From the NCBI GenBank assembly GCA_000004985.1, contig GG738871.1: a DNA stretch of 64,000 nt; one strand, 5' to 3'. Below the pieces are notes generated by a model. The model saw only the letters and a list, made by a program, of their open reading frames with translations, did no database searches and was not told the DNA's origin. Shown piece after piece: positions 1 to 64,000 of this stretch. Every line of letters begins with the position of its first letter. Within the stretch, counting starts at the first letter, position 1. Position numbers and translations under genes: made by a program. The stretch comes from Naegleria gruberi. Its lineage: Eukaryota.

Positions 1-32
1 TGCCAAGATTTTCGGGTTGCACGCTATTAACA

Positions 33-3000
33 TTGTTTTTCATTCAAAGTATTGTGTTAATAATACTTTTAACACAAACAACACCAGTTCTCTCATGGTC
101 CTATAGTATGAGAACTGTAGCTTCAGCACCAGATACTATTACTCAAATTGTTGGTGGTAATCAATTTATTTATGCTGCCTTTGGTTCTGATAATATTGTT
201 TATTATAACAGAAGTGATTCAACTCAAATTGATGTCGCTACCATGTTGGCTGCTACTAATACTAATGCTGGTTCTACTTTTAAATATGTCGCTTACCATG
301 GTCAAACTTCTGGAGGAAATGATATCATTTCTGCTGGTACTGTTAGTGGCATCTTTGATAGTGTTGGATTGTATTCATGCGCTATTGATTCACAGAACCT
401 TCCTGCCTCTTTGACGGCCTTTACTGGCACTTCTCCAACAAAATTATTTGGTGTGAGAGGAAAATCATCTAATTCTCCATCAGATCCTCAATTTTATCTC
501 ATGACAGATCAAGGAATTATTGAAGCTGATTCATCTAGTTCTTCGCCTGTTGGCTCTGCTTCATTTAGTACTCAAGTTGACTTGGATTTTAATTCTTCCA
601 TGGTAAGTTTATTTCTTCTAAAAACGTTGTGATAATCTAATACTTTGATAGATATTTTATTTGGATTCTTCTAGTAATCTTTGGTCGGGTTTGACTAGCA
701 GTACTAAAGTTATTGGCAGCGGACTTAATTTACCAAGATCTTTGAGCTTTGTTGATACTTTTAATCAAGTAAGTGATGAAATAGTACTCATTTCTCTAAT
801 TAAATTAGATTTTTATCTCTGATACTGGTAATGGTCGTGTTAAAGTTTTGGATCTATCCTCAAATCAAGTTACCACCATTGCCGGAGGTTCTTCAACTCT
901 TCCACCAAATGACTTTACACTTGTTAGCTCACCAACTAACTATCAAATTACTCCTACTGGTATTTGGGTTGACAAGTCAAATGGATACGTATACATTGCC
1001 GATGGAGCATACATAAGAGTTCTCACACCAACTTGTAACACCATTTCTGAGGATGCCTCTTCTTCATATCCTTTCTGTGTCTGCAAATCAGGCTATATTC
1101 TCCAAGATGGGGTTTGTGTTGTTAACAACTGTTTGACATGTAACTCAAATCAAACTTGCGTATCAAATGCCTGTGTCTGTAAAAATGGTTATTCTGGAGC
1201 TTTATGTTCTGAATACAAGTGTTTTGGTACCCCTAAAGATAATGTTGGAGTATGTAGTAGTAGAGGTTATTGTACTGCACCAGATAATTGTATCTGTACT
1301 GACTCTATGAAATACTCAGGCGCTTCATGTAATGTTACTACCTGTAATTCCATCCCATCCTATCAATCTAATGTTTGTTCTGGAAAAGGTCAATGTACTG
1401 ATTATAACTTGTGTGTATGTACCAACACAACTGAATACGGAGGAGTAAATTGTGAATATTTCAAATGTAATGGACTCAATTCAAATGATGGAAACGTATG
1501 CAGTAAGAACGGCACTTGTGTTGGAATTAATTCATGTTCATGCAATTCAAATTATGCTGGTAACAACTGCCAGTACCCTAAGTGTAACGGAATCCCATCA
1601 ACTGATACTAATAATGTTTGTAATAAGAATGGTACCTGTGTTGCTGTTGATACCTGCAACTGTAATGTTAATTACACTGGTCAATTCTGTCAATATCCAA
1701 AATGTAATGGTACAGCTTCAAACGATGCAAGTGTTTGTAACTCCAATGGTGTTTGTAGTGGTGTTAATAATTGTGTCTGTAATTCAAATTATACTGGCCA
1801 ATACTGTCAATTCCCTAAGTGTAACGGAATTGGCTCAAATGATATTAATGTTTGCTCAAAGAACGGTACCTGTGTTGCTGTTAATACTTGTAATTGTAAT
1901 GTTAATTATACTGGACCATATTGTCAGTATCCAAAATGTAATGGCACGGCTTCAAATGATATTAATGTGTGCAGTAAGAATGGTAATTGTATCGCTCCAA
2001 ATGTTTGTTCATGTAATTCAAGCTTTTCTGGCCAATTCTGTCAATATCCAAAATGTAATGGAATCCCATCAACTGATACTAATAATGTTTGTAATAAGAA
2101 TGGTACCTGTGTTGCTGTTGATACCTGCAACTGTAATGTTAATTACACAGGTCAATTCTGTCAATATCCAAAGTGTAATGGTACAGCTTCAAATGATATT
2201 AATGTGTGCAGTAAGAATGGTAATTGTATCGCTCCAAATGTTTGTTCATGTAATTCAAGCTACACTGGTCAATTCTGTCAATATCCAAAATGTAATGGCA
2301 TTCCATCAAACGATGCTAGTGTTTGTAATTCAAATGGTACCTGTATTGGTGTTAATACTTGTAATTGTAATGCTAATTATACTGGTCAATTCTGTCAATA
2401 TCCAAAATGTAATGGTACTAGCTTCTAATGATACTAATGTTTGCAGTAAGAAGGTGGTAATTGTATTGCACCAAATGTTTGTTCATGTAATTCAAGCTAC
2501 ACTGGACAATTCTGTCAATTCCCAAAGTGTAATGGTATTGGATCCAATGATGGAAGTGTTTGTAATGCAAATGGTACTTGTATTGGAATTAACATTTGTT
2601 CTTGCAATTCGAATTATGCTGGACAATTCTGTCAATATCCAAAATGTAATAGTATTGCTTCGAATAGTGGCAGTGTTTGTAATTCACAAGGATCATGTGT
2701 TGCACCAAATGTTTGTGTCTGTAATTCAAATTATACTGGCACTTATTGTGACAAACCAAGATGTGGCATCTATTATAAGGGTGATGCTTCTGCTTGTAAT
2801 TCGAGAGGTAGTTGTGATGCTGTTGATAGTTGTACTTGTAGTGATACATCTTCTTGGGGTGGCAATTTGTGTCAATATCCAAAATGTAATGCTGTTCTTT
2901 CAAATGTTGGAACTGTTTGTAGCAGTAGAGGAACTTGTCAATCTCCAAACAATTGTTCATGCACTGATCCAAGTTCATATGGTGGTTCATATTGTGAAAA

Positions 3001-5017
3001 AGCAAAATGTTATGGAATTCTTCAAGGAGATTCAAATGTTTGCAGTGGGCATGGTACTTGCAGTGGTGTGAATCAATGTTCATGCAGTGCTGGATATGGA
3101 GGTGAACAATGTCAATATCCAAAATGTTTCACTATTTTGAGTAATGAAACAACAGTTTGTAACAATAGAAACGGTACATGTACTGCACCTGATACTTGTT
3201 CATGTAACAACGGATGGACTGGAAGCAAGTGTGATGTTGCCATTTGTTTTTCAATTCTCTCCAATTCAACAAAGGTTTGTTCAAACAAGAGAGGTAGTTG
3301 TGTCACACCAGATAATTGTGTTTGTAAAAGTCAATATTCAGGTTCTCAATGTGAATATACCACTTGTTCTGGAATAAGATCAGATCAAACATCGACAGTA
3401 TGTTATGGAAATGGTCAATGTATTGATTATAATACTTGTAATTGTACAACTGGTTATGGACCATCCAATGTATGTCAATATCCAATTTGTGGTGGCTATT
3501 TGGCAAATGATACAAGAGTTTGTAACAATTCAAGAGGTGTATGTTTGAGACCAAATGAATGTAGACCATTAGATCCCGTATGTTATGGTAAAGCTCAGAA
3601 TAATTCAATGGTTTGTAGTGGACATGGTTCATGTATCGATTGGGATTATTGTGAATGTAAAACTGGTTTCAATGGAAATGAATGTCAAAATTGGGAATGT
3701 TATGGAAAGAATTATACCAACTCAAATGTTTGTAACAATGGAAATGGTACCTGCTCATCTGTGAATAATTGTGTTTGTAACAGTGGATGGTATGGAAATG
3801 AATGTACAGTTCCAATGTGTAATGGAATTCTTGCAAATTCATCCCTAGTTTGTAACAATGGAAATGGTACCTGCTCCAAACCAGGTGCATGCCAATGTAA
3901 TACTGGATACACAGGATCTGACTGTTCCATTCCAATTTGTTATGGCAAATTAGGCACTGATACAAGTAATGTTTGTTCAGGAAGAGCAGACTGTATTGGT
4001 TATAACAAGTGTAATTGTGACACTTCCAAGTATAGTGGTTCACAATGTGAATATTTCAAATGTTTTGGTATTCCGTCAAATGATGCTTCAGTTTGCAGCA
4101 GAAACGGAACATGTTCAGGTGTGAATCAATGTTCTTGTAATTATGGTTATGGTTCTTCAAATTGTGACATTTTCACATGTTCAAATGTTCTTGCCACCAA
4201 TTCAAGTGTTTGCAGTGGAAAGGGTGTATGTTATGGAATTGACAAGTGTTCATGTGATTCAGGATATTTTGGATCAAATTGTGAAATTATCTCCTGTTAT
4301 GGAATTCCAAAGTCCAACAATACTGTATGTGGTGGAGTTGGTGAATGTTCACAACTTGATACATGTGTTTGTGGAAGCGGTTATAGAGGCTCAATGTGTG
4401 AATTATCTTACACCTCTTCATCTCAAGCAACACTTCAATTCAACAATACGAATGAATATGTGAATGAACAATTCACAAGCATGGTCACTTTGACAATTAA
4501 TAATCCACTCTTCGGCCAATATTATTTGAGAAGAAGTGTTCAAGTTGTTGTTTCATTTGAAATTAATTCACAATTCAGTTATTCTGAAACACTTTATATT
4601 GAAAATGGAGTTTCATCTGTTTCATTAATGGTGAAATCGTTGAGTCAAACTGGTACATTGAAAGCATCTGCTCAATTAATTGATAATAGCACATTGATTT
4701 CCATTTCAGATAGTATTCAATCTTCAAATAGCATTACAATTCAAAATAGACCTATTGTTGTTCCATCTACAAAGACATCCACAACCAAACCAACAACCTC
4801 TGCACAAACAAGTAGAGCTGTTATCGATACAGGAAGTAATGCAGGAGCCATTGCAGCTGGTGTTATTGTTCCAGTGGCAGTTATTGGAATTGGAGGTGGT
4901 GTCACTGCAGCCATTGTCACAGCAGTTGTTTTATTAAAGAAGAAGGCTGCTGCAGCTGCTGCCGCAGAAATTTCCCATGCTCAACACGTCAATGTTGAAC
5001 TTGTTGAAGGTTTCTAA
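33..5017 (+). CDS. Giant secreted/type-I membrane cysteine-rich EGF-like repeat protein (~1630 aa); exons 33..602, 652..768, 809..5017
   Basis: N-terminal hydrophobic signal (MFFIQSIVLIILLTQTTPVLS). GTAAGT donors at 603 and 769 with TAG acceptors ending 651 and 808; the reading frame is preserved across both. The protein contains more than 45 tandem modules of type CxYPKCNG..CS..G.C..CxCN..Y(T/S)G..C. It ends with a Thr/Pro stalk (TKTSTTKPTTSAQTS), a TM helix (AIAAGVIVPVAVIGIGGGVTAAIVTAVVLL) and a short cytoplasmic tail. A local out-of-frame stretch lies at ~2419–2456 (see findings). Confidence 0.6.
1440..2760 (+). repeat. Tandem near-identical coding DNA repeats (~240/480-bp units) encoding EGF-like modules
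   Basis: Near-identical ~100-nt segments recur at ~1570–1680 vs ~2050–2160, and at ~1930–2030 vs ~2170–2270 (e.g. ccaaaatgtaatggaatcccatcaactgatactaataatgtttgtaataagaatggtacctgtgttgctgttgatacctgcaactgtaatgttaattacac). Confidence 0.6.
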
Positions 5018-5398
5018 TAAATCAAACTTTTCATCAGCTCTCTCAATAATTTATTTCTACCTTGCTCAATTCTTTCCACTATGTGCAACAATGGCAAATT
5101 GCCACAATAGAACATTGTAAAGAGATATGAAGATTCATATCTTCCACTAATCAACAACCAACAAACAAACTTAAAGACAATTTTACAATGCAAATCAAAT
5201 ACATACCCAAATCGAACCTTCTAGTAACTTTTCGCTTAACGAACTGTAACATGCATTAGCAAATTACTTCCACACTAGATATCGGCCAAACCAAATCGAC
5301 ATTTACCAAGTTGATAATTGACAAGATCATCTTCTACTCTGGGATCTGTTAAATACATGCTCTCTTGTGGAACATACATTACTTCATAACATAAAAAA

Positions 5399-7037
5399 AT
5401 GGTTTCGTCTACTAAGCAATTAACTATTGTTCTGACATTATTGTTTGCTTTTGCAATCATTAACATTTCACATGCTGCTGTTTATCAAGTGAAAGATGCT
5501 GTTACTTTGTGGAGTACTTTTGGTAAGCTCCAAGCTGGTAAGTTTCTAATAACAATGTTTGAATCAAATTAACAACCTCTTTGCATGTAATCGTGTCCGT
5601 TGGCATGTCAAAAACCTATTCGAAACTTGAATAGGTGACGAAATGATCATTAGACAAGGAACCTATTCCACATCCACAGGTGGATCTTACTATAGACAAT
5701 TCACATTGAGAGGTACATCCGCATTACCAATCAAAGTTTATGCTTGGAAAAACGAAACTGTCGAAATTAAGGGAGACGCAGCTGCCAGTCAAAATATTCT
5801 AAACTTTGATGTTGAATATTTTGTCATGGATAATCTTGGTTTCTCTCAAGGAAGTCGTGGTTTAAGATTTTTAAATTCGAAACATTCAGTTTATTCGAAT
5901 CTGAGAGTTAAAAACACTGGTGATGTTGGTATCTCCATGAATGATGGAAATGCGCTTTATCAAAACAATACATTCAGATATAATGAAGTTTCGTATACTA
6001 GAGGAACTGGTGAATGTTTCTATTTGGGTTGTAATAATGCTGGATGCAAGTTTATTTTCAATTTATTGGAAAATAACTATTGTCATCACACAAGCACTGC
6101 AGCCCAAGGAGATGGTATTGAAATCAAGACTGGAAGTTATGGAAATGTTGTTCGAAACAATGTCATTCATGATGGAAACTATCCTGGTATTACCTTATAT
6201 AGTACTTATTACAATGGTGTAGATAAGGATATTGGCATTGCTAATCCAAATATTATTGAAGGAAATATCATTTGGACTGTCAAAGACAATGGCATACAAG
6301 TGACAGGTAATGCCATTATAAGAAATAACATTATTTACAATGCAGGTGCAAGTGGAATTGCCATTCAAACCAATCAAGGAATTGTCGAAAATGTCAAAGT
6401 ATTGCACAATACAGTTGTCAAAGCAGGTGCTGCTTGTATTAGAGTGACAAATTCAGGTCCAGGAATTTTGATTGCAAATAATGCTGCCTATTGTGAAACA
6501 ACAAGTTCCGTTTATATTGCCTCAGCATTGCCTGCTGATGGAATTATCTCAAGAAATGTCATTCAGGGCTCGACTAATGTTCAAGTTGTGAATGGAACTC
6601 TCAATATTGGTAAATTCACAACTGATTTCCAAGGGAGTAGCGCCTTGCCATATAATGTGTTCCCAGTTGTTTCCAGTAATGTGCTTGGAAAGGCAGATTC
6701 AAAGTATGCTACCACTTATGATTTCAATTTTAATACTAGAAATGGGCCAACTTATGATTGTGGTGCTTATCAAGCTAATGGAGCTACTTCAAATCCTGGT
6801 TGGATTCCAACAACTGGTTTTAAGAATACTAATGCTCCAACTCCAGTCAATCCTGTAACTCCTGGTGCTTCAAAGACTCCAACTCCAGTCAATCCAGGCA
6901 CTTCAAAGACAACACCAACCAATCCAGCAAATAGTCCAACTGCAGTTAATTCAAACAAGAGAGTTAACAATGCGAATGTTTTGATGCAAAGTATTGCTGC
7001 CATGATTGTTGGTTTGCTTGTATTCATTGCTATTTAA
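5399..7037 (+). CDS. Secreted right-handed parallel beta-helix (pectin-lyase-fold-like) repeat protein with Pro/Thr linker and C-terminal hydrophobic GPI-like tail; exons 5399..5537, 5635..7037
   Basis: Signal peptide MVSSTKQLTIVLTLLFAFAIINISHA. Intron 5538..5634 (GTAAGT...ATAG), frame preserved. Repeated beta-helix-like motifs (NNVIHDGN, IEGNIIWT, IRNNIIYNAG, ISRNVIQG). PT-rich stretch (PTPVNPVTPGASKTPTPVNPGTSKTTPTNP). Terminal hydrophobic VLMQSIAAMIVGLLVFIAI. Confidence 0.55.
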
Positions 7038-7228
7038 ATAAATTTAGTATTATTTAAAAGTCCTCATCCTCACTTCGTTAATGAAAAAGATGATTCACTA
7101 TTAAATATTAATATTTAATTATCCTAAAATCGTTACATCTATTGATGTTATTGAATAATAATTAATGATGGCAATTTTAATACATTTTCAATTTTATTAG
7201 AATAAACCTTAATAAGTTTTAGTCAAGT

Positions 7229-8956
7229 TTAAAAATCTCTTTCAACAAAATCCAAATTTCTCAACAATAACAATTCTTCTCTCTTCAACTCTGGAATGTT
7301 CAATTTGCTGACTGCTGATGAATATTCAGCCAACTTTTCGTGATTAATCTTTTGTTCCTTGCAATAATTAACCAAGAGATCATAGAAAAGAGGTAAATAT
7401 CTACCACTAGCTCCGTATTGTTCAGTGTGTAATTCAATGGCATTATCCAACAATGAAATAACTTCTTCTGTAGAGGCCTTTTCACCCAAAATTAAAACTT
7501 CAGCTTCTCTTCTTAACAGAGATGAATATGAAGGTGAGAAGTAACCATTATTGAATTGAAGCTCCTTAGATTGAGTAATATAATTCAAAGCAGCATCTAA
7601 TTGACCTCTAGAAATGAAAAGATCAACAAGATAATTGTTAACGAATTGTTTGACTTGAGGTGTTGTTTCTGGATTATCAATCTTGATCATCTTCATGTAT
7701 GAGTGTATATCTTGAGCAGCATTACGCTTCTTGGTGGCATAAAGAGTGTGATTGAGTAAGATGGTAGAAATTTGTTGAAGGTCCTTTGAGACAGTTGGGA
7801 AGTTTCTGGCAATTTGTTGTAAAGATTCAACATAGAGCTTACTGGCTTCATCTAATTGTTTACCTTGAACAGTCAAAATGGAAGCCTTGGAAAGCTTGTA
7901 CATGACACTGGAAAGAGAACCCAATAATTTAGCATCACGAAGTCTACTATCCAACCAAGAAACCATAGAATCAGCTGAACCTTCATTCTTGATAGAAATA
8001 TTGTATAAAACTTGAACAAGTGTAAGTTGAGTTTCAACTTCTAATCTATCCAATTGGTTTTCAATCTTCTTATTGATTGGTTCAACACCGAAATATTTAT
8101 CAAATTCTGGGACTTTTCTTCCAACAACTGGTACTCTAATATCTTGTTCTTGTTCCAATTCATAAATCTTATTAACAACTTCTTCAATAGTATCTTTAGA
8201 TTTCAGCTTCTTTTGATTTTCCTTGTATTCTTCCAAAGAAATACCAATAGTAGCAGCTTCCTTTTCCTCTCGATCGACTTCTTGTTGTCTCTTTTCGTAG
8301 AAAACTTTCATTTCAGAAATCTTGTTCAATAATTCTTCACAAGCAACTTTAGCAACTTCATAATCACCCAAACCAATAGCAGCTCTGATTTTAGATTTGT
8401 GAACAGCAAGTGAATAATACAATGGGAAGTTGTGGCTCTTTCCGAAATGTTCCTCTCCTACTAAAACATTGAAAAAGTTGTCGGCCTTTTCACCAATGAG
8501 TAATGGTTGGACCAACTTGAACAAACCATTATCAAGAGTAAGTTGTTGAATAGCAAGAACCCATTTTAAGAAGAGGGAGAAACGGGAGTTTAACTTGCTG
8601 ATATACTCTGCATCATAGGTGATGTTTGTTTCGGTGGTAATTTGTTCAATTTGTTGTTGGAAGGCAGCAATTTCGTTTTGAACGTGAGTTTGAATAGAGT
8701 AAAGATAGTAGAGTTGTTCTCTAGTTTTATCGGTGGTTCTCTTTTCCAAAGGTTCAACTTTCATTGCACTTAATTCATTAATTAAATCACCCAAGGACTT
8801 GCTACTAAAATCCAAATTTTGTTTAGCGTCCAAACAACGGAATTGTTGATGGAATGGACGAACATCAAGAGCGGAAACAACAAGTCTATTGAAAGCAACT
8901 TGTTGAGAACGCGACTTGGATAAGCATCGTGGGGTAGCGAAAAAGAGTTTTTTCAT
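7229..8956 (-). CDS. Hypothetical 575-aa helical-repeat protein with putative N-terminal mitochondrial presequence
   Basis: Single long ORF. N-terminus MKKLFFATPRCLSKSRSQQVAFNRLVV is basic and amphipathic. The rest is predicted alpha-helical/TPR-like. No family assigned. Confidence 0.4.
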   Translation of the reverse strand: MKKLFFATPRCLSKSRSQQVAFNRLVVSALDVRPFHQQFRCLDAKQNLDFSSKSLGDLINELSAMKVEPLEKRTTDKTREQLYYLYSIQTHVQNEIAAFQQQIEQITTETNITYDAEYISKLNSRFSLFLKWVLAIQQLTLDNGLFKLVQPLLIGEKADNFFNVLVGEEHFGKSHNFPLYYSLAVHKSKIRAAIGLGDYEVAKVACEELLNKISEMKVFYEKRQQEVDREEKEAATIGISLEEYKENQKKLKSKDTIEEVVNKIYELEQEQDIRVPVVGRKVPEFDKYFGVEPINKKIENQLDRLEVETQLTLVQVLYNISIKNEGSADSMVSWLDSRLRDAKLLGSLSSVMYKLSKASILTVQGKQLDEASKLYVESLQQIARNFPTVSKDLQQISTILLNHTLYATKKRNAAQDIHSYMKMIKIDNPETTPQVKQFVNNYLVDLFISRGQLDAALNYITQSKELQFNNGYFSPSYSSLLRREAEVLILGEKASTEEVISLLDNAIELHTEQYGASGRYLPLFYDLLVNYCKEQKINHEKLAEYSSAVSKLNIPELKREELLLLRNLDFVERDF

Positions 8957-9132
8957 TTTTTTTAATTACAAAGAATTTTTATTTTTTTTTTTTAAAATTC
9001 TTTGTTAGTCCTGTTGCTATTCAGTTGTTGGGATTTATTTTCCAATCTAGCTATTTCGATAATTATTTTCCAACTCAATTGATGACAAAAATTTAAAACG
9101 TTTAATTTAAATATTTTTGTTTTCGGAAAGAT

Positions 9133-9567
9133 TTATTGTTTAACGGTTTCTTCAGTGAATTTACCCTTGTTGGCTTGGGTGGTTGTGGATCTAGCTTCAG
9201 CCTTTCTCTTCAACAAGTTCTTTCTATCCTTATCGAGATGGAGCTTAGTGATTTGTACAGTAGATGGCTTGACTGGGACATCGAAAGTCTTTCCACCGAG
9301 CTTATCACCTTGGACACCTTCAACGTAGACAGACCACTTCAATCTGACGACCTTCTTGACCTTACCGACAACACCTCTGAATTTACCCTTCAAGATCTTG
9401 ACTTCATCACCCTTTCTGATTGGGACGGCACGAACGTTATGTTCATCTCTCAACTTCTTGGTGAGAGGAGCACTCATGATGACTCTTCTAACAGAAGATG
9501 GGGCAGTGAAGTGTTGCTTTCTGGCCTTGCTTCTCTTGCTGGAGACAGCGGTGTTAACTTTAACCAT
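9133..9567 (-). CDS. RPL26: 60S ribosomal protein L26 (uL24)
   Basis: 144-aa ORF. KRHF..APS..RR..MS.PL.KELR.K..VR..PIRK.DEV...G.FKG, KOW-type core and lysine-rich C-terminus typical of eukaryotic L26. Confidence 0.88.
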   Translation of the reverse strand: MVKVNTAVSSKRSKARKQHFTAPSSVRRVIMSAPLTKKLRDEHNVRAVPIRKGDEVKILKGKFRGVVGKVKKVVRLKWSVYVEGVQGDKLGGKTFDVPVKPSTVQITKLHLDKDRKNLLKRKAEARSTTTQANKGKFTEETVKQ

Positions 9568-9750
9568 TGTGATGTATTTTTTTTTCGAACAAATTTTCAG
9601 GTTTACCTTCAGTATGTAATTTTACAATGAAAGCTGCGTCTGCTTGGAAGTGGCAGGAAAAAATTTAAACACCTTCATCAAAAGAATAAACACACAATCC
9701 TTGAACGAACCAAATAACATTTTGTTTTCTTCTTTGGGAAATCTTTTAAT

Positions 9751-10854
9751 TTATTTACTATCGCTCGATGATAATTGTTGTTGTTGGTCCAATGAACACT
9801 TTGGCTTCATAGTAAAATAGATACCATAGTGATCACTGCAAAACAAGTAATCTTTGGTGATGAAAGATAACCTCTGACTTTCCTCCTCCGAGAACAATAG
9901 CTTATTCTTCAATAACTTCTTGATGGAATTAGTTGCAAATAATCGTATAGCAGTGCAGGAGAGCTTAGATTCTGATGTTTTCCATTGTACTACTCGATCC
10001 AAACGTAATTGTTTATCAGCATCGGCAGCACTCATCTTTCCTAACATTGGATTTGTCTTACCATCCATTGTGTATCCCTTGTCTCCATTTGCTGTATGAA
10101 TATCAATCCACAAATCAGAAAATTCCTTAATGTGAGTAATGAAATTGGTCTCAAATGGCATATTCAAGTTAAAATCTCCCAGATAGATCAGCTCATTACA
10201 TGTATTCTTAGTGAGTTGCTTGGCTAGTTCATATAATTCTGCAACTTGCTTCTTTCTCACTTCAAAACATTCCTTCTTGGCTTTCAAGTGAACTGATCCG
10301 AAACAAATTCTAACACATTCTTCTTCTGATGTCTTGTAATCAGCAATTGAAAGAATGACCCTTCTGGAAAAGTTACTTGGGTAAGCAAACTTGTATTTGA
10401 GAAATCTGACATTGGTAAATTTGTGTTTCGATAACATGATCAAATTACCATAGGGAAAGACTGTAGAATGGCCAGAATCCTTCTTCTCACCCACTTCAAT
10501 TTCCGATAAGTAATAGTGATCTCTGACCCATTTCTCACTCATTAGTTTTGCAAGATATTGTGGAGTCATTTCACACAGAGTCAAGACATCCAATTGAAGT
10601 TTTTCCAACATTCTGATTTGAACACTGTATCGAATATCACTATACACAATATTATTCTGATAAATATCAAACAAGACATTAAAAGCAGCACACTTTAGCT
10701 CCTCGGAATTATATGTTACACTAGTATTGCTCCAATCCTTCTTTTCGTCCCATGTACTTGTCAATTCGTCATAGAAATACGCTGGTATAAATCTGAGATC
10801 GGTCTTTTCTGGTAATGTTATTTCATCCACCTTCTTATTATTTTCAGTAGACAT
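9751..10854 (-). CDS. Endonuclease/exonuclease/phosphatase (EEP) family protein, TDP2-like
   Basis: 367-aa ORF with EEP signature blocks: LQLDVLTLCEMT (Mg-binding E), YLGDFN (GDFN motif) and C-terminal SDHYGIYF (SDH motif). Confidence 0.5.
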   Translation of the reverse strand: MSTENNKKVDEITLPEKTDLRFIPAYFYDELTSTWDEKKDWSNTSVTYNSEELKCAAFNVLFDIYQNNIVYSDIRYSVQIRMLEKLQLDVLTLCEMTPQYLAKLMSEKWVRDHYYLSEIEVGEKKDSGHSTVFPYGNLIMLSKHKFTNVRFLKYKFAYPSNFSRRVILSIADYKTSEEECVRICFGSVHLKAKKECFEVRKKQVAELYELAKQLTKNTCNELIYLGDFNLNMPFETNFITHIKEFSDLWIDIHTANGDKGYTMDGKTNPMLGKMSAADADKQLRLDRVVQWKTSESKLSCTAIRLFATNSIKKLLKNKLLFSEEESQRLSFITKDYLFCSDHYGIYFTMKPKCSLDQQQQLSSSDSK

Positions 10855-11364
10855 CTTTTTCCAATCCTCTCACTAAAATAATGACTATTATTGATACACA
10901 ATTAAAAGTACTATTGAACTTTGATGTAATTTTTTGTGTTATTTTTATATTTGTTGTTCTTGGGTGAGATGAATTTTGAATGTTGTTTTTAAATTCAAAT
11001 TCAAATTTGATTTTCTTTCTTCTTGGTGCAACCTGTTATCTTTCTAAAGGAACTGCTGATTAATTATTATATTGAATTTTTGTACTTGTCTATAATATTT
11101 CATCATAATATTAGGAATATTATTTGTAGTCTTTTAAATAAAGGCTTGGCTGATGATTCTTGTTTGGTTTATTCTTCATTCTATTTTCTTCCAAACGATC
11201 CTTGATTAATATAAAGCCAATAACCACTCCGAAAAGGAGAGTACCCCTCATCCAACGATTGTGAGTAGAAATTTCATTACGCAAATCAGTCATTTTTTAA
11301 TAATTTGAATTTTAATTGTTTTTTAATATTTTACATGTGAATTGTTGATTTATAAATTTCAAGA

Positions 11365-14300
11365 CTAATTGGAAACTGAGAGTAATTGTTGACGAGAAGT
11401 GTTCATTTGGGAAAGAGTGCTAGAATTGAGCGAATGGGATTGATTGAGGAGTGATTCAATACTGAACATGCTCTTTCTCTTTTCTGCATTGTTTCGATTG
11501 AGAGATTCGTTTGTTTGATTCCAATTCTTATTGATTGGTTGTGTTGAAGCATTGATTGGACTCATGTGCTCCCAGTGGTTAATGAATTTCTTAGAAAATT
11601 GATTAAATTCATCAGAGTTTGCATTTTGAGAGAGACCCTTCATGAGCGATTCAACATTCTTATTAGAAAGATCATTAAATTGCAACATTTCTATTGATTC
11701 CTTTTCCACTCTCAAAGACTCTACTCTATGTTCAGTAAATATAAATTTTACGAGTTGCTTTCTAACTCCTTCATACAGAGCCGATAAGTAAACCAAAGCA
11801 AATACTATATTCTCCAATGAATTATTCAACTCTTGAATCTTGGAGAGATTTTTCTTCTTTTCTCCTTTCAATAATCTTCTTTCATCAATAAGATCCACAA
11901 CCTTGCTCTTTACAATTGGTATCAACTTATTCTCCATTGCAATAGCAATGACATCCTTATATCTTTTCGAAAGTATCATCTTCTTCAATGAGGAAATGGT
12001 GCTAGCTGGCTCACTTCTCAACTTTTCATAAATTTTACTCAAAGATCTCAGACACTGACAGCAATAATAGGCAGATCTGAATTCAATCTGTGAAATCCAA
12101 ATTTTGATCAACTCGGTTAAATGTTTTTGATTATACGAAAAGAATGGAATGACATTCTGCATCAAAGTTACAAAATCATTCACTCTCATCGAGTTCTTAT
12201 CAAAGTTTTGAATAATATGAATTAAATCTGTTGTAATCTTGTTGTAAAAATCTGGATTCAAAAGGAGAGAAATATTGTTATTCTTAATATTGTGAACAAT
12301 AGTCTTGGTAATGGTTGTAATCTTGGAGCTGGAAACAATTTCACTTGTTTGGAATTTCAGAAATTGATAACTATATGGATCTGAAATCATGGTTGAAAGA
12401 ATTTCCATATAAGTATTTGTGAAAATTTCTGTAATATTCTTCATATCGACTGATGAATTTGTTTCAATTAATTCATCTAATTGTCTAATTTGACGAACCA
12501 AACATTTGAAAAAGTTCCAAAAGTATTCTTCGTGTGAAAGATAGCCACAAGCTTGCTTATCCTTCTTTACACATGTCAATATTGTCATGAGAGCCAATTG
12601 TTCTAATTCGATCATGTCAGCATTTCTTAAATCCTTCAAATTGACTTCCTTTCCTTGTCTTTCTGAATGAATTCTTACCATCATTTCACACAACATGTTC
12701 AGCAAACCTTCTTCTCTTATAATTTTCACAATTTCTTCTTTTTGTCTCGAGTAGACACATGTGAAATTCAACATCTTTACCGATTCAAGAATGATTAGAA
12801 TTGGATCGATTGGTTTTCCATTTCTTTCCAATACGAAAGAGAGAACATTCTTTTCATCTTTTAAAAATGTGAACCAATAATCAGCAATGAATGAAACTAA
12901 ATCTTTGATTTGCTTTCCTCTCACCTCTAGAACATGTCTGTTGTTGTAATCTGAAATTTGCTCTGATAAACTTTGGAATAATCTCTTCAATGTTGGATTG
13001 GAAATAATTTCTCTTGATTTGGAGAATGTGGAAAAATCAGGTTTCAAATTTTCCAAATTAAGGAAGTTAACAACTTTAATTTGTTTCTTGCTCATCAACT
13101 TCTTCGAGAAACTACTATCATTCTTATTGTTTTTATCTCTATAATCAATTGAATCATGATCCTTATCAAATGAAAAGTTAGTTGAGCAATCAGAGCTTCT
13201 ATATTTGGTTAAATATTCTCTTGTGCTCATAAATGAATCTTCCACGAGCCTGTACTGTTTCACAGAGATTGGATCCATCATTTTCGAATTTACATGTGCG
13301 AAAGAACTCAATCCATAACAAGCTGCATGATAAAGCATCTCACGAGGGGGAATTTCGAATGTGAAATCTTCATCCTCCATGTTATCAACATTGATATCCA
13401 TTTCGAGAATGTTAATGGATGGATCAGAGAAGATATCTTCATCAAGGGTGGGGTTGTTGAGGTAATCGAATTCTTCATCCATTGAGGAATCTTGAAGTTT
13501 AGTTGCATCAATGGAAGCAGAAATGATATCAAACATGGAAACAACTCTATTCGAAAAGACATCTTCGAAAGTGTCAGTAACAAAGTGAAGCTTTCTATTG
13601 AATTCATTCCTTTCGTGGGCGTTCAACGTGGTCAAAATCTGCAGAATTGTTTCGTCTGTCAAATAGACGAAATTGTCTCCCTTTACAATATCCCAAATAT
13701 CACAACCATTCTTTTGTAATTCTTGTTGATCTTCTATTTTCATCTTGTAACCATACTTATCATCTCCAGTGTAAAGATTAATCAACATTGGAAAACCAGT
13801 TTGTTTCAATTGACTCAAACATTGATTGAAAACTGTGTTTGAAGTTTTCTTTTCAATGCCAAATGTCATGCAGTGGATAAAGTATGATCTAGAAATGTAG
13901 CGAGATGTTAATTGTTCAAAGAGAGTGTCTTCAAAGCTTTCTAATGCATTAGGTAAATAATCTTCACCGAATTGTTGGACGAAATCTCCCAAAAGTAAAG
14001 TAAGGACTTTTGAGGTCGTTTTCATCATATCACAAGTGGAGGAAACCATTTCAAGGGGAGTCGAAACAAACATTGAATCGTCATATGTTTTGAAAGCGTT
14101 AACACTTTCGTATACTTTCATCACTTGTTCCACCATTTGAACTTGATCCAAACTCAACAAATCCTTAATGAGAATCATTTCATTCTGAGCATTAGATTGG
14201 ATAGCAATCATATTAAACAACTCTACAAATTGATCTGAAAGATTGTCAGCCTCTGTTTGAGTTGGAAGATCAAAAACAACAATTTCCTTAATTTGGGAAC

Positions 14301-15982
14301 TGGTGTTTTCACATCTTCTTCTCCAGTTGAGTAAAATTGTTTGGATTTGAAGATTGATTCTCTCTTCAATGAATGAAATAACGGATCCATACAGTAAATC
14401 AAAGATAAAGTGAACTTGTTGTTGGGAATAGAACAGCGATCTACACTGGTCAACTGGTAAATCTAAAAGGTACGATACAATTTCAAGGTATGATCGTTAT
14501 CTTCGGATAGGATATCTGTAAAATCAAAGTTATAAATCCACATGCATGCAGATAGAACTCTATAAATGGAATCAGATTCTTGGGATGAAATCCCAAATTT
14601 GGAAAAGTAATCTTTCATTTTCTTAACATCCATTTTCAAAAAATTCAAGTCTTTATAGTTGACTTGATGTTTCTGAAACATTTTGTAAGTTTTCAAATCA
14701 TCCGAAATGAAATGATTCTCCTTTCCATATTCAGATTCACCAGCATTAATCATGAGAAGAAAGATGTGATACAAGGGTGGGTTTCTCTCTATCTGTAACC
14801 CCTCTCCACACAGAGTTCCCTCTCTAAATATGGATTTAATAGAGAGTGAGTGAATTCTATTATCCTGATCACATTTCATTGTAACAGTTCTCATGTGAGT
14901 TTGTGTGAGAGCTTTCTGATAGAGAATATTCGAAAATATGAGTAAAATGTTGAGAGCTGGACCGACTGTAGATATAATACTGTCCATATATTGCTCTTGT
15001 TGACTTCCTTGATTGGAAGAGTGATAGGGAAGTAGTTTCTTATTTAACAATGTCATGACTACTTGTTGTAATGTTACTTGTTTTTCCTTTGAACCTTCAC
15101 CCAATAATACTATACATTGTTGGTTAATACCATTACTTAATTGAGTATGAAGATAATTTACAACATCTTGACCGTTATTTACAATAGCTGAGGCTTGTTT
15201 CTTGTTGATGAATGTCACATCTGGATTTTTGAGAAGGATATTTCTCTTACCAAAATGCATCTAATGTTGATGTGAAATGTATTGTTATTGTGTTATTCTA
15301 ATGATAGGAGTGATAAAATACTTACTGTGAAAATTTGTGAAGATCTCAATTGATCCATGAATGACTTATTTACAAAATTTGTCCAATTGGCTACAACTTG
15401 CGCCAGGGAATGACAGCCAGGACTGGCCCACATGAGATTCTCCCTCTCCAGGTTGTTCAAGGCTGGAGCATCGACTGGATAACACTTGGATGGATCGACT
15501 TGAATCTCCTGTCCCCCAAGAATTTCATTACTTGAAATGTTTCTCTCGTTGATAATGACCTGGACGTTCTTGACCTGTCTAACCACTTGTGCCAAGTACA
15601 GTTTATCCTTGATTTCAACCCAAACCAATTCGTCTTTCTTGAACATTTTTCTGGTAGGTTCTTTATAAGTTATCTGAGGTGCAGAGCTTGTGCTTGATAC
15701 TGGAAAGTTTGGTATCAGAGCTGTGATTGGAAGAAAGCTTGGCGAGAAGAGGAAATCATCATTGAATGCAGCAGTGGTTGGAGCTACTTGTTCACCACTT
15801 GATGTTGAACTTGTAGTGGAGTGAAGCGATGATGTATCATCTGATTGATTATCATCTTCATATCTATTCTCTAGGAGAGTGATAAATTTTGGAGTGCTCG
15901 GTGGAGAAGGAACTTTAGATGAATGATGCATGTTCTTCATTGGGTCTCTCAACTCAATGATTGATTCTTGATTCGATAACAT
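11365..15982 (-). CDS. Highly divergent myosin-like protein with degenerate nucleotide-binding motifs (pseudo-motor); exons 15326..15982 and 11365..15260, with an apparent 1-nt homopolymer frameshift near 14465–14468
   Basis: The exon-1 ORF (15293..15982) has a myosin N-terminal SH3-like region (KKDELVWVEIKDK..VQVIINER..QVDPSKCYP). A GTAAGT..TTAG intron (15261..15325) joins in frame to ORF 14463..15260. The P-loop is NQQCIVLLGEGSKEKQV (vs NQSxLITGESGAGKT) and ERNPPLYHIFLLMINAGESE matches ERNYHIFYQL. Switch I is degenerate (CDQDNRIHS vs NSSRFGKFI). The HYGNxxF block is CMWIYNFDF. Switch II is degenerate in the 3' part (IVVFDLPTQTEADNLSDQFVELF vs IGVLDIAGFEIFxxNSFEQLCIN). The ORF continues 951 aa to 11365. 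Confidence 0.55.
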
Positions 15983-17607
15983 TCAAGAATATACTAGTAT
16001 TCTATTTTGCAACGTTTTTTGAAATGTTCAATGAGAAAAATCGTTAGGTCAAATTTGATATGGAGACTTTCAGTTGTTTTTTTAAAGAAAACTTTCATGA
16101 GACTGAACCAGATTGGTGTAAGTTATGGAAAAAACGTTACGGATTGAAAACAATAACGGTTAGAATCTGAATTTGCAATTGCGATGAATAAGGGAGTTAG
16201 GAGGAGTGAAGTTGCTAGAGTCGCAAAGAAAAGAGAATCATTTTGATGTCCCTGCCAAGCTGTCTGGCATGTCCTTAATAAAGGAATTTCCTAAATAAAA
16301 TTTCTGTTAGTGGCTTAACGAATTAAAATTCTATCTATAAGGAATCGTAGACACTGGGATAATTGTGAGAAGTTGCGAAAGTGAGCATAATTAAGATTAT
16401 TTTGTAAGGTATCAGTACGATTTCCCTTATGAATACCTTGGACAATGCTCACAAATCTAGTTAAGCCATCTCAAAACAATTAAATTGGTATCTTCTGCCT
16501 TTGTGAATTTAATAACTGATAGATTCTTCTCTCCACTTTGGTTTGACTGTAAAGTAGTATTTATATAGATGTATGTACAATAGGATAGACCTATTATATC
16601 TTACAAGGTGATCACTATTCGGTTTAAATAATGTCATTCTGTTGTCGTGTTATTTATTTAAACATAGACGCCTGTCCATAACAATGTGAAAAAGAGGCCA
16701 AGTCCTAAAATGATCGAAGAGGAGGCAGCCAATGTAATTTCCTTGAAGAAACTTCTGTGTTGCTTTGTTGTAGTTGTTTCATAACTGTTATTTGTGATGG
16801 AAATTCCAAAATCATCATAATCAGCATTATCCAATAGTAATTCATCATCAACAATTATTTTAACACGTAAATTTGATAATCAATAATTTCCACACCAGAT
16901 AATTCCACAATGTGTGATGATTAAATACAAATCCAAATTTCGCAAATAGTTATACAAGCAAAATTAATAATTTGTCGAATTAATTTATATTGAATTGTAT
17001 CCACAAAGTGATCATCGTCAATTTTTCATCATCAAAACAAAATATAATTAATAATTTTATATACCTCCGGAATCTAGATCCCTCATCAACTTACACCAAA
17101 AATAAAGCCATCAATACAAAACCAATAGATGAGAGAACAACAGCCAAGGTTGGGTAGCTGTTTGGATCAACAGGGCTGTGATATTGAAGATTGGAGGACA
17201 TTTTATTCTTGTTGTTGGATCAAGCAACAATTCCTCTGCTGAAAAAAACTCGCAAAGATTCTTCCCGCTCTTTGGTAGTTTTAATAAGTATTCTTCAGGC
17301 TTTGATTTAAGCTTGTGGAGTTGAGAGAGATTTTGGCTTACGTTCAAACGAATAATGAAACTAAGAATTCAATAGATATCAAGGAGAATTGATGAAAGGA
17401 AATAGGAGTTGTGTTTCATTATTAATTGAAATAGGAATCTAAATGGAATGTTCAAAAGAAGGAACTGAATTGGATTGTTTTAATAATGGTCAATTTTAAG
17501 TTAATGACAACCCCAGCAAATCAATAATCTAATATCACTCAATTCAGCATGCTGGTTTCTAATTTGAAATTATTAAACTATTTATTGAAATTTAAATTGA
17601 ACTATTT

Positions 17608-19038
17608 CTAAAGTGAAGGCATTTGTTGACTGATACAGTGCATTCCTCCTCCACCCATGTTAATAGCTTCAGTTGAAATTGCAACAATTACATGATTTGG
17701 ATATACTCGCTTAAATATTTGAAGAGCTTCTTCATCAGAATCTTTAACGTGTTGGGGAAGACCTTCACGATAATATTTGGAGATGAGAACAGTATTATTA
17801 CTCACTAAGAAATTCAAATAACTCGAGGCAATAATGTACTTGTAAGTTTGGTCATCATGCATAACAAGTCCATCTTCAAATTCCAATTCCTGTAATGTAT
17901 CGAAACAGGAGTCACCCTTCTTGAGATCCATAACAATGTGTGGTCCAACTGGAACTTTGATAATTTCGAATGGTTCTCCTTTGAGATTGGTTTGCTTTTT
18001 GAGGAGTTCATAGTTTTGCTCGAGTCTCTTTCTATTCTCAACAGAGATACAATCATTCAAGTGAACTGGTACATAGGCAAGGAGAATGGTATTCTCAGTG
18101 GCAAATCTAGCCCACTCGTCAATGTGTCCTCCAGTACCATAAGATGCCAATAATTCAGTGCCTGGAATGAGTCCTCGATATGAGCATTGATCTTCAACAA
18201 GACCCTCAGTTTCCAACCAGATGATCTTTTCAGCACTTTTACCAAAAACTCTCTTCATTTCATGCTCGATTTGTTCTCTATTTTCAATATTGTTATCCTT
18301 ATTTCTTTGCATTTCAACATGTTCGACCATCATCATGACACCATTTCCATTGTACTCTCTGTCACCACCTTCACTGATGAGGTGAGAACGTACAACTGGA
18401 ATATTTAACTTGTTAGCAACCTTCTATCAANNNNNNNNNNNNNNNNNNNNNNNNNNNNNNNNNNNNNNNNNNNNNNNNNNACGAAATTGGACCATTATCT
18501 CTCATCCACACATCCAAATGTTCGATAATATGATATCTCATTCTCTTTTCAATCAATTCAACAGAAATATTATTTCTTTGTTTTAAAAACTTTTCCACAT
18601 TCATCTTATCTTCCTCTTCATGAATAATCAAATCAATATAAAACTCTGATCCATTCACATTATTATTCAAGAGCAAAGCTTCCATCATTGGAAGTCTATC
18701 ATTCATTAATTCACAAAGAATTCACAACATGATCACTTACTGCACTTGATGGAAAGGACTATATCTGATTGGTTCTTCTGGACAAACCTTGAATGCAAAT
18801 TCATAATTATTCTCCTTTGTGGTTGGGCCTAATTAAAGTGTAAAGTTAGTGTCATTCGGAAGTTGATGATCACTTACCAAGAGCCATCCAAATACTTTCG
18901 TGATGTTCAAATTCACCTATTTTCATAATAGAATTCATTTGTTTCATCATGGAATGTCCACCAAACAGAAAAAAACAATTAAATCTATCGACACATTGAA
19001 AATGTTTGTGGAAACGTACCTGGGAAAACGAAGGACAT
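17608..19038 (-). CDS. Agmatine deiminase (porphyromonas-type peptidyl-arginine deiminase family); >=5 exons, spans an N gap
   Basis: Exons (minus): 19020..19038 (MSFVFP), 18878..18916 (GEFEHHESIWMAL, the PAEWEPHxxxW hallmark), 18741..18828, and 18695 downward to the gap. DVWMRDNGPI lies before the gap. After the gap: GTGGHIDEWARF ... and C-terminal NMGGGGMHCISQQMPSL (catalytic Cys motif). Introns 18917..19019, 18829..18877 and 18696..18740 are all GT..AG. Confidence 0.7.
18431..18480. other. Assembly gap (50 N)
   Basis: Run of n characters inside the agmatine deiminase coding region. Confidence 0.99.
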
Positions 19039-19502
19039 TTTTTTGAAATTGTTTAAACTCCTGTTGTGAATCCTTGGGAGGATAACACTCCGTTAATGTA
19101 TGCACTCTCAGAGTTGATATAATTTAATAAATACTTATTGCCAATTTTGTTTTGAGTAAACAATTCAAAATGTTACAATTTCTCTTAACATTAGACTAAT
19201 CTGTTCTACTGATTCTAATCAGGTGAAGAACCTTTATGTTTCAGGTGCAGAACTTTCTCAATACAATCAACTATTTCGAATACCATCGAATGTATGTCAA
19301 TATCGAATGTGAAAAATGCAAAATGATCTCAAACAAACACCTCCAGCCTGATTATTCCATTAGTTTTTCTTTCCACTTACACAAAGGATCACCAAGGGTT
19401 GATCTATTAGTTTTCTTCTTTTAAAGGTTGTTATCAATTTCCAAAGTCCGTCCGTTCTCCATTCTGTGTGGCGAGGTTTTTTAAGATTTTGCCTTAAAAA
19501 AA

Positions 19503-21008
19503 ATGAACAATTCAAAATCTTCAATGATTTCATTCGGGGCAGCAATTGTCTCGATGATAGCAGTCACATTGATGATGCTATCAATAGCCTCTGCCTTCTC
19601 GGTAAAGAGTGATATCGATTATCGTACAGTATTGTCTGATTATGTGAAGGGAAATAATCAATACTTTAAATATCAATTGAAGGGTACTTATGATAATGAT
19701 TATGGAAAATTCATAATCTTCAACATGACCAGTGTAAAGTGGTTGGATGAGAAGGAGCTTGGGAATAGCTGCTATTGGTTCCACTTGGTCGAAATTGCCA
19801 TTCCAAAGAAGATTAAGCAACAATCAAATGTGTTGATGTTGGTTGCTGGTGGATCTCAAAAGGAGATTGCACCAACAAGTGATAATGAATTAATGAAAAT
19901 GGCTGCCAGTACTCAATCTATTGTTGCATCTATTCATCAAATTCCAAATCAACCTTTGGTTTTCAATTCTGATCCAACAAGACAACAAAGAATTGAAGAT
20001 GAAATTCTTGCCTATGCTTGGGCAAAATTCATGCAAAACACAACTCAAACTGGGTGGATTCCAAGATTACCTATGGTTAAGGCAACCATGTTGGCAATGG
20101 ATGTTGTTCAAGAATATTTGAGAACTACCTTATCAATTAATGTAATGAATTTCCATGTTGCAGGAGCAAGTAAGAGAGGTTGGACCACTAATTTGGTAGG
20201 TGTTGTTGATAAGAGAGTTAGAAGTATCATGCCAATCGTTATTCCAGTAATGAAAACTAGAGATATTCTTGGTAAGTTAACAAAACTATATTAGTTAATG
20301 ACCCTATTGTAAAATATAGAACATTCTTACAATTCGCTTTGCACATGGCCAGAAGCAATGGGTGATTATGTTAAAGAAGGTATCACTACAAAATTAAACT
20401 CTAAAGAATTCCATCAACTGACAACAGTTATAGATCCTTTCGAATATAATGATATTTTGGCAACAATCAACAAGTATTTCATTTATGCCACTGGTGATCA
20501 ATTCTTCCTTTGCGATCTTAGTCAATTCTCTTATCCATACCTTAAGGGAGGTGACCAACTCAAACATTTAAGATATGTTCCAAATACTGATCACTCTTTG
20601 GATGGATCTGATGCCCAAGTTTCTGCTTTAGCTTATTACTTTAGTTTGGCCAACAAGCTTCCACTTCCAGTTTACAATTTTACAGCAGTTTCTGATAGGA
20701 CTGGCGTTTCTGTTGGTGTCAAGGTAATGAGCCCGATTCCACCATCTGCTGTCCTGTTGTGGGAAGCTCGTGCTCCACAAAGAGATTTCAGACTTCAAAC
20801 CATTGGAAAAGCATGGAAACCAAGACCACTCCAATTGTCTAAAGATGGTAGTGTTTCAGTTCACCTGGATAATCCAGCCACTGGCTATTATGCTGCCTTT
20901 GTTGAATTAACATTTGATTATTTAGGAACACAAATTCCTCTCAAGTTTACAACATCAGTTTATGTTCTTCCTGATATTTTGCCATGTAAATACCATAATA
21001 AAGTTTAA
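19503..21008 (+). CDS. PhoPQ-activated pathogenicity-related protein family member, secreted; exons 19503..20271, 20320..21008
   Basis: Signal peptide MNNSKSSMISFGAAIVSMIAVTLMMLSIASA. Phase-1 intron 20272..20319 (GTAAGT...ATATAG). Family-like blocks (WFHLVEIAIPK, VLMLVAGGS, WIPRLPMVKATMLAMDVVQEY, HVAGASKRGWTT). Total ~485 aa. Confidence 0.6.
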
Positions 21009-21195
21009 GATGTGAATAAGTTTGATGTAAATCTAGCAATCTGCTGATCGGCCAGTAAGAAAATGATGACAGATTTCAAATAGGAATATATTACAATTCT
21101 TCCAGTATTATAATCTCACAATTATAATCTCAACGACAAAAACATTCTCCATTAAATGTCAAAAATCATTAACAGAAAACTCACTTATTAAAAAA

Positions 21196-21726
21196 ATGCA
21201 TAGCTCCAAACTCATTATTGCTGTCTTATTGATGGTTATTGCCTCATGTGTTGTCGTTTCTTCTAGATCTCTCCCATACAGAGGACAAAGCATTGTTGAC
21301 TTTATTAACTCTCTCCAACTCGATGAGGAAAATGAAGAACTCGCTGACACCTTCTCTTTTGATTCAGGTGATGATATTGCTAGTGAAGCTATTAGAAGAT
21401 ATGGACGTGTTGCTACTGCAGGTGGTCATTGTGCTCGTGCTGTTAGAGAATCTATTGAAGGTGCTTTGGACATTTCCTTGCAAAGAACTGAAAGTGCTAA
21501 GAATTATGGACCTTCCTTGTTGGCTGCTGGTTTCCAAGTTGTTTCTGGACCTGCTCAAGATGGTGATGTTGCCATTTTCCAAGCTATCCCAAACCATCCT
21601 CATGGCCACATTCAAATCAAAACACCAATTGGTTGGGTTTCTGATTTCAAGCAAAGAGATCAATATCCAGGTCCAAGCTACAGAAGTATCAGTGCTCCAT
21701 TCAAATTGTACAGATATACTGATTAA
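21196..21726 (+). CDS. Small secreted CHAP-like (cysteine/histidine-dependent amidohydrolase/peptidase) domain protein
   Basis: Signal peptide MHSSKLIIAVLLMVIASCVVVSS. Candidate catalytic Cys in ATAGGHCARAVRESIEG and downstream GDVAIFQAIPNHPHGHIQI, matching the CHAP/NlpC-P60 pattern C..AV...G...GD(I/V)..F....HGH(V/I). Confidence 0.5.
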   Translation: MHSSKLIIAVLLMVIASCVVVSSRSLPYRGQSIVDFINSLQLDEENEELADTFSFDSGDDIASEAIRRYGRVATAGGHCARAVRESIEGALDISLQRTESAKNYGPSLLAAGFQVVSGPAQDGDVAIFQAIPNHPHGHIQIKTPIGWVSDFKQRDQYPGPSYRSISAPFKLYRYTD

Positions 21727-21866
21727 TTGGCCACTTATCACTTGCAACTTGTAGTGTGCTGAATAAACACATTCTCAGTGTTTTTTAACATGCAAGAAAG
21801 ACTTTCAAACATTTATTTATTTACACAAAGATATCACATTGGCCTAGACATTATATTTTACAATAA

Positions 21867-22791
21867 CTATTCATCATCATCTGACAAGTCGACAGCAGCA
21901 CTCTCAGTCTTTTTTCTCTTTTCTTCTTCTTGTCTCTTAATTTCCTTTCTGATTTTGAAAGTAAGGGATGGGCTTTCCACAAGGTCTGCTTCAGTAATTC
22001 TTGATTCCCTACAACCAATAATAGGACATTCGAAAAATCCCCCTCCAGTTCTCAATTTTTGGAAAGCCACTGTCTTTTCGTATACGTGTTTACATTTCTT
22101 TGATTGAATAGGTTCTTGTAAATTAGAACCAGTCCATGGACATGTTGTTTTAATAGTAACTTGTGACAATTGAATATCATCATCATCGTCACCTTCCTGG
22201 TTCCAATCCAATTCTGCTGTTGGGTCGTGCACTTGCATGATAGAGAGTTTGAAATTTTGGTATTCCTCCACTTTCTTGATTGACTGATCATCATATTCCT
22301 TCTCAGTATTTGTTTTGATATTATTATCATAAAATTGTGACACTGTTCTTAAATCCTATTCAATTAATAATAATTTAGATAATAAATATTGTTGTTAATT
22401 ATTGATTAAATTGTTATTAAATTCTACTACGTACAATTCCAGGAGATTCCAATATTTGTTGAAGTGTAGCCGTATGACCTTTTGTCATTCGGAGTAAATC
22501 CAAATAATCCCTAACAATAGAATCAATTTGTTCAACTTGTATTTTGTTACGTTCATATTCGGGATCGTCAGGCAAAGATGATCCTTCAATATCTTTTGCC
22601 AGCGTTGTCAATAATTCTATATTTTCCAGCATGGTTGTAGTATTTTCATTGTGTGCTTTTTGCAAGGGTTTAATTTCCAACTGCACAAGCCTAAATGCGC
22701 CTCCTTGATGTTGACTTGAAGACATTTTTTGTGTGATGGAAATTAATTCTTCTTTAATTTTTAGGAAAAATTTTTGAAAATTTAGCGCCAA
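21867..22791 (-). CDS. NSE2: SMC5/6-complex SUMO ligase NSE2/MMS21-like (SP-RING); exons 22435..22791 and 21867..22355
   Basis: Intron 22356..22434 (GTACGT...AATAG) joins the two ORFs in frame (…ESPGI|DLRTVSQFYDN…). C-terminal SP-RING pattern CPWTGSNLQEPIQSKKCKHVYEKTVAFQKL....FECPIIGC. Acidic tail. Stop is TAG. Confidence 0.5.
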
Positions 22792-22898
22792 AACTTTTAA
22801 AAAAACACAAAACTTTGCTTTATCACGAATGAGAATGTTTAATTACGAACATTAATTGTCTATCGGAATCAAGAGATGGAATGGCTTTGATAGTTTGC

Positions 22899-23491
22899 TT
22901 ATTGTGCAATGGAAGTATCCGTAATGGTAACTCTATTATGCTCTTCAGCAATAGGTTCTTTGATACCTAATCCTGCCTTAATATATGAAGTGATGAGAGC
23001 CATCATTGATCCTTGTTTGACGTCCCAATATTCTATATTCATATGAAATTAATTGTTAATTAATCGAAATAATAGAAATGATACAAACCTGCATGATGAA
23101 TATCACAAACTAGAAGAGTTAAATTAGGATCGTTCAATCCCTTTGGGAAGTAAATCTCACAATATTGATTCCATAACTCTCTCATAAGCTCCTTATTGGT
23201 TTCATCTGATTTGCAATTACAACTCAATGAAACATAGGTATGATTGCTTGGATCAGAGAAACTCAAATTGACTTGATGGTCAGTATTGATTTCCTTACAC
23301 TTCCAAGAGTCTTTACCACTGAAAAAGTACAAACGTTGTCTCTTGAAATCATCCTCTCTAATGATAGCATTCATTGGACGAGAGTGAATGTAATTATGAC
23401 CCATATTATCTTTGGTACATGTTGATAACATGCAAAATTGAATATCCTTGATAAGAGTTCTCAATTTTTCAATACCTTGTTGTTCAGACAT
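22899..23491 (-). CDS. Pyridoxamine-5'-phosphate-oxidase-like FMN-binding split-barrel protein (general stress protein 26 family); exons 23089..23491 and 22899..23032
   Basis: N-terminal LRTLIKDIQFCMLSTCTKD...HSRPM. Intron 23033..23088 (GTTTGT...TATAG, phase 1) yields ...DIHHA|EYWDVKQGSMMAL..., recreating the family AEYWD motif. Confidence 0.55.
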
Positions 23492-23660
23492 TTGTTTTTT
23501 TAAATTGTATATATCCTGATTGGTTTGTCCATCTTCTTAATCGAATTTGGAGTATTTATCGATTTGTGCATTTTCCAAAATTGTTAAATGGTTTTATTAA
23601 TCTCAATCCAAAATTCTCAATAATATTTACAATATGAAGAAAGTATGAAGGAAGAAGTAT

Positions 23661-24992
23661 TTACACATTTCTTGCATTTTCGAGAGAGGAAAATAATTGT
23701 TCCAAATCATCAGGATTTGGTAATGAATAAGAATCCAACATTTCAGAAATTTGAGCACTCCTAGAAGATGAAGGGAAAATTCTACTAGTATACGTTGACT
23801 GATTATCGGCTTCCAAATAATTATTATCATTATTATTTACAGAAGATGATGGAGGTGGTGTTTGGTGTCTATTTTCATGTAATCCAATTGAGTGAATATT
23901 TGGATACACGTTTTGGTGAACTACTGGAGTTGTGAAAAAAGAGGGTTGAGGTGGCAAGACTGGTTGAAATTCTGGTGAATTGAAACTCAATCCAAATGGT
24001 GTTGACTGAGTTGGAAACTTGTTTCCACTGTTGTGTGAATTGAATGGAGCGACAGCATTAAGCGGGATGTATGGTGAAGTGTTTCTCATGGCCACTATCT
24101 GTTGCATAAATGGATTATGAAAAGATGGATTTGGTTGAGTAGAGGAATTATTTTCACCGCTAACCTTTGTAAAGGTAGTTTGAGGGGAACAGTTTTGAAA
24201 GGATATTTGTGAAGAGGGAATGGTTTGACCAAATGAGATGAGTTGTGAATTGTTCAAACCTGGTGATTTCACTTGTTGAAACATTAAATAACCAGAGTTG
24301 ACAGTGGATTGTGAGGAATTTGAGGAAGTAGAGTTGTGACTCATTTCACTGTTTGTTGAAGAGGTAGAACTTTGAGAGCAGGCTGAGGAAATTGAAGGAG
24401 AGGAAACATTGTTGAAAGGATTGTTACCCGAATACAATTGTGAAGGAGTGGATGGTGAAATTCGTGTGTGAGGAGATGTGCTAGTGGATGATGAACAAGT
24501 TGACTGATTGGTATTTGTGTTGGAATTACATGTTCGAGGAAGAATTTTCATGTTGAGTGAGTTTTTTCTTTGCTCTTGCAATGTTTTCAATCTTTCTTCT
24601 CTTGTGGTCTTTCGTTTAATTTGTTCAACACATTGAATTCCATTCTTGATGCATCTAGAGCAAGACCTTTGTTCACCACAAGATCTATCACATCTTGCAT
24701 GTGCTTTATGACAAGCAACACAAGCCACTGTACAATGATGATGACAATAATTTCAGTTCATGAGGATTAAAAAGGAATTAGCAAAAATCTTACCTTTTTT
24801 ACTCTTCTTTTTTTTAATACCATTGTGGTCTGTGTTTGTATGAGGAGATGAGTCATTAGATTCACTACTATTTGATTTATCATCACGACGATTTGCAACA
24901 CCCTTATGATCAACACCTTGAGAGTGATTGGTGTGGATATTAGAGTGCATTCTTTTTTTTCTGGTTATTGAAAGAAATTCAACCTCTTTCAC
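23661..24992 (-). CDS. Zn(II)2Cys6 binuclear-cluster (GAL4-type) DNA-binding transcription factor; exons 24794..24992 and 23661..24727
   Basis: After the 24728..24793 intron (GTAAGA...TACAG) the protein reads ACVACHKAHARCDRSCGEQRSCSRCIKNGIQC (CxxCxxxxxxCx5-9CxxCxxxxxxxC), followed by a basic linker and a long S/T/N/P-rich low-complexity activation-like region. Confidence 0.6.
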
Positions 24993-25757
24993 AGGATTGA
25001 CTAATCATTTTCTTCTCGTTAGTGTGGGAATTTTCTAATAATAAAATTATGATATGCAGGAGTTTGACTGACACGATGATATCGGAGGGTATTTGCTCTT
25101 ATCACAGTGGCTTATTTTCGATACGAAACATGACGATTTTGATGAAAGCAAAGGAGATTGTTGCCAGAAAGAATAGACACTAACCATAAGGAATTAAAAC
25201 CAATAGTTTCTCCAAGCCAACTTCTAATTGCGAAGGAGAAACGTTTCGATTGTGTTGAGAGATAAGTTGCTCTAGATCCTTCCGCAAATACTTCTAATTT
25301 ACTGTCTCCGGAAGCAAGGTGTCATTGTTTGTAATTACTTTTTGTGGATAGAATTAACCTGTTTTTCGTATCGTGATTTAGTAAAGAGAGAAAGTATCAT
25401 GGAGTTCTCATGTTGTTGAAAAATTATTCGAAAGACTATTCGAGAAATGTTTCGTCACCACCTGCCTTTAAGAAGATGAATATTATTTTCCAATAATATG
25501 ATAAATACCGTATGAGAGTTTTTTAAGGTTCACTTAGGTCAAAATCATTTCGTTGTGATATGCTCATGTTGAGAGTGAACACATCTCATTCAAGTCGTCA
25601 ATCATGTTGTATTTGTGTAAATCGTAGTGTTCTTTTACAACTTTTATTTACACCAAACTACAGTTTTCATCTGGTCAATACTTTTGAAAATGTTGATTAT
25701 CCTTGTTTGGTGTTTAGCCCTAGTTCGTATTTATTACAATAAAATACCACTAGAAAT

Positions 25758-27277
25758 ATGCTTATGTGCTTATCCACTTGTTCAAAGTCATGTGATGTAG
25801 TAATTCATATTCGAATAAGATTGGCAGACTGGACTACAAACAAAAAAATGTTCGCCTCAAGGAGAATAGCTGTTGTTGGTGTTGGTGAGGAAAAATCAAG
25901 TTTGATGACCTTAATCGAACAAGAACACGGAACGGTTACTTCAAGTGTTTCTAGCACTACTCACATGTTAATCACAATGAACAAGAAATTGGTAGCAGCA
26001 AAGAATGCGTTGAAGTATAACATTCCGATATTCAGTGTTGATGAATTTAAACAAAAGTACTTCAAAAACATGTGATTGTTAATACGTTTGATTTATTTTA
26101 CCTTCATTATAGTGAAGAGGAAATCCCAAATAAGAACAAGAGAAAAGCTGACCCAAGTGTAACGGATATAGCAGAAGACTTGACAATGCGTACCCCAAAT
26201 AAACAACTTTCAGAGTCTACTACTATTGTTCAAAGATTCGAAACTCCAACCAAATTTTTTAGTTCTTTGGGCCTTAGTCCCCAACCGATTTGATTCGTCC
26301 AAACAGATAGCTCAAGCACTCTTAGAACAGAAAACCTACCCAAAGGGAATGCTTCCAGTTTTGAGTCAACATTTTGGAAGTGGCAAAACAGCACTTGTTG
26401 CAAACTTCCGTGGTGTTTTGGAACAACAAGAATACATCAATGATGATACTTATTTTGATAAATTGATGAAAGCAGCTTTGGTGAGACTTGACATGACTAC
26501 TATTGATCAATTTGTACCTTTAACAACAAACCTTACTACTGGAATAATTCGTACTCATTTAGTGGCGAGCATTTCTGAAGCACTGGCTAAATTGAGAGAG
26601 AACAATCCTAATACTCTTAATCTTGAAAAAAGCTATAGTACAATATTAGAACTATCATCCACTCAACAAAATTCCCTTGTTGCAAAACAACTCGAAGATT
26701 CGCCTAGTATTTTTTCATTTCTCCAAGCATGGTCTCTCAACAACATCTATTCCTTACTTGTATTTTTTGATGAATTGGGATCTCTTGAAAATCCACGGAT
26801 CCACTCATGCAATTTTGGAATGATATTGCAAATTTAATCGGCCAAGAAAAAAATATTCACAATATATTCATAATTGTGGCCGGAAAATCTGCCACCTTAG
26901 CTCAATTAGGTAGGCAAGAACATGGAAGACTCGTATCGCCTACACCAGCTACACATATTGTTCTTGATATGCTTTCTATTGAGTTTGTTATCGAATTAAT
27001 AGAAAAGTTTAACCCTGACATATCTCTCATAAGGAAATCTCCGAACAAAATTAAGGAGTTTGCACAGATTACAAAATCAAGAATTTTTGTTCCTAAAAGA
27101 ATTGAAGCTATTATACTGGGAAAGGAAGCATTTGATACATTCTTTACAATAGAGGACAAGAACATGTTGGACAGATTATCTTCAAATGAGCTGCCCAATA
27201 TTGATTACTTGAAAAATTTCTCCCAATCAATCAGTTGCATTCAGAGGCACCATTGGAATGGCGTTAATTTAAATTGA
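25758..27277 (+). CDS. BRCT-domain + P-loop NTPase (Walker A/B) protein; exons 25758..26071, 26113..27277; two apparent 1-nt frameshifts at T homopolymers (26255–26260 and 26800–26803)
   Basis: BRCT-like segment MFASRRIAVVGV..THMLITMNKKLVAAKNALKYNIPIFSVDEF. Intron 26072..26112 (GT..TATAG). Walker A (LSQHFGSGKTALV), Walker B (LLVFFDELG) and sensor-like IIVAGKSAT. ORFs 26072..26293 / 26226..26837 / 26807..27277 overlap in different frames exactly at T6 and T4 runs; changing the run length by one T gives a continuous ORF. Confidence 0.45.
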
Positions 27278-28141
27278 TTTATTGTAATGTTACTTGGAGT
27301 ATTCGATGAGTTTAGTAATACACAAGTTATGAGAATTTGACAACTGTTAGAACAATTGCAATTTTTGGGAGAACACTTCGTTACTGATTGTGGTGGTTCT
27401 TCAAATCGAATATAATTCTTGTGAAACGTTTCAAAATTGTGTTGTCCTTTGGCTGAGATTGCTTGATTGTTGATTATTTTCTAATGAATTCTCTGACACC
27501 ATTGAAAGCGTGGAAAGTTACGAAATTATTGCTTGTCGACAAAATAGTAAAGAACTGTTATGCATGTGAAAAACACATTTCAAGTCGCGAACCATGTTGT
27601 TGTTTTGCAAAATAAATGTTCTATTACAATTTCGATGATCATCAAACTACTGTTTGTATCTTCTTAGTATGCCTTATCAAATGGAGTTGACCAATTGAGA
27701 TCCAACCAAATTACTTCTCTCATTACAACATTGTACAAAAAAAATTACAACAACATTCATACCACCATCACTAGCAAAAAAGGGTAGTTTGAATTTTCAG
27801 TCTTCTGACCCACACGCACTTTTTGATTCTTGCAAGACATCATCTTCCACAAAATTAGCGCCTAATTTTTTTGGTAAAGCTGAAAAAAATATTTTTGTCA
27901 AGATTTGGATTTAATTTTTGTTGTATTCAATAAGCATCATCACCAGCAATAGACTGAACATCAAGAGTTTTTTGTCAACACTAAACTTTTGTCCATCATT
28001 GATATTGTTTAAATAGGATTGTAGATAATCAACTGTTTTAAAGATCCGATATTGTGATTGAGAAACAAATTCACACAATCAGCATCAACATCAATTAATT
28101 TATTATTTAAATAATTATTATTGGAGTACTAGTAACACAAT

Positions 28142-31100
28142 ATGCCATTATTTGGAATACCTAAAAAGCCACTACAAAAAAGAGGATTAGGTCAGGCCCA
28201 AGATAAACAATGGCCATCCAATAAGCCTGTTTTTCATATTCCAATCACCGATGAGGTTTTTGATGATTATGAGTAAGTAGTGATGATCACATAGACTTGA
28301 CCATATTTACAACTTACAATAGGGATTATGTCAATAGGCAAATAATGTATAAACTTCAAATTTGGAGTTGTCAATACACAGGAAGAGAAAACATGACATA
28401 TGAACAAGCATTGGAATCAGAAAAAGAACACAAACAACAAGATTTGTTTAAATATTATCCTAGATATATTCTTCGTCATATTTGTTATATGGTACATAAT
28501 TGTAGAAAGGGTGAAACTTTCCAAGAATTAGCACATAGAATGGCCAAGTTTTTTGAGTATAACTTCATAGAGGGTGAGGAACTTTACTGTGAGTTGGACA
28601 CAACGTAAGTATTTTCAATTATTCACTCCGAATCAAATATTGTTATTGTTGATAGTATTTCTGTTGTTTTAAAAAGAATACTTCTCAAGAAACTTCACTA
28701 TTATTTGAATGATCCAAATTTTCCTCCTTTTTCTGCACCTTTGTATATAACAGATGCTGATAGTCATCAAATTGAAGTTTTTCATCAAACAAAACCACAG
28801 GAACATCATTATGATTACGATTTACTGAACATGGGATATGGTACACAAGGAAAACTTTACGAAGTTGAAGTTGTTTCAAATAATTCTACTTTTGAAAACA
28901 AAATCATTGTTGTGTACTACACTGTATTACTCAGAAAACAGAGCTCTCTAATCGAATCTGTTGATAAGATTATGAGATGGTTACATGAATATACCTTTTT
29001 GGATGAGGATGGAATGATTTTATTGAAACCTGAATTATTGGAATATTTCAAACTTGAACCAAGAGCTGCAGCACAATGCGAAGTTAAATCAAAATATCAA
29101 AAGAAAATTGATGAAGAAATGTATGATATTGAGAGATTTAAGCATGGAAGAATCAAGTCTTTGTATGATTTAAAGTATCATCATGTTGATAAGTTCGGAA
29201 GGCTTATGTCTGATATCAAGGAAATCGAATCATCGCTCAAAGGCATTCCTGTTGCAGAGCCATCACATTCTTCATCAACAAATGGTAGTAATATTCAAAA
29301 CAGTCATTCAACAAATGGTATTGTTGTTGAACATTATGAACAGCCAAGTGCCCCTGTTGTACAACAAATTAATCCATTACTATTACCAAAGAAGGATGGA
29401 ACCATACTAGATGAATATATTGCGGATAGAGAACCTCAAAAATCTGATGAAAACTTTCCAAAGTTCCATTATGATTTCATTATCAAAACTCCAGAATGTA
29501 TTCCTGATGCTTTAAACATATTTAATTTCCTTTTTTCTTTTAGAGGACCTCTCAAATTGGATCCATTTACTTTTGACGAATTCCAAAATGCTTTAGAATG
29601 TAAAGATGAAAACAATCCACTATTAAGATCAACTTTACAACATGGTAAGAAACAAGGATCAAAGAATGATTAATCTCCCTTCAAGAAAATTAGTCATCAA
29701 TAGAGATGCAACTGTATACATTGCTCAAACCATTCCAGTTATTCCTCTCCGTGAATATTGGAAAGTGTTCATGCCTCACGAAATAATTAATATTAAAAAG
29801 GAAGAAGTTATCAAACAAGTACCTGAAGTTAAGCAAGAACAAGAAGAAGTTAAACAAGAAGAGCCTAAATCTGAATCAAATGGAAATAGTGCTGCAGAGC
29901 CAACTATTATTGAAGATGACAAGGATGTTGAAATGAAAGAAAGTGTAAAGGTAGAAACAACACCATCATCTGAACCAACAACAGCAACAACAACAGATGA
30001 GCAACAACAACCTGCTGAACCTGCTGAGGTCAATCAAGTCAAGGAAGAAAATAATGAAACAACTAACCAAGAAGTGAAAACTGAAGAAATTAAGGAGGAG
30101 GAACCAACTGCACAAAGTAATAATAATATGGTAGATGAAGATGTAAAGCAGGTAAAGAGTGTTGTTGAAAGAGCAATGGAATTCATCAAGAGTGATGCCT
30201 ATGATGATAATGAAATTGACTTTTTCAAACACTTGGATTCCGATGTTAAAGTATATATTTTAAGCAAGCTAACAGAACAATGCATTTTGACAGCCACTAT
30301 CAGAGAATTTACAGATGAAAATATTGAACACATGAAAAAGTTGAAGAGACAAAAGAATTTGGAAAATACTGAAGATATTGAAAAATCAAAAGAAGAAACT
30401 GAAGAGGCAAAGAAACTAACTGCTGAAGAATTGAAATCAAGAAGGAATAAGAGAGAGAAAGTCTATCAAGATTTACTTTCCCTTCATGCAATTAGAGCCA
30501 AACCTCTAGGATATGACAGACGGTTCAATCGTTATTGGTTCTTCCCAACTTTTGTTGGTGTACTTTTTGTTGAACCATGTTCTCCATTCAGACTTGTTGT
30601 AAACAACGGTGTTGCTGATCCAGTGGAAACAAGACATTGGGGATATTTATGTACAAAGAAAGAGATTGAAACTTTAATTTCCACCTTAGATCCAAGGGGA
30701 TTCCGCGAAAAGAAACTTCTCTCAAATTTAAATAAGTATAGAAGAGAAATAATAGATCAAATCACTCTGAGAAATTCTGCCATTAATCCAGAAATGGTAG
30801 CCGAAGATGTACCATTAAGCACAGCTCAAACGACTGAATCTGTCCCATCATCAAATGGAGGAGAATCAAAGACAGAAGTAGCCTCGTCCTCCTCAACTAC
30901 AGACAATGAAATGAAAGATGAAGCACCAATTACTAAACCTGAACAAACTCCTGAAACATCCAATGTACCTTCAATTGTTATTGATGATGTTTCTACAGAT
31001 TCTCCATCAAAGAAGAGAAAACATACAGATGACAATGTATCTGACATTAGTGAAGTGTCATCTAGTTCACAACAACCTAAGAGAACTAAATTAGATACAA

Positions 31101-31258
31101 CCCTCGAAGAAATTGCAACTAAGTATCCTACGAAATTCAAACCAAGCATAGAGTCTTTCCAACCAACTTCATTCCTCAAATATCGAAATAGTCAGGAAGA
31201 AGTTATTCCTGCAGACTCTGAATGTTTCCTTCCAGACGAAGATGAGGAAGAAGATTAA
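28142..31258 (+). CDS. ACF1/WSTF(BAZ)-like chromatin-remodeling accessory protein with WAC and DDT domains; exons 28142..28272, 28323..28604, 28656..29644, 29694..31258
   Basis: WAC: MPLFGIPKKPLQKRGLGQAQDK...FDDYE|DYVNRQIMYKLQIWSCQYTGRENMTYEQALESE. DDT: IPDALNIFNFLFSFRGPLKLDPFTFDEFQNALE. WSD-like: YDRRFNRYWFFPT. Acidic E/K-rich middle. Introns 28273..28322, 28605..28655 and 29645..29693 are all GTAAG..(T/A)AG. No PHD or bromodomain before the stop. Confidence 0.65.
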
Positions 31259-31265
31259 ATAAAAA

Positions 31266-32154
31266 ATGAAAACTTTAGTGTTGCTCGGAATTTGTTTGTG
31301 CTTTTTAATGATAATAGCACCATCATCATTAAATGCTCAACAAGGACCAATTGATAAATATCGAGTTGAATTTTCAGTGGATCAGGGAAATACTTGGAAG
31401 GAACGTGGATTTATTGTATATGATGCTAGTAGTAGAAATCGTTTACAATTTCGTCCAACACTTACCAATGATGCCAAATGGTCAGGTGATGTTATTAAAA
31501 CCATCTCCGATAGAATTTTAAAGAAGAAGACAGAATCTTTAATTTATCAAATTCGTGTTACTACTTTAAAGGATGATTCACAAATTGTGGCCTCAATTTC
31601 AATGGTTGGTATTAATAATAATAATTTAATAATGATGATTACCATGATGATGAATAATATAATAATAATTATAACAATATTTGATGATGAACAATAATAT
31701 ACAACAATAATAATTTGGAAATAGTGTGATTTTATTAATTCAAAATTCAAGGAAGTGTGGCATTTAGTTTTTGATTCAAAGGAAAATTTAGTTTCAATTA
31801 CCATTAATGCTGATACACATACTGCTCCAACACCATATCACTCCCAATCATGTACTTCCGATGTTATTGCTTCTCTTGAAAAATTGAAGAATGGACTTCA
31901 AAATGGTGTCAGAGAATCAGTCAAAATTATTAGTCACAATCCTCCAAAAACAGGAGAAAAGATTAGTTTTACTGGTGTCAAATCACCTGAAGAAAAGAAG
32001 AAAGAAGTTGAACAAGCCAATGAACCAGGATTTTTCAGAAAATACGTAAGTGTGTTAATTAATCAACATGAATTTTTAATATTTCAAATAGTGGTATTTG
32101 CTTGTACCTGCTGTTCTTATTTTGTTTGGTTCCATGTTTACCGCATCCGAATAA
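31266..32154 (+). CDS. Type I membrane protein (signal peptide + lumenal domain + C-terminal TM); exons 31266..31604, 31725..32045, 32092..32154
   Basis: Signal peptide MKTLVLLGICLCFLMIIAPSSLNA. The AT-rich 31605..31724 stretch is treated as an intron (GTTGGT...AAATAG); it could alternatively be coding Asn/Ile-rich sequence. Intron 32046..32091 (GTAAGT...AATAG). C-terminal TM WYLLVPAVLILFGSMF. Confidence 0.45.
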
Positions 32155-32205
32155 TAAATTTACATCACAATCACTATTCCAATTTTGATGATTATTTAAA
32201 TATTA

Positions 32206-32418
32206 TTACTTGTTGGAATTTTCTAATGATTTTTGTTTTTCCAAAATCTTATCAACAATGCCTTCCTTTTCAATTTCCTTTTCAAGTTCCAATCTTACAC
32301 GAGTACGGAATTTATCTTCCCACTTTTCTTCCAATTCATATTGATGTTTCATTCCTACAAGACCTCCGATTGCAGTCAACACAAACATCCCTGTAACCTT
32401 CCAGAATGTTGAAGTCAT
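32206..32418 (-). CDS. Small single-pass membrane protein (70 aa), possibly mitochondrial ATP-synthase subunit-e-like
   Basis: N-terminal TM with small-residue motif (VTGMFVLTAIGGLVGM) followed by a charged coiled-coil tail (ELEEKWEDKFRTRVRLELEKEIEKE). Assignment is speculative. Confidence 0.3.
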   Translation of the reverse strand: MTSTFWKVTGMFVLTAIGGLVGMKHQYELEEKWEDKFRTRVRLELEKEIEKEGIVDKILEKQKSLENSNK

Positions 32419-32621
32419 TTTTTTTCAATTTTATTAAAAAACAATAATTTAATATATTAAAATTATAATATTAATAAATATTTAATTATATAATTAAACA
32501 AGTATTAATACTATTCACATTCTACAGAGTTTCACAAATTTCACCTTCAACAATCTCCATCACTTTTTATTCAAAACAAAAATAAACCGTTATTCAAATA
32601 AATTGCAAGTTCGAAAAAAAA

Positions 32622-33213
32622 ATGGCTGATAACGTGTAGGTTGAGAGTTTTATTGTTTGGAGTAGTCTAAAATTGGCTTGAAAAATGTTATATTTATAAA
32701 TATTACATCATCACTTTTTATTGATTAATATTTGGATTATGTAAAATATTGGATGATACGGATTGGATGATCAATTATATTTCCGGAAATAATTTTTTAT
32801 ATTAAATAATATACAGATTAGAACAATTTGAAGGTGATGACAATGTTGAAGATGAATATCAACAAGGAGAAGATGAATCAGAAATTCTTCCAGAAGATGA
32901 TGTCATGTTAGAAGAAACTGATGATGTTGATGCTCCATATTTGCCAGTTGATAAAAACAAAGTTCCAAAGGAAGACAGAAAAACCACTAGAAAGATGACT
33001 AAATTCGAAAAGGCTAGAGTTTTGGGAACAAGAGCTCTTCAAATTTCTATGAATGCTCCTGTTACTGTAGAATTACAAGGTGAAACAGATCCACTCCAAA
33101 TTGCTAAGAAGGAACTTCAACAAAAGAAGATTCCAATGATCATTAGAAGATACTTGCCAGATAAATCATATGAAGATTGGCATGTGAATGAACTCGAAAT
33201 TGACTTTGAATAA
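32622..33213 (+). CDS. RPB6: DNA-directed RNA polymerases I/II/III subunit RPABC2 (RPB6/Rpo6); exons 32622..32635, 32817..33213
   Basis: Acidic N-terminus then [59 protein letters not shown], diagnostic of RPB6. Phase-2 intron 32636..32816 (GTAGGT...TACAG) links MADN to the acidic region. Confidence 0.8.
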
Positions 33214-33218
33214 ATTAT

Positions 33219-33983
33219 TTATTCTTCATCACTGCTACTACTACTGCTATCAGAGCTAGAGCTGCTTTCATTATCACTATTGACATTTTCCTTAGTTTCT
33301 TCTTCACCATTTTCATTCTTTGATTTTTCAACAACATTATTCTTTTCTTCATAATCAGTATCACGAACATCTGAAAAATCCTCTAAATTATATCTAGATC
33401 CACTATCCTTGTCAGTTGCCTTAAGAACACGCATAACTGTCTTGGCCCTTTTATATCTCTTATTGTCTTGAAGAATATCTTTCATTTCATTGACACATTT
33501 TGCTCTGATTGACTTATCGGTAAGTACTAATTTTCTTTCCTTTGATGGGAGTGTATGGAGAGCATTCTTTTGAGCAGCAGCTCTTTGAGTCTTGACATAT
33601 TCTCTACAAGTTTCAAATAATTTCACACGGTCAAAACCAACTAGTGGAGCTACATATTCAAGAAAATATTTGAATCGTTTTCCATCAATAATTTGTGCAT
33701 TTAAACATTGATTAATAAGTGTTCTTTGTTTTGTACCATCAAATGTCCAATTACTTCTATCATTCTTCCACTGCTCCAAAAATTCAACAATAGGATGGAG
33801 AATAATTTTCTCATCATCTGAATTATATTCCTCAGTTTCCGTAACTACAACTTTTTTCTGTTGTTGTGTTGGTGCATTCAGTGCTGCCTCCTCCATCTTT
33901 CTCTTCTTTCCGGCAGACATTGGTTTATTTCTACGAGGTTGTTGTGGTTTGCTTGCTGTTGTTGGTTTATTGGTACGATTCAT
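33219..33983 (-). CDS. Hypothetical basic/acidic nuclear-type protein (254 aa)
   Basis: Lys/Arg-rich N-terminus (NLS-like), conserved-looking core (WKNDRSNWTFDGTKQRTLINQCL), and a Ser/Asp/Glu acidic tail. The 3' end lies 5 bp from the RPB6 stop, convergent. Confidence 0.4.
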   Translation of the reverse strand: MNRTNKPTTASKPQQPRRNKPMSAGKKRKMEEAALNAPTQQQKKVVVTETEEYNSDDEKIILHPIVEFLEQWKNDRSNWTFDGTKQRTLINQCLNAQIIDGKRFKYFLEYVAPLVGFDRVKLFETCREYVKTQRAAAQKNALHTLPSKERKLVLTDKSIRAKCVNEMKDILQDNKRYKRAKTVMRVLKATDKDSGSRYNLEDFSDVRDTDYEEKNNVVEKSKNENGEEETKENVNSDNESSSSSDSSSSSSDEE

Positions 33984-34389
33984 TTTTTATTTGAATTGAA
34001 TTCTTCATCATCAAATATTTGATGTTCATCTAATCATTTAATCTTTTCTTTATGGAATAAAACTTGTTGAATGAAGAATAACACAACAACCCTAGTGTTT
34101 GTTGTTTCTCTCTGATAGGATCTAATTAATTTGAATAATGTCATCATCCCTATCATTGCCATCATTATCTTCTATGAAAATAAAAATAAGCTTCATTCTG
34201 TGATTGAAGTGAAGAAAAAATAGTCGGAAGAAAATAACAACTTTTGGAAGAAAATCAATCCCTCATTATATTTGCCAAAACAACAGAGTAGTATCACGAT
34301 CTATTATTAAATATTCATTTAGAGATTGAAAAGCTTTTAATTTAAATAATAATAACATGTTTTTTGTAAATTTTTTTGACAAATAAAAA

Positions 34390-35703
34390 ATGCCAATAGT
34401 AAACATTCCAAAAAGCAAGTCTGACCAGCATTACAGATACAAAAGAGAAACTCTAGAATTGAAGATTGAAGGTAAAGGAAACGGTATCAAAACCGTCATT
34501 ACCAACATGAAGTCTGTTTCTGAAAGTCTTAACGTTCCAATAGAATGTATGTTTTTTTATGAATATTTTCCGTGATTAATCATATCCAAAATTTATTCGT
34601 GGATTGACGCTATATTTTTCCTTCTTCTTTTCGCAATTTGTTTATGTATAACTATTTTACATTATTTGGACCAACAACAAAATATTCATCATTTACTACA
34701 ACAACAATATTCTTTAACAACAACAACAATAGACCCAATTAAATACTTCGGTCTTGAATTGGCCGCTCTTAGTAAAGTCGACTATAAGAACGACAAGGCC
34801 GTCATCAATGGTAAATATGATCTTAATCAAGTTGAAGATGCTCTTGAAAAGTTTATTCAAAACTTCTTGTTGTGCTCCAAGTGCCATCTCCCTGAATTGG
34901 ATTTTGCTATTAAGAGCAACAAGGATCCTGTAGCTACAACTTGCAGAGCTTGTGGTAATGCTGGACAAATTGACTCTACTGAAAAGCTCTATACTACTAT
35001 TATTAAACATCCACCTAAATCAAAGGGTTTCAAGGATCCAAAGGCTCCTGCTGAACCTGTTAAAACATCCAAATCAAGTAAATCTCAAGCCGGAGCTGTT
35101 ACTGAAAAGGCTGCTATTGATGATGGTACTTGGTCATTGGATATTTCTCAAGAAGCTATCAAGAAGAGACGTGAAATGGAAGGTCTCTCTGAAAGATTTA
35201 GAGAATTGACTAAAGGAATGGAAGATGAGGATGAAGAAGAGGAAGAACAAGAAGTTTCACCTGTATCTATTTTAAAGCAATTCATGGAAGTTAAACCAAA
35301 AGCTACCAATACTCAAATCTATCAAGCAACAAGAAAATTGAAGGCTGATTACACATTGTCTGATAAGGATTGTGTTTGTTTGCTTTATGAAACTTTCTTC
35401 ACACCAGAAAATATTTTGACTGATATTACAAAGAGAGCTCCATTGTTCAAGGCTTTCATTTCTTCAAGTGGTCAAAAGCTCATTTTGGGTTACACTGAAG
35501 AACTTGTTGGTATGAAGAATCCAGCCCTTATTCCACAAACTTCTGTTATTTTACTCGAATTCTACAAGAATAGTTTGCTGTCAAAGGAAACCATGGAAGA
35601 ATGGTTGTCAAAGAAGAAGTCACGATTCGTTAAGGATTCTGCAATTGTTGCCAAGATTAAGGAAGCAGCTAAACCATTCGGTGATTGGATGGCTTCAAAC
35701 TAA
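34390..35703 (+). CDS. EIF5: Eukaryotic translation initiation factor 5 (eIF5); exons 34390..34546, 34733..35703
   Basis: N-terminal [40 protein letters not shown]. After the GTATGT...AATAG intron (34547..34732): ...[15 protein letters not shown]. Zn-ribbon C..C.LPE...C.ACG. C-terminal W2-type region with acidic boxes. Confidence 0.8.
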
Positions 35704-35810
35704 ACAATAAATACTTTTAACTATTTAATTTGTACTTTATCATCCCATGACCCTGTCATCAGTCATACCATCACTGAAAAAAAATGGTCATTCTTTACAC
35801 TTGCGTTATT

Positions 35811-36709
35811 ATGGATAGAAAGATCATGGCAGAATATCCAACCGGAAAGAAGGTAGGATCTCTTTTACTCATCACAACTTATTAATTTTAATTAAAGGAT
35901 ATGATGCAATTGATCAACAATTTATTAGAATACATTCCTAATCGTGAACACAAAAAATCGTTGAATTACGAAAGGTAAGATTCTAATGTATGATGGACTA
36001 AATTATTAAACGATTGTGATGATTTATTGTGACTGATAAATAGTAAAAATCTACGTATTCACTATGAATGTATGGATGAGGATGAAAAGGAACCAACACA
36101 TCGATACTTTACAATCATTTCAGTAACTGATGAAATGACACCGTACAGAGTTGTGTTTGGATTGAAGAGTGGATTTTTCAAAGATTTACAAAAGGAAGTT
36201 CGTTCAAAATACACTAAAGGAGCAAGAAATCAAAAGAACTCTCAATTGAGATCTTTTATTCAACAGAAAATGACTGAATGGAATGATCCAAACGTATGTT
36301 TGAAATTATTGTAATTATTTAATTAATTGGAATATTAGAAAGATAAATTGACTCATTTGGGATATGAAATCTCAAAGAATAAGAGCAAGATGATTGAAAA
36401 TATTGACAAAATTTTACAAAATCACGAAAGAATGGATTCTTTAATGGACAGAACAGCTCTTGTAAGTTAAAATTATTACAATAGATGTTATTTACAACTG
36501 ATATCAAGTTGGTCGACAATTCAGACCACTTCCAAAAGCAAGCTAAAAAATTGAAATCTGTCGTTTGTTGGAATAATTGTAAATTGCTCATTATTCTAAT
36601 TGGTGTTCTTGCAGTTATTGCATTCATTGGTATTTGGTTAGGTTGTGGTTTCCCAGATTTCAAACGTTGTGCAGTTGGTGATACCAACACTGATAGTACT
36701 GTTATTTAA
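35811..36709 (+). CDS. Longin-domain R-SNARE (VAMP7/Sec22 family); exons 35811..35852, 35898..35974, 36044..36293, 36339..36461, 36485..36709
   Basis: Longin-like N-terminus. R-SNARE heptads with central Arg (IENIDKILQNHERMDSLMDRTAL...). C-terminal TM LLIILIGVLAVIAFIGIWLG. Four GT-AG introns of 23–69 nt, all frame-consistent. Confidence 0.7.
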
Positions 36710-36781
36710 ATATATTATCATCATTCCTAAAATGTTGTGTATAATAGCAATCACTTCTTAATGTGATTCATATTAAAAATT

Positions 36782-37378
36782 TCACTTTCTAACTTGAGCT
36801 GGTGCATTAATTCTGTGTTTAATTCTCAATTTGGGTATTTCATAAGGTATTGCATTCGAATCAGTCGATGATTTTTCTCTCTTTGAAATTTCACGTTGTC
36901 TCCTTCTCCAATATTCAATTCCAAGTGGTAAACTAAATTGTAATGTTTCATCTTCTTCAGAAGGAGGATTAAATATATTTGCATTCTCTATCGAATCATA
37001 TTGTGAAAAATTAGGATTATCATGTTTGAGAGCTTGTTTAATTTGATACCAATTATAAGTATCTCTATTCTTTTTAACATTGAAAAATTCAATAAATATT
37101 TTGAAAAATCATCCACATACAGATAATTCAAATTCTTCATATTTCCACGACATGTTTTCCAATTTTTCATCTTTTTGTTTCTTTGAATCTCCATTATTCA
37201 TCAAGGTCCTAATATCGTGATATTTATCGGAGAGGTAATCATTTTCAGCTAACTGAATTTTTGTGTAGATTTGAGTAGAGAGTTTTTGAATGGCCTTCTC
37301 CGTTGAATTACGATAATCTAGTGAAGGAAACGCCATTTCCGAGTAGCTTGTCGCTGATGCTTGATTATCTTTTTGCAT
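36782..37378 (-). CDS. Hypothetical two-exon gene (~182 aa); exons 37121..37378 and 36782..37069
   Basis: Exon 1 is ORF 37109..37378 (MQKDNQASATSY...EEFELS). Donor GTATGT; intron 37070..37120 ends AAAAAG. Exon 2 is open for 95 codons (NRDTYNWYQIKQALKHDNP...IEYWRRRQREISKREK...). It is absent from the ORF track only because it lacks an in-frame start codon. Confidence 0.35.
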
Positions 37379-37438
37379 TTTTTTTAATATTTAAAAACAT
37401 TTTTGTAAACAATTTTATTTCAAAAATATGAAAACAAT

Positions 37439-38947
37439 TTAAAATCTTTGAACTTCTAAGCCCTTAGTCTTGGATTCGTTCAAAATGAGTGGAGTAACAA
37501 AACATTCAGTTTCGTATTTGAAATTTTTCCAACTAGTTTCGACTTGATTCTTAACTGTTTGAATTGATTCTTCATTTGGAGCAAAGAGAATTGAAAAAAC
37601 TGCATCGTAACCTCCAGCACCTGGAACACCAGCAATTAAACAACCATTAGTTGCCATTGTTTCGTCCAAAAGTTTAGTTTGTTGATTAGGTTCAATTGGA
37701 ACATTTTCAGCTTGCTCTCCCATATATTTGAGCTTTTTACGAATTTCAATAAATGAATTTCTAATGGTTAACATGGCATCCTTGACTTTAGATGATACAG
37801 ATTCAACCTCTTCCCATTCACTTGCTGGTAATTGATACAATTTTTGTAAAGTATTTTCGTAATCTGATGGGAATTCCTTAGCTTGTTTGGAAATAATTTT
37901 GAATTGTTCCTCAACAGTATTATTCAAATCTCTAATAGAATTCCACAATTCAGTTGATTCAGTTGGATTTTGTTCCTTCCATTTGAGAACACATCTGACC
38001 ATACTTGGAGTATTGGATCCTTGGGCAACATCAGCAACAAACAAGTGGAAGTTAGGTGGTAATTCGAATGTCGAATTTTCATTGTCCCACACAAATTCCT
38101 TCTTTGGATCAACGACATTGATAATTTCAGTAATTGCTTGTTTGGAATATTTTGGATCAGATGGGTCAACCAATTTCATAATAGATTCCAAAATACTAGT
38201 TCCAAATCTCTTGTATCTTTGTGAGCCATAGGTAGCAGCTGAAACATCAAAACCACTTCCAATTTTACCTTGAGCGAGACAGTGACAGAATTGAGCAACT
38301 CTGTGAATCATTTCTCTACCATTTTCATCATTTATATCCAAACCAGTAAAGTGAAGAATAATAGCAGATGTCAATGAAGTAACCATAGATGCGCTACTTC
38401 CCAAACCAGTTTTTTGAATTGGTTTGTTTGAATCTGGATGAACGTAAAACTTTTCTAAATTTTCTAAATTTTCCAAAGTAACTTCCTTTCCCAAATCAAT
38501 CAACTATTTAATTATCATTCAAATATTATTGAATCACACATAAATACTAACATTTTGTCTTTGAGAATAAAAATCATTATCAGCTTGCAAAGTAATTGAA
38601 ATCTTTCTATTTTGAATCTTGGAGCCATTCAAATATTCAGAAATAGCCAAAGCATAAAGAATTGCATTTTCAATATATGGATTCTTGTTCATATTAACCA
38701 ATTTCAATTCACCTCCATTTTCACTTGATTCATAAACATATTGTCCACTCAAATAGAATTGTGGTGAATGTAAATCAATAACTAAACCACCACATGAAGT
38801 ATTTTCCACATTTTTAACATCTTTAATAGTTGTGTAAAATCTTGATGAAGTTGAAAGAACAAGTCCAGAATAATCAGGATCCAAAACTAAATATCCACCA
38901 GTGATGAGAACTTTTCCTGGAGCTGAAACAATTGTAGTTCTATTCAT
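37439..38947 (-). CDS. ERG8: Phosphomevalonate kinase, ERG8/GHMP-kinase type; exons 38552..38947 and 37439..38503 (possible extra 5' exon at 38992..39189)
   Basis: N-terminal SAPGKVLITGGYLVLD (ERG8 signature). GHMP motif GLGSSASMVTS. C-terminal IAGVPGAGGYDAVFSILFAP. Intron 38504..38551 (GTTAGT...AAATAG) joins in frame. Confidence 0.75.
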
Positions 38948-39264
38948 TCCGATAATAACAATTATTGCACATAATAATAAATTTGTAAATTTTACCTTTC
39001 CAATGTAGTAGTAGTAGTGGTGATGTTGCTTTTACAACAGGTAGTTGTTGTTGATTCGGGTTGTTTTTGATATTTGGCAAGTAAGTGTCCTAACAGGGTA
39101 CTGGTAAGCATAAAACCAGTGGTCAAGAGTGGTGATGGTTCTTGTGATGATGACATTTTTTTGTTGTGTGAAAATTGGTTGGGTTTCACAAATTGGGAAA
39201 TTGTAATAATTATTGTTGTGATTGAATATAATATATGTACAATTTATGCTTCTATTGAGCCTAA

Positions 39265-40371
39265 TTATTTCATTTCATAAATACTCTTTGTAATGCCAAG
39301 AGTGAGTTTTTGAATGACAAATTGGAGAGAATCTGGATTGTGACGGAATAATCCAAAGGCATGATGGAGAGAATAAAAGAGGAAGAGTAATAATTCAATC
39401 TCATCAATATGTTTGGCAAGTTCATCAAAGTAACGATCGGCTATGGTTTTGAAATTAATGTCACTCATTGTTTCTGTAAAGTAGAGAATGGCTAGGAAAA
39501 CTTTTCCTCCTGTGAATCGAGGTTGCAAATTCTCAAAGATGTCTACCTCACCTTGTTGATTATTCAGAGATCTTTCGAAAGATTGCATTGGTGTGAAAAT
39601 ATCATGAGCTATTTGACGTTCTCTTATTCTCTTTTTCGAGTCGCTGCTGTCAACTGAGTATTGCAAGTATGGATTACGGTATGAACAATGGTAAGTTGAA
39701 AATGGCTTAATCTTGAATAATTCCAAAAAAGATTCTAGTCTAAAGAATAATTTTGCATTCTTGATTCTTTCGTCTCTTAATAGAAAATTCCAAAGTAAAA
39801 AAGTTGATTTTTCACTCAAGGCATCCTTGAATATTTCATCTATTATGTCAAATATTAAAGTCCATGTTTCAATATTGAAATGACTTTTTCCAATGTCATT
39901 AGGAAGTTCATAGAAAGTATCTTTAGTGCTTGGATTTTCCTTGAGTGTTTTGTATAATTTAGAAACGGTTGAAAACTCCTTAACCAAAGTAGGTGCTACA
40001 AATTTAAAAACACCTTTCTTTCCTATAGTAAATAATTTAATATCAATTTCTGCGGAATTTACACAAGATTTCATAATACCTCTATTAATAATTGGTACTA
40101 TTAAATTATACAATTCGAGATTTTCTCTTAAATCTTCAATATTTAATTGTTGCAAAGTTTGTTCATTAATTATAAAATTATGACGATGATAGGGATTCAC
40201 CCGACGACCATCCGATTCAACAGGACTATAAAACCTCTTTTCAATTTCTTCTTTAAATACCTCTCGGATGAAATCATCATAAATTAATTTCAAACACATT
40301 AAACTTCCATCATCCACATCCGTTAAACTAAAATCTTCAGAGAGTAAATCAAAATCCATTCCTACGCGCAT
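39265..40371 (-). CDS. Hypothetical 368-aa protein
   Basis: Single uninterrupted ORF with no recognisable motifs. Lies 100 bp downstream of the CHFR-like gene on the same strand. Confidence 0.35.
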   Translation of the reverse strand: MRVGMDFDLLSEDFSLTDVDDGSLMCLKLIYDDFIREVFKEEIEKRFYSPVESDGRRVNPYHRHNFIINEQTLQQLNIEDLRENLELYNLIVPIINRGIMKSCVNSAEIDIKLFTIGKKGVFKFVAPTLVKEFSTVSKLYKTLKENPSTKDTFYELPNDIGKSHFNIETWTLIFDIIDEIFKDALSEKSTFLLWNFLLRDERIKNAKLFFRLESFLELFKIKPFSTYHCSYRNPYLQYSVDSSDSKKRIRERQIAHDIFTPMQSFERSLNNQQGEVDIFENLQPRFTGGKVFLAILYFTETMSDINFKTIADRYFDELAKHIDEIELLLFLFYSLHHAFGLFRHNPDSLQFVIQKLTLGITKSIYEMK

Positions 40372-40471
40372 TTTTTTTAATATTGTTTTTTGATGTTTGA
40401 TAGAAGTTGAATAATTATTTGATCACCATTCAAATGAGAAATAAATTGGTTACAACAATGTTAATAAATAT

Positions 40472-42451
40472 TTAATGTCTATTATTGGATGTATTTTCTG
40501 AAATATGGTTAAACCTGCTGGCGTGTCCTCGATTGTGAATTTGTGTTCTACAATCGCGACCATACCAACAAGTTGGTCTGGATGTTACAGTGGCAGGTAA
40601 GTCAGCAGAATCAATTTCAGCTCTATAACAGTAAATGAGTTCGTTAAAGTACTTGTAGGCACATGATTGACAGAATCGTGAATCAGTTGTAAAGTTTGGA
40701 TAGGAAGGGTGAGTGTAGGTGCCAGATTCAACCTTAGTCATGCATGTATTGTAAACATCCTGAACTGTAATATTCTTTGTTCTAATATAATCAATTAAGA
40801 TATCTCGTTCAACTTGATTATTGTTCAAACAAGTGGAAGGCAAAGAAATTATAGAAGTGTGTTCTTTGAGTTTGTGAATTCCTGAAATGTAGCATGGACT
40901 TTGAGTATTGGTAACTTGTTTGTATAAATTACAATAAATCATTCCACATAATTCACAGTTTTGTCTTCTATCAGGGGAAAGAGAAGTGTCATGGTGTCTG
41001 AAAGCTAATCTACAATTACATGTTGAACAAGAGTTATGGAGGGCATGAGCAGCACATTGATAGTTATCGATAGGATTTGGATTTGTACATTCATCACAAA
41101 CACGAACTGGCGTATCATCATCACTGTCACTTTCATCAGATGATGTCTCATCACGTCTGTTTCTTCTACGACGATGATAATCATCGTCACTATCGCTGTC
41201 ACTATCGTCATTATTATTATTATTTCTCTTATAGAGAACAAGATCAGTCTTATTAATGTAAGCATCCTTCTTGTCCATTTCCTCTTTTTCTTCCTTTTCA
41301 CGATCTTGCTTTGGATGTGTTTTCAAGTAAGTCTCTGTCAAGTTGTTCAATGTTGGATTTTTTCTAACTTCTTGGATGGTAGCTCTGCAAGTTGGACAAT
41401 TCATATTTTGACCAAAATATGAATTATTATTGCTTGGATTTAACCAAGAAGAAAGACATGAAGAGCAAAAGTTATGCAAGCATGGAATAACAGACACTGG
41501 TCTATAGAAGATACCAGAACAAATTGGGCAGGTCAATTCATTAGCCATTGCATCATCCTCTTGACTTTCTTCCATATCTGAATCAGTGGCACCAAGTAAG
41601 GCCAATAGCTTTTTGTCTTGTTCAGAGAGTGATTTCTTTTGTTTTTTTCCACTGCCATTTTCTGGTGTTTCACTTTCTGCTTTTCTCTTCTTCTCATTTT
41701 CGTCATCTGATTCTTTTTCAGAGCTAGCAGAGGCTGTGGCACTACTCGATGGATTTACGTCATCTTTGGATGGTGTCTTAAAAGGTGAGTTTCGTTTTGG
41801 TGTAGAAGTAGTATCAGAGCTTGGGGATGAAGCTCCAATGTTACTGGAACTGGCAGTAGCTGATGATGCATTTTCAACTGTTGCTGGTTCCACAGCAAGG
41901 TCTACTATTTCTTGAGTACGTTGCTCCTCTTGATCTGCCAATTCTTGTGTTTGTTGATTAGGAGGAGGTGTACTATTACAAAGTGCCAATGTGTAGATTG
42001 GTAATTCTGAGCTTAGTTTGTGAGAAATAGAGGGAACAACCAATCCTATCGTATCTCCCTCTGAAAGAATTACACTATTATTGGTACCAAGTTTCTTTCC
42101 ATTCACAAAACATCCATTTCTTCCAAGATCAGTGAATTGAATAGAATATTTAGTAGGATCGGAAGATGCCTTTCCTTCATCACAGATAATATTCACTCGT
42201 CCATGCACTGTTGATATTCTTCCATCAGAAAAAATACATTCGGGTCTAAACTCTGGCTTTCTTCCCAATTCAATTACCTTCTCATCACTATAAATTATTA
42301 TTGCATTAAAATTTGATGGTGAAATAGCAGGAATTAATTTTGCAATCTCTACTCTTTTCACCTCTGATTCTGCTATTACCTCGGATGATGGTGCATCATC
42401 TTCGTTATTATCGACAATAATTTCATCCAATGTTGCGTCGAGTGTGGCCAT
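40472..42451 (-). CDS. CHFR: CHFR-like E3 ubiquitin ligase (FHA + RING + C-terminal Cys-rich region)
   Basis: FHA domain (IELGRKPEF...GRNGCFVNGKKL...SEGDTIGLV). RING CPICSGIFYRPVSVIPCLHNFCSSCLSSW...NCPTCR. C-terminal Cys-rich CDECTNP..C..C..C.C, as in CHFR. Confidence 0.7.
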   Translation of the reverse strand: MATLDATLDEIIVDNNEDDAPSSEVIAESEVKRVEIAKLIPAISPSNFNAIIIYSDEKVIELGRKPEFRPECIFSDGRISTVHGRVNIICDEGKASSDPTKYSIQFTDLGRNGCFVNGKKLGTNNSVILSEGDTIGLVVPSISHKLSSELPIYTLALCNSTPPPNQQTQELADQEEQRTQEIVDLAVEPATVENASSATASSSNIGASSPSSDTTSTPKRNSPFKTPSKDDVNPSSSATASASSEKESDDENEKKRKAESETPENGSGKKQKKSLSEQDKKLLALLGATDSDMEESQEDDAMANELTCPICSGIFYRPVSVIPCLHNFCSSCLSSWLNPSNNNSYFGQNMNCPTCRATIQEVRKNPTLNNLTETYLKTHPKQDREKEEKEEMDKKDAYINKTDLVLYKRNNNNNDDSDSDSDDDYHRRRRNRRDETSSDESDSDDDTPVRVCDECTNPNPIDNYQCAAHALHNSCSTCNCRLAFRHHDTSLSPDRRQNCELCGMIYCNLYKQVTNTQSPCYISGIHKLKEHTSIISLPSTCLNNNQVERDILIDYIRTKNITVQDVYNTCMTKVESGTYTHPSYPNFTTDSRFCQSCAYKYFNELIYCYRAEIDSADLPATVTSRPTCWYGRDCRTQIHNRGHASRFNHISENTSNNRH

Positions 42452-42679
42452 TTTTTTTCTCTGACTTTCTGGAGTTTTTTAGTGAAGGTAAAAAGAAGTT
42501 TTGCGATTGATACTAGTAATTGGCATCATCTGGAAGTTGTAAAACAGTTTGATCATAATTTGCTAATTCAATTTTCTGTTCCTCTATTGGAGGCTTAACA
42601 CAGAACAGAGTACAATCGTATGAGATTTTACAACGATTTTTCCAAATTCAATGAAATTAATAAATGAAACAAGCTAGTC

Positions 42680-43264
42680 GTGGTGAAGTTCTTTTCAATT
42701 TTCTCAACTTTTTCAAGTATTACAAAAAAAATGTCGTCATTCTCCCTTTTTATAATTTTTCTCATTTTCCCGTGTTGCTGCATGATCTGCTCAGTTCACG
42801 CACAGCAATGCACTGTTATTGAAAAGACGTTGCCAACTTCAGCTTTTTGTTATGGATTTTCTAATTATTGGGTAACAGGCTCTGCCACTCTTCAATCCAT
42901 GGATTCTAAGGCTGTACAAATTTTCTCTGTTTTGAATGCCACTCTCCAGACACAGGATGCAATCACTAGTAGAAACGGTACTTCTGTTTCCGATAGGTGT
43001 ATTGACTATATGAAGAAGTATGCATGTTACACAGCCTATCCAAGATGTATTTTAGCAACTGGATATACTGCATATGATCAGAAACCATGTCCTAATATTT
43101 GTGGAGCTGTTGACAGTTATTGTCAGTATTCATTGACTAAGGTTAATAGTTTGATATGTACTGGTAATACCAATGACAGATCAACTTGTAATTCTTTTGC
43201 TATTTCACATAGATTGAGCTTGTTTATTGTAATCATTCTTTTTATTTCTGCTATTTTAACTTAA
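42680..43264 (+). CDS. Secreted cysteine-rich protein with C-terminal hydrophobic (GPI-like) tail
   Basis: Signal-like N-terminus (MSSFSLFIIFLIFPCCCMICSVHA). About 10 Cys in about 130 aa. Terminal hydrophobic LSLFIVIILFISAILT. Confidence 0.4.
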   Translation: MVKFFSIFSTFSSITKKMSSFSLFIIFLIFPCCCMICSVHAQQCTVIEKTLPTSAFCYGFSNYWVTGSATLQSMDSKAVQIFSVLNATLQTQDAITSRNGTSVSDRCIDYMKKYACYTAYPRCILATGYTAYDQKPCPNICGAVDSYCQYSLTKVNSLICTGNTNDRSTCNSFAISHRLSLFIVIILFISAILT

Positions 43265-43452
43265 ATTAATTCTAATAAACTACCTGAAAAGGGTTTGCAT
43301 GAAATATTAAGATTTTGATACAAGGCTTCAATTCCTGGACTGATACATCTATCTCCGATCAATAAATTTTCAAACTAACTACGGATTTCAATTGTCGATA
43401 TTACAAAAAGTTCAGACCAAAGTAAAAAAACTCAAGTTCATAAAACAAAAAA

Positions 43453-44455
43453 ATGTCTATCCCGAAGATTCAAGAATTAAATCAAGACTTGCTACATGTA
43501 ATTTTTAGTCATCTAACGGAGGAGGATGTACACAATTTTATGATTTCCAACAAGTCTATTTATGAGTATTGTATAAGGGACGATGTTTATAAAATAATAT
43601 TTAATCAAGTGATTGATCGAGTTGAATTATTTCCTATGAAGGAAGTGTTCAATCCCGAGTCAAGAAATATGGAGGCCAATACTGAAAATACAAATCATAA
43701 ACTGAAGAATATTGAGAAAAATTATAGAAAGGAATTAGTGAAATATGGAAAAAACACCAAGTCAACCAATCGTTTTTTTACTAAGCAAGAAATTATGGAA
43801 ATGACTGTGGATACTAAAAAACTGAAAACAGCTACAGAAAATAAGGAAATCAAATTTGTAATAGTTGGAGATGGCGCTGTAGGAAAAACCACATTTTTAC
43901 GAAGGATTGCAATGCCAATGGATATTGATGCATTTATTCCAACAGTTTATGACTTTTATTCATATCAAGCAAAAAACCTATCATTTCAATTGTAGGATAG
44001 TGCAGGACAAGAAGAGTAAGTAATCATTTATTTTGAAAATGATTCAGATTTTTAGTTATGACAAATTAAGACCATTGTGTTATCCAGGAACGGAAATGTT
44101 CTTGTTGGCTTATTCAATAACTCAAAGAGAGAGCTTTTTCAATATTAAAAAGAAATTCATAAGGGAGGTGAAATATCATGTACCAAATGTGAATTGTGTA
44201 CTTGTTGCATGTAAAATTGATTTAAGAAATAATCAAGATGTAATGGACAGATTAGCAAAAAGATATGAACAACCAGTCTCATTTGAAGAAGGATTGAAAT
44301 TAGCCAAGCATTTGAAATGTTTAACTTTTTGGGAAACCTCATCTACAACTGAGGAAGGATTTGAACAAATAGGAGATTTCTTTACAAAATTATATTACCT
44401 GAAACATTCTTTGGCCTTCAAAGAAAACAAATCTAAAACTTGCTTTCTTCAATAA
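43453..44455 (+). CDS. F-box-like N-terminal domain fused to a Rho-family small GTPase (C-terminal CFLQ CaaX), interrupted by an in-frame TAG at 43993–43995; second exon 44062..44455
   Basis: F-box-like LNQDLLHVIFSHLTEEDVHNF. G1 KFVIVGDGAVGKTTF. Switch I PTVYDFYS. Then LSFQL-TAG-DSAGQEE, where Rho proteins have LWDTAGQE. Intron GTAAGT...TTTTAG (43996..44061). Then YDKLRPLCYPGTEMFLLAYS, CKIDL, ETSS, ...KTCFLQ. Confidence 0.55.
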
Positions 44456-44544
44456 AATAAATAACATGATGAACTTCTCAGCAAACAACGAATGTTTAAA
44501 TGAACAATACCATCTTGTGTGTTTTATTAAGGTCCAAAATTGTT

Positions 44545-44625
44545 CGCGGTCTACAGGACTCGAACCTGTGCGGGTCACCCCAATTGATTTCTAGTCAATC
44601 ACCTTAACCACTCGGTCAAGACCGC
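44545..44625 (-). tRNA. tRNA-Ser (anticodon AGA)
   Basis: Reverse complement folds as a class II tRNA: 7-bp acceptor GCGGTCT/AGACCGC, D-loop GAGTGGTTAAGG, anticodon stem ATTGA/TCAAT with loop CTAGAAA (anticodon AGA), long variable arm GGGGTGACCC, T-arm GGTTCGAGTCC. Confidence 0.85.
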
Positions 44626-44708
44626 TGTACATCCAATAAAATAACATAAACAAATTTCTGGCTAAATGAATAACGTATGTGGAAAACATTTCAAGTAAAC
44701 AAAAAATT

Positions 44709-44781
44709 TGCCGACACCAGGGATCGAACCAGGGACCTTAAGATCTTCAGTCTTACGCTCTCCCAACTGAGCTATGTCGGC
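44709..44781 (-). tRNA. tRNA-Phe (anticodon GAA)
   Basis: Reverse complement GCCGACATAGCTCAGTTGGGAGAGCGTAAGACTGAAGATCTTAAGGTCCCTGGTTCGATCCCTGGTGTCGGCA is canonical eukaryotic tRNA-Phe with loop CTGAAGA. 73 nt, no intron. Confidence 0.9.
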
Positions 44782-45070
44782 TTCATATTCAGAATATATT
44801 CTATCTAGTATTGTTCTTGACTATCTAATTTAAACAGGAATTATTTTGTACATTAGCAAAAGAACACTTCCGTTTTAAGTAAGTTTTTTAAAACAACATT
44901 CAAATGCACCAATTAATTTATTATTTATACTATTTCAATTTTCGATTTACCAGTTAATTGTCTTTCATTAAGTGTTTCTAAAATGTGTTAAGATCTCTCT
45001 GTCACTTCTCAATCATAAAAAAAATAACACCAATCATCACCAATTTTAATCCTCATCATACGAATCCTTC

Positions 45071-48000
45071 ATGGTTTTCAGCTCATCCTCTAAAGAGGAG
45101 GCTTCTCTTCTCCACAACAATAACCATGAACAACAACAACAACACAATTCACCCAGCAACAGTAGTGGCGGGTTCAAATTTTCCCTCTCTTCTCTGATGG
45201 GCGCCAAAACCAAAACACAAAATAATAACAATAACACCTCAACTACAATTTCCGCCTCCTCATCAACCTTGGCATCATTGAATAATCCGTATGCTGCCTT
45301 TACAAATTCATTCTCCTCGGAGGGAATCCTTTCTAATTTAAATAATATTAATAATAATAATAATGGAAGTACATCAAGTAGTGGCAATAATACACCAAGA
45401 AGGAAAATATCAAATCCTAAAGCTATTCCTCTCCTGAATACAGCATTGATTTCTTCGAATTTAATTTCGGAACCAATAATTGATCATGGCACTACTGTAA
45501 ATTTTGCAACTGCTCAAGTTGATCATCCCAATACGAAACTCTATTCTATTATTCACGAATTACAATTAAATGTAAATTTTAATCAGGGAATGAATAGTGG
45601 TAATTGGACTGGATATTTTGAAGGAATATTACAGGAAAATGTTAATAATTTTGGATCACCTGGAATTGTTTCAACAACTCCGAGAGGAAATCATCATGTT
45701 ATTTCTCAATCAATGCCATATCTTTCAAATTCAAATCCTAATTCACCTTCGTCTTCGTCTTCATTTGGTGAGAAAACCAGAGGATTGAGGAATTTAGTAA
45801 TGGGAAAATCAATGAATAATTTAGATTTTTCGCCATCATCAATTAGTCAATTTGATGCCTACTTGATGAAGAAGGAAAGGAAATTATTACAAAAGTTTGG
45901 AAGATTTCCATATATAAGAATTTCTGCAGTCAAAAGTGGGAATGTTACTCCAAGAACTCCTCGAACGCCAAGAACTCCAAGAGCTAGCCCTCTTGTCATA
46001 ATGAGGCCAAAGGAAAATACAAGTAATATGGAGGAATTAGTATTGGATGCCGGAAGTCTAATACTTTCACCTAGACCAAGTATGTCATCAACACCAAGAT
46101 CTGATAGATCATTGGATGGTGATTCACCAATCACTGAATACTCAATTGATGATGTAACATTTCTTGATCGTCCAACAACTGACAATATTACTAACTTGTT
46201 AGAATCGAGGTATAACAAAAAGGATCAATCACAAAAGAAATCTCCCCAAGTTTATACTTATCTTGGAGATGCATTGAGTAAGTTTATTCTTTCAAATCAA
46301 GTGGTATTAATACTGGGCTAGTTTTTGTAAATCCAAATGATATTAAGGAAACTGAAGGATTGTATAAGAACAGCGTAATGCACTTTTACCACAAGAAACT
46401 TCCATTTGCTAGAGCTCCCCATATTTTTTCGATAGCAGAGAATGCATTTAGAACCATGAAAGAAACAAGGCAACCACAAACAATAATTGGTATGTATTTG
46501 TTTTAACATTAATTTATGACGTGAAAAATTACAATAGTGAATGGTGAAAGTGGTTCTGGAAAAACGGAGAGTAGCAAACTCATTCTCAAATATTTAACAG
46601 TTGTCTCACAAAATGGGCCTTCATCTTACTTTGTAAAACATGTATTAACAGAATCAAATCAACTTTTAGAAGCTTTCGGAAATGCAAAAACTCTGCACTG
46701 TGACAATTCATCCAGATTCGGTAAATATACTACTGTTTATTTTGGATTTGGTGATAGAATTGAAGGTGGAAAAATTAGTACAGTAAGTATAATTTAAATT
46801 ATCAAAACTCATTTCATCCTTTCAGATTCTGTTGGAAAAAAGTCACATTACGAATCAGAGAAAAAAGGAAAGAAATTTCCACATATTCTATCAGCTATGC
46901 AGAGGAGCAGATAGATCTATGAAAGAGGAATTCAATCTGCATGATCCATCTGAGTTCTTGTATCTAAACTCTACAGAGACAGTGATAGATGGAGTCGATG
47001 ATATGCGAGAATTTAAAAAAACAATTAAGAGTATGGATTCAATAGGATTTTCGAGTAATGACCGGAAAGAAATATTCAGGGTAGTTGCAGGAATTTTACA
47101 TTTAGGAAATATTCAATTTTTGGAAGGTAATTCAAAAGATAGAGCAGAAATAGTGGAAAATGATGCCCTCAAGTGGGCCTCATTATGCTTGGGAGTTCAA
47201 CCTAATCAACTAAAGCATGCTCTATTGGCACGTACTTTGAATACCGAGGAAAAGGTTGTTACTTTTCAAACTGCTGTTCAAGCTAGATTCAACAGGGATG
47301 CTCTGGCGAAAGGTATTTACGAGAGACTTTTTCTGTGGATAGTTCAGAAAATCAATTCAGTAATCAAACCAAAAACAAAGAAAATGGTTACAAAAATTGG
47401 TATTTTAGATTTGTATGGTTTTGAAATTTATCCATCCGATAACTCTCTAGAACAGTTGAATATCAACTTTGTAAATGAAAAACTTCAACAACACACATTG
47501 AAGCTCTTACAACAGGAGAAAGATGAATATGTGAAGGAAGGAATTTTCAACATGGATCTATTCACCATACTGTCTAAGGAGTTGAAAAAAGATTTTCTCT
47601 CTGATTTTGATACTATTAATGATTGTATTAGCTGTATAGAAGACAAACCACTGGGTATCTACTCACTCCTGGATGAAGAAGATTACCTTAACGTTTCAGG
47701 TGATGAAAGATATCTTGCTAAATTGAAAGAGAATTTGAAAAAGTCAAATAGTTTCGAACCTGCAAGATTCAAAAGTACTACCTTTAGTCTTAAACATTTT
47801 GCAGCTAAGGTAGATTATAACGTTACTGATTGGGTCAAAAAGAACAAGGATACATTGTTCAAAGATCTAATTGATGCCATGTGTAAGAGTTCGTCAGACC
47901 TGGTACAAGAACTTTTTAAACCATTAGACGACTTCTATTCAGGAAGAGAAAGCAAACGAAGACTTCAAGAAACCATTGTAAAACAATTTAAACGAGATGT

Positions 48001-50401
48001 AAACAAATTAATGAACAAGAAACTGAAAGGGAAAATCCATTTCATTTACTGTATAAAACCTAACTATGAGAAGAAGGCACTAAAATTTGACAAGAAATTA
48101 ATCACCAACCAGGTCAAATGTTTGGGATTAAGTTCAATATCCATATTCAAACAACATGGATTTTTCTTTAAAATGGATTATCCCAAGTTCTTTGCCAAGT
48201 ATAAAGCACTTAGTCCTAAAACTTGGCCCTCCTCCTCTGCAGATTTTGATATTGAAGAATTGAAATCCAAAATTAGAAGTATTCTGGCAGAAACCAAAAT
48301 AGAGAGTAACAATTATGCATTTGGAAAAACTGAAATTTTCCTTAAAACACCACTCGATGTTGCTACTTTGATAGATAGATTTGAGCAAATTCAGGAAGCT
48401 GTTGCTGTACTCATCCAGAGAAAGTACAGAGAGGTAATTCACAAAAGAGTAAGAAGAAAATCTGAAAAGATTAAGGGACAGCTGACCAGTGTACATGAGA
48501 GAATCTACTCAGATTATGGAGAGCATAATGTCGTTCAAATTACCAATGGAAAGTCGATATCAAGGTTATTGGTTATTTCAAAGACAAATATTTGCTTTTT
48601 AGAGCCCAATACTTATGAATTGGTGTTTAATTTCCCTCTCTCAATCATTTACAGACTTTGTATGAGCAGATTTAGTGATGGTATCTTTATAATTTGTATG
48701 AGAAATTTTGGTGATATCATTCTGGATGTAGAAAATAAGCAACACCTATATCAAGATATCGAATCTTCCTTTCACAAACTAATGGCATCTTTACTGGACT
48801 CTTACAAACCAATAAGCATAGAGTTTCATTCAATATTCTATGTTAATCCTTCTGTGCTTGTATTGGAAGATAATGAAATGAAACAAAAAGCAGAATATGA
48901 AATATTCTCAAATTCTTTACCAAGAAATAGTAATGGTGATTATCAACACCAAATCAATCTTGAAAATAATGAAGAACCTCCAATGAATGAGAATGGCTAT
49001 ACTGTTCAATTTTTGAAAGACTATACAATAGCAGCTATGAAAATAGAAAGAAGACCTAACAATGAAGGGTTGATAGTTTATGTGAAGCCCAACGAGGATG
49101 TCTACTCTGGTAAAAAGAAGAGAAGACAAGGAAGTTTTGATAGATATTTTGTGGGAGACTCTTTGAGATGGAAGGAAAAATTGGGAGAGGACAGAGATAT
49201 TCTATTTTCTGACCTAGTTGACAAGTATCACAAATCATTTAAAAAATCAGAAAGGTATCTCATTATTACAGAAAGATCCGTCTATTTGGAGCATAAATTC
49301 TTAAAGAAGAGAAGAAGGATACCTCTTAGGAAAATTTACAAAATTTCTGTTTCTCCATTCACTGACCACTACTTTTTTATTCACGTGAAGGGAGAAAGTG
49401 ACGTGCTATTGGAAAGTATCAAAAAGACTGAAATTATTTCAATACTTACTAATACTGTTAAATCTACTCTACCAAGAGTTTTTGAAATTGACATTACAAA
49501 TACAGTAACGCAAGTGACTAAAAATCCTACACTAGTTCGTCAAGTAATATTTGAGGAAGTTTCATCTCCAAAATCTTGCAAAGTTGAATACACAAAAGCC
49601 AGTGAGCCAATCAAAGTCTATATTCATAATGAGGATGTCGTTGATGAGTTTGCCAAGACAATTCTGGATGTATATGGTGGAAAGAAATCGAGAAGAATTT
49701 GTTCTCTCAAATCAGCTGACGAAATTGAAGATGCTATATTTATGAGGGAAGTACTAATGAGTGACAATACCACTCCTCTCTTTGTGGCTGAAGTTGAGTT
49801 TGTAAATCCATATTCATTGAGCTCAGTCAGAAAGAATATGAGTATTTCTAATAGTACAATATTTTTACTTGGAAAGAAGGGAAGTGATGGTTTAAGAATT
49901 GAAATTGAGGAAATCACTTCTATCAAATGTAGCAGTCAATGTGATGATCTATTTGTAATGTTTTGTGGAGATTCGGCATATCTGTTCAACTCTGAGTTAA
50001 AGACTAAAATTATTGAAACTCTCAGAGCTGCCAATAGTAAGATACAAATTTTGGTTGAACCTAAATTAATAATTCCATTCAAAGATTTATTTGTTTGGGA
50101 TGGAGAGATGAGTGTTAGCAGTTCTGAATCTTTGCCTAGCCTTATTGAAAGACCTGTTGAAGTGGAAGAGCCTATGACTCCACCATCAACACCATCTACA
50201 CATTTTCTTGAATCTCCTCTCGTCAAGAAGAAGGGCACAAATGGATACTTAATTATAGTTGTCCTTGTTGACAGAAATATCTCAGAACCAAAAATTATGT
50301 GCAATAATGAACAAGCCAATGCTAAATTGACAATTCGAATTAATGATCAAGATCCTGCCTTTCCTTTTTATCCTCTTTTCTCAAAGAGTAAAAAGGTCTA
50401 A
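45071..50401 (+). CDS. Unconventional myosin heavy chain (~1731 aa) with ~340-aa low-complexity N-terminal extension; exons 45071..46277, 46322..46489, 46538..46782, 46826..50401
   Basis: N/S/T-rich N-terminus. Motor domain: DDVTFLDRPTTDNITNLLESRY...VYTYLGDAL|(I)FVNP; P-loop NGESGSGKTES; ILLEKSHITNQRKKERNFHIFYQLC; LDLYGFEIY (switch II); an IQ-like VLIQRKYREVIHKRVRRK. Then a ~650-aa tail without recognisable domains. Introns 46278..46321, 46490..46537 and 46783..46825 (GTAAGT/GTATGT..AG). Confidence 0.8.
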
Positions 50402-50413
50402 TAAATTAGAGAT

Positions 50414-51019
50414 CTAAAAGTAATGATATTCCAAAGTTGCACAATAACCAAGTGATGCTGTTAATTTTGGTCTTTCCCATTGTTCAGCCTTAGTAAGTCT
50501 ATTTTTTGAGCTATCTTCTTGCATCTTTTGTTCAATGTAGTGGATTAATTGATTTCCCTTATCATGTTGAATCATTACAACTTGAATTTTAATGGAATAG
50601 GCATCTTCGGTTCCGTCATCGCTTAAAGAGTGCATCTCACCTCCTTCACTATTAACAATAACAAGACCATAAGCTCCTAATCTTTGAGCAATGACTGCTT
50701 TTTGTACAAAGGAACATTTTCCTCTAGCTGCAAGAATAATTCTATCGGTATAGTTTGTACTAATTCCTAAATTTGCAAAAGACATTGGTTCCTGACAAAT
50801 ATCCATTGGATTGGCCAATACAACTTCCTTCACTTCTCTACAATTTGTATTCACATAAAAACCTCCGAAATGTGCTGTAGTAAATCCGATATGACCAGAT
50901 AAATAATGAGGTGAATAAACATGAATAGCTTCAACAAGAGTTGATAGTATCAGGAAAATTGCCCCTATGAAAAGAATGGCTCTAGTATTGATGATCATTT
51001 TTTTTGTTATGAATTCCAA
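50414..51019 (-). CDS. Protease-associated (PA) domain protein with N-terminal signal anchor
   Basis: Signal/TM (ILFIGAIFLILSTLVEA). PA-domain core RIILAARGKCSFVQKAVIAQRLGAYGLVIVNSEGGEM. Stop is TAG. The 3' end lies 12 bp from the myosin stop, convergent. Confidence 0.55.
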   Translation of the reverse strand: MEFITKKMIINTRAILFIGAIFLILSTLVEAIHVYSPHYLSGHIGFTTAHFGGFYVNTNCREVKEVVLANPMDICQEPMSFANLGISTNYTDRIILAARGKCSFVQKAVIAQRLGAYGLVIVNSEGGEMHSLSDDGTEDAYSIKIQVVMIQHDKGNQLIHYIEQKMQEDSSKNRLTKAEQWERPKLTASLGYCATLEYHYF

Positions 51020-51062
51020 AATTATTTAAATAACAAATAGATAAATATTTAATAATAATAAT

Positions 51063-51790
51063 TTAATCATCAAATTCTCCATAACCATAGTAGAGAGCAG
51101 ATCTCTTATCCTTATCTTTAATTGTGCTGTCGGCGCCATTCTTTAATAAATATTTACAAATTTCTAAGAGAATTAAAAAATTAAATATTTCAATAATAAA
51201 TTAAACAAACCTTGAAAGCCAGCATACGAAGCATAATGGAGACATGTCCAACCATTTGATTCATTTACCATATTTACATTAGCTTTTCCTCTTTCAATAA
51301 GTGATTTGATAATATCAAAATTACAAGCTTCCACAGCTCTCATTAATGGAGTTCTACAGAGGAAATCCTTCTCATTAACCTTGATTCCAGTCACTCCGAC
51401 AAGAACACTCACAATAGAGGCATAATTTCCACCAACTGCATAGTGAAGGGCTGTATATTTCTCTCTATCTGTAATATTTACATCAGCTCCACGATCAACT
51501 AAATAATTTACAATATTCAAATGGCCGTCACGACAAGCCATATGTAAAATAGTCACTTGTGTTGCAGGTTGTTGGAAATTTACATTATAATTTAAATCGG
51601 AAACAATAAATTTAATAACATCCAATAATCCAGAACAAGCCACTTCTTGTGGAAGTAATCTCTTTGTTTCAGGACAAATTTCCTCGGTAACATCAAAATT
51701 ATTAGATGGTGCTGTTTTTAATAATTCAATAATTTGATTTTGATTTTTAGATTTTACACTTTCCCACACCTTTCCAGCAAATGAAGACAT
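51063..51790 (-). CDS. Ankyrin-repeat protein (~226 aa); exons 51211..51790 and 51063..51163
   Basis: Repeats TILHMACRDGHLNIVNYLVDRGADVN, TALHYAVGGNYASIVSVLV, TPLMRAVEACNFDIIKSLIERGKANVN. Intron 51164..51210 (GTTTGT...TCTTAG, phase 1) restores a canonical repeat: TCLHYASYAGFQ|EICKYLLKNGADSTIKD. Confidence 0.65.
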
Positions 51791-52096
51791 TTTTTATTAT
51801 TGTGAATAATAAAAGATTTAAATCCAATGTAATTCAATACATCTATTCAAAGAGCTATATCTTTGAATTGTCAAACGCTTGCAAATATGTGTTTGAAAAT
51901 CATCCAATTCCGAGATCGGAATTTGCCATCTTACAATTTTGACACATCATTGAAATGAATTTATTCACGTTTTAAAAAAAAGACAACTACAACACTACCT
52001 CATATTATCTCGTCCAGGTCAAGAGAGATTCGGAAAAGATTAAAAAACTGTATTTTAAAAAAGCCTATTTTACAACCATCATTTGATCAATTTAAA

Positions 52097-53131
52097 TTGA
52101 ACATGACTACTCCACTTTATAAATGTTATGGATGTGATAGGCAGATGAATGCCATTACTAATAATGAAGGAAATTTAGCCTGTGCTTTCTGTGGCTCGGA
52201 ATTTGTCGAAGAAATAGAATTACCAACAGAAACTGTAACAACAAATACCTCACCAATTCATTCACCTTCTCCTCAAGCAAGTAATATTGTGGATTTAACC
52301 AATTTGGATGATGATGACATCTTCTCTCGTGCATTCAGCACAGCAGTAACAACTCCTGAACAAAATCAATCAACTAGAAGTTCCTCATCTACAACCACTA
52401 CAACAACACGATCTAGAACATCATCTTCGGGAACACCAACTGTACATAGCCAAACAATCTCCATAACAATTGGACCAAATGGTACAACAAGAAGAACAAT
52501 TACAAATGCAACACCATTCAATCCATTTGGATTTGGTGGAGATAACAATAATAGAGTGGATCCACTTACATCACTATTTGGTGGATTTGGTGGAGACAAC
52601 AATAGAGATCCAATTTCTTCAATTTTTGATGCTTTAAATAATGCTAGTCAAAATGTGGGAAGTAATACAAATCAACAAGGAACCTTCCCAAGAATAAGCT
52701 TTGGACCAACAATGGACTTTTCTAATTTCATGAGACACATTAGACAACCTTTTGGAAATGGAACAACATGGGGAGATTATGTTTTCTCAGATAACTTGGA
52801 TGACATCATTACTAGAATGATGGAAGCAACTGTTGGTCAAGGAGGAACTCCACCAGCTTCACAAGATGTCATTTCCAAACTCAAACACAGAAAAGCTCAA
52901 GAATGTGATTGTAAAGATTGTGCTGTATGTCAAGATCAAATTAAGGCTGAAGAAGAAATAACAGAGCTTCCTTGTGGCCATTTGTATCATTCTGGTTGTG
53001 TAACACCATGGCTTGAAAGACATGCCAACTGTCCTATTTGTAGAGCTGAAATTGGAAATGATGGCAGTGCCCTCCCACCACATTCCCACCAACAACAGCA
53101 ACAACAACAGAATAATCCACATAATCATTAA
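52097..53131 (+). CDS. RNF126/RNF115-like E3 ubiquitin ligase (N-terminal BCA2-type zinc finger + C-terminal RING-H2)
   Basis: N-terminal YKCYGCDRQMNAI...NLACAFCGSEFVEEI. S/T/G-rich linker. RING-H2 CAVCQDQIKAEEEITELPCGHLYHSGCVTPWLERHANCPICRAEI. poly-Q tail. Confidence 0.65.
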   Translation: MNMTTPLYKCYGCDRQMNAITNNEGNLACAFCGSEFVEEIELPTETVTTNTSPIHSPSPQASNIVDLTNLDDDDIFSRAFSTAVTTPEQNQSTRSSSSTTTTTTRSRTSSSGTPTVHSQTISITIGPNGTTRRTITNATPFNPFGFGGDNNNRVDPLTSLFGGFGGDNNRDPISSIFDALNNASQNVGSNTNQQGTFPRISFGPTMDFSNFMRHIRQPFGNGTTWGDYVFSDNLDDIITRMMEATVGQGGTPPASQDVISKLKHRKAQECDCKDCAVCQDQIKAEEEITELPCGHLYHSGCVTPWLERHANCPICRAEIGNDGSALPPHSHQQQQQQQNNPHNH

Positions 53132-53241
53132 ATTATTTACTATTAATTAATTGTTGGCAGCTTGTGAAAAGATCATGGTGGTTTACCATTTCTTCCCTCC
53201 ACTCGAAATTTTAAATTCAAAAAAAAAGCCGTTACGCAAAG

Positions 53242-55644
53242 ATGGTGGTGCTAACAAAACTCAAGCACCCTCGCAGTCAGTTTAAACCTCCACTCAAGGA
53301 CTCCAATAATGGATCATCATCAACTACTTCATCCAAGAGTACTACTACCGACACTACTAGTAAAATAGCTAGTAGTCTAAAACAACAAACTCTCAATTTT
53401 CCAACCAAATCATCATTGGAAAAACAGTCACTCGAGTCTTCCTATGAATCTTCCGAATCATTGTCATCACCTTCATCCTCTGATGAAGAAACTCAAGACA
53501 AGAAATCAATAGTGAATAATGTTAAAAAGAACATTAACTCTACCAAACCACTCTCCACCAGCAACACCACCACTACTTCTGCACCAATACGAAAGCCTTT
53601 CAAAACACCCTTTAAAACACCATTCAAAGATAATGTTAAATCATCATCGTCGAATAGTGTACCCTCTACATCATCAACAAGCAAACCTTCCACCACAAAA
53701 AGTAAGCCTCTCCCACAAAAGAAATCGAATACTCACACGAAAGAGAAATATGATAGCGAGTCTGTTACTAGTTCTGACGAAAGTGATTCTCCATCTGAGG
53801 AAGATGAAGAACAATCATCAGAGGATGAACAGGAAACAAAGAAAAAGCCAATCACTTCCACACCTCAAAAGAAACCTCTCCTTTTGAAAAAAGCCATTTC
53901 TAAAACTGAACCAACACCTAGGACTAATATTGTAAATATGAAATCTTCAAATGAAAAACCTTCTTCTAAGGTTTTTGAAAGTGTTCAACCAACAGAAGTT
54001 GAAAAACCTAACTCACAAGAATGTAAGAAACAGCAAGCATCTGAAAACAAATTGAAAGACAAGAAGGATGAAAATAACAACCATAGTGAGGAGACTCAAT
54101 CTAAAGTTGCATCAGCTCAGTCATCTTCCTTATCACTTTCTTTAGAGAATGAAATGGACAAACAAACTCAAAACAAGACTTCACAAATTTCTGTGGATAA
54201 AACAAAGCATTCAACTGCAGCAGAAGAACCTTTAATTTTGGAAATCTCAGACTCTTCCATGTCCCCGCTATTGAAAGATTCCCCACCAAAGAGCAAAGCA
54301 AAGAAAAAGAAGAATATAACTTTTAAGGCAATAGAATCGCCTCCAACACAAATTGAAATTACGGATAGCATTCTGTATGAGGATATTTTTACTTCAAAGA
54401 AAAATCCTATGGAAGATGAACCAAAGTGGAAACTAAAGAAGAAACAAGAAATAAGGGAAGAACATGTCCCAAGACAAATCAAAATTTCAAAATTTTTCAA
54501 GAAGGAAGCTCATGATGAATCAGAGATGAAACCAATCTCAAGTGTAAATAGATCTGTAAATTTATCAAAAAAGAGAAAGGAAAAATCAACCCCTGTACAA
54601 AACAGCCCAAGCGTAACCACACCTATCTCAACAATCAAGTCACCAGAAATGAAAAAGGTTAAACCCATCTCACAAACGACCTATACTATGAAAACCGATA
54701 CTCCCGAGAAGTTGGACCAACCAACACCAAAACTTTATGCAATGGATATTTCTCCTGTTACATCAATACTATCAATTCTTGATAGTCAAGATAGTCAATG
54801 CTCACCTCCAGTGATATTGTCCAAACCAAAACAGGAAATAATCGAAGAGGAAGAGGTGGACGAGGCAAGTAGAGAGTCCTTATTACCGTGGTCTCAATCA
54901 TCACAAATTGAGGATAGTCAAATGATTACATTCTCCCCTGTTTATAATTTGAAATCAGATGAGACACAAATAGATGAAGATACTCGAGCACAAAAGAAAT
55001 CCTCAATGTCTCTTTCACCGCTAATTGACATTATTGGGTCAAATAACTCACAACAGGTAATAGTGTTGGACTTTGATGAAACACAAATACCTGATACACC
55101 AACACACAAAATTAACATACCTTACTTGGATGATGTAAAAATGAAAGAAGAAGGTGAGGAATTTGATGAGGAGAGTACCTCTATTGACTTCTCAGAAAAG
55201 GTTTCCATCACACCCCCACTCACTAACACTTCCAAAAAGGATTATCACGTTGGGTTTTTAACTTTACCTTATAGTATTGATTTAGGTGCAACTATTCATG
55301 ATACTGAACTACCAACTGTCAATATATTTCCATCAGATAATCACATAACAAACCCATCCACTTTGCAACAGCAATGGAATGTCCAACCTAAAAAGCCAAT
55401 CAAGGCAAAGGCATTTGGAAGAAGACAGAAAGTTTCATTTAGACCAGTTTTCAAAGAACCAATCGTTGACGAGGATGTGAAACCAAAGCAAAAAGTTGAC
55501 GAATCTGTAATGAATATCATTGCATCACATATTGAATCACAAAACCAACCAAGGAGCGATTCATCTAATTCACTAAGTGATTTGAATAACAATGATGTTT
55601 TGAGAACACCACCCTCATTTAGCTCACCCGAGTTGTCACTGTAA
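53242..55644 (+). CDS. Hypothetical Ser/Thr/Lys-rich low-complexity (nuclear-type) protein, 800 aa
   Basis: Single ORF. Repeated KTPFK motifs, acidic serine clusters (SDESDSPSEEDEEQSSEDEQE), lysine-rich segments. No catalytic motifs. Confidence 0.4.
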   Translation: MVVLTKLKHPRSQFKPPLKDSNNGSSSTTSSKSTTTDTTSKIASSLKQQTLNFPTKSSLEKQSLESSYESSESLSSPSSSDEETQDKKSIVNNVKKNINSTKPLSTSNTTTTSAPIRKPFKTPFKTPFKDNVKSSSSNSVPSTSSTSKPSTTKSKPLPQKKSNTHTKEKYDSESVTSSDESDSPSEEDEEQSSEDEQETKKKPITSTPQKKPLLLKKAISKTEPTPRTNIVNMKSSNEKPSSKVFESVQPTEVEKPNSQECKKQQASENKLKDKKDENNNHSEETQSKVASAQSSSLSLSLENEMDKQTQNKTSQISVDKTKHSTAAEEPLILEISDSSMSPLLKDSPPKSKAKKKKNITFKAIESPPTQIEITDSILYEDIFTSKKNPMEDEPKWKLKKKQEIREEHVPRQIKISKFFKKEAHDESEMKPISSVNRSVNLSKKRKEKSTPVQNSPSVTTPISTIKSPEMKKVKPISQTTYTMKTDTPEKLDQPTPKLYAMDISPVTSILSILDSQDSQCSPPVILSKPKQEIIEEEEVDEASRESLLPWSQSSQIEDSQMITFSPVYNLKSDETQIDEDTRAQKKSSMSLSPLIDIIGSNNSQQVIVLDFDETQIPDTPTHKINIPYLDDVKMKEEGEEFDEESTSIDFSEKVSITPPLTNTSKKDYHVGFLTLPYSIDLGATIHDTELPTVNIFPSDNHITNPSTLQQQWNVQPKKPIKAKAFGRRQKVSFRPVFKEPIVDEDVKPKQKVDESVMNIIASHIESQNQPRSDSSNSLSDLNNNDVLRTPPSFSSPELSL

Positions 55645-55737
55645 TTTATTTACAAATTGGGAGTTTCTTTTTACATACATGAATATCATTTAGGTAAATT
55701 TCCATTTCAAACAAATTAAAGCCAACAACTCAAAAAA

Positions 55738-56016
55738 ATGAAAAGCCTCCATTTCGTACTGTTTTTCCTTCTTTTATTTTGTATTCTCTTGCTTCTAGAT
55801 AAAACAACTTGTGAGAAATGTTCTGGTGCAAGATTGAACAGATTTGCCAATAAAGATTGGGTACAATTATTAAGAACAGAAGGAAAAGCCCTTCCAACTA
55901 AACCAAAAAGACCCGTTGACATTAATGATGCTCCCCTAAATCTGAAAGACACTGGTGGTTTTGTACTGCAAAGGATTTGCAAACTTCCACAACAAGCTTA
56001 TTTTCCCTTTCAATAA
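55738..56016 (+). CDS. Small putative secreted protein (92 aa)
   Basis: N-terminal hydrophobic signal MKSLHFVLFFLLLFCILLLLD. ORF-level evidence only. Confidence 0.25.
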   Translation: MKSLHFVLFFLLLFCILLLLDKTTCEKCSGARLNRFANKDWVQLLRTEGKALPTKPKRPVDINDAPLNLKDTGGFVLQRICKLPQQAYFPFQ

Positions 56017-56305
56017 TTCCTTATAAAATTCTTCTTTCTTGAAATCTTCCAATTCAAAGACCAGTTTTTTTGAACCTTCTTTGAAATTATCGAATTTATC
56101 CTCTTCTTTCCCTTCACTACCGGAAGAGATTGTCCATAGTACCATCAAATATAATTAAGCGCGTTCCTGTAAAATCCTCTTCTCAACAGATAACAAATTA
56201 TTAAGGAACAATTTGCAATACATACAGATAGAGATTCACTACAGTGTGCATTGTTTAAATACTGGAGAAACAGCTCTTATCACATTCTCCACAATCAAAA
56301 ACAAA

Positions 56306-57865
56306 ATGCTCCAAAGCAAACATAGAATCTCACGCAATTTGTGTGCTTTCCTTCTTATTATACTAGGTCTCATCTGCACAACTCTTGTGATGGGTGCTAC
56401 AGAACACACAAGCCATGGTAAAGATCCACTCCCAAATCATGACTCTAACGATTACAAGTATGAACACTCAAGTGGTTACGTGCTTGTTGATAGTGTTGCT
56501 CAAAAACATTACTGGTATTATTTCCAACAGGCTGCCACAAACCCAACCTCAAAGCCTCTCATCTTGTTCTTGAATGGTGGTCCAGGTTGTTCCTCAATGG
56601 AATATTTTGGTAGTGGTATCGGTAATGCTAACGTTAGTGTTGATGGAAAGGTAACTTTGGAAGATAACTATTACTCTTGGAATCAATTTGCTAACATTAT
56701 CTATTTGGATGCTCCAGCTGGAGTTGGTTACAGTTATGGTAATACTAGTTTTTATGCTGTTAACTCTGACGATCAAACTGCTCAAGAATCAAGAACTTTC
56801 CTCGTTGAATTCCTTACTCATTATTCTCAATTCAGAAACAGTGATTTGTATATTTCTGGTGCTAGTTATGGTGGTAAATATGTTCCAAACTTGGCCAAGT
56901 TGATTTTGGAAGAAAATGTTAAGGGACAATTCGTTATCAATTTGAAGGGTATCACTCTTGGTAACCCATTGATTCACTGGCAACAATCTGCAATTAGTTC
57001 AACTAATCATTATGTTTCTCTTGGTATGGCTTCTAAGGTTGCTGCTGATGAAGTTGCAACTGTTTGTGGATGGAATGATCCTGATAATTGGCTCTTCACT
57101 GCCTACGGTACTAACAATCAAGAATGTCAAGACAAGTTCAAAGATCTTTATGAAAAAGCCATTAGAGGAATTAATGTTTTCAATCTCTTTAAGGATTCAT
57201 GCAATACAACCACTAACTTGAACTCTGACGCATGTCACGGAGAACATTTGAAGAGATATATGAATTTGGACTCTGTTCAAACATTCTTCAAGGTTAGAAG
57301 TAAGGTTGCATGGGATGCATGTTATCCAGAAAATGGATTTGTCTATGGTACTGACCAATTTGTTAGTGGTCTTCCAACTCTCCAATATCTTTTAGATAAG
57401 AAGAATCTCAAGATTTTGATTTACACTGGTGACATGGATGGATCAACTCCAGTTAGATCATTCTATGATGTTATTGCCAAGGCTACAGGTCTTAAAGTTC
57501 AACAAAATCTCACTTCTTGGTCAGTTGACTCACAAATTGCTGGTAGAAAGACTGTCTACAGTAATGGATTGACCTATGCTACTGTCAGAGGTGCTGGTCA
57601 TATTGCTCCACTCGATCAACCAGCCAGAGTTTATGCTTTGGTTTCAAACTTTATTCAAAATGGTGTCATTCCTGACTCTATTACTCTTCCAGAACTTCCA
57701 GAACCAGATCAAATCAATACTCCAGAAGTCATTGCTCTCAAGACTCTCTCAATTTTGTTCATTATTTTGACATTTATCTTGACCATTGTTGTCATTGTTT
57801 TGGCTGTCTGTTTGGGCGTCCAATGTTCTAAGGTTAGAAAATCTTCTAACACCACTATGGCTTAA
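56306..57865 (+). CDS. Serine carboxypeptidase (peptidase S10) with signal peptide and C-terminal transmembrane anchor
   Basis: The ORF opens at 56213, but the plausible start is M at 56306 (MLQSKHRISRNLCAFLLIILGLICT). S10 blocks LNGGPGCSSM, catalytic-Ser region YISGASYGGKYVP (GESYAG variant), and catalytic-His region RGAGHIAPLDQP. C-terminal TM ILFIILTFILTIVVIVLAVCLG. Confidence 0.75.
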   Translation: MLQSKHRISRNLCAFLLIILGLICTTLVMGATEHTSHGKDPLPNHDSNDYKYEHSSGYVLVDSVAQKHYWYYFQQAATNPTSKPLILFLNGGPGCSSMEYFGSGIGNANVSVDGKVTLEDNYYSWNQFANIIYLDAPAGVGYSYGNTSFYAVNSDDQTAQESRTFLVEFLTHYSQFRNSDLYISGASYGGKYVPNLAKLILEENVKGQFVINLKGITLGNPLIHWQQSAISSTNHYVSLGMASKVAADEVATVCGWNDPDNWLFTAYGTNNQECQDKFKDLYEKAIRGINVFNLFKDSCNTTTNLNSDACHGEHLKRYMNLDSVQTFFKVRSKVAWDACYPENGFVYGTDQFVSGLPTLQYLLDKKNLKILIYTGDMDGSTPVRSFYDVIAKATGLKVQQNLTSWSVDSQIAGRKTVYSNGLTYATVRGAGHIAPLDQPARVYALVSNFIQNGVIPDSITLPELPEPDQINTPEVIALKTLSILFIILTFILTIVVIVLAVCLGVQCSKVRKSSNTTMA

Positions 57866-58050
57866 AAATTTTGTTCTCTTTTTTAAGCTACTACTTACTG
57901 TACATTCAAATTTTCATCAACAATAAACTAAAATTTAAAAATTCATTTCAATTAAAATAATGTTTATTTGAACTTGTGCAATTTTGAAAGTACACAATTA
58001 CGCTCAAATCCTAATTGCTTAAAATAGACTTTAGGAAACAATAGAAAAAA

Positions 58051-60273
58051 ATGGAAGAAGGAACACAGGAGTCACAGCACTCACTTTTTGATGGTCTTGA
58101 TGAAGTAGAAAATGGTTTGGTTCATGTTGATGTAGCACTCTCGGGGACTACAGCTAGAAGAGGATCAACAAAATCAACAAGACAAAGGAAAACTAGTAAA
58201 GCAAGCGATTTGATGGTAAACATTCCGGAGAGGGAAAGATCAAATTCTCAAGTTTCGGATGATGGTGATTCACAAGATGAGGATGATGAGGAGTTGAATA
58301 TAGAATCTTCCAAGTTGCCAGATCATGATTTTAAAGCAGAATTGAAAAGCTTGATTTCAGAGGCAATCATGCAAAATGAAGATTCTTCTTTGGAAGAAAT
58401 ACAAAGTGAAAGTGTAGAATCTTACAATGAGAAAAAGTTGACTAGATTTGCTACTTCACAAATTGAATATGCTGAATTATTTGAAGCTGACAGAAAGAAG
58501 GGAGATTTAATTTATGATTCTCTCTTTTATCCTCATCATGTCAGAAGTAACTTGTTAATTCAAAAGAGAAAGAAAAAGTCATCCAATCAAAATCCTCTCA
58601 GCTCTCCTCACGGTGTTCCTGATTTAAATCTGAATGTAGAGGATAGTGAATTGACCATTTATCACTTGTATTATATGATGTCTATTATCAAGTCTAGACA
58701 AGAGATTCAATTGAAGCAATATCTTAAAGGTGATACAAAATTATCTGTCACTGCTTCCACTGAACATGAATATCCAATTTTTACAGACGATTCTATAGAA
58801 ATTCATGTAAATGATCTTGGAGTTTCCGTTGATACCCTATGTTATTGCTTGGAAAGTAATAGATATTTGGATGAATCCGAAGAAGGAAAAGTGATGAAAT
58901 CCATGAACAATACCTTCTCTCAAATTGTAATTACTAAGAAAAAGCTAGTTGCCTATTTATCTCTCTACCCTGAATTCTTTACCATTCAAAAACCTAGAAA
59001 GAATCTTGATTTAGTATCACTCAATTATTTATGTTTCGGAGTAGAGAATAACCAAACTAGAGAATTAATCAAGTTTAAAGTCAATGGATCCAATATTGAA
59101 ATTGTAAACATTGAAGATAATAATATTTTGTTATCAATTGCATACAGAAACCTTCCTGAAAAAATTACTCTAGATGCAAATAATGAAGAACATATCAAAT
59201 CATTGCTCAACATTATCACTGACTCATTTCCAAAAGGCAAATCCTCTTTCAAGATTAGCGTTTTGAAGCGAATACTATTCAGCAAGTATGATTTTAAACC
59301 ATACAATATCGTCCCATTCATGCATTGTTTCCCACAATTCTTTGAATTGAATAAGAAGGGTGTTAAGGTTAAAAGATTGTATCCTACTGTCATGGATTAC
59401 AAACCAAAGGTTGAGAATGTCATGTTCTTAAACAAATCCAACTCAAAAGCTGAATCAAAGCCTGTTGAGGGAATGGCTATGTTTGAACTTCCAAAAACTG
59501 ATTATTCCATAATATTTACTACTGAGGAGAAGGTTGTTGATCAATGGATTCAAGAAAATGTATTTAATCATTTTGGAGAATCAAATGATCAAAAGGTTGT
59601 TGTTGGTATGGACACTGAATTCGACTTTTTCAAGTTGAACAAGAACTATCAACTCAATCCAGTACTCCATGAAAAGTTGTGGAAAATTTTCAAAAAGCAA
59701 CAACAGTTCACAACTACTACTTCCATATCTGTCTATGATGAAAAAGAATATTCAAACTTGAAGCAATTGTACTTTAAGGAATATGAACAGACAGTCTTCC
59801 CAGATCTTATCCAATTATCAACTGGTAAATCATGTCTCTTGTATGGAACAAGCGAAGGAAAGGCTAAACCATCAAACCTGTTCGTTGAATTAATGTATGA
59901 CAAACGCGTTATCAAAACTTGGTGTTCTATGCATGAAGACGTCAAATTAATATCCCTTTGGATTAAACACTACAACATGATTTTAGAAAATAGAGAATTT
60001 GAAGGCCTTATTGAACTTGACCCTAGCCAACTTGGTGCTTCAACTCTATGCGAACAACTATTATCCTTAAAAATGGCAAAGGAAAGAACTGTTCAAGTTT
60101 CAAGATGGTCAAGATTTGGGTTATCAAAAATTCAAACCAAATATTCTGCACAAGACAGTTACCTAAACTATCTTCTTTATAATATTGTTTCAGAGAATAA
60201 GGAAGATTTAACCCAAGTCGAAGAACATGAGTCCATCTCATTTTCTTTGTTTGATCCAAGTATGAGTATTTAA
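58051..60273 (+). CDS. Protein with acidic N-terminal region and C-terminal DEDDy-type 3'-5' exonuclease-like domain
   Basis: VVVGMDTEFDF (Exo I-like). ...WCSMHEDVKLISL (Exo II-like H..D). ...KYSAQDSYLNYLLY (Exo III YxxxD). Single 740-aa ORF. Confidence 0.5.
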   Translation: MEEGTQESQHSLFDGLDEVENGLVHVDVALSGTTARRGSTKSTRQRKTSKASDLMVNIPERERSNSQVSDDGDSQDEDDEELNIESSKLPDHDFKAELKSLISEAIMQNEDSSLEEIQSESVESYNEKKLTRFATSQIEYAELFEADRKKGDLIYDSLFYPHHVRSNLLIQKRKKKSSNQNPLSSPHGVPDLNLNVEDSELTIYHLYYMMSIIKSRQEIQLKQYLKGDTKLSVTASTEHEYPIFTDDSIEIHVNDLGVSVDTLCYCLESNRYLDESEEGKVMKSMNNTFSQIVITKKKLVAYLSLYPEFFTIQKPRKNLDLVSLNYLCFGVENNQTRELIKFKVNGSNIEIVNIEDNNILLSIAYRNLPEKITLDANNEEHIKSLLNIITDSFPKGKSSFKISVLKRILFSKYDFKPYNIVPFMHCFPQFFELNKKGVKVKRLYPTVMDYKPKVENVMFLNKSNSKAESKPVEGMAMFELPKTDYSIIFTTEEKVVDQWIQENVFNHFGESNDQKVVVGMDTEFDFFKLNKNYQLNPVLHEKLWKIFKKQQQFTTTTSISVYDEKEYSNLKQLYFKEYEQTVFPDLIQLSTGKSCLLYGTSEGKAKPSNLFVELMYDKRVIKTWCSMHEDVKLISLWIKHYNMILENREFEGLIELDPSQLGASTLCEQLLSLKMAKERTVQVSRWSRFGLSKIQTKYSAQDSYLNYLLYNIVSENKEDLTQVEEHESISFSLFDPSMSI

Positions 60274-60360
60274 TTCAACATTTACAATGTGTAAAGTTTG
60301 AGAACATAATTTATTAAGCCATAAAATTTTCTTTTACAATCATAATTGGTTCAAATAAGA

Positions 60361-61758
60361 TTATTTTCTCATCTTTTTTCTCATTTCTCTCTGCTTACGT
60401 CTTCTTCTTTCTTCCTCTTCTTCTTTACGATCTTCAATATCTGCAACTCTACTGGCATACTCTTCTTCCTCCTCAATTTCATCAAATCTTGCGTCCATAT
60501 CAGCATCATCAAAGTCATCATATGATCTCAAGTGCCATTGCTGACCTGGTTTTCTAAACATTGCAGCAATAGATCCAGGCCTGTAATCATCGTAGCCACC
60601 TCTTGGAGCATATGGGTTTGGTGGTGGCACATATCTTGGTGTATCGTCATCATATTCATCATCACTGTATTCATATTCATCTTCTTCATCATCATCCTCG
60701 TCGTCATCATCAATTTCCTCAATCTTTCTTTTAGAAGCAGGAGGTCTCATATTCGAAACTGGCTTACCTGCACCATTTCTAGGATTATTACTCATTGTTG
60801 ATGAGCGTGGTGGAACCATAGCATTTCTGGAAGTTGCTGGTGGAGGACCCCTCATTTGATTTGGTCTGGTTGGTGGAGCTGCCTTCTGTGGAGGTGGCTT
60901 CATTGGAGGATGTTTTTGGGATGAACGTTGTTGAGTTACTGATCGACTTGGTGCTTGTTGTTTTGAAGTGGTTGTTGCTGATGATTTTTGGCTACTAGTT
61001 GCTGAAGATTTGCTTACTGAACTTGATTTTGGTTTAGCTGTTGTGGTAGTACTTGAAGTTTTTGAAGTGGTTGTAGTTGATTTTGCAATTTTTGGAAGAG
61101 TTTGAGATGGTGGAGTTGCTTTTGGTTTTGCAGAGGTTGATGATGCTTTAGCACTGCTATTGCTTGAAGATTTAGAAGTACCATTACTACCATTACTACT
61201 ACCACTACTAGTAGCAGAAGATGATGATCCATTTTTCCTCATTGATGGCAGATCGTCATATCTCGGAAGTGGAGGATTGTTATGTACATTAGATTTTGAA
61301 GTTTTTGATGTTTTTGTTAAATTTCTACTACTTCCTGTATCTGCAACATCTCCAACACGTTTTCCACCATTTGCTTCGGCTTTTTTCTTTTCATTCTCTG
61401 CCTTTGTTTGTCTTCTTTTTTCCTCGGATTTTAATTTACGTTGTTCCTCAACATATGAAGCTTGTAAATGTGGTGGGACAATTACTTCTTCATAAATCAT
61501 GTGTTTTGCAATTGCTTCAGGATCAAATCGAGGAGGTTTTGTTTCTCGTTTTTGTGATGTTGGTGGTGGCTTTGGTGGATTTTCTCTCTGCATTTTCATT
61601 TCCAAATAATTAGCACTTGTTATTTTAGGTACTGCTTTAGAATTTTGTTCATGTAACATTTTTAGATACTCCATGCTGGCACTGAGTGATTTTCCAATAC
61701 CATCCTCTTCTTCCACAGTGTTTCGGGATGGATGATCATCACGATGATAGGGACACAT
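60361..61758 (-). CDS. Hypothetical basic/Ser-rich low-complexity protein with acidic C-terminal region (465 aa)
   Basis: Single ORF. K/E-rich coiled-coil-like stretches, long S/T tracts, DDDDEDDDEEDEYEY. No assignable domain. Confidence 0.35.
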   Translation of the reverse strand: MCPYHRDDHPSRNTVEEEDGIGKSLSASMEYLKMLHEQNSKAVPKITSANYLEMKMQRENPPKPPPTSQKRETKPPRFDPEAIAKHMIYEEVIVPPHLQASYVEEQRKLKSEEKRRQTKAENEKKKAEANGGKRVGDVADTGSSRNLTKTSKTSKSNVHNNPPLPRYDDLPSMRKNGSSSSATSSGSSNGSNGTSKSSSNSSAKASSTSAKPKATPPSQTLPKIAKSTTTTSKTSSTTTTAKPKSSSVSKSSATSSQKSSATTTSKQQAPSRSVTQQRSSQKHPPMKPPPQKAAPPTRPNQMRGPPPATSRNAMVPPRSSTMSNNPRNGAGKPVSNMRPPASKRKIEEIDDDDEDDDEEDEYEYSDDEYDDDTPRYVPPPNPYAPRGGYDDYRPGSIAAMFRKPGQQWHLRSYDDFDDADMDARFDEIEEEEEYASRVADIEDRKEEEEERRRRKQREMRKKMRK

Positions 61759-62021
61759 TTTTTTGTGTATGGATTGTGATGGAAATTTTAAAAATAAATA
61801 ATGTTCATCCTTTTACTTTTTACAATTCCTTTACATGGAGGAACATTCATAAATATTCGTCAAGTAGCAGTCCATACATTTGGATATTATGTGAAGATTT
61901 TAATGAAAATTTTATATTGCCTTGTTTTTTTCATCCAATTTTTGTACAAAAATTTATGATTTTTTTTTTGGCGCCAAAATAAACCGTTTCACAACATTTA
62001 TAACACAACAAAAAAAAACAA

Positions 62022-63125
62022 ATGCTCACCAACAATGGATTTGCTTCAATGTCTGCTCCTAACATCAAGGCAGCCACAAATAATGGTGCCACGATAATGA
62101 TGAATGATCACAACAACAAGGAAAATCCACGATCACATCCTAATATACAGCATAATAATGGCTTTGCTGTTCCTCCAAAAAAGACAAACTCTACACTCAC
62201 CACAACAGCAAGACCATCATCAGTTAATAGCAAAGCCACAACCTCAAAAGTAAATAATAGTATAGTAGAAAAGGTTAACAACTCAGAGGATGAAGTTGTT
62301 TATCCTGATCATCCTAGAAACGATTGGACTATTAATGATTTTGAAATTGGTAAACCTTTAGGTACCGGAAAGTTTGGTAGAGTTTATTTAGCCAGAGAGA
62401 AGAAATCTAAATTCATTGTTGCTCTCAAATTACTTGATAAGAAACAATTGGAGAAGGAAAAAGTGGCTCACCAACTCAGAAGAGAAATTGAAATTCAATC
62501 ACATTTGAGACATAAGAATATTCTTCGTCTGTATGGCTATTTCTATGATGAAAAGAAAGTTTATCTGATATTGGAATATGCTCCAGGTGGAGAAATGTAT
62601 CACTTCCTTCAGAAATGTACTAGATTTTCAGAAGAACAAACTTCCAAATTCATGTATCAAATGGCCAGAGCTTTGAAATATTGTTCTGCAAAACATGTTA
62701 TCCATCGTGATATCAAACCAGAAAATCTCTTATTGGATGGCAATGGTGAATTGAAGATTGCAGATTTTGGTTGGGCTGTTCATGCTCCAACAAGTAGAAG
62801 AAAGACACTTTGTGGTACATTGGACTATTTACCTCCAGAAATGATTGAGAAGAAAGCTCACAATGCAACTGTAGATTTGTGGTGTATTGGAGTTCTGTGT
62901 TATGAATTTTTAACAGGAAATCCACCATTCTTTGCACAAGATGATAAGTCAACCATGAGAAATATTGTTGCTGTAAGATATTCCTTCCCTGAATACGTAG
63001 GAGATGAGGCAAAAGATTTAGTAAGAAAACTTCTTGTTAAGGAGCCATCCAATCGTATCACACTTGAACAAGTTCTCAAACATCCTTTCATTATTACATA
63101 CAATAAGAATAAGGACGAAATGTAA
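62022..63125 (+). CDS. Aurora-family serine/threonine protein kinase
   Basis: Kinase subdomains [61 protein letters not shown], with Aurora-like activation-loop RRxTLCGT. N-terminal N/S-rich extension. Confidence 0.85.
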
Positions 63126-63160
63126 ATGATTAAATTAATTTTTTGTATATTTATTTTAAA

Positions 63161-63960
63161 TTAGTTGTGCTTCTTTTCATCAAAAACGTCAATATCGGTA
63201 AGGTGTGGTGCTGTCTTCAACTTCATAAGGGCAACAACAGAGACGACGAGCCAGAAAACGAGGAAAAGACCAATTACAGTAGCAACAGCAATTTCAGAAT
63301 CAATGTACATGGTGTTGAGGGTACCATTGTAAACACTTGTCATATTGTAGACTTCAACAGTAGCATAAACACTGTAATCATGTTGAGCATCACTAGTAGA
63401 AAGAATGTGACGAGAATTCAAACTAGAAACAGTTGGCTTTTGAGCAGAGAAGAGAGCAACATAGTCACCTTCAGTCAACTTGTCCAAATCAGCAACAACG
63501 TTTTGAATGACAGTATCATACTTAGCCAAAAGGTCTCTAACCTTAGCATCACTACGATGAACATCAGCAAAAACGAAAAGATACTTTCCACCCTTCTTAA
63601 GATAATTTTCTGGGGAAGCAAGGAAATCCTTCAAAGCAACACTACCAGCAACATTGCTATCAGAAATAGTGAAAGTAAATTCGGATGGCAAGACTGATTT
63701 AACTTCTTCTTCAGAAATGTTAGGGAATGAAGCACTTGGACCCTTCATGGCCTTCTTCAAGAAAGCAAAAGCGTTATTTTCGTCTGGTTTGATAGAAAAA
63801 GCTCCAGAGTTTTCCAAAAATTCATCAGAACCGAGCTATTATTATTGTTGTTGTTGTTCGTTGAATCCGCAAATTATTATTCACTTACTTGATGATGCAA
63901 AAAGACTGCAACTGTGTTGGTTGAGGATAATGTGTCTTTCAATGAAGTAAATTTCGACAT
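63161..63960 (-). CDS. Type I membrane protein with C-terminal di-lysine (KKHN) ER-retrieval-like motif; exons 63889..63960 and 63161..63835
   Basis: Intron 63836..63888 (GTAAGT...AATAG) joins MSKFTSLKDTLSSTNTVAVFLHHQ to LGSDEFLENSGAF.... Single TM (IAVATVIGLFLVFWLVVSVVAL) near the C-terminus, then ...DEKKHN. The 5' end is close to the window edge and may be incomplete. Confidence 0.4.
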
Positions 63961-64000
63961 TTTAATGTCTCTCTTTCCGCTCCACACTAAAGCAGGTACA

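What the first reader, a model, noticed from the sequence alone, without database searches (positions are those of the whole stretch)
11365..15982. Myosin-derived gene whose ATP-binding motifs are all degenerate (candidate pseudo-motor)
The protein aligns with a myosin head along its length. This covers the SH3-like N-terminal barrel, the ERNYHIFYQL block (here ERNPPLYHIFLL) and the HYGNxxF block (CMWIYNFDF). All three nucleotide-binding elements are nevertheless replaced. The P-loop GESGAGKT becomes GEGSKEKQ. Switch I NSSRFGK becomes CDQDNRIH. Switch II DIxGFE becomes DLPTQTE. Long ORFs are retained (951 aa uninterrupted), which argues the gene is still under selection. An ATPase-dead myosin that retains the actin-binding and lever scaffold would be functionally unusual, acting as a tether or regulator. 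A canonical myosin lies elsewhere in the same window (45–50 kb).
Basis: partly seen in the sequence, partly recalled or inferred. Interest (0 to 1): 0.7.

Follow-up and report, generated by a model that had tools for sequence, protein, structure and literature searches.

The report
Catalytically dead myosin relative in Naegleria
This Naegleria gruberi gene encodes a conserved protein that keeps the fold of a myosin motor but has lost every ATP-handling motif, and apparently the actin-binding and lever parts too; such a "pseudo-motor" is useful to know about and is missed by current annotation, but it is not an unprecedented kind of protein.

Summary

Orthologues exist in N. lovaniensis, N. fowleri and Willaertia magna, with remote relatives in unnamed metagenomic eukaryotes. 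Selection is purifying (dN/dS 0.04 between two N. gruberi strains; about 0.17 between N. lovaniensis and N. fowleri). The former nucleotide pocket is the most conserved part of the protein.

The cardiomyopathy-loop (CM-loop) and lower-50K regions are shortened, the lower-50K region is also unconserved, and there is no IQ motif. The tail looks like an ARM-type helical solenoid.

Myosin-derived pseudo-motors are already known (kinetoplastid MyoH/MyoG-derived genes, class-17B). I file this as a new member of a known kind.

The parts
11365..15982 (-). Whole gene: about 1517 codons, one intron, one 1-nt frameshift in the reference sequence. The public model (P0001, 'predicted protein', 1231 aa) splices from 15326 to about 14440 and so drops the conserved first part of exon 2.
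15326..15982 (-). Exon 1 (aa 1-219): Ser/Thr-rich disordered N-terminus, the SH3/Tudor-like barrel and the start of the pseudo-motor.
15261..15325 (-). Intron, 65 nt, GTAAGT..TTAG, phase 0. Its position is conserved in N. lovaniensis (111-nt intron after ..SSQVFT).
14484..15260 (-). Exon 2, the part in the upstream reading frame (aa 220-478). [quoted passage not shown] The public model treats it as intron, yet it shows 6 synonymous and 0 non-synonymous differences to an independent strain.
14466..14496 (-). Interval that must contain the 1-nt deletion (between the last stop in the downstream frame and the TAG of the upstream frame). The best fit to the orthologues is 14480..14488, for example the AAA run 14483..14481.
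11365..14484 (-). Exon 2, the part in the downstream reading frame (aa 479-1517 plus the stop codon).
15467..15652 (-). N-terminal SH3/Tudor-like beta-barrel (aa about 111-172).
13519..15466 (-). Pseudo-motor domain with the myosin head fold (aa about 173-800; interrupted by the intron and the frameshift).
15078..15101 (-). P-loop equivalent GEGSKEKQ (aa 273-280; canonical GESGAGKT). It lies in the most conserved 20-aa window of the whole protein.
14889..14909 (-). Switch I equivalent LTQTHMR (aa 337-343; canonical NSSRFGK).
14254..14271 (-). Switch II equivalent DLPTQT (aa 550-555; canonical DIxGFE).
13861..13881 (-). FIHCMTF strand (aa 680-686), equivalent to the F/YxRCIKPN strand. It is followed by SH2/SH1-like helices and a converter-like region.
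13039..13518 (-). Acidic, poorly conserved linker (aa 801-960). No IQ motif.
11554..13038 (-). All-alpha tail of about 500 aa, ARM-like solenoid (aa about 961-1455).
   Evidence: AF2 helices at pLDDT 70-87; best Foldseek hits are importin-alpha, designed ARM proteins, Vac8 and APC-ARM at weak E of 2e-3 or worse.

Best explanation
The gene encodes a lineage-restricted pseudo-myosin. The protein consists of:
- an SH3/Tudor-like barrel;
- a complete but catalytically dead myosin-head fold;
- no IQ or lever region;
- an acidic linker;
- an ARM-like helical solenoid tail of about 500 aa.

Shown:
- Homology to the myosin motor.
- Family-wide loss of Walker A, switch I and switch II. The residues that coordinate Mg2+, sense the gamma-phosphate and form the switch I-switch II salt bridge are all replaced.
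- Shortening of the two main actin-binding regions.
- Purifying selection.
- Orthologues in three Naegleria species and in Willaertia, plus remote relatives in unnamed metagenomic eukaryotes.

Inferred:
- It cannot hydrolyse ATP by the myosin mechanism and does not step on actin.
- It works as a static scaffold or adaptor. The myosin fold serves as a rigid interaction module and the ARM-like tail recruits partners.
- The former nucleotide pocket, the most conserved part of the protein, now acts as a structural or binding site.
- The single frameshift in the reference is either an assembly error in a short homopolymer run or a very recent lesion of the sequenced strain. It explains why the public gene model omits the informative exon.

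For: Dead motifs: shown in the family alignment and by a regex scan of the whole proteins.

Spacing: conserved across the N-terminal and upper-50K scaffold, but the CM-loop segment is 45 aa (real myosins 61-74) and the switch II to FxRC segment is 130 aa (real 152-232).

Conservation: the three most conserved 20-aa windows are the P-loop equivalent, the helix plus switch I equivalent, and the IFT..NPD (purine-loop) equivalent. The lower-50K-like region has 3% invariant columns, against 19% overall.

Selection:
- 13 synonymous and 2 non-synonymous differences over 465 codons against an environmental N. gruberi-like contig, dN/dS 0.04. In the stretch annotated as intron the count is 6 synonymous and 0 non-synonymous. 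From the site counts, 0 of 6 has a neutral probability of about 6e-5 (my arithmetic).
- N. lovaniensis against N. fowleri: pN 0.16 against pS 0.58 in the pseudo-motor, dN/dS about 0.17.

Other points: the orthologues are colinear across the intron and the frameshift. The tail fold is described, and tail homology to one remote member has E 8e-5. Precedent: the T. cruzi pseudomyosin MyHd, which lacks the P-loop, localises to a defined structure, the cytopharynx (PMC7300353).
Against: - Nothing here tests function. There are no expression, localisation, nucleotide-binding or actin-binding data.
- The AF2 models are low-confidence (motor pLDDT 48, pTM 0.46; tail pLDDT 59), so the fold matches rest on local geometry and the subdomain arrangement is unknown.
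- Loss of actin binding is inferred only from length and conservation. The hhalign alignment in the lower-50K region is unreliable.
- The ARM assignment is weak (E >= 2e-3, TM about 0.2-0.3, no Pfam Arm/HEAT hit).
- The frameshift could be real, in which case the sequenced strain would make only a 484-aa product.
- The strong conservation of G..[ST]KEK in the ex-P-loop could mean that some ligand is still bound there.
Confidence: 0.7

Rival explanations
1. One reading: an ATPase-dead myosin that still binds actin and keeps a lever, and so acts as a passive actin tether or regulator.
For: The overall myosin fold, the relay-like helix, the SH1/SH2-like helices and a converter-like region are retained. 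The upper-50K 'HLGN' helix region is well conserved.
Against: The CM-loop segment is 12-40 aa shorter across the family than in the shortest of 89 real myosins (about 16 aa shorter in N. gruberi). The relay/lower-50K/loop-2 segment is about 65 aa shorter than the median. The lower-50K-like region has 3% invariant columns. There is no IQ motif and no Pfam IQ hit.
Confidence: 0.12
2. The N. gruberi copy is a recently inactivated pseudogene: the frameshift is real in strain NEG-M, while the family is functional in other species. This is compatible with the best explanation for the family as a whole.
For: The reference sequence needs a 1-nt correction within 14466..14496 to read through. No independent sequence covering the site could be found.
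Against: This is the only lesion in about 4.6 kb. All three ORF segments are free of stops, including 1039 codons downstream of the shift in 33% GC DNA. Upstream, dN/dS against an independent strain is 0.04. The likeliest site is a short homopolymer run, a typical place for a base-calling or assembly error.
Confidence: 0.2
3. The former active site still binds a nucleotide or another small ligand without hydrolysing it. The protein would then be a conformational switch or sensor, by analogy with ATP-binding pseudokinases.
For: The ex-pocket elements are the three most conserved windows of the protein. The P-loop lysine and an NP purine-loop remnant are kept. G..[ST]KEK recurs in three deep lineages.
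Against: The second Walker glycine is replaced by Glu. The Mg2+-coordinating Thr and Ser are replaced by Gln. The switch II Gly and Glu are replaced by Thr. The switch II Asp is not conserved in the remote members.
Confidence: 0.12
4. The resemblance to myosin is chance or compositional, and the gene is an unrelated orphan.
For: Pfam Myosin_head gives no hit. phmmer against PDB gives nothing. Pairwise BLASTP to the neighbouring myosin has E 0.023.
Confidence: 0.01

Closest known systems
Kinetoplastid myosin-derived genes: MyoH-derived (MyHd, the 'pseudomyosin') and MyoG-derived (PMC5778035; MyHd localisation in PMC7300353)
   Same: Genes that descend from myosins, lack a functional P-loop, are annotated as hypothetical, and have been kept for hundreds of millions of years. 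They occur in Discoba, the same supergroup as Naegleria. MyHd localises specifically to the T. cruzi cytopharynx, which shows that such proteins can have non-motor roles.
   Different: Those genes keep only a remnant of the head (about 130-144 aa recognisable) and are still found by BLAST/CDD against class XIII myosins. Here the whole head fold of about 690 aa is kept, but the sequence has diverged so far that Pfam misses it. The tails also differ (ARM-like here). The exhaustive HMM search found no kinetoplastid relative, so orthology is not supported.
'Dead' or extremely divergent myosins noted in the census of 7852 myosins (class-17B fungal chitin-synthase myosin-like domains, class-77, SchsMyoE; PMC5583752)
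   Same: [quoted passage not shown] This gene combines most of these features.
   Different: The lineage (Heterolobosea) and the tail are different. In the inventory text I could read, N. gruberi orphans are described as having only coiled-coil tails (PMC2375034), which does not fit this gene. I could not check CyMoBase itself.
Canonical unconventional myosin, for example the class-I-type myosin in the same window (45071..50401)
   Same: The same fold and the same order of elements: P-loop strand, FGN helix, switch I, ERN..HIFY, HLGN, RDALAK helix, switch II strand, relay helix, FxRC strand, SH helices, converter. Spacing is similar across the N-terminal and upper-50K parts.
   Different: The canonical myosin has intact GESGSGKT, NSSRFGK and LDLYGFE, a Pfam score of 441 bits and TH1 tails. 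The pseudo-motor has none of these.
Myosin-18 and the kinesin pseudo-motors Vik1/Cik1 (from my own knowledge, not checked here)
   Same: The concept is the same: a motor-family fold kept for binding or structural roles, with little or no ATPase activity.
   Different: As I recall, myosin-18 keeps the nucleotide-binding motifs and binds actin. Vik1/Cik1 belong to the kinesin family and work as partners of an active motor.

Membership tests
Myosin superfamily (motor-domain homologue) | Homologous myosin head fold | tested here: met
Myosin superfamily (motor-domain homologue) | Pfam PF00063 Myosin_head at the gathering threshold | tested here: not met
   No hit at E<=10 in any of the 4 orthologues. 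Positive control: the neighbouring myosin scores 441 bits.
Functional myosin motor | Walker A / P-loop GESGxGKT | tested here: not met
   GEGSKEKQ at the aligned position; no G....GK[ST] anywhere in the protein
Functional myosin motor | Switch I NxNSSRFGK | tested here: not met
   KALTQTHMR at the aligned position; no SSR in the N. gruberi protein
Functional myosin motor | Switch II DIxGFE | tested here: not met
   DLPTQT at the aligned position; the Asp itself is lost in the remote members
Functional myosin motor | Actin-binding elements (CM loop, lower-50K helix-loop-helix, loop 2/3) | tested here: inconclusive
   The segments are 16 aa and about 65 aa shorter than in real myosins, and the lower-50K-like part is unconserved. 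There is no reliable residue-level alignment and no binding assay.
Functional myosin motor | IQ motifs / light-chain-binding lever | tested here: not met
   No IQ consensus, strict or loose, after the converter-like region; no Pfam IQ hit
Functional myosin motor | Actin-activated ATPase and motility | not testable with these tools
   Needs biochemistry
Myosin-derived pseudo-motors (kind) | Descends from a myosin, has lost the catalytic motifs, and is maintained by selection | tested here: met
Kinetoplastid MyoH-/MyoG-derived genes (orthology) | Detectable sequence relationship closer than to myosins in general | tested here: not met
   The exhaustive HMM search returned 11 hits: family members and three ordinary myosin fragments. 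Family members outside Naegleria/Willaertia come only from unnamed metagenome and SRA-assembly sources.
Armadillo/HEAT alpha-solenoid (tail) | Stacked helical repeats similar to ARM proteins | tested here: inconclusive
   AF2 gives an all-alpha model with helices at pLDDT 70-87. The best Foldseek hits are ARM proteins but weak (E >= 1.9e-3, TM 0.2-0.35). No Pfam Arm/HEAT hit.
Decaying pseudogene | Several disabling lesions and neutral substitution pattern | tested here: not met
   One frameshift only and no in-frame stops; dN/dS 0.04

The most novel reading that the evidence does not exclude
The family is an old pseudo-myosin lineage. It is present in Naegleria and Willaertia and in at least two or three unidentified eukaryotes with different base composition. 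In this reading its strictly conserved ex-nucleotide pocket has been converted into a binding site for a ligand or partner. A myosin head would then be acting as a non-hydrolysing switch or sensor coupled to an ARM-like cargo platform.
Probability: 0.12. Interest if true: 0.7.

Novelty: new member of a known kind. Interest (0 to 1): 0.45.

Why it matters
1. It corrects a public gene model. The annotated N. gruberi protein lacks 265+ conserved residues because one missing base forced a false 886-nt "intron". This hid the only region that shows what the protein is.

2. It shows that Pfam-threshold myosin inventories (for example PMC3942036) can miss whole myosin-derived families. This affects counts of the cytoskeletal repertoire in Naegleria, which includes the pathogen N. 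fowleri.

3. It offers a natural experiment: a full myosin head fold kept under selection after all catalytic motifs were lost, with the former active site as the most constrained region. This could show what a myosin fold can do other than act as a motor.

Tried and rejected
- Pfam scans of the joined protein and of all four orthologues gave no Myosin_head, Myosin_N, IQ, Arm or HEAT hit.
- phmmer against PDB gave nothing. A four-sequence profile against PDB gave only a marginal myosin I hit (6ui4, E 0.065), though in the correct HLGN register.
- A frameshift-corrected N. gruberi sequence could not be submitted for structure prediction or exhaustive search. I used the N. lovaniensis orthologue as the target, with N. 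gruberi fragments as alignment rows.
- Attempts to resolve the frameshift:
  - The only independent N. gruberi-like contig (L002) ends at window 14521, about 25 nt short of the site.
  - Two metagenome pattern scans found nothing.
  - Exact-product look-ups of the two ORFs created by the frameshift found nothing.
- An intron cannot repair the frame. N. gruberi already has the shortest sequence in this stretch, and the flanking residues align to the orthologues.
- A third homologue search with a family alignment found no new named taxa.
- The tail is not detectably related to the tail of remote member P0130.
- The neighbouring canonical myosin is rejected as a recent parent.
- I did not attempt a phylogeny to name the parental myosin class. 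The divergence is too great for it to be meaningful.
Full report
**Organism and gene structure.** The window is Naegleria gruberi: the public "predicted protein" P0001 matches at 100% identity. On the minus strand the finding covers three ORF segments: 15982..15293, 15260..14463 and 14220..11365. Reading the sequence shows a GTAAGT..TTAG intron of 65 nt (15325..15261, phase 0). It also shows a change of reading frame that one extra base would repair.

The orthologues are N. lovaniensis (P0002, 1761 aa), N. fowleri (P0003, 1843 aa) and Willaertia magna (P0004, 1376 aa). They are colinear across both the junction and the frame change. N. lovaniensis has an intron at the very same codon.

The public N. 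gruberi model instead jumps from ..SSQIFT to CRSLFYSQ... This removes 265+ residues that are among the best conserved in the family.

**The frameshift.** It must lie in 14496..14466. Scoring every possible one-base repair against the orthologues puts it at 14480..14488, for example the AAA run 14483..14481 (score 125-129). An intron cannot explain the shift, because N. gruberi already has the shortest sequence in this stretch.

I could not determine whether the missing base is an assembly error or real. The one independent N. gruberi-like contig (L002, 97.9% identical) stops at window 14521. Two metagenome scans and two exact-product look-ups found nothing.

**Is it myosin-derived?** Simple searches say no:
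- Pfam gives no Myosin_head hit at E<=10 for any orthologue.
- phmmer against PDB finds nothing.
- A four-sequence profile gives only a marginal hit to a myosin I (E 0.065), although in the right register.
- BLASTP against the neighbouring myosin gives E 0.023.

Sensitive methods agree that it is:
- hhalign of the pseudo-motor alignment against 20 genuine myosins gives Prob 95%, E 2.7e-8.
- With remote members added it gives Prob 98.4%, E 9e-15 over 591 columns spanning the whole head.
- An AF2 model of the N. lovaniensis head is poor (pLDDT 48, pTM 0.46). Even so, Foldseek returns only myosin motor domains in the top 50 (best E 4.7e-13; 251 hits at E<=1e-3).
- An exhaustive HMMER search of 1.84 billion representatives with the family profile finds genuine myosin fragments at E 2e-5 to 5e-4.

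**The motifs.** The alignment gives these correspondences:

| Canonical element | N. gruberi equivalent | Residues |
|---|---|---|
| GESGAGKT (P-loop) | GEGSKEKQ | aa 273-280 |
| NSSRFGK (switch I) | LTQTHMR | aa 337-343 |
| DIYGFE (switch II) | DLPTQT | aa 550-555 |
| FxRCIKPN strand | FIHCMTF | aa 680-686 |

In standard myosin terms (established knowledge, Dictyostelium numbering), several catalytic features are missing:
- the Mg2+-coordinating Thr186 and Ser237;
- the Arg238-Glu459 salt bridge;
- the gamma-phosphate-sensing Gly457.

The P-loop lysine is kept. A regex scan finds no Walker A, SSR, DxxGxE or IQ motif anywhere in any family member, while the control myosin shows all the catalytic ones.

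**What is kept and what is lost.** I measured spacing between landmarks in 89 real myosins and in the family.

| Segment | 89 real myosins (aa) | Family (aa) | N. gruberi (aa) |
|---|---|---|---|
| Switch I to HLGN | 115-129 | 118-141 | 124 |
| RDALAK helix to switch II | 36-61 | 36-53 | 44 |
| HLGN to RDALAK (holds the cardiomyopathy, or CM, loop) | 61-74 | 26-56 | 45 |
| Switch II to FxRC (relay, lower 50K, loop 2) | 152-232, median 196 | 117-170 | 130 |

The first two segments match real myosins, so the scaffold is preserved there. The last two, which hold the main actin-binding elements, are shortened.

Conservation among the four orthologues is also uneven. The three most conserved 20-aa windows of the whole 1517-aa protein are:
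- the P-loop equivalent plus its helix, at 80% invariant;
- the FGN-helix plus switch I equivalent, at 75%;
- the IFT..NILLKNPD block, at 75%; this corresponds to IYTY..NPY and the purine-binding loop.

By contrast, the lower-50K-like stretch has 3% invariant columns, against 19% overall. The former nucleotide pocket is therefore the most constrained part, and the classical actin interface is the least constrained. No IQ motif follows the converter-like region.

**Tail.** After an acidic, unconserved linker comes an all-helical region of about 500 aa (AF2 pLDDT 70-87 over most helices; mean 59 including the disordered ends). Its best structural matches are armadillo-repeat proteins: importin-alpha, designed ARM proteins, Vac8 and APC. 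These matches are weak (E >= 1.9e-3).

**Selection.**
- Against the environmental N. gruberi-like contig there are 13 synonymous and 2 non-synonymous differences over 465 codons (dN/dS 0.04). In the exon-2 stretch that the public model calls intron, the count is 6 synonymous and 0 non-synonymous.
- Between N. lovaniensis and N. fowleri, pN is 0.16 and pS is 0.58 in the pseudo-motor (dN/dS about 0.17; dS is near saturation, so this is rough).
- Apart from the one frameshift there is no stop codon in about 1517 codons of 33% GC DNA.

**Distribution.** Named members are N. gruberi, N. lovaniensis, N. fowleri and W. magna. The exhaustive search adds unnamed members from metagenomes and SRA assemblies:
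- P0135: 1215 aa, full length, P-loop equivalent GPSTKEKC.
- P0130: 1258 aa, P-loop equivalent GETSYREK, on a contig of 42-49% GC. Its upstream ORF carries the barrel and the IFT..NP block.
- P0127 and P0136.

All have degenerate motifs, so the loss predates their divergence. The tail of P0135 is probably homologous to the Naegleria tail (hhalign E 8e-5). The tail of P0130 is not detectably related.

**Comparison with what is known.**
- In kinetoplastids, MyoG-derived and MyoH-derived genes are described as myosin-derived genes with eroded heads (PMC5778035).
- The T. cruzi "pseudomyosin" MyHd, which lacks the P-loop, localises to the cytopharynx (PMC7300353).

The kind is therefore known. I did not find this particular family in the texts I could search. 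The 2007 inventory gives N. gruberi three orphans with coiled-coil-only tails (PMC2375034). The 2014 inventory relied on the Pfam gathering threshold (PMC3942036), which this protein fails. I could not consult CyMoBase.

**Verdict.** The protein is a conserved ATPase-dead myosin derivative, but the evidence points away from a retained actin-binding and lever apparatus. It points towards a non-motor scaffold: a myosin-fold module plus an ARM-like tail, with a repurposed and strongly constrained ex-active site. Function remains inferred. I rate it a new member of a known kind, of moderate interest.

Noticed in passing
window 45071..50401 (+); introns 46278-46321, 46490-46537, 46783-46825: Canonical myosin of 1731 aa with intact GESGSGKT, NSSRFGK and LDLYGFE. 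It scores 441 bits on Pfam Myosin_head and has three Myosin_TH1 stretches. It also has a low-complexity N-terminal extension of about 370 aa. The public model (XP_002676561) is only a 712-aa partial.
   Followed up: partly
window 19503..20294 and 20358..21008 (+): Two adjacent ORFs carry the two halves of one PhoPQ-activated pathogenicity-related domain (PF10142, profile positions 1-220 and 228-367). This implies a short intron or a frameshift between them. The family is of bacterial type, so horizontal acquisition is possible.
   Followed up: no
window 17608..18336 (-): This ORF matches only the C-terminal half (profile positions 150-321) of a Porphyromonas-type peptidyl-arginine / agmatine deiminase (PF04371). 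The N-terminal half should lie in an upstream exon.
   Followed up: no
window 2867..5017 (+), 5643..7037 (+), 9751..10854 (-): Unrelated neighbours: a teneurin-type EGF-repeat protein, a right-handed beta-helix protein, and a weak endonuclease/exonuclease/phosphatase-family match directly downstream of the pseudo-myosin gene.
   Followed up: no
window 43453..44455 (+): Two ORFs that together look like a small GTPase (VIVGDGAVGKTTF..). They are preceded by an N-terminal extension of about 130 aa and split by an intron or frame change.
   Followed up: no
L002 (ENA ERZ929261, contig k127_367171), aligned to window 14521..18430: An environmental metagenome contig 97.9% identical to the window, from an N. 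gruberi-like strain. It is useful for within-species dN/dS but ends about 25 nt before the frameshift site.
   Followed up: yes
L004 (N. fowleri contig, ENA ERZ2098899), gene at 501..6032: The N. fowleri orthologue is one uninterrupted ORF. It lacks the intron that N. gruberi and N. lovaniensis share after ..SSQ[IV]FT. This means either intron loss or a transcript-derived assembly.
   Followed up: partly
L001 (SRA run SRR32315873 assembly), 2461..6934: A remote family member (P0130) on a contig of 42-49% GC. Its N-terminal barrel and IFT..NP-like block sit in a separate upstream ORF, which suggests an intron at a place comparable to the Naegleria one. The organism is unknown.
   Followed up: partly

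Follow-up and report, generated by a model that had tools for sequence, protein, structure and literature searches.

Background

The PhoPQ-activated pathogenicity-related family (PhoPQ_related, PF10142) is named after PqaA of Salmonella. The bacterial amidase effector Tae3 is delivered through type VI secretion (T6SS) and is characteristically encoded next to a cognate immunity gene, its partner Tai3 (DUF3828). Protist genes of the dae3 type were reportedly already listed in the original dae paper of Chou et al. (2015, Nature 518:98). Transfer of tae genes to eukaryotes has taken place multiple times (PMC8713801), and the dae2 gene of ticks has been described (bioRxiv 10.1101/2020.04.10.036376). 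PhoPQ_related proteins are also known from annotations in Amoebozoa (Cavenderia and Neoparamoeba; PMC8202022).

Positions 17608-21726 of a 64,000-nucleotide stretch of the Naegleria gruberi genome (contig GG738871.1; hereafter the window) contain three intact adjacent genes, present where the first-pass annotation had placed them: G1 on the minus strand, followed by G2 and G3 on the plus strand. The divergent G1 and G2 are separated by 464 bp (19039..19502), and G2 and G3 by 187 bp. That annotation had named them as an agmatine deiminase, a PhoPQ_related protein and a CHAP-like amidase. The Pfam searches that it had proposed bore out two of these three family calls, with PAD_porph and PhoPQ_related passing their cut-offs. 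An open reading frame (ORF) with Beta_helix/NosD similarity is located 11 kb from the block.

A PAD_porph family gene interrupted by an assembly gap

G1 has at least four introns with GT-AG boundaries: three of 103, 49 and 45 nt that begin with GT and end with AG, and a fourth of which the acceptor (TTGATAG) comes immediately after an assembly gap. Exon 1 (19038-19020) encodes MSFVFP and matches N. lovaniensis L001 10048-10257; exon 2 (18916-18878) encodes GEFEHHESIWMALG, the conserved N-terminal motif of the family; and exon 3 (18828-18741) encodes a short N-terminal insertion that, in the alignment, is shared by the named heterolobosean orthologues of N. lovaniensis, N. fowleri and Willaertia and is absent from bacterial relatives. 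Exon 4 (18695-18481), aligned to the same orthologues, ends with the motif DVWMRDNGPI and runs into the gap, 50 N at 18431..18480, which hides part of intron 4 and about 37 codons, corresponding in the orthologues to a block FVVN...AVDR of about 37 residues. The last exon (18423-17608; 271 codons plus stop) contains the catalytic motifs GTGGHIDE and GGGGMHCI and is 67% identical to L001 10701-11531. The public N. gruberi protein (P0275) consists only of the 242-aa ORF 3' of the gap; the gene model given here repairs a public annotation that stops there.

The G1 product matches the Pfam profile PAD_porph (PF04371) with E=4.3e-46 (158.1 bits; cut-off 25), and residues D115, H220, D222 and C383 are invariant (alignment A4). 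It falls below the NCBIfam cut-offs for agmatine deiminase proper (96.9 vs 381.8 bits for TIGR03380; 105.1 vs 483 for NF010070), and the approximately 37 residues lost to the gap are too few to account for the shortfall. The earlier name of agmatine deiminase therefore holds at the level of the family and not at that of the aguA equivalog. Characterised enzymes show low similarity (E about 1e-18 to 1e-24). The best matches are the orthologues of N. lovaniensis, N. fowleri and Willaertia (52-60% identity by BLASTP, 57-67% in the alignment), followed by bacterial matches of at most 40% (BLASTP). No signal-peptide-like N-terminus was seen on inspection of the sequence. G1 is probably a guanidino-group hydrolase of the cytosol that belongs to the agmatine deiminase family, with the Asp/His/Cys catalytic motifs kept; its presumed substrate, agmatine, would feed putrescine synthesis.

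A PhoPQ_related hydrolase gene

G2 consists of two exons on the plus strand that encode a product of 485 aa and are separated by an intron of 48 nt (20272..20319; GTAAGT...ATATAG). Exon 1 (19503-20271) encodes a signal-peptide-like N-terminus, MNNSKSS-MISFGAAIVSMIAVTLMMLSIASA/F by inspection of the sequence, and the N-terminal part of a PhoPQ_related alpha/beta hydrolase, including G-A-S223-K-R-G-W; exon 2 (20320-21008) encodes the remainder of the hydrolase, in which D316 and H348 do not vary, and a beta-rich domain at the C-terminus. The family assignment made earlier stands, as the entire profile is matched (1-367 of 367; E=2e-98, 329.9 bits vs a cut-off of 20.3). Across 121 sequences, S223, D316 and H348 are unchanged; they are the putative catalytic triad. 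The structural model of the N. fowleri orthologue (pLDDT 91.9) has an alpha/beta-hydrolase fold, and among solved folds those of acetyl-xylan, feruloyl and glucuronoyl esterases and of DPP-IV come closest to it; no solved structure related by sequence was found for PhoPQ_related. The top match of G2 is in N. fowleri (52%), followed by matches of about 40% to Pirellulales, Gemmataceae and Verrucomicrobiota. G2 probably encodes a secreted alpha/beta serine hydrolase with an esterase/peptidase-like fold, and the gene appears to be unannotated. Regulation by PhoPQ is meaningless for a gene of an amoeba.

A homologue of the amidase effector Tae3

G3 (21196-21726, plus strand) is a single exon encoding 176 aa, and a predicted protein of Naegleria gruberi matches it at 100% identity. 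Its hydrophobic N-terminus is signal-peptide-like and has a small-residue cleavage motif (MHSSK-LIIAVLLMVIASCVVVSS/R by inspection of the sequence). A profile built from five Naegleria-type sequences (four from named Naegleria and one metagenomic) matches Tae3 in PDB 4hz9_A with E=3e-33 over residues 18-117 of 119. The structural model of G3 is of moderate quality (mean pLDDT 64, about 80 in the domain), and its best Foldseek matches are 4hz9 and 4hzb (E=8e-10, TM(target) 0.76-0.80, 46-49% identity), the former being named there as Tae3-Tai3 of Ralstonia pickettii. Cys79, His138 and Asp150 of G3 align with Cys23, His81 and Asp93 of Tae3, and the catalytic Cys79 and His138 are invariant in alignments A1-A3. 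The description of G3 as a small Cys-His amidase is upheld by this homology and by the agreeing fold match, and its family is to be corrected from CHAP to Tae3: the match to CHAP (PF05257) is sub-threshold (14.4 bits vs a cut-off of 26; E=0.057), and Tae3 is a separate family, of which a bona fide bacterial homologue likewise falls below the CHAP cut-off (21.4 bits).

At E<=1e-3, 1,744 members of the family were found. Relatives occur in 38 bacterial genomes, including Ralstonia, Paraburkholderia, Pseudomonas, Enterobacter and Planctomycetes, with identity up to 55-57%. In Ralstonia and Enterobacter, a DUF3828 gene follows the tae3-type gene; no homologue of such an immunity gene is present in the window. 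This absence, expected for a domesticated eukaryotic copy, excludes G3 as a T6SS effector and leaves the dae type standing. As a clear Tae3 homologue lacking the bacterial immunity partner, G3 is, judged by sequence, a 'domesticated amidase effector' gene of the dae3 type. With catalytic Cys and His kept, its product may be secreted or targeted to the phagosome and, by analogy with Tae3 and tick Dae2, would cut the peptide cross-links of peptidoglycan in ingested or competing bacteria.

Residence in the host genome and origin of the three genes

All three genes are host-resident, as shown by the canonical introns of G1 and G2, the eukaryotic flanks and a host-like GC3. The comparison of GC3 that had been proposed gave 0.25-0.32 for the trio, inside the range of 0.18-0.38 for the window's other long ORFs that appear to be coding. 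On both sides of the block are eukaryotic genes, identified by Pfam as Ost5, myosin-like, Nse2 zinc finger, Zn_clus, DDT and EGF repeats, and positions 9754-18423 are collinear with N. lovaniensis L001 10701-19953, all of which agrees with the earlier judgement that the genes are not contamination. Of the introns and/or signal peptides that it had named in support, G1 has introns only, G2 an intron and a signal-peptide-like N-terminus, and G3, a single exon, a signal-peptide-like N-terminus, the signal peptides having been judged by eye from the sequence. The presence of the assembly gap (18431-18480) inside the block could point to bacterial contamination or misassembly of the scaffold. However, it is G1 that the gap interrupts, and the two halves of this gene align one after the other to the same orthologues; this validates the join across the gap and establishes that G2 and G3 are physically contiguous with the 5' exons of G1. 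Together with the introns, the GC content of about 35%, the GC3 and the flanks, this refutes contamination or misassembly for practical purposes, leaving it a vanishingly small chance.

Once Heterolobosea and a few uncultured eukaryotes are set aside, G1, G2 and G3 all have their best matches in bacteria, in keeping with the description of their families as predominantly bacterial, and their distribution among eukaryotes is patchy. Because bacteria are the closest relatives beyond those groups, an old bacterial origin is likely for all three genes, and the case is strongest for G3. We consider it probable that these are three independent, long-resident genes from mainly bacterial families, acquired by separate old transfers, that are neighbours only in the N. 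gruberi lineage. Each would have passed from bacteria into an ancestor of Naegleria, which for G1 would have been the ancestor of Naegleria plus Willaertia. Vertical eukaryotic ancestry of G1 and/or G2, with widespread loss and retention of old genes in amoeboid lineages, is an unlikely account. The nearest sisters of the Naegleria clades of G1 (P0279) and G2 (P0182) are on contigs with eukaryote-type neighbours (Rad51, Arf/Ras, WD40), and PhoPQ_related is annotated in Amoebozoa as cited above, so that older eukaryotic ancestry or spread from eukaryote to eukaryote is conceivable for these two genes; the agmatine deiminase family is also present in plants, and G1 is kept across Naegleria and Willaertia. 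Against such an ancestry, other named eukaryotes are absent from the best 120 matches in each of the G1 and G2 searches, which include many bacteria at 35-41% identity, and the plant agmatine deiminase (1vkp; E=2.8e-18) is much more distant from G1 than its bacterial relatives are. Moreover, in the neighbour-joining tree of G1, made like the others from top matches only, the heterolobosean clade (bootstrap 0.99) is embedded in a clade of 44 sequences (bootstrap 1.0), among them Synechococcus elongatus and one from Acidobacteriota. The neighbour-joining tree of the Tae3 domain is essentially without resolution, the clade that unites the Naegleria paralogues having a bootstrap of 0.09.

The first-pass annotation had also suggested that the co-location could reflect a single acquisition event or a preferred integration region. 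Immediate adjacency with short spacers, the mainly bacterial families of all three genes and the Beta_helix/NosD ORF nearby are in favour of co-transfer as one bacterial fragment or of a hotspot for foreign DNA, and the break in synteny with N. lovaniensis, located in the G1-G2 spacer at the 5' end of G1 and the edge of the G2-G3 block, is compatible with insertion or rearrangement. The synteny comparison that had been proposed gave a divided answer: N. lovaniensis is collinear over the segment downstream of G1, but the trio is adjacent in no relative examined. No two of the three families occur together in ten eukaryotic loci of N. lovaniensis, N. fowleri, Willaertia magna and Naegleria-like metagenome contigs. 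In N. lovaniensis, G1 belongs to a conserved syntenic block where neither G2 nor G3 adjoins it, and its Willaertia orthologue is in a different gene context; the Tae3-like genes of N. fowleri, N. lovaniensis and the Naegleria-like metagenome organism have unrelated neighbours, and in the same metagenome sample the PhoPQ gene is on a separate contig from the Tae3-like gene. Similarly, 38 bacterial Tae3 loci, viewed to a distance of up to +/-6 kb, contain no homologue of G1 or G2. Each of the three genes has different named bacterial relatives (Synechococcus and Acidobacteriota for G1; Planctomycetota and Verrucomicrobiota for G2; Ralstonia, Paraburkholderia, Corallococcus and Planctomycetes for G3), composition is fully host-like, and no repeats or traces of mobile elements were found flanking the block. 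These observations support neither a single acquisition nor a preferred integration region, and both are very unlikely. Only slightly better are the prospects of an explanation by function, in which G2 and G3 were kept together to act jointly on bacterial envelopes, for example as an esterase removing a modification and an endopeptidase cutting cross-links. Both have signal-peptide-like N-termini, they are in tandem on the same strand at close spacing, and the esterase-like fold of one accompanies homology of the other to a peptidoglycan amidase, yet their adjacency is kept in no relative examined. Equally speculative is the idea of a secreted antibacterial pair, co-expressed and newly assembled in N. 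gruberi, in which G2 would strip off or loosen an envelope component and G3 would then reach and cut peptidoglycan; if true, domesticated bacterial genes would have been joined by rearrangement into a functional eukaryotic mini-cluster. Under separate old transfers, the reading that we prefer, the three genes would have become neighbours only in the N. gruberi lineage.

Comparison with known systems

The trio are ordinary members of a known phenomenon, and the locus offers a concrete and well-delimited case of a known theme, the retention by bacterivorous protists of genes of bacterial origin, former interbacterial toxins among them, probably for digesting or fighting bacteria. Practical gains are the corrected family of G3, the repaired gene model of G1 and the finding of the apparently unannotated G2. 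More generally, that bacterial-type genes adjoin one another in one genome is no evidence of co-transfer; in this case the adjacency vanishes once sister species are compared.

G1 resembles agmatine deiminase (AguA; plant AIH, PDB 1vkp) and the Porphyromonas-type peptidylarginine deiminase (PF04371) in keeping WxRDxGP, GGHxDE and GGGxxHC, and differs from AguA in belonging to a longer subfamily (about 440 aa) and in scoring below the aguA equivalog cut-offs. G2 resembles the PhoPQ-activated pathogenicity-related family in its full-length profile match and in the Ser/Asp/His kept across the 121 homologues; unlike bacterial members, it is eukaryotic, with an intron and a putative signal peptide. 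G3 shares with the CHAP and NlpC/P60 hydrolases a papain-like Cys-His amidase fold, with weak Foldseek matches to 5d76 and 6bim, the latter a laterally acquired NlpC/P60 enzyme of Trichomonas vaginalis. Its likeness to Tae3 of Ralstonia pickettii is closer, with the same fold, the aligned Cys/His/Asp and 46-49% identity over the whole catalytic domain. Unlike bacterial Tae3, G3 has a hydrophobic N-terminus and an extra, acidic N-terminal region of roughly 55 residues with a short motif common to Naegleria paralogues only, and unlike the loci of Ralstonia and Enterobacter, it has no DUF3828 gene beside it. Like the dae genes already described, it is a lone gene with no secretion apparatus and with a putative N-terminal signal sequence.

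Gene structures and families of G1 and G2

The first-pass annotation had placed three adjacent genes of bacterial-type families at 17608-21726, and this observation is real, as the gene structures and family homologies of G1 (PAD_porph, the agmatine deiminase family), G2 (PhoPQ_related) and G3 (a Tae3-type amidase) demonstrate. G1, on the minus strand, consists of five exon pieces (19038-19020, 18916-18878, 18828-18741, 18695 to an assembly gap, and 18423-17608). The three introns that are complete (103, 49 and 45 nt) start with GTACGT or GTAAGT and end with TAG, and the acceptor of the fourth, TTGATAG, is found immediately past the gap (50 N, 18431-18480), in which part of this intron is lost. 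From Met1 to the stop codon, the gene model runs collinear with the orthologous proteins in N. lovaniensis (440 aa), N. fowleri (443 aa) and Willaertia magna (426 aa), and alignment with them indicates that only ~37 residues are missing, all of them within the gap. The public annotation of G1 is truncated, because the N. gruberi protein P0275 represents merely the 242-aa ORF on the 3' side of the gap. The Willaertia orthologue (locus L046, 8001-9281) is intronless, whereas N. gruberi G1 (17608-19038) has at least four introns, which suggests either gain in Naegleria or loss in Willaertia.

The Pfam PAD_porph profile matches G1 with E=4.3e-46, and the catalytic motifs WMRDNGP, GTGGHIDE and GGGGMHCI are invariant in the orthologue alignment. 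The name agmatine deiminase, given in the first pass, is sustained as a family-level label and no further, because the NCBIfam agmatine deiminase models score G1 far under their cut-offs (96.9 versus 381.8 bits, and 105.1 versus 483). Characterised agmatine deiminases are remote (E=1e-24 to 1e-18, with the N. lovaniensis orthologue as the query). The G1 product would be a cytosolic deiminase acting on agmatine or a related guanidino compound.

G2, on the plus strand, has two exons (19503-20271 and 20320-21008) separated by a 48-nt phase-1 intron (GTAAGT..TAG), and encodes 485 aa. The Pfam PhoPQ_related profile is covered in its entirety (E=2e-98). No NCBIfam model assigned a name to either G2 or G3. 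A search of 5.8 billion proteins, which would have put an identical sequence at the top, gave no N. gruberi entry among the G2 matches, and so G2 seems to be missing from the public annotation. The top match is from N. fowleri (52%), followed by a Naegleria-like metagenomic protein (50%); the next matches are at 36-41%, and the named ones among them belong to Pirellulales, Gemmataceae, Verrucomicrobiota, Acidobacteriota and Bacteroidota. The family has also been annotated in the Amoebozoa Cavenderia and Neoparamoeba (PMC8202022). Ser223 (within G-A-S-K-R-G-W), Asp316 and His348 of G2 are invariant across 121 sequences. No sequence-related solved structure was found for G2, and fold analysis was made on a model of the N. 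fowleri orthologue (pLDDT 91.9), which has a beta-rich domain C-terminal to an alpha/beta hydrolase. The closest solved folds, at ~13% identity, are those of acetyl-xylan esterases/cephalosporin deacetylase, feruloyl and glucuronoyl esterases, and DPP-IV. The best-supported reading is that G2 encodes a secreted serine esterase or peptidase; such a hydrolase would act on some ester or peptide.

Host residence

The three genes reside in the host genome, as had been proposed in the first pass, and both contamination and misassembly are excluded. The window is AT-rich throughout (GC ~30-38%), and the domains encoded by flanking ORFs are eukaryotic: EGF/teneurin repeats, a myosin-head-like region, Zn_clus, DDT and an Nse2-type zinc finger, the last of these encoded immediately 3' of G3 (21867-22343). 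An 8.7-kb segment containing G1 and the genes downstream of it (9754-18423) is collinear with N. lovaniensis; Ost5 and two large genes belong to this segment. The GC3 comparison with flanking genes proposed in the first pass gave host-like values of 0.25-0.32 for G1-G3, inside the range of 0.18-0.38 for the window's other long, apparently coding ORFs. The two halves of G1 around the gap match consecutive parts of the same orthologue; this validates the join across the gap, and places the 5' exons of G1 on the same physical stretch as G2 and G3.

Elsewhere in the window, a plus-strand ORF at 5631-7034 has right-handed beta-helix/NosD domains (E=2.9e-17), a family common in bacteria, and a PH plus Beta_helix gene is located near the G1 orthologue of N. 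lovaniensis (locus L001, 731-2447). Two long plus-strand ORFs at 809-5014 consist of EGF and teneurin-like EGF repeats, and also match a repeat-rich N. lovaniensis gene (locus L002, 18124-19395).

Origins and juxtaposition of the three genes

The proposal of horizontal acquisition is reasonable and is strongest for G3, for which a bacterial origin is the only reasonable reading because the family is overwhelmingly bacterial, is found in bacteria as effector-immunity gene pairs, and occurs patchily among eukaryotes. For G1 and G2, neighbour-joining trees with 100 bootstrap replicates were constructed. The heterolobosean G1 clade (bootstrap 0.99) falls within a clade of 44 sequences (bootstrap 1.0) that includes Synechococcus elongatus and an Acidobacteriota sequence and is set apart from flavobacterial and deltaproteobacterial sequences, and the named sequences around the Naegleria G2 clade (bootstrap 1.0) are from PVC-group bacteria. 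In both trees, however, the nearest sister sequences (proteins P0279 for G1 and P0182 for G2) probably come from uncultured eukaryotes, since their contigs carry Rad51, Arf/Ras and WD40 neighbours; for this reason a bacterial origin of G1 and G2 is likely but not proven, and any transfer may predate Naegleria.

The co-location of the genes, it was suggested in the first pass, could reflect a single acquisition event or a preferred integration region, an idea that did not survive comparison with related genomes, in which the trio is unlinked (N. lovaniensis, N. fowleri and Willaertia). Synteny with N. lovaniensis stops at the 5' end of G1: the N. lovaniensis orthologue has an RWP-RK gene on its upstream side, and the 10 kb upstream of it have no match in the window at 19000-64000. 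The Willaertia orthologue of G1 sits amid unrelated genes. The Tae3-like gene of N. lovaniensis has an ankyrin gene on one side and a CID gene on the other, and those of N. fowleri are in a duplicated block (GH31, Tae3-like, adh_short) ~3-45 kb from the ends of contigs L003 and L004; no flanking genes are common to the window and these Tae3-like loci. A metagenome sample with a Naegleria-like organism has the nearest homologue of G3 on one contig and a homologue of G2 on another, and their neighbours differ. None of the eukaryotic loci examined had two of the three families together, and none of 38 bacterial Tae3 loci contained a G1 or G2 homologue. Neither repeats nor traces of mobile elements flank the block in N. 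gruberi, where short chance matches alone were found. Because linkage is absent in relatives, in the metagenome and in bacterial loci, the trio is a juxtaposition specific to N. gruberi of genes with separate histories. That G2 and G3 are linked in function is conceivable, but unsupported. An integrase (rve) gene is present at 19689-20627 of the N. fowleri contig L003.

G3 encodes a Tae3-type amidase homologue

G3 (21196-21726, plus strand) is a single exon encoding 176 aa, and its product is 100% identical to a "predicted protein [Naegleria gruberi]", which identifies the window as part of the nuclear genome of this amoeboflagellate. The family assignments of the first pass, upheld by Pfam for G1 and G2, failed for G3: membership in CHAP is rejected at 14.4 bits (E=0.057) versus a Pfam cut-off of 26, and a bacterial Tae3 homologue is itself under this cut-off. 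Tae3/dae3-type is the proper label in place of CHAP. A word-indexed protein search with G3 yielded just five proteins, four of Naegleria and a close metagenomic relative, and bacterial relatives surfaced only by exhaustive profile search, PDB profile search and genome scan. A profile built on the five nearest sequences, of which four are from named Naegleria species and the fifth is metagenomic, matched one solved structure, 4hz9_A, over essentially its entire length (E=3e-33); this entry is described as the Ralstonia pickettii Tae3-Tai3 complex of a type VI effector with its immunity protein. The same structure is the top fold match of the G3 AlphaFold model (mean pLDDT 64, ~80 in the domain), with 46-49% identity and a TM-score on the target of 0.76-0.80, and CHAP, NlpC/P60 and Tae4 structures are weak lower-ranked matches. 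Cys79, His138 and Asp150 of G3 align to Cys23, His81 and Asp93 of Tae3.

The exhaustive profile search yielded 1,744 family members at E<=1e-3. A scan of one bacterial genome per species with a four-sequence alignment as the query identified 38 loci with relatives of up to 55-57% identity, in hosts including Ralstonia, Paraburkholderia, Pseudomonas, Enterobacter, Massilia, Acetobacteraceae, Planctomycetes, Acidobacteria and Corallococcus. In both of the bacterial loci examined for neighbours, the Tae3-type gene is directly followed by a gene of DUF3828, the Tai3 immunity family. No DUF3828-like sequence was found in the window; given this lack of an immunity neighbour and the homology to Tae3, G3 is a eukaryotic copy, standing by itself, of a toxin that bacteria use against one another. 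Its hydrophobic, signal-like N-terminus is absent from the bacterial proteins.

Tae3-type genes in other eukaryotes

N. gruberi has at least two further Tae3-like paralogues (P0015 and P0153, the latter 321 aa) and N. lovaniensis has one (P0010); three sequences were returned for N. fowleri, two of which map to the duplicated loci on separate contigs. In the N. fowleri proteins, the N-termini as annotated resemble mis-called exons. Among 153 family matches, the motif DF[IV][SN][SLM][LS] follows the signal peptide only in the four full-length Naegleria proteins: as SIVDFINSL, SLSDFISLS or MLSDFISMS, it is found at residues 32-40 of G3 (window ~21289-21315) and in P0010, P0015 and P0153. This shared motif hints at descent of the Naegleria paralogues from one domesticated ancestor, and may serve as a pro-peptide or sorting element particular to eukaryotes. 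A tree of the Tae3 domain, which is too short for resolution, joins the paralogues at a bootstrap of 0.09.

Of two cluster look-ups for the closest metagenomic Tae3-like proteins, the second gave no named member, and the first gave Naegleria members and one in the green alga Chlamydomonas incerta (P0013, 120 aa, without the N-terminal extension), which is farther from G3 than is Ralstonia Tae3 (distance 0.92 versus 0.69); to judge by sequence distance, this suggests a separate acquisition. Many of the top metagenomic matches to G3 carry signal peptides and low-complexity linkers, which suggests that they are further protist copies. The closest G3 homologue outside named species (metagenome contigs L043, 1695-2139, and L044, 884-1328) has a ~34-nt gap between two in-frame matches that is probably a tiny intron, and a prokaryotic-style gene call shortened its protein (P0008, 158 aa).

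Comparison with known domesticated amidases

Tae3 cuts the mDAP-D-Ala cross-link, and the G3 product, if secreted or routed to the phagosome, would cleave peptide cross-links of peptidoglycan. Protist dae3 genes were reportedly already listed by Chou et al. in 2015, in the founding paper on domesticated amidase effector (dae) genes. A search of full-text literature on Naegleria or horizontal gene transfer together with these families found no paper naming G1-G3. Transfer of other toxin and immunity domains to Naegleria was described in a 2012 survey of polymorphic toxins. G1-G3 are better-defined additions to an already known phenomenon, and their interest is modest. Eukaryotes have acquired tae genes several times, and Nematostella Dae4 is bactericidal (PMC8713801); tick dae2, a derivative of tae2, encodes a bacteria-killing protein with a signal peptide (bioRxiv 10.1101/2020.04.10.036376). 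As a lone eukaryotic copy with a signal-like N-terminus, G3 fits the pattern described for dae genes.

What the first reader, a model, noticed from the sequence alone, without database searches (positions are those of the whole stretch)
25758..27277. Unusual BRCT + P-loop NTPase architecture, split into three frames at T homopolymers
A BRCT-like domain is followed by a Walker-A (HFGSGKTALV) / Walker-B (VFFDELG) NTPase with a sensor-like IIVAGKS. The coding sequence changes frame twice, at a T6 run (26255–26260) and at a T4 run (26800–26803). Adding or removing one T at each site yields one continuous ORF of about 480 aa. A BRCT-coupled NTPase is not a common eukaryotic architecture. It could be a checkpoint/clamp-loader-like factor or a lineage-specific STAND-like NTPase.
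Basis: partly seen in the sequence, partly recalled or inferred. Interest (0 to 1): 0.55.

Follow-up and report, generated by a model that had tools for sequence, protein, structure and literature searches.

The report
Decayed BRCT–AAA+ ATPase pseudogene, Naegleria
This is the broken remnant (pseudogene) of a Naegleria gruberi gene that once joined a DNA-repair-type BRCT domain to an ORC/Cdc6-like AAA+ ATPase; the frame breaks are real multi-base deletions, not sequencing slips at T runs, so the locus is ordinary, though the gene family behind it is uncharacterised.

Summary
The window is Naegleria gruberi NEG-M DNA. A BRCT domain followed by a Walker A/B NTPase is really there.

- A 41-nt GT..AG intron (26072-26112) joins the BRCT exon to the rest.
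- The frame breaks are not at T runs. Compared with the same locus in a sister strain (L001, 93-97% identical), the window lacks 2+9 nt at 26271/26282 and 10 nt at 26788.
- About 400 codons are missing after ~27012: the AAA+ lid, the winged-helix region and most of the C-terminal domain. Full-length paralogues are 749-837 aa.

L001 carries different lesions: a TAA stop, 16-, 8- and 1-nt deletions, and a different large deletion. The locus is therefore decaying independently in both strains. No annotated protein matches it.

Verdict: a pseudogene of a small, unnamed, lineage-restricted BRCT-AAA+ family with a nuclease-like C-terminal domain. Interest is low to moderate.

The parts
25848..26071 (+). 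Exon 1: BRCT domain of the LigA/PARP1/RFC1 type. The first in-frame ATG of the ORF is at 25758, but the ATG at 25848 aligns with the start (MFAG...) of the homologous exon in L004.
   Evidence: Pfam BRCT 25.1 bits against a cut-off of 21.3, E 2.1e-5. A 3-sequence profile gives BRCT domains as its top eight PDB hits: LigA 1l7b E 5e-4, then PARP1 and RFC1. L004 start codon context.
26072..26112 (+). Spliceosomal intron of 41 nt (GTGATTG...TTATAG). It moves the reading frame from 0 to 2.
   Evidence: Sequence. Splicing joins BRCT in frame to the linker. GT..AG is kept in L001 (40 nt), with 4 substitutions and 1 indel. L004 has a 35-nt GT..AG intron at the equivalent place.
26113..26271 (+). Exon 2, low-complexity linker (EEEIPNKNKRK...ETPTKFFSSLG), frame 2. 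It contains the T6 run at 26255-26260, which is not the lesion.
   Evidence: L001 reads TTTTAA at the T6 run, a substitution that creates a stop codon in L001.
26271..26283 (+). Lesion 1. A 2-nt deletion (AA) between 26271 and 26272 shifts the frame from 2 to 0. A 9-nt in-frame deletion (AAGATTGTA = KIV) lies between 26282 and 26283, within the family's conserved '(I/V)PFVNR' motif.
   Evidence: Alignment A2. The L001 version reads ...SSLGTLVPKIVNRFDSS in one frame and matches the family motif.
26272..26788 (+). AAA+ ATPase core, N-terminal part, frame 0. Walker A HFGSGKT at 26370-26390; Walker B VFFDE at 26760-26774.
   Evidence: tblastn of P0001 residues 115-291, 37% identity. 95% identical to P0016.
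26788..26789 (+). Lesion 2. A 10-nt deletion (AGAAAATTAC in L001) shifts the frame from 0 to 2.
   Evidence: The L001/P0016 reading FFDELGSLEENYKSTDPLMQFW matches P0010 FFDEVSYLEYLYKSTEGVTQLW.
26789..27012 (+). AAA+ core, C-terminal part, frame 2. Contains IIVAGKS (26870-26890) and SPTPATHIVLDML.
   Evidence: tblastn of P0001 residues 296-~363.
27012..27013 (+). Junction of the large internal deletion. About 400 codons are missing, matching P0001 ~363-761: the AAA+ lid with the GGIPR sensor-2-like motif, the winged-helix region, and the conserved D, K and E of the C-terminal domain.
   Evidence: L001 still carries ~100 of these codons (P0017, matching P0001 369-472) but has its own deletion further downstream.
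27013..27277 (+). C-terminal remnant (…IRKSPNKIKEF…RIEAIILGKEAFDTFF…) ending at the stop codon. It matches P0001 762-831. A 1-nt indel relative to L001 lies at 27244/27245.
   Evidence: tblastn, 37% identity, E 3e-10.
25578..25672 (+). Left copy of a ~95-nt diverged direct repeat that brackets the whole relic.
   Evidence: E 1e-7 within the window; spacing 1989 nt.
27572..27661 (+). Right copy of the flanking direct repeat. It is also present in L001.

Best explanation
The locus is a unitary pseudogene in Naegleria gruberi NEG-M.

ANCESTRAL GENE
- Exon 1 encoded an N-terminal BRCT domain of the LigA/PARP1/RFC1 type.
- A very short intron followed.
- One long exon then encoded a low-complexity linker, an AAA+ ATPase of the ORC/Cdc6-STAND-like kind (closest solved structures: archaeal 'ATPase_2' proteins PABY2304 and SSO1545), a helical/winged-helix region, and a ~270-aa C-terminal domain.
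- That C-terminal domain has invariant or near-invariant D, K and E residues, and I read it as restriction-endonuclease-like.

LESIONS IN THE WINDOW
- A 2-nt frameshifting deletion next to a 9-nt deletion.
- A 10-nt frameshifting deletion.
- A ~1.2-kb internal deletion that removes the ATPase lid (sensor-2-like GGIPR), the winged-helix part and the putative catalytic residues.
- It therefore cannot make the family's protein. At most, a ~135-aa product consisting of the BRCT domain and linker could be translated.

INFERRED FUNCTION OF INTACT MEMBERS (not shown)
The BRCT domain targets the protein to DNA ends, nicks or phospho-marks. ATP binding and hydrolysis by the AAA+ module switches or oligomerises it on DNA. 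The C-terminal domain acts on DNA.

The family turns over by birth and death: every BRCT-bearing copy recovered is damaged.
For: SHOWN
- The organism is N. gruberi NEG-M, by four exact protein matches.
- The only homologue found by the first protein search is the N. gruberi paralogue P0001 (837 aa, 38% identity). It aligns to the window as residues 115-291 in frame 0, 296-391 in frame 2 and 762-831 in frame 2.
- The sister-strain locus L001 is 93-97% identical, including 390 nt of 3' flank. It shows the window-specific 2-, 9- and 10-nt deletions. It also shows L001-specific lesions: a TAA stop, 16-, 8- and 1-nt deletions, and a different large deletion.
- Seven simple indels fall in ~1.4 kb of 'coding' DNA, and only one is a multiple of three.
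- The direction of change is given by family motifs kept in whichever strain lacks the lesion.
- Restoring 21 nt and splicing the intron gives one ORF.
- dN/dS is 0.48, with substitutions spread 9:12:16 over codon positions.
- No annotated protein was found at the locus.
- The architecture recurs in L004 and in P0026/L002.
- BRCT identity.

INFERRED
- The nuclease-like reading of the C-terminal domain rests on conserved HPAPKSxSxD...AxKN...QxEIDKA and a predicted alpha-beta-beta-beta-alpha-beta core.
Against: - No reads or transcripts could be inspected.
- The other haplotype(s) of NEG-M could still hold an intact allele.
- dN/dS of 0.48 is below 1, so part of the divergence accumulated under constraint. 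That could mean recent inactivation or a retained function of the BRCT-only ORF.
- L001 is a short metagenome contig with an inverted-duplication artefact at its 5' end. Its lesions are less secure than the window's.
- The C-terminal fold was not tested on its own. No Pfam or PDB sequence hit supports a nuclease.
- The function of every family member is unknown.
Confidence: 0.88

Rival explanations
1. One reading: an intact ~480-aa BRCT-NTPase gene whose frame is broken only by assembly or sequencing errors at T homopolymers.
For: A T6 run lies inside the interval where both frames are open. Single-base edits restore an ORF of 492 aa.
Against: - The second break cannot be at the T4 run.
- The sister strain shows 2+9-nt and 10-nt length differences elsewhere, and no length difference at the T6 run.
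- The 'restored' protein lacks ~400 residues present in all full-length relatives.
- From my own knowledge, the NEG-M genome was sequenced by Sanger shotgun, which is not prone to homopolymer errors.
Confidence: 0.02
2. A functional gene decoded unconventionally, through programmed +1/-1 frameshifting or ultra-short introns. One candidate is the 16-nt GT..AG stretch at 26262-26277, which formally reconciles frames 2 and 0.
For: The 16-nt GT...AG segment has the right length class (16 mod 3 = 1).
Against: - 16 nt is far shorter than the 35-41-nt introns seen in this family.
- In L001 the equivalent stretch is 18 nt and the frame runs straight through it.
- There is no room for an intron at the second break (26789-26806).
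- The large deletion remains.
Confidence: 0.02
3. The relic is partly alive. The BRCT exon plus linker (ATG 25848, spliced, stop at 26291-26293, ~135 aa) is still expressed as a stand-alone BRCT protein.
For: - The start codon, the intron GT..AG and the BRCT ORF are intact in the window.
- The BRCT exon has only 3 substitutions against L001 (dN/dS 0.46).
Against: - Three substitutions carry no statistical weight.
- L001 has a 16-nt frameshifting deletion in the linker just after the BRCT exon.
- No protein model exists.
Confidence: 0.08
4. Two unrelated neighbouring genes, a small BRCT gene and an NTPase gene, read together by accident.
For: Prokaryote-style gene callers split them in L004 into a 77-aa BRCT ORF and a 466-aa ORF.
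Against: - The same order, strand and a phase-compatible short intron occur in the window, L001 and L004.
- In P0026 the two parts are in one continuous ORF, aligned in a single HSP.
Confidence: 0.02

Closest known systems
Archaeal 'ATPase_2' AAA+ proteins (Pfam PF01637; PABY2304 = PDB 2qen, SSO1545 = PDB 2fna)
   Same: - Walker A GxGKT, Walker B hhhhDE and a GG(I/V)PR lid motif are shared.
- A weak PF01637 sequence hit for P0008.
- From my own knowledge, PF01637 proteins are often fused to a PD-(D/E)xK-type domain (DUF234), which parallels the C-terminal domain here.
   Different: - Sequence scores are far below the Pfam cut-off (15.6 against 33.2 bits).
- This family is eukaryotic (Naegleria and unidentified protists).
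- It carries a long disordered N-terminus or a BRCT domain, and a different, unrecognised C-terminal domain.
- The function of the archaeal proteins is also unknown.
RFC1 (large clamp-loader subunit): BRCT followed by an AAA+ module
   Same: - Same domain order, with an N-terminal BRCT of the RFC1/LigA/PARP1 class followed by an AAA+ module.
   Different: - RFC subunits are poorer structural matches than ATPase_2, TnsC, NLR or Cdc6.
- No Pfam or PDB sequence match to RFC was found.
- The family has a large extra C-terminal domain.
- The family is small, lineage-restricted and frequently pseudogenised, unlike an essential replication factor.
Cdc6/ORC initiators and STAND NTPases (CED-4/Apaf-1, plant NLRs); TnsC/MuB transposition ATPases
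   Different: - No repeat sensor domain (LRR, WD40 or TPR).
- No CARD or TIR domain.
- No sequence-level match.
- No transposase neighbours are seen in the window.

Membership tests
BRCT domain (Pfam PF00533) | Sequence match above the curated Pfam score | tested here: met
   The domain-only query (window 25842-26069) scores 25.1 bits against a cut-off of 21.3, E 2.1e-5. Embedded in the long protein it scored 21.2. The L004 homologue hits BRCT and BRCT_2.
BRCT domain (Pfam PF00533) | Profile similarity to solved BRCT domains, and the beta-alpha-beta-beta-alpha-beta-alpha fold | tested here: inconclusive
   The top eight PDB hits of the 3-sequence profile are all BRCT domains (LigA 1l7b E 5e-4, 1dgs, PARP1, RFC1). 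The AF2 model has only pLDDT 55, although its secondary-structure order is compatible.
AAA+ ATPase, ORC/Cdc6-STAND-like; nearest is ATPase_2 (PF01637) | Walker A GxxGxGK[ST] and Walker B hhhhDE | tested here: met
   HFGSGKT at 26370-26390 and LLVFFDE at 26754-26774. Both are conserved across the family.
AAA+ ATPase, ORC/Cdc6-STAND-like; nearest is ATPase_2 (PF01637) | AAA+ fold with lid and winged-helix domains | tested here: met
   [not shown]
AAA+ ATPase, ORC/Cdc6-STAND-like; nearest is ATPase_2 (PF01637) | Pfam PF01637 / AAA_16 score at or above the curated cut-off | tested here: not met
   ATPase_2 scores 15.6 bits against 33.2. AAA_16 scores 13-15 bits against 32.6. The family works like these proteins but is not a sequence-level member.
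Clamp loader (RFC) family | Closest similarity to RFC subunits | tested here: not met
   [not shown]
STAND NTPases (NB-ARC/NACHT) | NB-ARC/NACHT signature plus a C-terminal repeat sensor domain | tested here: not met
   [not shown]
KAP P-loop NTPases | KAP_NTPase signature with transmembrane helices inserted in the P-loop domain | tested here: not met
   No KAP_NTPase hit in Pfam at E up to 5. The model shows no inserted hydrophobic helical hairpin.
PD-(D/E)xK nuclease superfamily (C-terminal domain of intact relatives) | alpha-beta-beta-beta-alpha-beta core with conserved D ... (D/E)xK | tested here: inconclusive
   K136 is invariant, and D120 and E151 are nearly invariant (90% or more). The residue two positions before the K is not acidic. 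The predicted secondary structure fits. There is no Pfam or PDB sequence hit. The domain could not be fold-searched alone. It is almost wholly deleted in the window.
Pseudogene (unitary, non-processed) | Frame-disrupting lesions whose direction of change is set by relatives; independent lesions in a sister lineage; loss of essential parts | tested here: met
Pseudogene (unitary, non-processed) | No full-length transcript or protein | not testable with these tools
   No RNA-seq or read data are available. The only support is the absence of an annotated protein.

The most novel reading that the evidence does not exclude
The intact relatives may form an undescribed eukaryotic family of DNA-directed AAA+ switches coupled to a nuclease-like effector. 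Members include N. gruberi P0001, P0007 (D2VYU3) and P0008 (D2VVY1), the BRCT-bearing subfamily, and distant members with a PHD-finger insertion. Their small copy number, patchy distribution and very frequent pseudogenisation would fit a genome-conflict role, such as defence against foreign DNA or a domesticated or selfish element, rather than a housekeeping repair factor. All four independent BRCT-type or related environmental loci examined are damaged.
Probability: 0.15. Interest if true: 0.6.

Novelty: new variant of a known kind. Interest (0 to 1): 0.27.

Why it matters
For this locus the practical value is annotation. It should be flagged as a pseudogene, not 'repaired' into a 480-aa gene.

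The wider point is modest. Naegleria and some unidentified protists carry a small, unnamed family that couples an ATPase_2/ORC-like AAA+ module to chromatin or DNA-damage reader domains (BRCT, PHD) and to a conserved C-terminal domain with a D/K/E signature. Eukaryotic counterparts of the archaeal ATPase_2 proteins are essentially unstudied. The rapid birth-and-death pattern hints at a conflict-related role. If that were shown experimentally it would be of real interest. The window itself cannot show it.

Tried and rejected
- Homopolymer-error repair: arithmetically possible but contradicted by the paralogue alignment and the sister strain.
- Sequence searches of P0001 and family profiles against Pfam, NCBIfam, PADLOC and PDB gave nothing significant.
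- Viral origin: a BFVD fold search gave only generic AAA+ hits. The viral-contig scan could not run because the alignment lacked a conserved stretch.
- The metagenome-contig scan with the reconstructed protein found no further loci.
- The look-up of encoding contigs had no record for P0001 or for a window neighbour, so the paralogue's genomic context could not be seen.
- The word-indexed protein search is insensitive here. It missed the 95%-identical P0016. The 'no annotated model' claim therefore also rests, which used the exact ORF.
- The AF2 model of the BRCT exon alone was too poor (pLDDT 55) to fold-search.
- The afdb50 library was unavailable.
- The flanking ~95-nt direct repeat was examined as a possible sign of a mobile element. 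No counterpart flanks L002 or L004, and there are no further copies in the window, so it is left unexplained.
- Literature searches found no description of this family.

Full report
ORGANISM AND SETTING

The window has 34% G+C. Four of its ORFs are exact matches to Naegleria gruberi NEG-M proteins on a 417,575-bp scaffold: D2VH09, D2VH11, D2VH25 and D2VH33. The locus lies between two genes. Upstream is a Zn(2)Cys(6)-domain ORF on the minus strand (23661-24728). Downstream is a WAC/DDT/WSD chromatin-remodelling-type gene (28142-31258).

WHAT THE SEQUENCE SHOWS

Three-frame translation shows four coding segments.
- Frame 0, 25758-26071: a BRCT-like segment.
- Frame 2, 26113-~26271: a low-complexity linker.
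- Frame 0, ~26272-26788: contains Walker A (HFGSGKT, 26370-26390) and Walker B (VFFDE, 26760-26774).
- Frame 2, 26789-27277: contains IIVAGKS (26870-26890).

The first frame change is a textbook short intron. GTGATTG...TTATAG at 26072-26112 is 41 nt, and removing it joins the BRCT segment to the linker in frame.

The T6 run at 26255-26260 exists. The stated T4 run at 26800-26803 does not: those bases are 'tcca', and the T4 run is at 26813-26816.

RELATIVES

The corrected protein finds only one protein in the word-indexed database. This is P0001, an N. gruberi 'predicted protein' of 837 aa on another scaffold, at 38% identity.

An exhaustive HMMER scan with P0001 finds only 20 proteins.
- Two more are full-length N. 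gruberi paralogues: P0007 = D2VYU3 (765 aa) and P0008 = D2VVY1 (749 aa).
- The rest are metagenome fragments and distant members.

P0001 aligns to the window as follows:
- residues 115-291 in frame 0;
- residues 296-391 in frame 2;
- residues 762-831 in frame 2.

Two conclusions follow.
- The second frame break lies before the QFW codons, in 26789-26806, and so not at the T4 run.
- The window lacks roughly residues 363-761 of a full-length protein.

THE DECISIVE COMPARISON

P0016 is a 188-aa metagenome protein, 95% identical to the window ORF. It lies on the 2,107-bp contig L001. L001 is collinear with window 25889-27668 at 93-97% identity, including 390 nt of 3' non-coding flank. It is therefore the same locus in a sister strain.

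Relative to L001, the window has these lesions:
- a 2-nt deletion after 26271 (the frameshift);
- a 9-nt deletion after 26282;
- a 10-nt deletion after 26788 (the second frameshift);
- a large deletion starting near 27012.

At the T6 run the two strains differ only by substitution (TTTTTT against TTTTAA).

The L001 state is ancestral at both frameshifts, because it restores family motifs.
- ...TLVPKIVNRFDSS matches the family's (I/V)PFVNR motif.
- FFDELGSLEENYKSTDPLMQFW matches P0010's FFDEVSYLEYLYKSTEGVTQLW.

Putting those 21 nt back and splicing the intron yields one uninterrupted 499-aa ORF from 25758 to 27277.

L001 has its own lesions.
- A TAA stop.
- A 16-nt deletion in the linker.
- An 8-nt deletion inside GKSATLAQLGR, where the window is ancestral.
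- A 1-nt deletion.
- A different large deletion. L001 keeps P0001-equivalent residues 369-472 but lacks ~473-794. The window keeps 762-831.

Of the seven simple indels in ~1.4 kb, only one is a multiple of three.

Substitutions are spread 9:12:16 over the three codon positions, and dN/dS is 0.48 (13 synonymous, 24 non-synonymous). That is relaxed but not fully neutral, which suits a recent loss of function.

No annotated N. gruberi protein corresponds to the locus. The locus is therefore a pseudogene that is decaying independently in two strains.

IS THE BRCT-NTPase ARCHITECTURE REAL?

Yes.
- The BRCT segment alone passes the Pfam threshold: 25.1 bits against 21.3.
- A three-sequence profile of the family's BRCT regions retrieves only BRCT domains as its top eight PDB hits: LigA 1l7b at E 5e-4, then 1dgs, PARP1 and RFC1.
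- P0026 (394 aa, locus L002) has the BRCT-like region and the NTPase in one ORF. It aligns with the reconstructed window protein in a single HSP from the BRCT region onward (28% identity, E 1e-31).
- L004, a 3,770-bp metagenome contig, has a BRCT exon, a 35-nt GT..AG intron at the equivalent position, the AAA+ region and the C-terminal domain. Together these cover P0001 residues 58-833.
- The start codon of the L004 BRCT exon (MFAG...) aligns with the window's ATG at 25848, which is therefore the likely true start.

All of these copies are also damaged.
- L002 has a stop inside VAG*S and is truncated.
- L003 lacks the equivalent of residues 153-262.
- L004 has an in-frame TAG and a frameshift.

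The three annotated full-length N. gruberi paralogues lack a BRCT domain.

WHAT KIND OF NTPase

Pfam gives only sub-threshold hits, to AAA_16, AAA_22 and ATPase_2.

An AlphaFold model of P0001, built with the family alignment, has mean pLDDT 75, and its structured domains are mostly above 85.

Foldseek agrees. The family keeps a GG(I/V)PR motif in the lid, which I read as sensor-2-like as in Cdc6. That part is deleted in the window.

The C-terminal ~270 residues carry an invariant K and nearly invariant D and E within HPAPKSxSxD ... AxKN ... QxEIDKA. Their predicted secondary structure is alpha-beta-beta-beta-alpha-beta. I read this as a PD-(D/E)xK-like domain in which the helix after the third strand supplies the acidic residue. 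This is an inference. No sequence search supports it, and the domain could not be fold-searched alone.

MECHANISM

The window copy is non-functional. At most it could give a ~135-aa product consisting of the BRCT domain and linker.

For intact members I propose the following, at roughly 40% confidence. The BRCT domain docks on DNA ends, nicks or phosphorylated partners. The ORC/Cdc6-like AAA+ module acts as an ATP-dependent switch or oligomeriser on DNA. The C-terminal domain acts on DNA.

The small family size, the accessory chromatin and DNA-damage reader domains (BRCT, and a PHD finger in P0021), and the high rate of pseudogenisation fit a fast-turnover, possibly conflict-related role. No link to known prokaryotic defence families or to viruses was found.

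VERDICT

- The architecture and the AAA+ placement are right.
- The explanation of homopolymer errors hiding an intact gene is wrong.
- The locus is an ordinary pseudogene of an uncharacterised, lineage-restricted variant of a known kind of ATPase.

Noticed in passing
window 25578-25672 and 27572-27661: A ~95-nt diverged direct repeat (72-78% identity, E 1e-7 within the window, spacing 1989 nt) brackets the whole pseudogene. The right copy is also present in the sister-strain contig. There are no further copies in the window and no equivalent repeats around L002 or L004. The origin is unexplained; it could be an old insertion or duplication footprint, or a shared upstream element.
   Followed up: partly
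L002 1863-3170; L003 5358-6254; L004 659-3311: Every environmental copy of this family that could be inspected at the DNA level is damaged: in-frame stops, frameshifts or internal deletions. This suggests family-wide birth-and-death turnover in Naegleria-like amoebae.
   Followed up: partly
L001 1-106: The first 106 nt of the metagenome contig are an exact inverted copy of its positions ~106-211 (window 25897-26002). This is a typical assembler hairpin artefact, so the 5' end of L001 carries no information about the start of the BRCT exon.
   Followed up: yes
window 1535-2683: A tandem array of ~9.6 copies of a 117-nt (39-codon) cysteine-rich unit, with higher-order periods of 237, 354 and 471 nt. 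It lies inside long overlapping ORFs (848-5017) and looks like an EGF-like repeat protein.
   Followed up: partly
window 23661-24728 (minus strand): An ORF with a fungal-type Zn(2)-Cys(6) binuclear cluster domain (Pfam E 1.5e-5) in a heterolobosean genome. It starts at a GTG in the ORF list, so the true start or an upstream exon is unresolved.
   Followed up: no
window 19503-20294: An ORF with a strong match to the bacterial-type PhoPQ-activated pathogenicity-related protein family (PF10142, E 9e-61). It covers only the first 220 of 367 profile positions, so it is either split by an intron or truncated. It may be a gene of bacterial origin.
   Followed up: no
window 14463-15260 (minus strand): An ORF with a weak, sub-threshold match to the myosin head domain (24 bits against a cut-off of 33.3). 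It may be a fragment or one exon of a myosin gene adjoining the 951-aa ORF at 11365-14220.
   Followed up: no
(tool behaviour): The word-indexed protein search missed the 95%-identical P0016 when queried with the 492-aa corrected protein, but found it with a shorter query. Negative results from that tool should be read with care.
   Followed up: yes

What the first reader, a model, noticed from the sequence alone, without database searches (positions are those of the whole stretch)
43453..44455. Rho-family GTPase with F-box-like N-terminus and an in-frame TAG replacing the invariant Trp of the LWDTAGQE motif
Codon 43993–43995 is TAG exactly where Rho/Rac proteins have TGG (W) in LWDTAGQE (here LSFQL*DSAGQEE), a single G>A transition. 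The downstream exon (YDKLRPLCYP..CKIDL..ETSS..CFLQ) remains perfectly Rho-like. This suggests either a very recent nonsense mutation (nascent pseudogene), a strain polymorphism or a base-call error. TAG is used as a genuine stop elsewhere in the window (genes ending at 21867 and 50414), so reassignment is unlikely. The N-terminal about 130 aa resembles an F-box (LNQDLLHVIFSHLTEEDV). If real, this is an unusual F-box–GTPase fusion.
Basis: seen in the sequence. Interest (0 to 1): 0.55.

Follow-up and report, generated by a model that had tools for sequence, protein, structure and literature searches.

The report
Stop-interrupted F-box–Rac gene in Naegleria
This is a known Naegleria gruberi gene from a published family of Rac-type GTPases with an N-terminal F-box, and the reference sequence carries one premature TAG stop in it, which is most likely an ordinary recent knockout or a base-call error, not a new biological mechanism.

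Summary
TAG lies at 43993-43995. It is codon 181 of a two-exon, 320-codon gene: exon 1 43453-44015, a 40-nt GTAAGT..TAG intron, exon 2 44056-44455. The stop aligns with the Trp of LWDTAGQE in Rho/Rac proteins.

The window is a Naegleria gruberi NEG-M nuclear scaffold. The locus is NAEGRDRAFT_68255 / XP_002676560.1, and the automatic model is a 108-aa fragment that ends at this TAG.

Herman et al. 2021 (PMC8296547, Table S8) already list a manually corrected 320-aa "Rac" model for this gene. It is identical to my reconstruction but has W written at the stop, and it is not flagged as a pseudogene. Their supplement also reports F-box fusions to Rab, Rho, Ran and Gα GTPases as common in Naegleria.

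The F-box claim is supported at family level. The gene alone scores below the Pfam cut-off (17.3 vs 20.5 bits). A profile of N. gruberi paralogue N-termini matches F-box at 95% hhalign probability.

Everything else in the gene is intact. The TAG is therefore either a very recent or heterozygous nonsense mutation (favoured) or a sequencing error. No independent sequence of this locus was available to decide.

Novelty: already known. Interest is low.

The parts
43453..44015 (+). Exon 1 of NAEGRDRAFT_68255 (codons 1-187 plus 2 nt of codon 188)
   Evidence: ORF from the ATG at 43453. The start is the same as in the curated model of Herman et al. 2021, Table S8.
43462..43605 (+). Divergent F-box (residues 4-51)
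   Evidence: Pfam PF00646 17.3 bits, E 0.0046, residues 6-46, below the 20.5-bit cut-off. The two-sequence profile against validated F-boxes scored 19.4, and none of 300 column shuffles reached it. The 11-paralogue profile against F-box gave hhalign probability 95.4%, E 1.7e-8, residues 4-51. A paralogue HMM hits this N-terminus at 48 bits.
43606..43851 (+). Family-specific linker between the F-box and the GTPase domain (includes the VFNP and KNYRxEL motifs shared with paralogues)
   Evidence: Conserved with XP_002671994.1/L001 and with other N. gruberi F-box-Rac paralogues. There is no Pfam match.
43669..43995 (+). Automatic GenBank/JGI model XP_002676560.1 / EFC43816.1 (108 aa, Met73-Leu180, ending at the TAG)
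   Evidence: P0126 is 100% identical to residues 73-180 and comes from the 417,575-bp N. gruberi contig.
43852..44371 (+). Rho/Rac-type GTPase domain (residues 134-293, interrupted by the intron)
   Evidence: Pfam Ras PF00071, 1.8e-33. It is 38-41% identical to Rac/Cdc42 proteins, with the Rho-insert region aligned without gaps.
43867..43890 (+). P-loop GDGAVGKT (G1)
   Evidence: Invariant columns in the alignment with Rho proteins.
43993..43995 (+). In-frame TAG, codon 181, at the Trp position of LWDTAGQE
43996..44013 (+). G3 / switch II start, DSAGQE
   Evidence: Aligned to DTAGQE of Rho proteins.
43992..43997 (+). Weak cryptic 5' splice site GTAGGA. Joining it to the acceptor at 44055 is in frame and would skip the TAG (hypothetical only)
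   Evidence: Spliced in silico it gives a 312-aa open frame...NLSFQF|YDKLRPL.... There is no RNA evidence.
44016..44055 (+). Intron, 40 nt, GTAAGT...TTTTAG, phase 2
   Evidence: Removing it restores ...AGQE-D-YDKLRPL..., which is collinear with Rho proteins. The junction is the same as in the curated model.
44056..44455 (+). Exon 2 (codons 188-320 plus the TAA stop)
44441..44452 (+). C-terminal CAAX prenylation box, CFLQ
   Evidence: It aligns with the CAAX boxes of Rho proteins. Paralogues end in CFLQ, CLIQ, CIIL or CQLM.

Best explanation
The locus is NAEGRDRAFT_68255. It is a lineage-specific member of the expanded Naegleria gruberi family of Rac-type GTPases that carry an N-terminal F-box and a C-terminal CAAX box. 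If intact, the protein would most plausibly act as a membrane-anchored (prenylated) SCF-type ubiquitin-ligase substrate receptor. The F-box would bind Skp1, and the Rac-like domain would provide nucleotide-state-dependent partner binding. This function is inferred and has not been shown. In the reference NEG-M sequence a single G-to-A transition has turned the Trp codon TGG (the W56 position of Rac1) into TAG. Naegleria uses the standard genetic code, so this copy can only produce a 180-residue fragment (F-box plus half a GTPase fold), or its mRNA would be degraded. It is therefore a very recently inactivated gene, or a null allele in a heterozygous diploid. That fits the birth-and-death turnover already described for these expanded GTPase families.
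For: The organism and locus are identified by exact protein matches. The TAG sits at the W column. TGG is the only one-step precursor of TAG among the residues that paralogues have at this site. TAG behaves as a stop elsewhere in the window: it ends 8 of 36 long ORFs, one of them identical to an annotated protein, and dropping TAG from the stop set barely lengthens ORFs. No suppressor tRNA is present in the window. The rest of the gene is intact: both splice sites, G1 to G5, the Rho-insert region and the CAAX box. About 5.9% of possible substitutions in this CDS would create a stop, so neutral divergence above about 5% since inactivation is unlikely (P about 0.06). Whatever happened is therefore recent. 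Herman et al. 2021 report more than 80 Rho genes in N. gruberi, F-box as the most frequent added domain, and members of related expanded clades disrupted by mutations (birth-and-death evolution). Most Naegleria Rho GTPases belong to the accessory genome. Naegleria is described as a heterozygous diploid. Many paralogues have degenerate or deleted G3 motifs, which indicates relaxed constraint on this very region.
Against: No independent sequence of this locus could be found, so a base-call error is not excluded. The specialists who curated the family wrote W at this codon and did not tick their 'putative pseudogene' column. That suggests they regarded the stop as an artefact, or overlooked it. 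A gene with a single lesion cannot be told apart from an intact gene with one wrong base.
Confidence: 0.6

Rival explanations
1. The TAG is a base-call or consensus error in the draft NEG-M assembly. The true codon is TGG, and the gene is an intact, functional F-box-Rac.
For: It is the only defect in 320 codons. The curated model in Herman et al. 2021 Table S8 reads W at this position and is not marked as a pseudogene. The single-base change needed is exactly the one that restores the family's majority residue.
Against: There is no positive evidence for an error. The automatic annotation and the deposited sequence both carry TAG. By my own rough estimate (not a tool result), real nonsense variants in a heterozygous genome with fast-turnover gene families should outnumber substitution errors that happen to create stops.
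Confidence: 0.25
2. The TAG is real but is spliced out. The weak upstream donor GTAGGA at 43992, joined to the normal acceptor at 44055, removes L-stop-DSAGQED in frame. The product would be a 312-aa pseudo-GTPase lacking G3, like two paralogues that lack this segment.
For: The in-silico splice is in frame and open to the CAAX box. The G-to-A change that makes TAG also turns GTGGGA into GTAGGA, which puts A at position +3 of that site (seen directly in the sequence). The curated paralogues XP_002671994.1 and ACER01000440.1 lack the G3/switch II segment at the same exon junction. For the first of these, the DNA of a 98.6%-identical strain (L001) confirms that no G3 coding sequence is present, while the ORF and the CAAX box are kept.
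Against: A perfect GTAAGT donor lies 24 nt downstream and should outcompete GTAGGA, which matches the donor consensus at 4 of 6 positions and has no exon-side match. No RNA data are available. The crude intron scan of the window was too noisy to rate GTAGGA. The position is offset by one codon from the paralogue's donor.
Confidence: 0.07
3. The TAG is recoded at the RNA or translation level, either by A-to-I editing of UAG to UGG (which restores Trp) or by programmed read-through.
For: The only support is circumstantial. The stop sits exactly where one A-to-G change restores the consensus residue, and the rest of the gene is intact. Editing of this kind is known in some filamentous fungi (my own knowledge, not tested here).
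Against: Nuclear A-to-I mRNA editing and programmed UAG read-through have not been reported in Naegleria, as far as I know. No suppressor tRNA is present in the window. The sequence after the stop, UAG-GAU, is not a known leaky context (my own knowledge). Near-cognate read-through of UAG would not insert Trp.
Confidence: 0.03
4. TAG is reassigned to a sense codon in this organism.
For: None beyond this single codon.
Against: TAG ends 8 of 36 long ORFs in the window, including one identical to an annotated protein. Removing TAG from the stop set raises the number of ORFs of at least 150 aa only from 46 to 50. N. gruberi is annotated with the standard code.
Confidence: 0.01

Closest known systems
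Naegleria F-box-Rac (Rho-family) fusion proteins, described in Herman et al. 2021, BMC Biol 19:142, Additional files 4 and 10
   Same: This gene is itself listed there, as Rac, corrected model XP_002676560.1*. The architecture is the same: N-terminal F-box-type extension, family-specific linker, Rac-like GTPase and CAAX box. Its N-terminus is homologous to paralogues that those authors flagged as F-box.
   Different: The authors did not list an F-box for this member, and it falls below the Pfam cut-off on its own. The deposited DNA has TAG where their model has W. It has no close paralogue (27-31% full-length identity). The accession appears only in the N. gruberi sheet of that table, so no one-to-one N. 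fowleri orthologue is listed for it.
RhoBTB atypical Rho GTPases (a Rho domain fused to BTB domains that recruit Cullin-3)
   Same: Both fuse a Rho-type GTPase domain to a cullin-RING ligase adaptor module. This suggests GTPase-linked ubiquitination by analogy, as Herman et al. also propose.
   Different: The adaptor here is an N-terminal F-box (the Skp1/Cul1 route), not C-terminal BTB domains (Cul3). No BTB match was found. This protein also keeps a CAAX box.
Canonical Rac1/Cdc42
   Same: The GTPase core is 38-41% identical, with P-loop, switch I Thr, DxxGQE, xKxD, the Rho-insert region and CAAX all present.
   Different: It has a 132-residue N-terminal extension and a 4-residue deletion in the beta2-beta3 hairpin. 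Many otherwise near-invariant residues are changed (for example DNY to DFY, TKxD to CKID, ECSA to ETSS). There is a stop at the W56 position.
Unitary (non-processed) pseudogenes caused by a single nonsense mutation
   Same: There is one premature stop in an otherwise intact gene that still contains its intron.
   Different: Whether the stop is real, fixed or heterozygous is unknown.

Membership tests
Rho-family small GTPase | Ras-superfamily GTPase domain with G1 P-loop GxxxxGK[ST] | tested here: met
   Pfam PF00071 at 1.8e-33 over residues 134-293. GDGAVGKT is aligned with Rho proteins.
Rho-family small GTPase | G3 motif DxxGQE following a hydrophobic strand, with Trp/Phe at the Rac1-56 position | tested here: not met
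   DSAGQE is present, but the residue before it is a TAG stop in the deposited sequence.
Rho-family small GTPase | Rho insert (the extra helical segment between G4 and G5) | tested here: met
   DLRNNQDVMDRLAKRYEQPVSF aligns without gaps to the insert region of Rac/Cdc42 sequences.
Rho-family small GTPase | C-terminal CAAX prenylation box | tested here: met
   The protein ends in CFLQ immediately before the TAA stop, aligned with the CAAX boxes of homologues.
Rho-family small GTPase | GTP binding and hydrolysis | not testable with these tools
   This needs biochemistry on a W-restored protein.
F-box protein (SCF substrate receptor) | Match to the Pfam F-box model above the gathering score | tested here: not met
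   PF00646 scores 17.3 bits against a cut-off of 20.5 (E 0.0046). PF12937 gives E 0.12. The LP motif reads LN, and the conserved Trp positions are Ile and Tyr.
F-box protein (SCF substrate receptor) | Profile-level homology to bona fide F-box domains | tested here: met
   The profile of 11 N. gruberi paralogue N-termini, compared with 10 F-boxes validated by Pfam, gives hhalign probability 95.4%, E 1.7e-8, over residues 4-51. Five of the 11 members hit PF00646 individually at E of 0.05 or better, the best at 6.8e-6. This gene's N-terminus matches the HMM built from the other paralogues at 48 bits, against a shuffle maximum of 12.
F-box protein (SCF substrate receptor) | Three-helix F-box fold | tested here: inconclusive
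   The AlphaFold2 model of residues 1-132 has a mean pLDDT of 40.9. Helices are predicted at 11-18, 23-31 and 34-40, but the model is too poor for a fold search.
F-box protein (SCF substrate receptor) | Binding to Skp1 | not testable with these tools
   This needs a yeast two-hybrid or co-immunoprecipitation assay.
RhoBTB | Tandem BTB domains C-terminal to the Rho domain | tested here: not met
   There is no BTB match in Pfam even at E up to 10. The protein ends 27 residues after the GTPase domain.
Processed (retro-copied) pseudogene | Loss of introns, with a poly-A remnant | tested here: not met
   A 40-nt GT..AG intron is retained.

The most novel reading that the evidence does not exclude
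The TAG is genuine and the gene is still used. One route is editing of UAG to UGG on the mRNA, as in the stage-specific A-to-I editing that repairs premature stops in some fungi. The other is a switch to the upstream GTAGGA donor, which would yield a membrane-anchored F-box pseudo-GTPase lacking G3, like its paralogues XP_002671994.1 and ACER01000440.1. Either route would make this a conditionally expressed gene and not a dead one.
Probability: 0.08. Interest if true: 0.6.

Novelty: already known. Interest (0 to 1): 0.2.

Why it matters
It matters little beyond annotation. The GenBank model for this locus (108 aa) is a truncation artefact caused by the stop. The published curated model (320 aa) hides the stop by writing W. 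Anyone using either model should know that the deposited DNA has TAG. The wider idea is that Naegleria couples small-GTPase switches to SCF-type ubiquitin ligases through F-box fusions. That idea is interesting but already published and still untested experimentally. This gene is one ordinary, and possibly dead, member of that family.

Tried and rejected
1. Independent sequence of the locus. Exact look-ups of the 180-aa ORF and of other window ORFs, word-index and full HMMER searches with the N-terminus, a JGI metagenome scan and two viral-contig scans found only the reference model P0126 and one paralogue contig. TAG versus TGG therefore could not be checked.

2. L001 (ENA metagenome ERZ929261). 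I first took it for an orthologue from another species. It is in fact 98.6% identical to the N. gruberi paralogue XP_002671994.1, and its flanks are not syntenic with the window.

3. Structure route to the F-box. The AlphaFold2 model of residues 1-132 with a two-sequence alignment had pLDDT 40.9, so no fold search was run. A PDB sequence search with the two-sequence profile gave only chance hits.

4. TAG as the 3' splice acceptor of an upstream intron. In-frame GT...TAG options exist (for example GTTTAT at 43945, 51 nt). They would delete switch I and beta2-beta3, or the P-loop, and their donors are poor. Rejected.

5. Empirical donor consensus from the window. The ORF-joining scan gave 763 candidates and was too noisy to rate GTAGGA.

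6. Intron conservation between this gene and L001. It is not significant: 305 of 2000 shuffles reached the observed score.

7. TAG reassignment. Rejected.

8. Local paralogue or tandem duplicate. None is present in the window.

9. The Fritz-Laylin 2010 genome paper is not held in the library, so coverage and error-rate figures could not be cited.

Full report
**What is in the sequence.**
An ATG at 43453 opens a frame that runs to a TAG at 43993-43995. Seven codons further on there is a consensus donor (GA|GTAAGT at 44016). A 40-nt intron ends in TTTTAG at 44055. Joining 44015 to 44056 restores ...DSAGQE-D-YDKLRPLCYP..., and the frame then runs to TAA at 44453-44455. The spliced CDS is 963 nt (320 codons) and has exactly one internal stop, at codon 181. 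A random frame of this length in this base composition would have one stop or fewer with a probability of about 8e-10.

**Identity of the window and the locus.**
Three single-exon ORFs of the window are identical to Naegleria gruberi NEG-M proteins (EFC43808, EFC43819, EFC43821) from one 417,575-bp contig. The locus carries the automatic model EFC43816.1 / XP_002676560.1 / NAEGRDRAFT_68255. That model is a 108-aa "predicted protein" running from Met73 to Leu180, so it was terminated by this very TAG.

**The GTPase half.**
- Pfam Ras matches residues 134-293 at 1.8e-33.
- The best database relatives are Rac/Cdc42-type proteins at 38-45% identity over the GTPase half only.
- In an alignment with nine of them, the stop lies in the column where all nine have Trp.
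- GDGAVGKT, the switch I PTV, DSAGQE, CKID, ETSS, the Rho-insert region and a terminal CAAX box (CFLQ) are all in place.
- The protein is also divergent. It has a 4-residue deletion in the beta2-beta3 hairpin and several changes at otherwise near-invariant positions.

**What the literature already says.**
Herman et al. 2021 (BMC Biol 19:142, PMC8296547) curated the Ras superfamily of N. gruberi and N. fowleri.
- Their Table S8 lists this gene as "Rac" with a manually corrected sequence under XP_002676560.1*. It is identical to my 320-aa reconstruction, except that W is written at position 181.
- The "putative pseudogene?" and "additional domain" columns are empty for this entry.
- Their supplementary text states that N. 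gruberi has more than 80 Rho genes.
- It also states that the F-box is the most frequent extra domain fused to Rab, Rho, Ran and Gα GTPase domains. This points to GTPase-dependent ubiquitination.
- It reports that some members of related expanded clades are disrupted by mutations, described as "birth-and-death evolution".
- Table S8 lists many Rac entries flagged F-box, Kelch/F-box or BTB.
- The accession occurs only in the N. gruberi sheet, so no one-to-one N. fowleri orthologue is listed for it.

What is not stated there is that the deposited DNA has a stop at codon 181.

**The F-box claim.**
- Alone, the N-terminus hits PF00646 over the whole model (residues 6-46) at 17.3 bits, E 0.0046. 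This is below the 20.5-bit gathering score.
- A full HMMER scan of 1.84 billion representative proteins found only one relative of the N-terminus, P0127.
- The contig carrying P0127 (L001) encodes a protein 98.6% identical to the N. gruberi paralogue XP_002671994.1. It is therefore a paralogue from a closely related strain and not an orthologue.
All ten had first been validated against Pfam. Column shuffles averaged 8.7 +/- 1.9, and none of 300 reached 19.4.
- Using the curated paralogue sequences from Table S8, an HMM of nine other N-terminal extensions hits this gene's N-terminus at 48 bits. The best of 2000 shuffles reached 12 bits.
- The 11-sequence family profile matches the F-box alignment at 95.4% hhalign probability, E 1.7e-8, over residues 4-51.
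- Five of the 11 members hit PF00646 individually at E of 0.05 or better, the best at 6.8e-6.

I conclude that residues ~4-51 are a divergent F-box. The next ~80 residues are a family-specific linker (VFNP..., KNYRxEL...). The AlphaFold2 model was too poor to use (pLDDT 40.9). Skp1 binding is untested.

**What the TAG means.**
- Reassignment can be set aside. TAG terminates 8 of 36 long ORFs in the window, one of them identical to an annotated protein. Dropping TAG from the stop set hardly changes the ORF landscape.
- The only tRNAs in the window are Ser-AGA and Phe-GAA.
- The gene retains its intron, so it is not a retro-copy.
- Within the N. gruberi F-box-Rac paralogues the position is W in 9 of 14, I in 2, F in 1, T in 1 and deleted in 1. 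Of these, only W (TGG) is one substitution from TAG. A G-to-A transition from TGG is therefore the parsimonious history.
- About 5.9% of all possible substitutions in this CDS would create another stop, and none has occurred. If the gene has been evolving neutrally since inactivation, less than about 5% divergence has accumulated (P(0 extra stops) = 0.06 at 5%).

The lesion is therefore very recent, heterozygous, or not real. Naegleria is described as a heterozygous diploid, and most Naegleria Rho GTPases belong to the accessory genome. This favours a real nonsense allele in a fast-turnover family. I give this 0.6. This weighting against a base-call error rests on my own rough prior, not on a tool result. 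A base-call error gets 0.25, and it is what the curators' W implies. No independent sequence of the locus exists in any collection I could search.

**A less ordinary possibility.**
The mutation that creates TAG also creates GTAGGA at 43992. Splicing from there to the normal acceptor is in frame and removes L-stop-DSAGQED. The result is a 312-aa open frame that keeps the CAAX box. Two paralogues, XP_002671994.1 and ACER01000440.1, lack the G3/switch II segment at this same exon junction. For the first, the DNA of the related strain confirms a 38-nt intron with no G3 remnant, an intact ORF and a CAAX box. Several other paralogues have degenerate G3 motifs (DLPCRD, DTAIHE, DLGCHP, DIVTDI). A form lacking G3 is therefore evidently tolerated in this family. 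However, the perfect GTAAGT donor 24 nt downstream should dominate, and I have no RNA data. I give this 0.07. RNA editing or read-through gets 0.03.

**Verdict.**
The object is already known: it is a curated member of a published Naegleria F-box-Rac family. The in-frame stop is most likely an ordinary recent nonsense mutation or a sequencing error. The useful by-products are the mismatch between the deposited DNA and both existing protein models, and family-level statistical support for the F-box in a member where the curators did not call it.

Noticed in passing
window 44545-44625 (-) and 44709-44781 (-): Two tRNA genes, Ser(AGA) and Phe(GAA), lie on the opposite strand. The first (Ser-AGA) begins 90 nt downstream of the gene's stop codon. 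Neither is a suppressor tRNA.
   Followed up: partly
L001 1123-2042 (ENA metagenome ERZ929261, contig k127_112041): This metagenome contig encodes a protein 289/293 identical to the curated N. gruberi paralogue XP_002671994.1. An amoeba of the N. gruberi complex is therefore present in that sample. The paralogue lacks the whole G3/switch II segment (..TFINLI|DVSIRKHQYP..) but keeps its P-loop, ORF and CAAX box, so it is a likely pseudo-GTPase.
   Followed up: yes
Table S8 of PMC8296547 (no window coordinates): Many N. gruberi F-box-Rac paralogues have degenerate G3 motifs (DLPCRD, DTAIHE, DTSGAD, DLGCHP, DIVTDI), or lack G3 entirely (ACER01000440.1). Much of this family may be made of non-hydrolysing or non-switching GTPase-like modules.
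   Followed up: partly
window 40472-42451 (-): The upstream neighbour is a CHFR-like E3 ligase (FHA + RING + zf-CRD + PBZ domains). Its exact sequence is not in the protein collection, so the annotated model probably differs.
   Followed up: no
window 46832-50401 (+): This is the large exon of a class I myosin (motor domain from profile position 176 onward, plus a TH1 tail). The N-terminal part of the motor must lie in upstream exons.
   Followed up: no
whole window: Among 36 long ORFs, TAA terminates 27, TAG 8 and TGA only 1. TGA appears to be strongly avoided as a terminator here.
   Followed up: no
window 5643-7037 (+): This beta-helix (NosD-like) protein, EFC43808, has a paralogue at 90% identity or more (EFC43797, 457 aa) on the same scaffold, and a third copy on an ENA contig.
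   Followed up: no
window 43992-43997: The G-to-A change that creates the stop also converts GTGGGA into GTAGGA. This is a weak potential 5' splice site that is in frame with the normal acceptor.
   Followed up: partly
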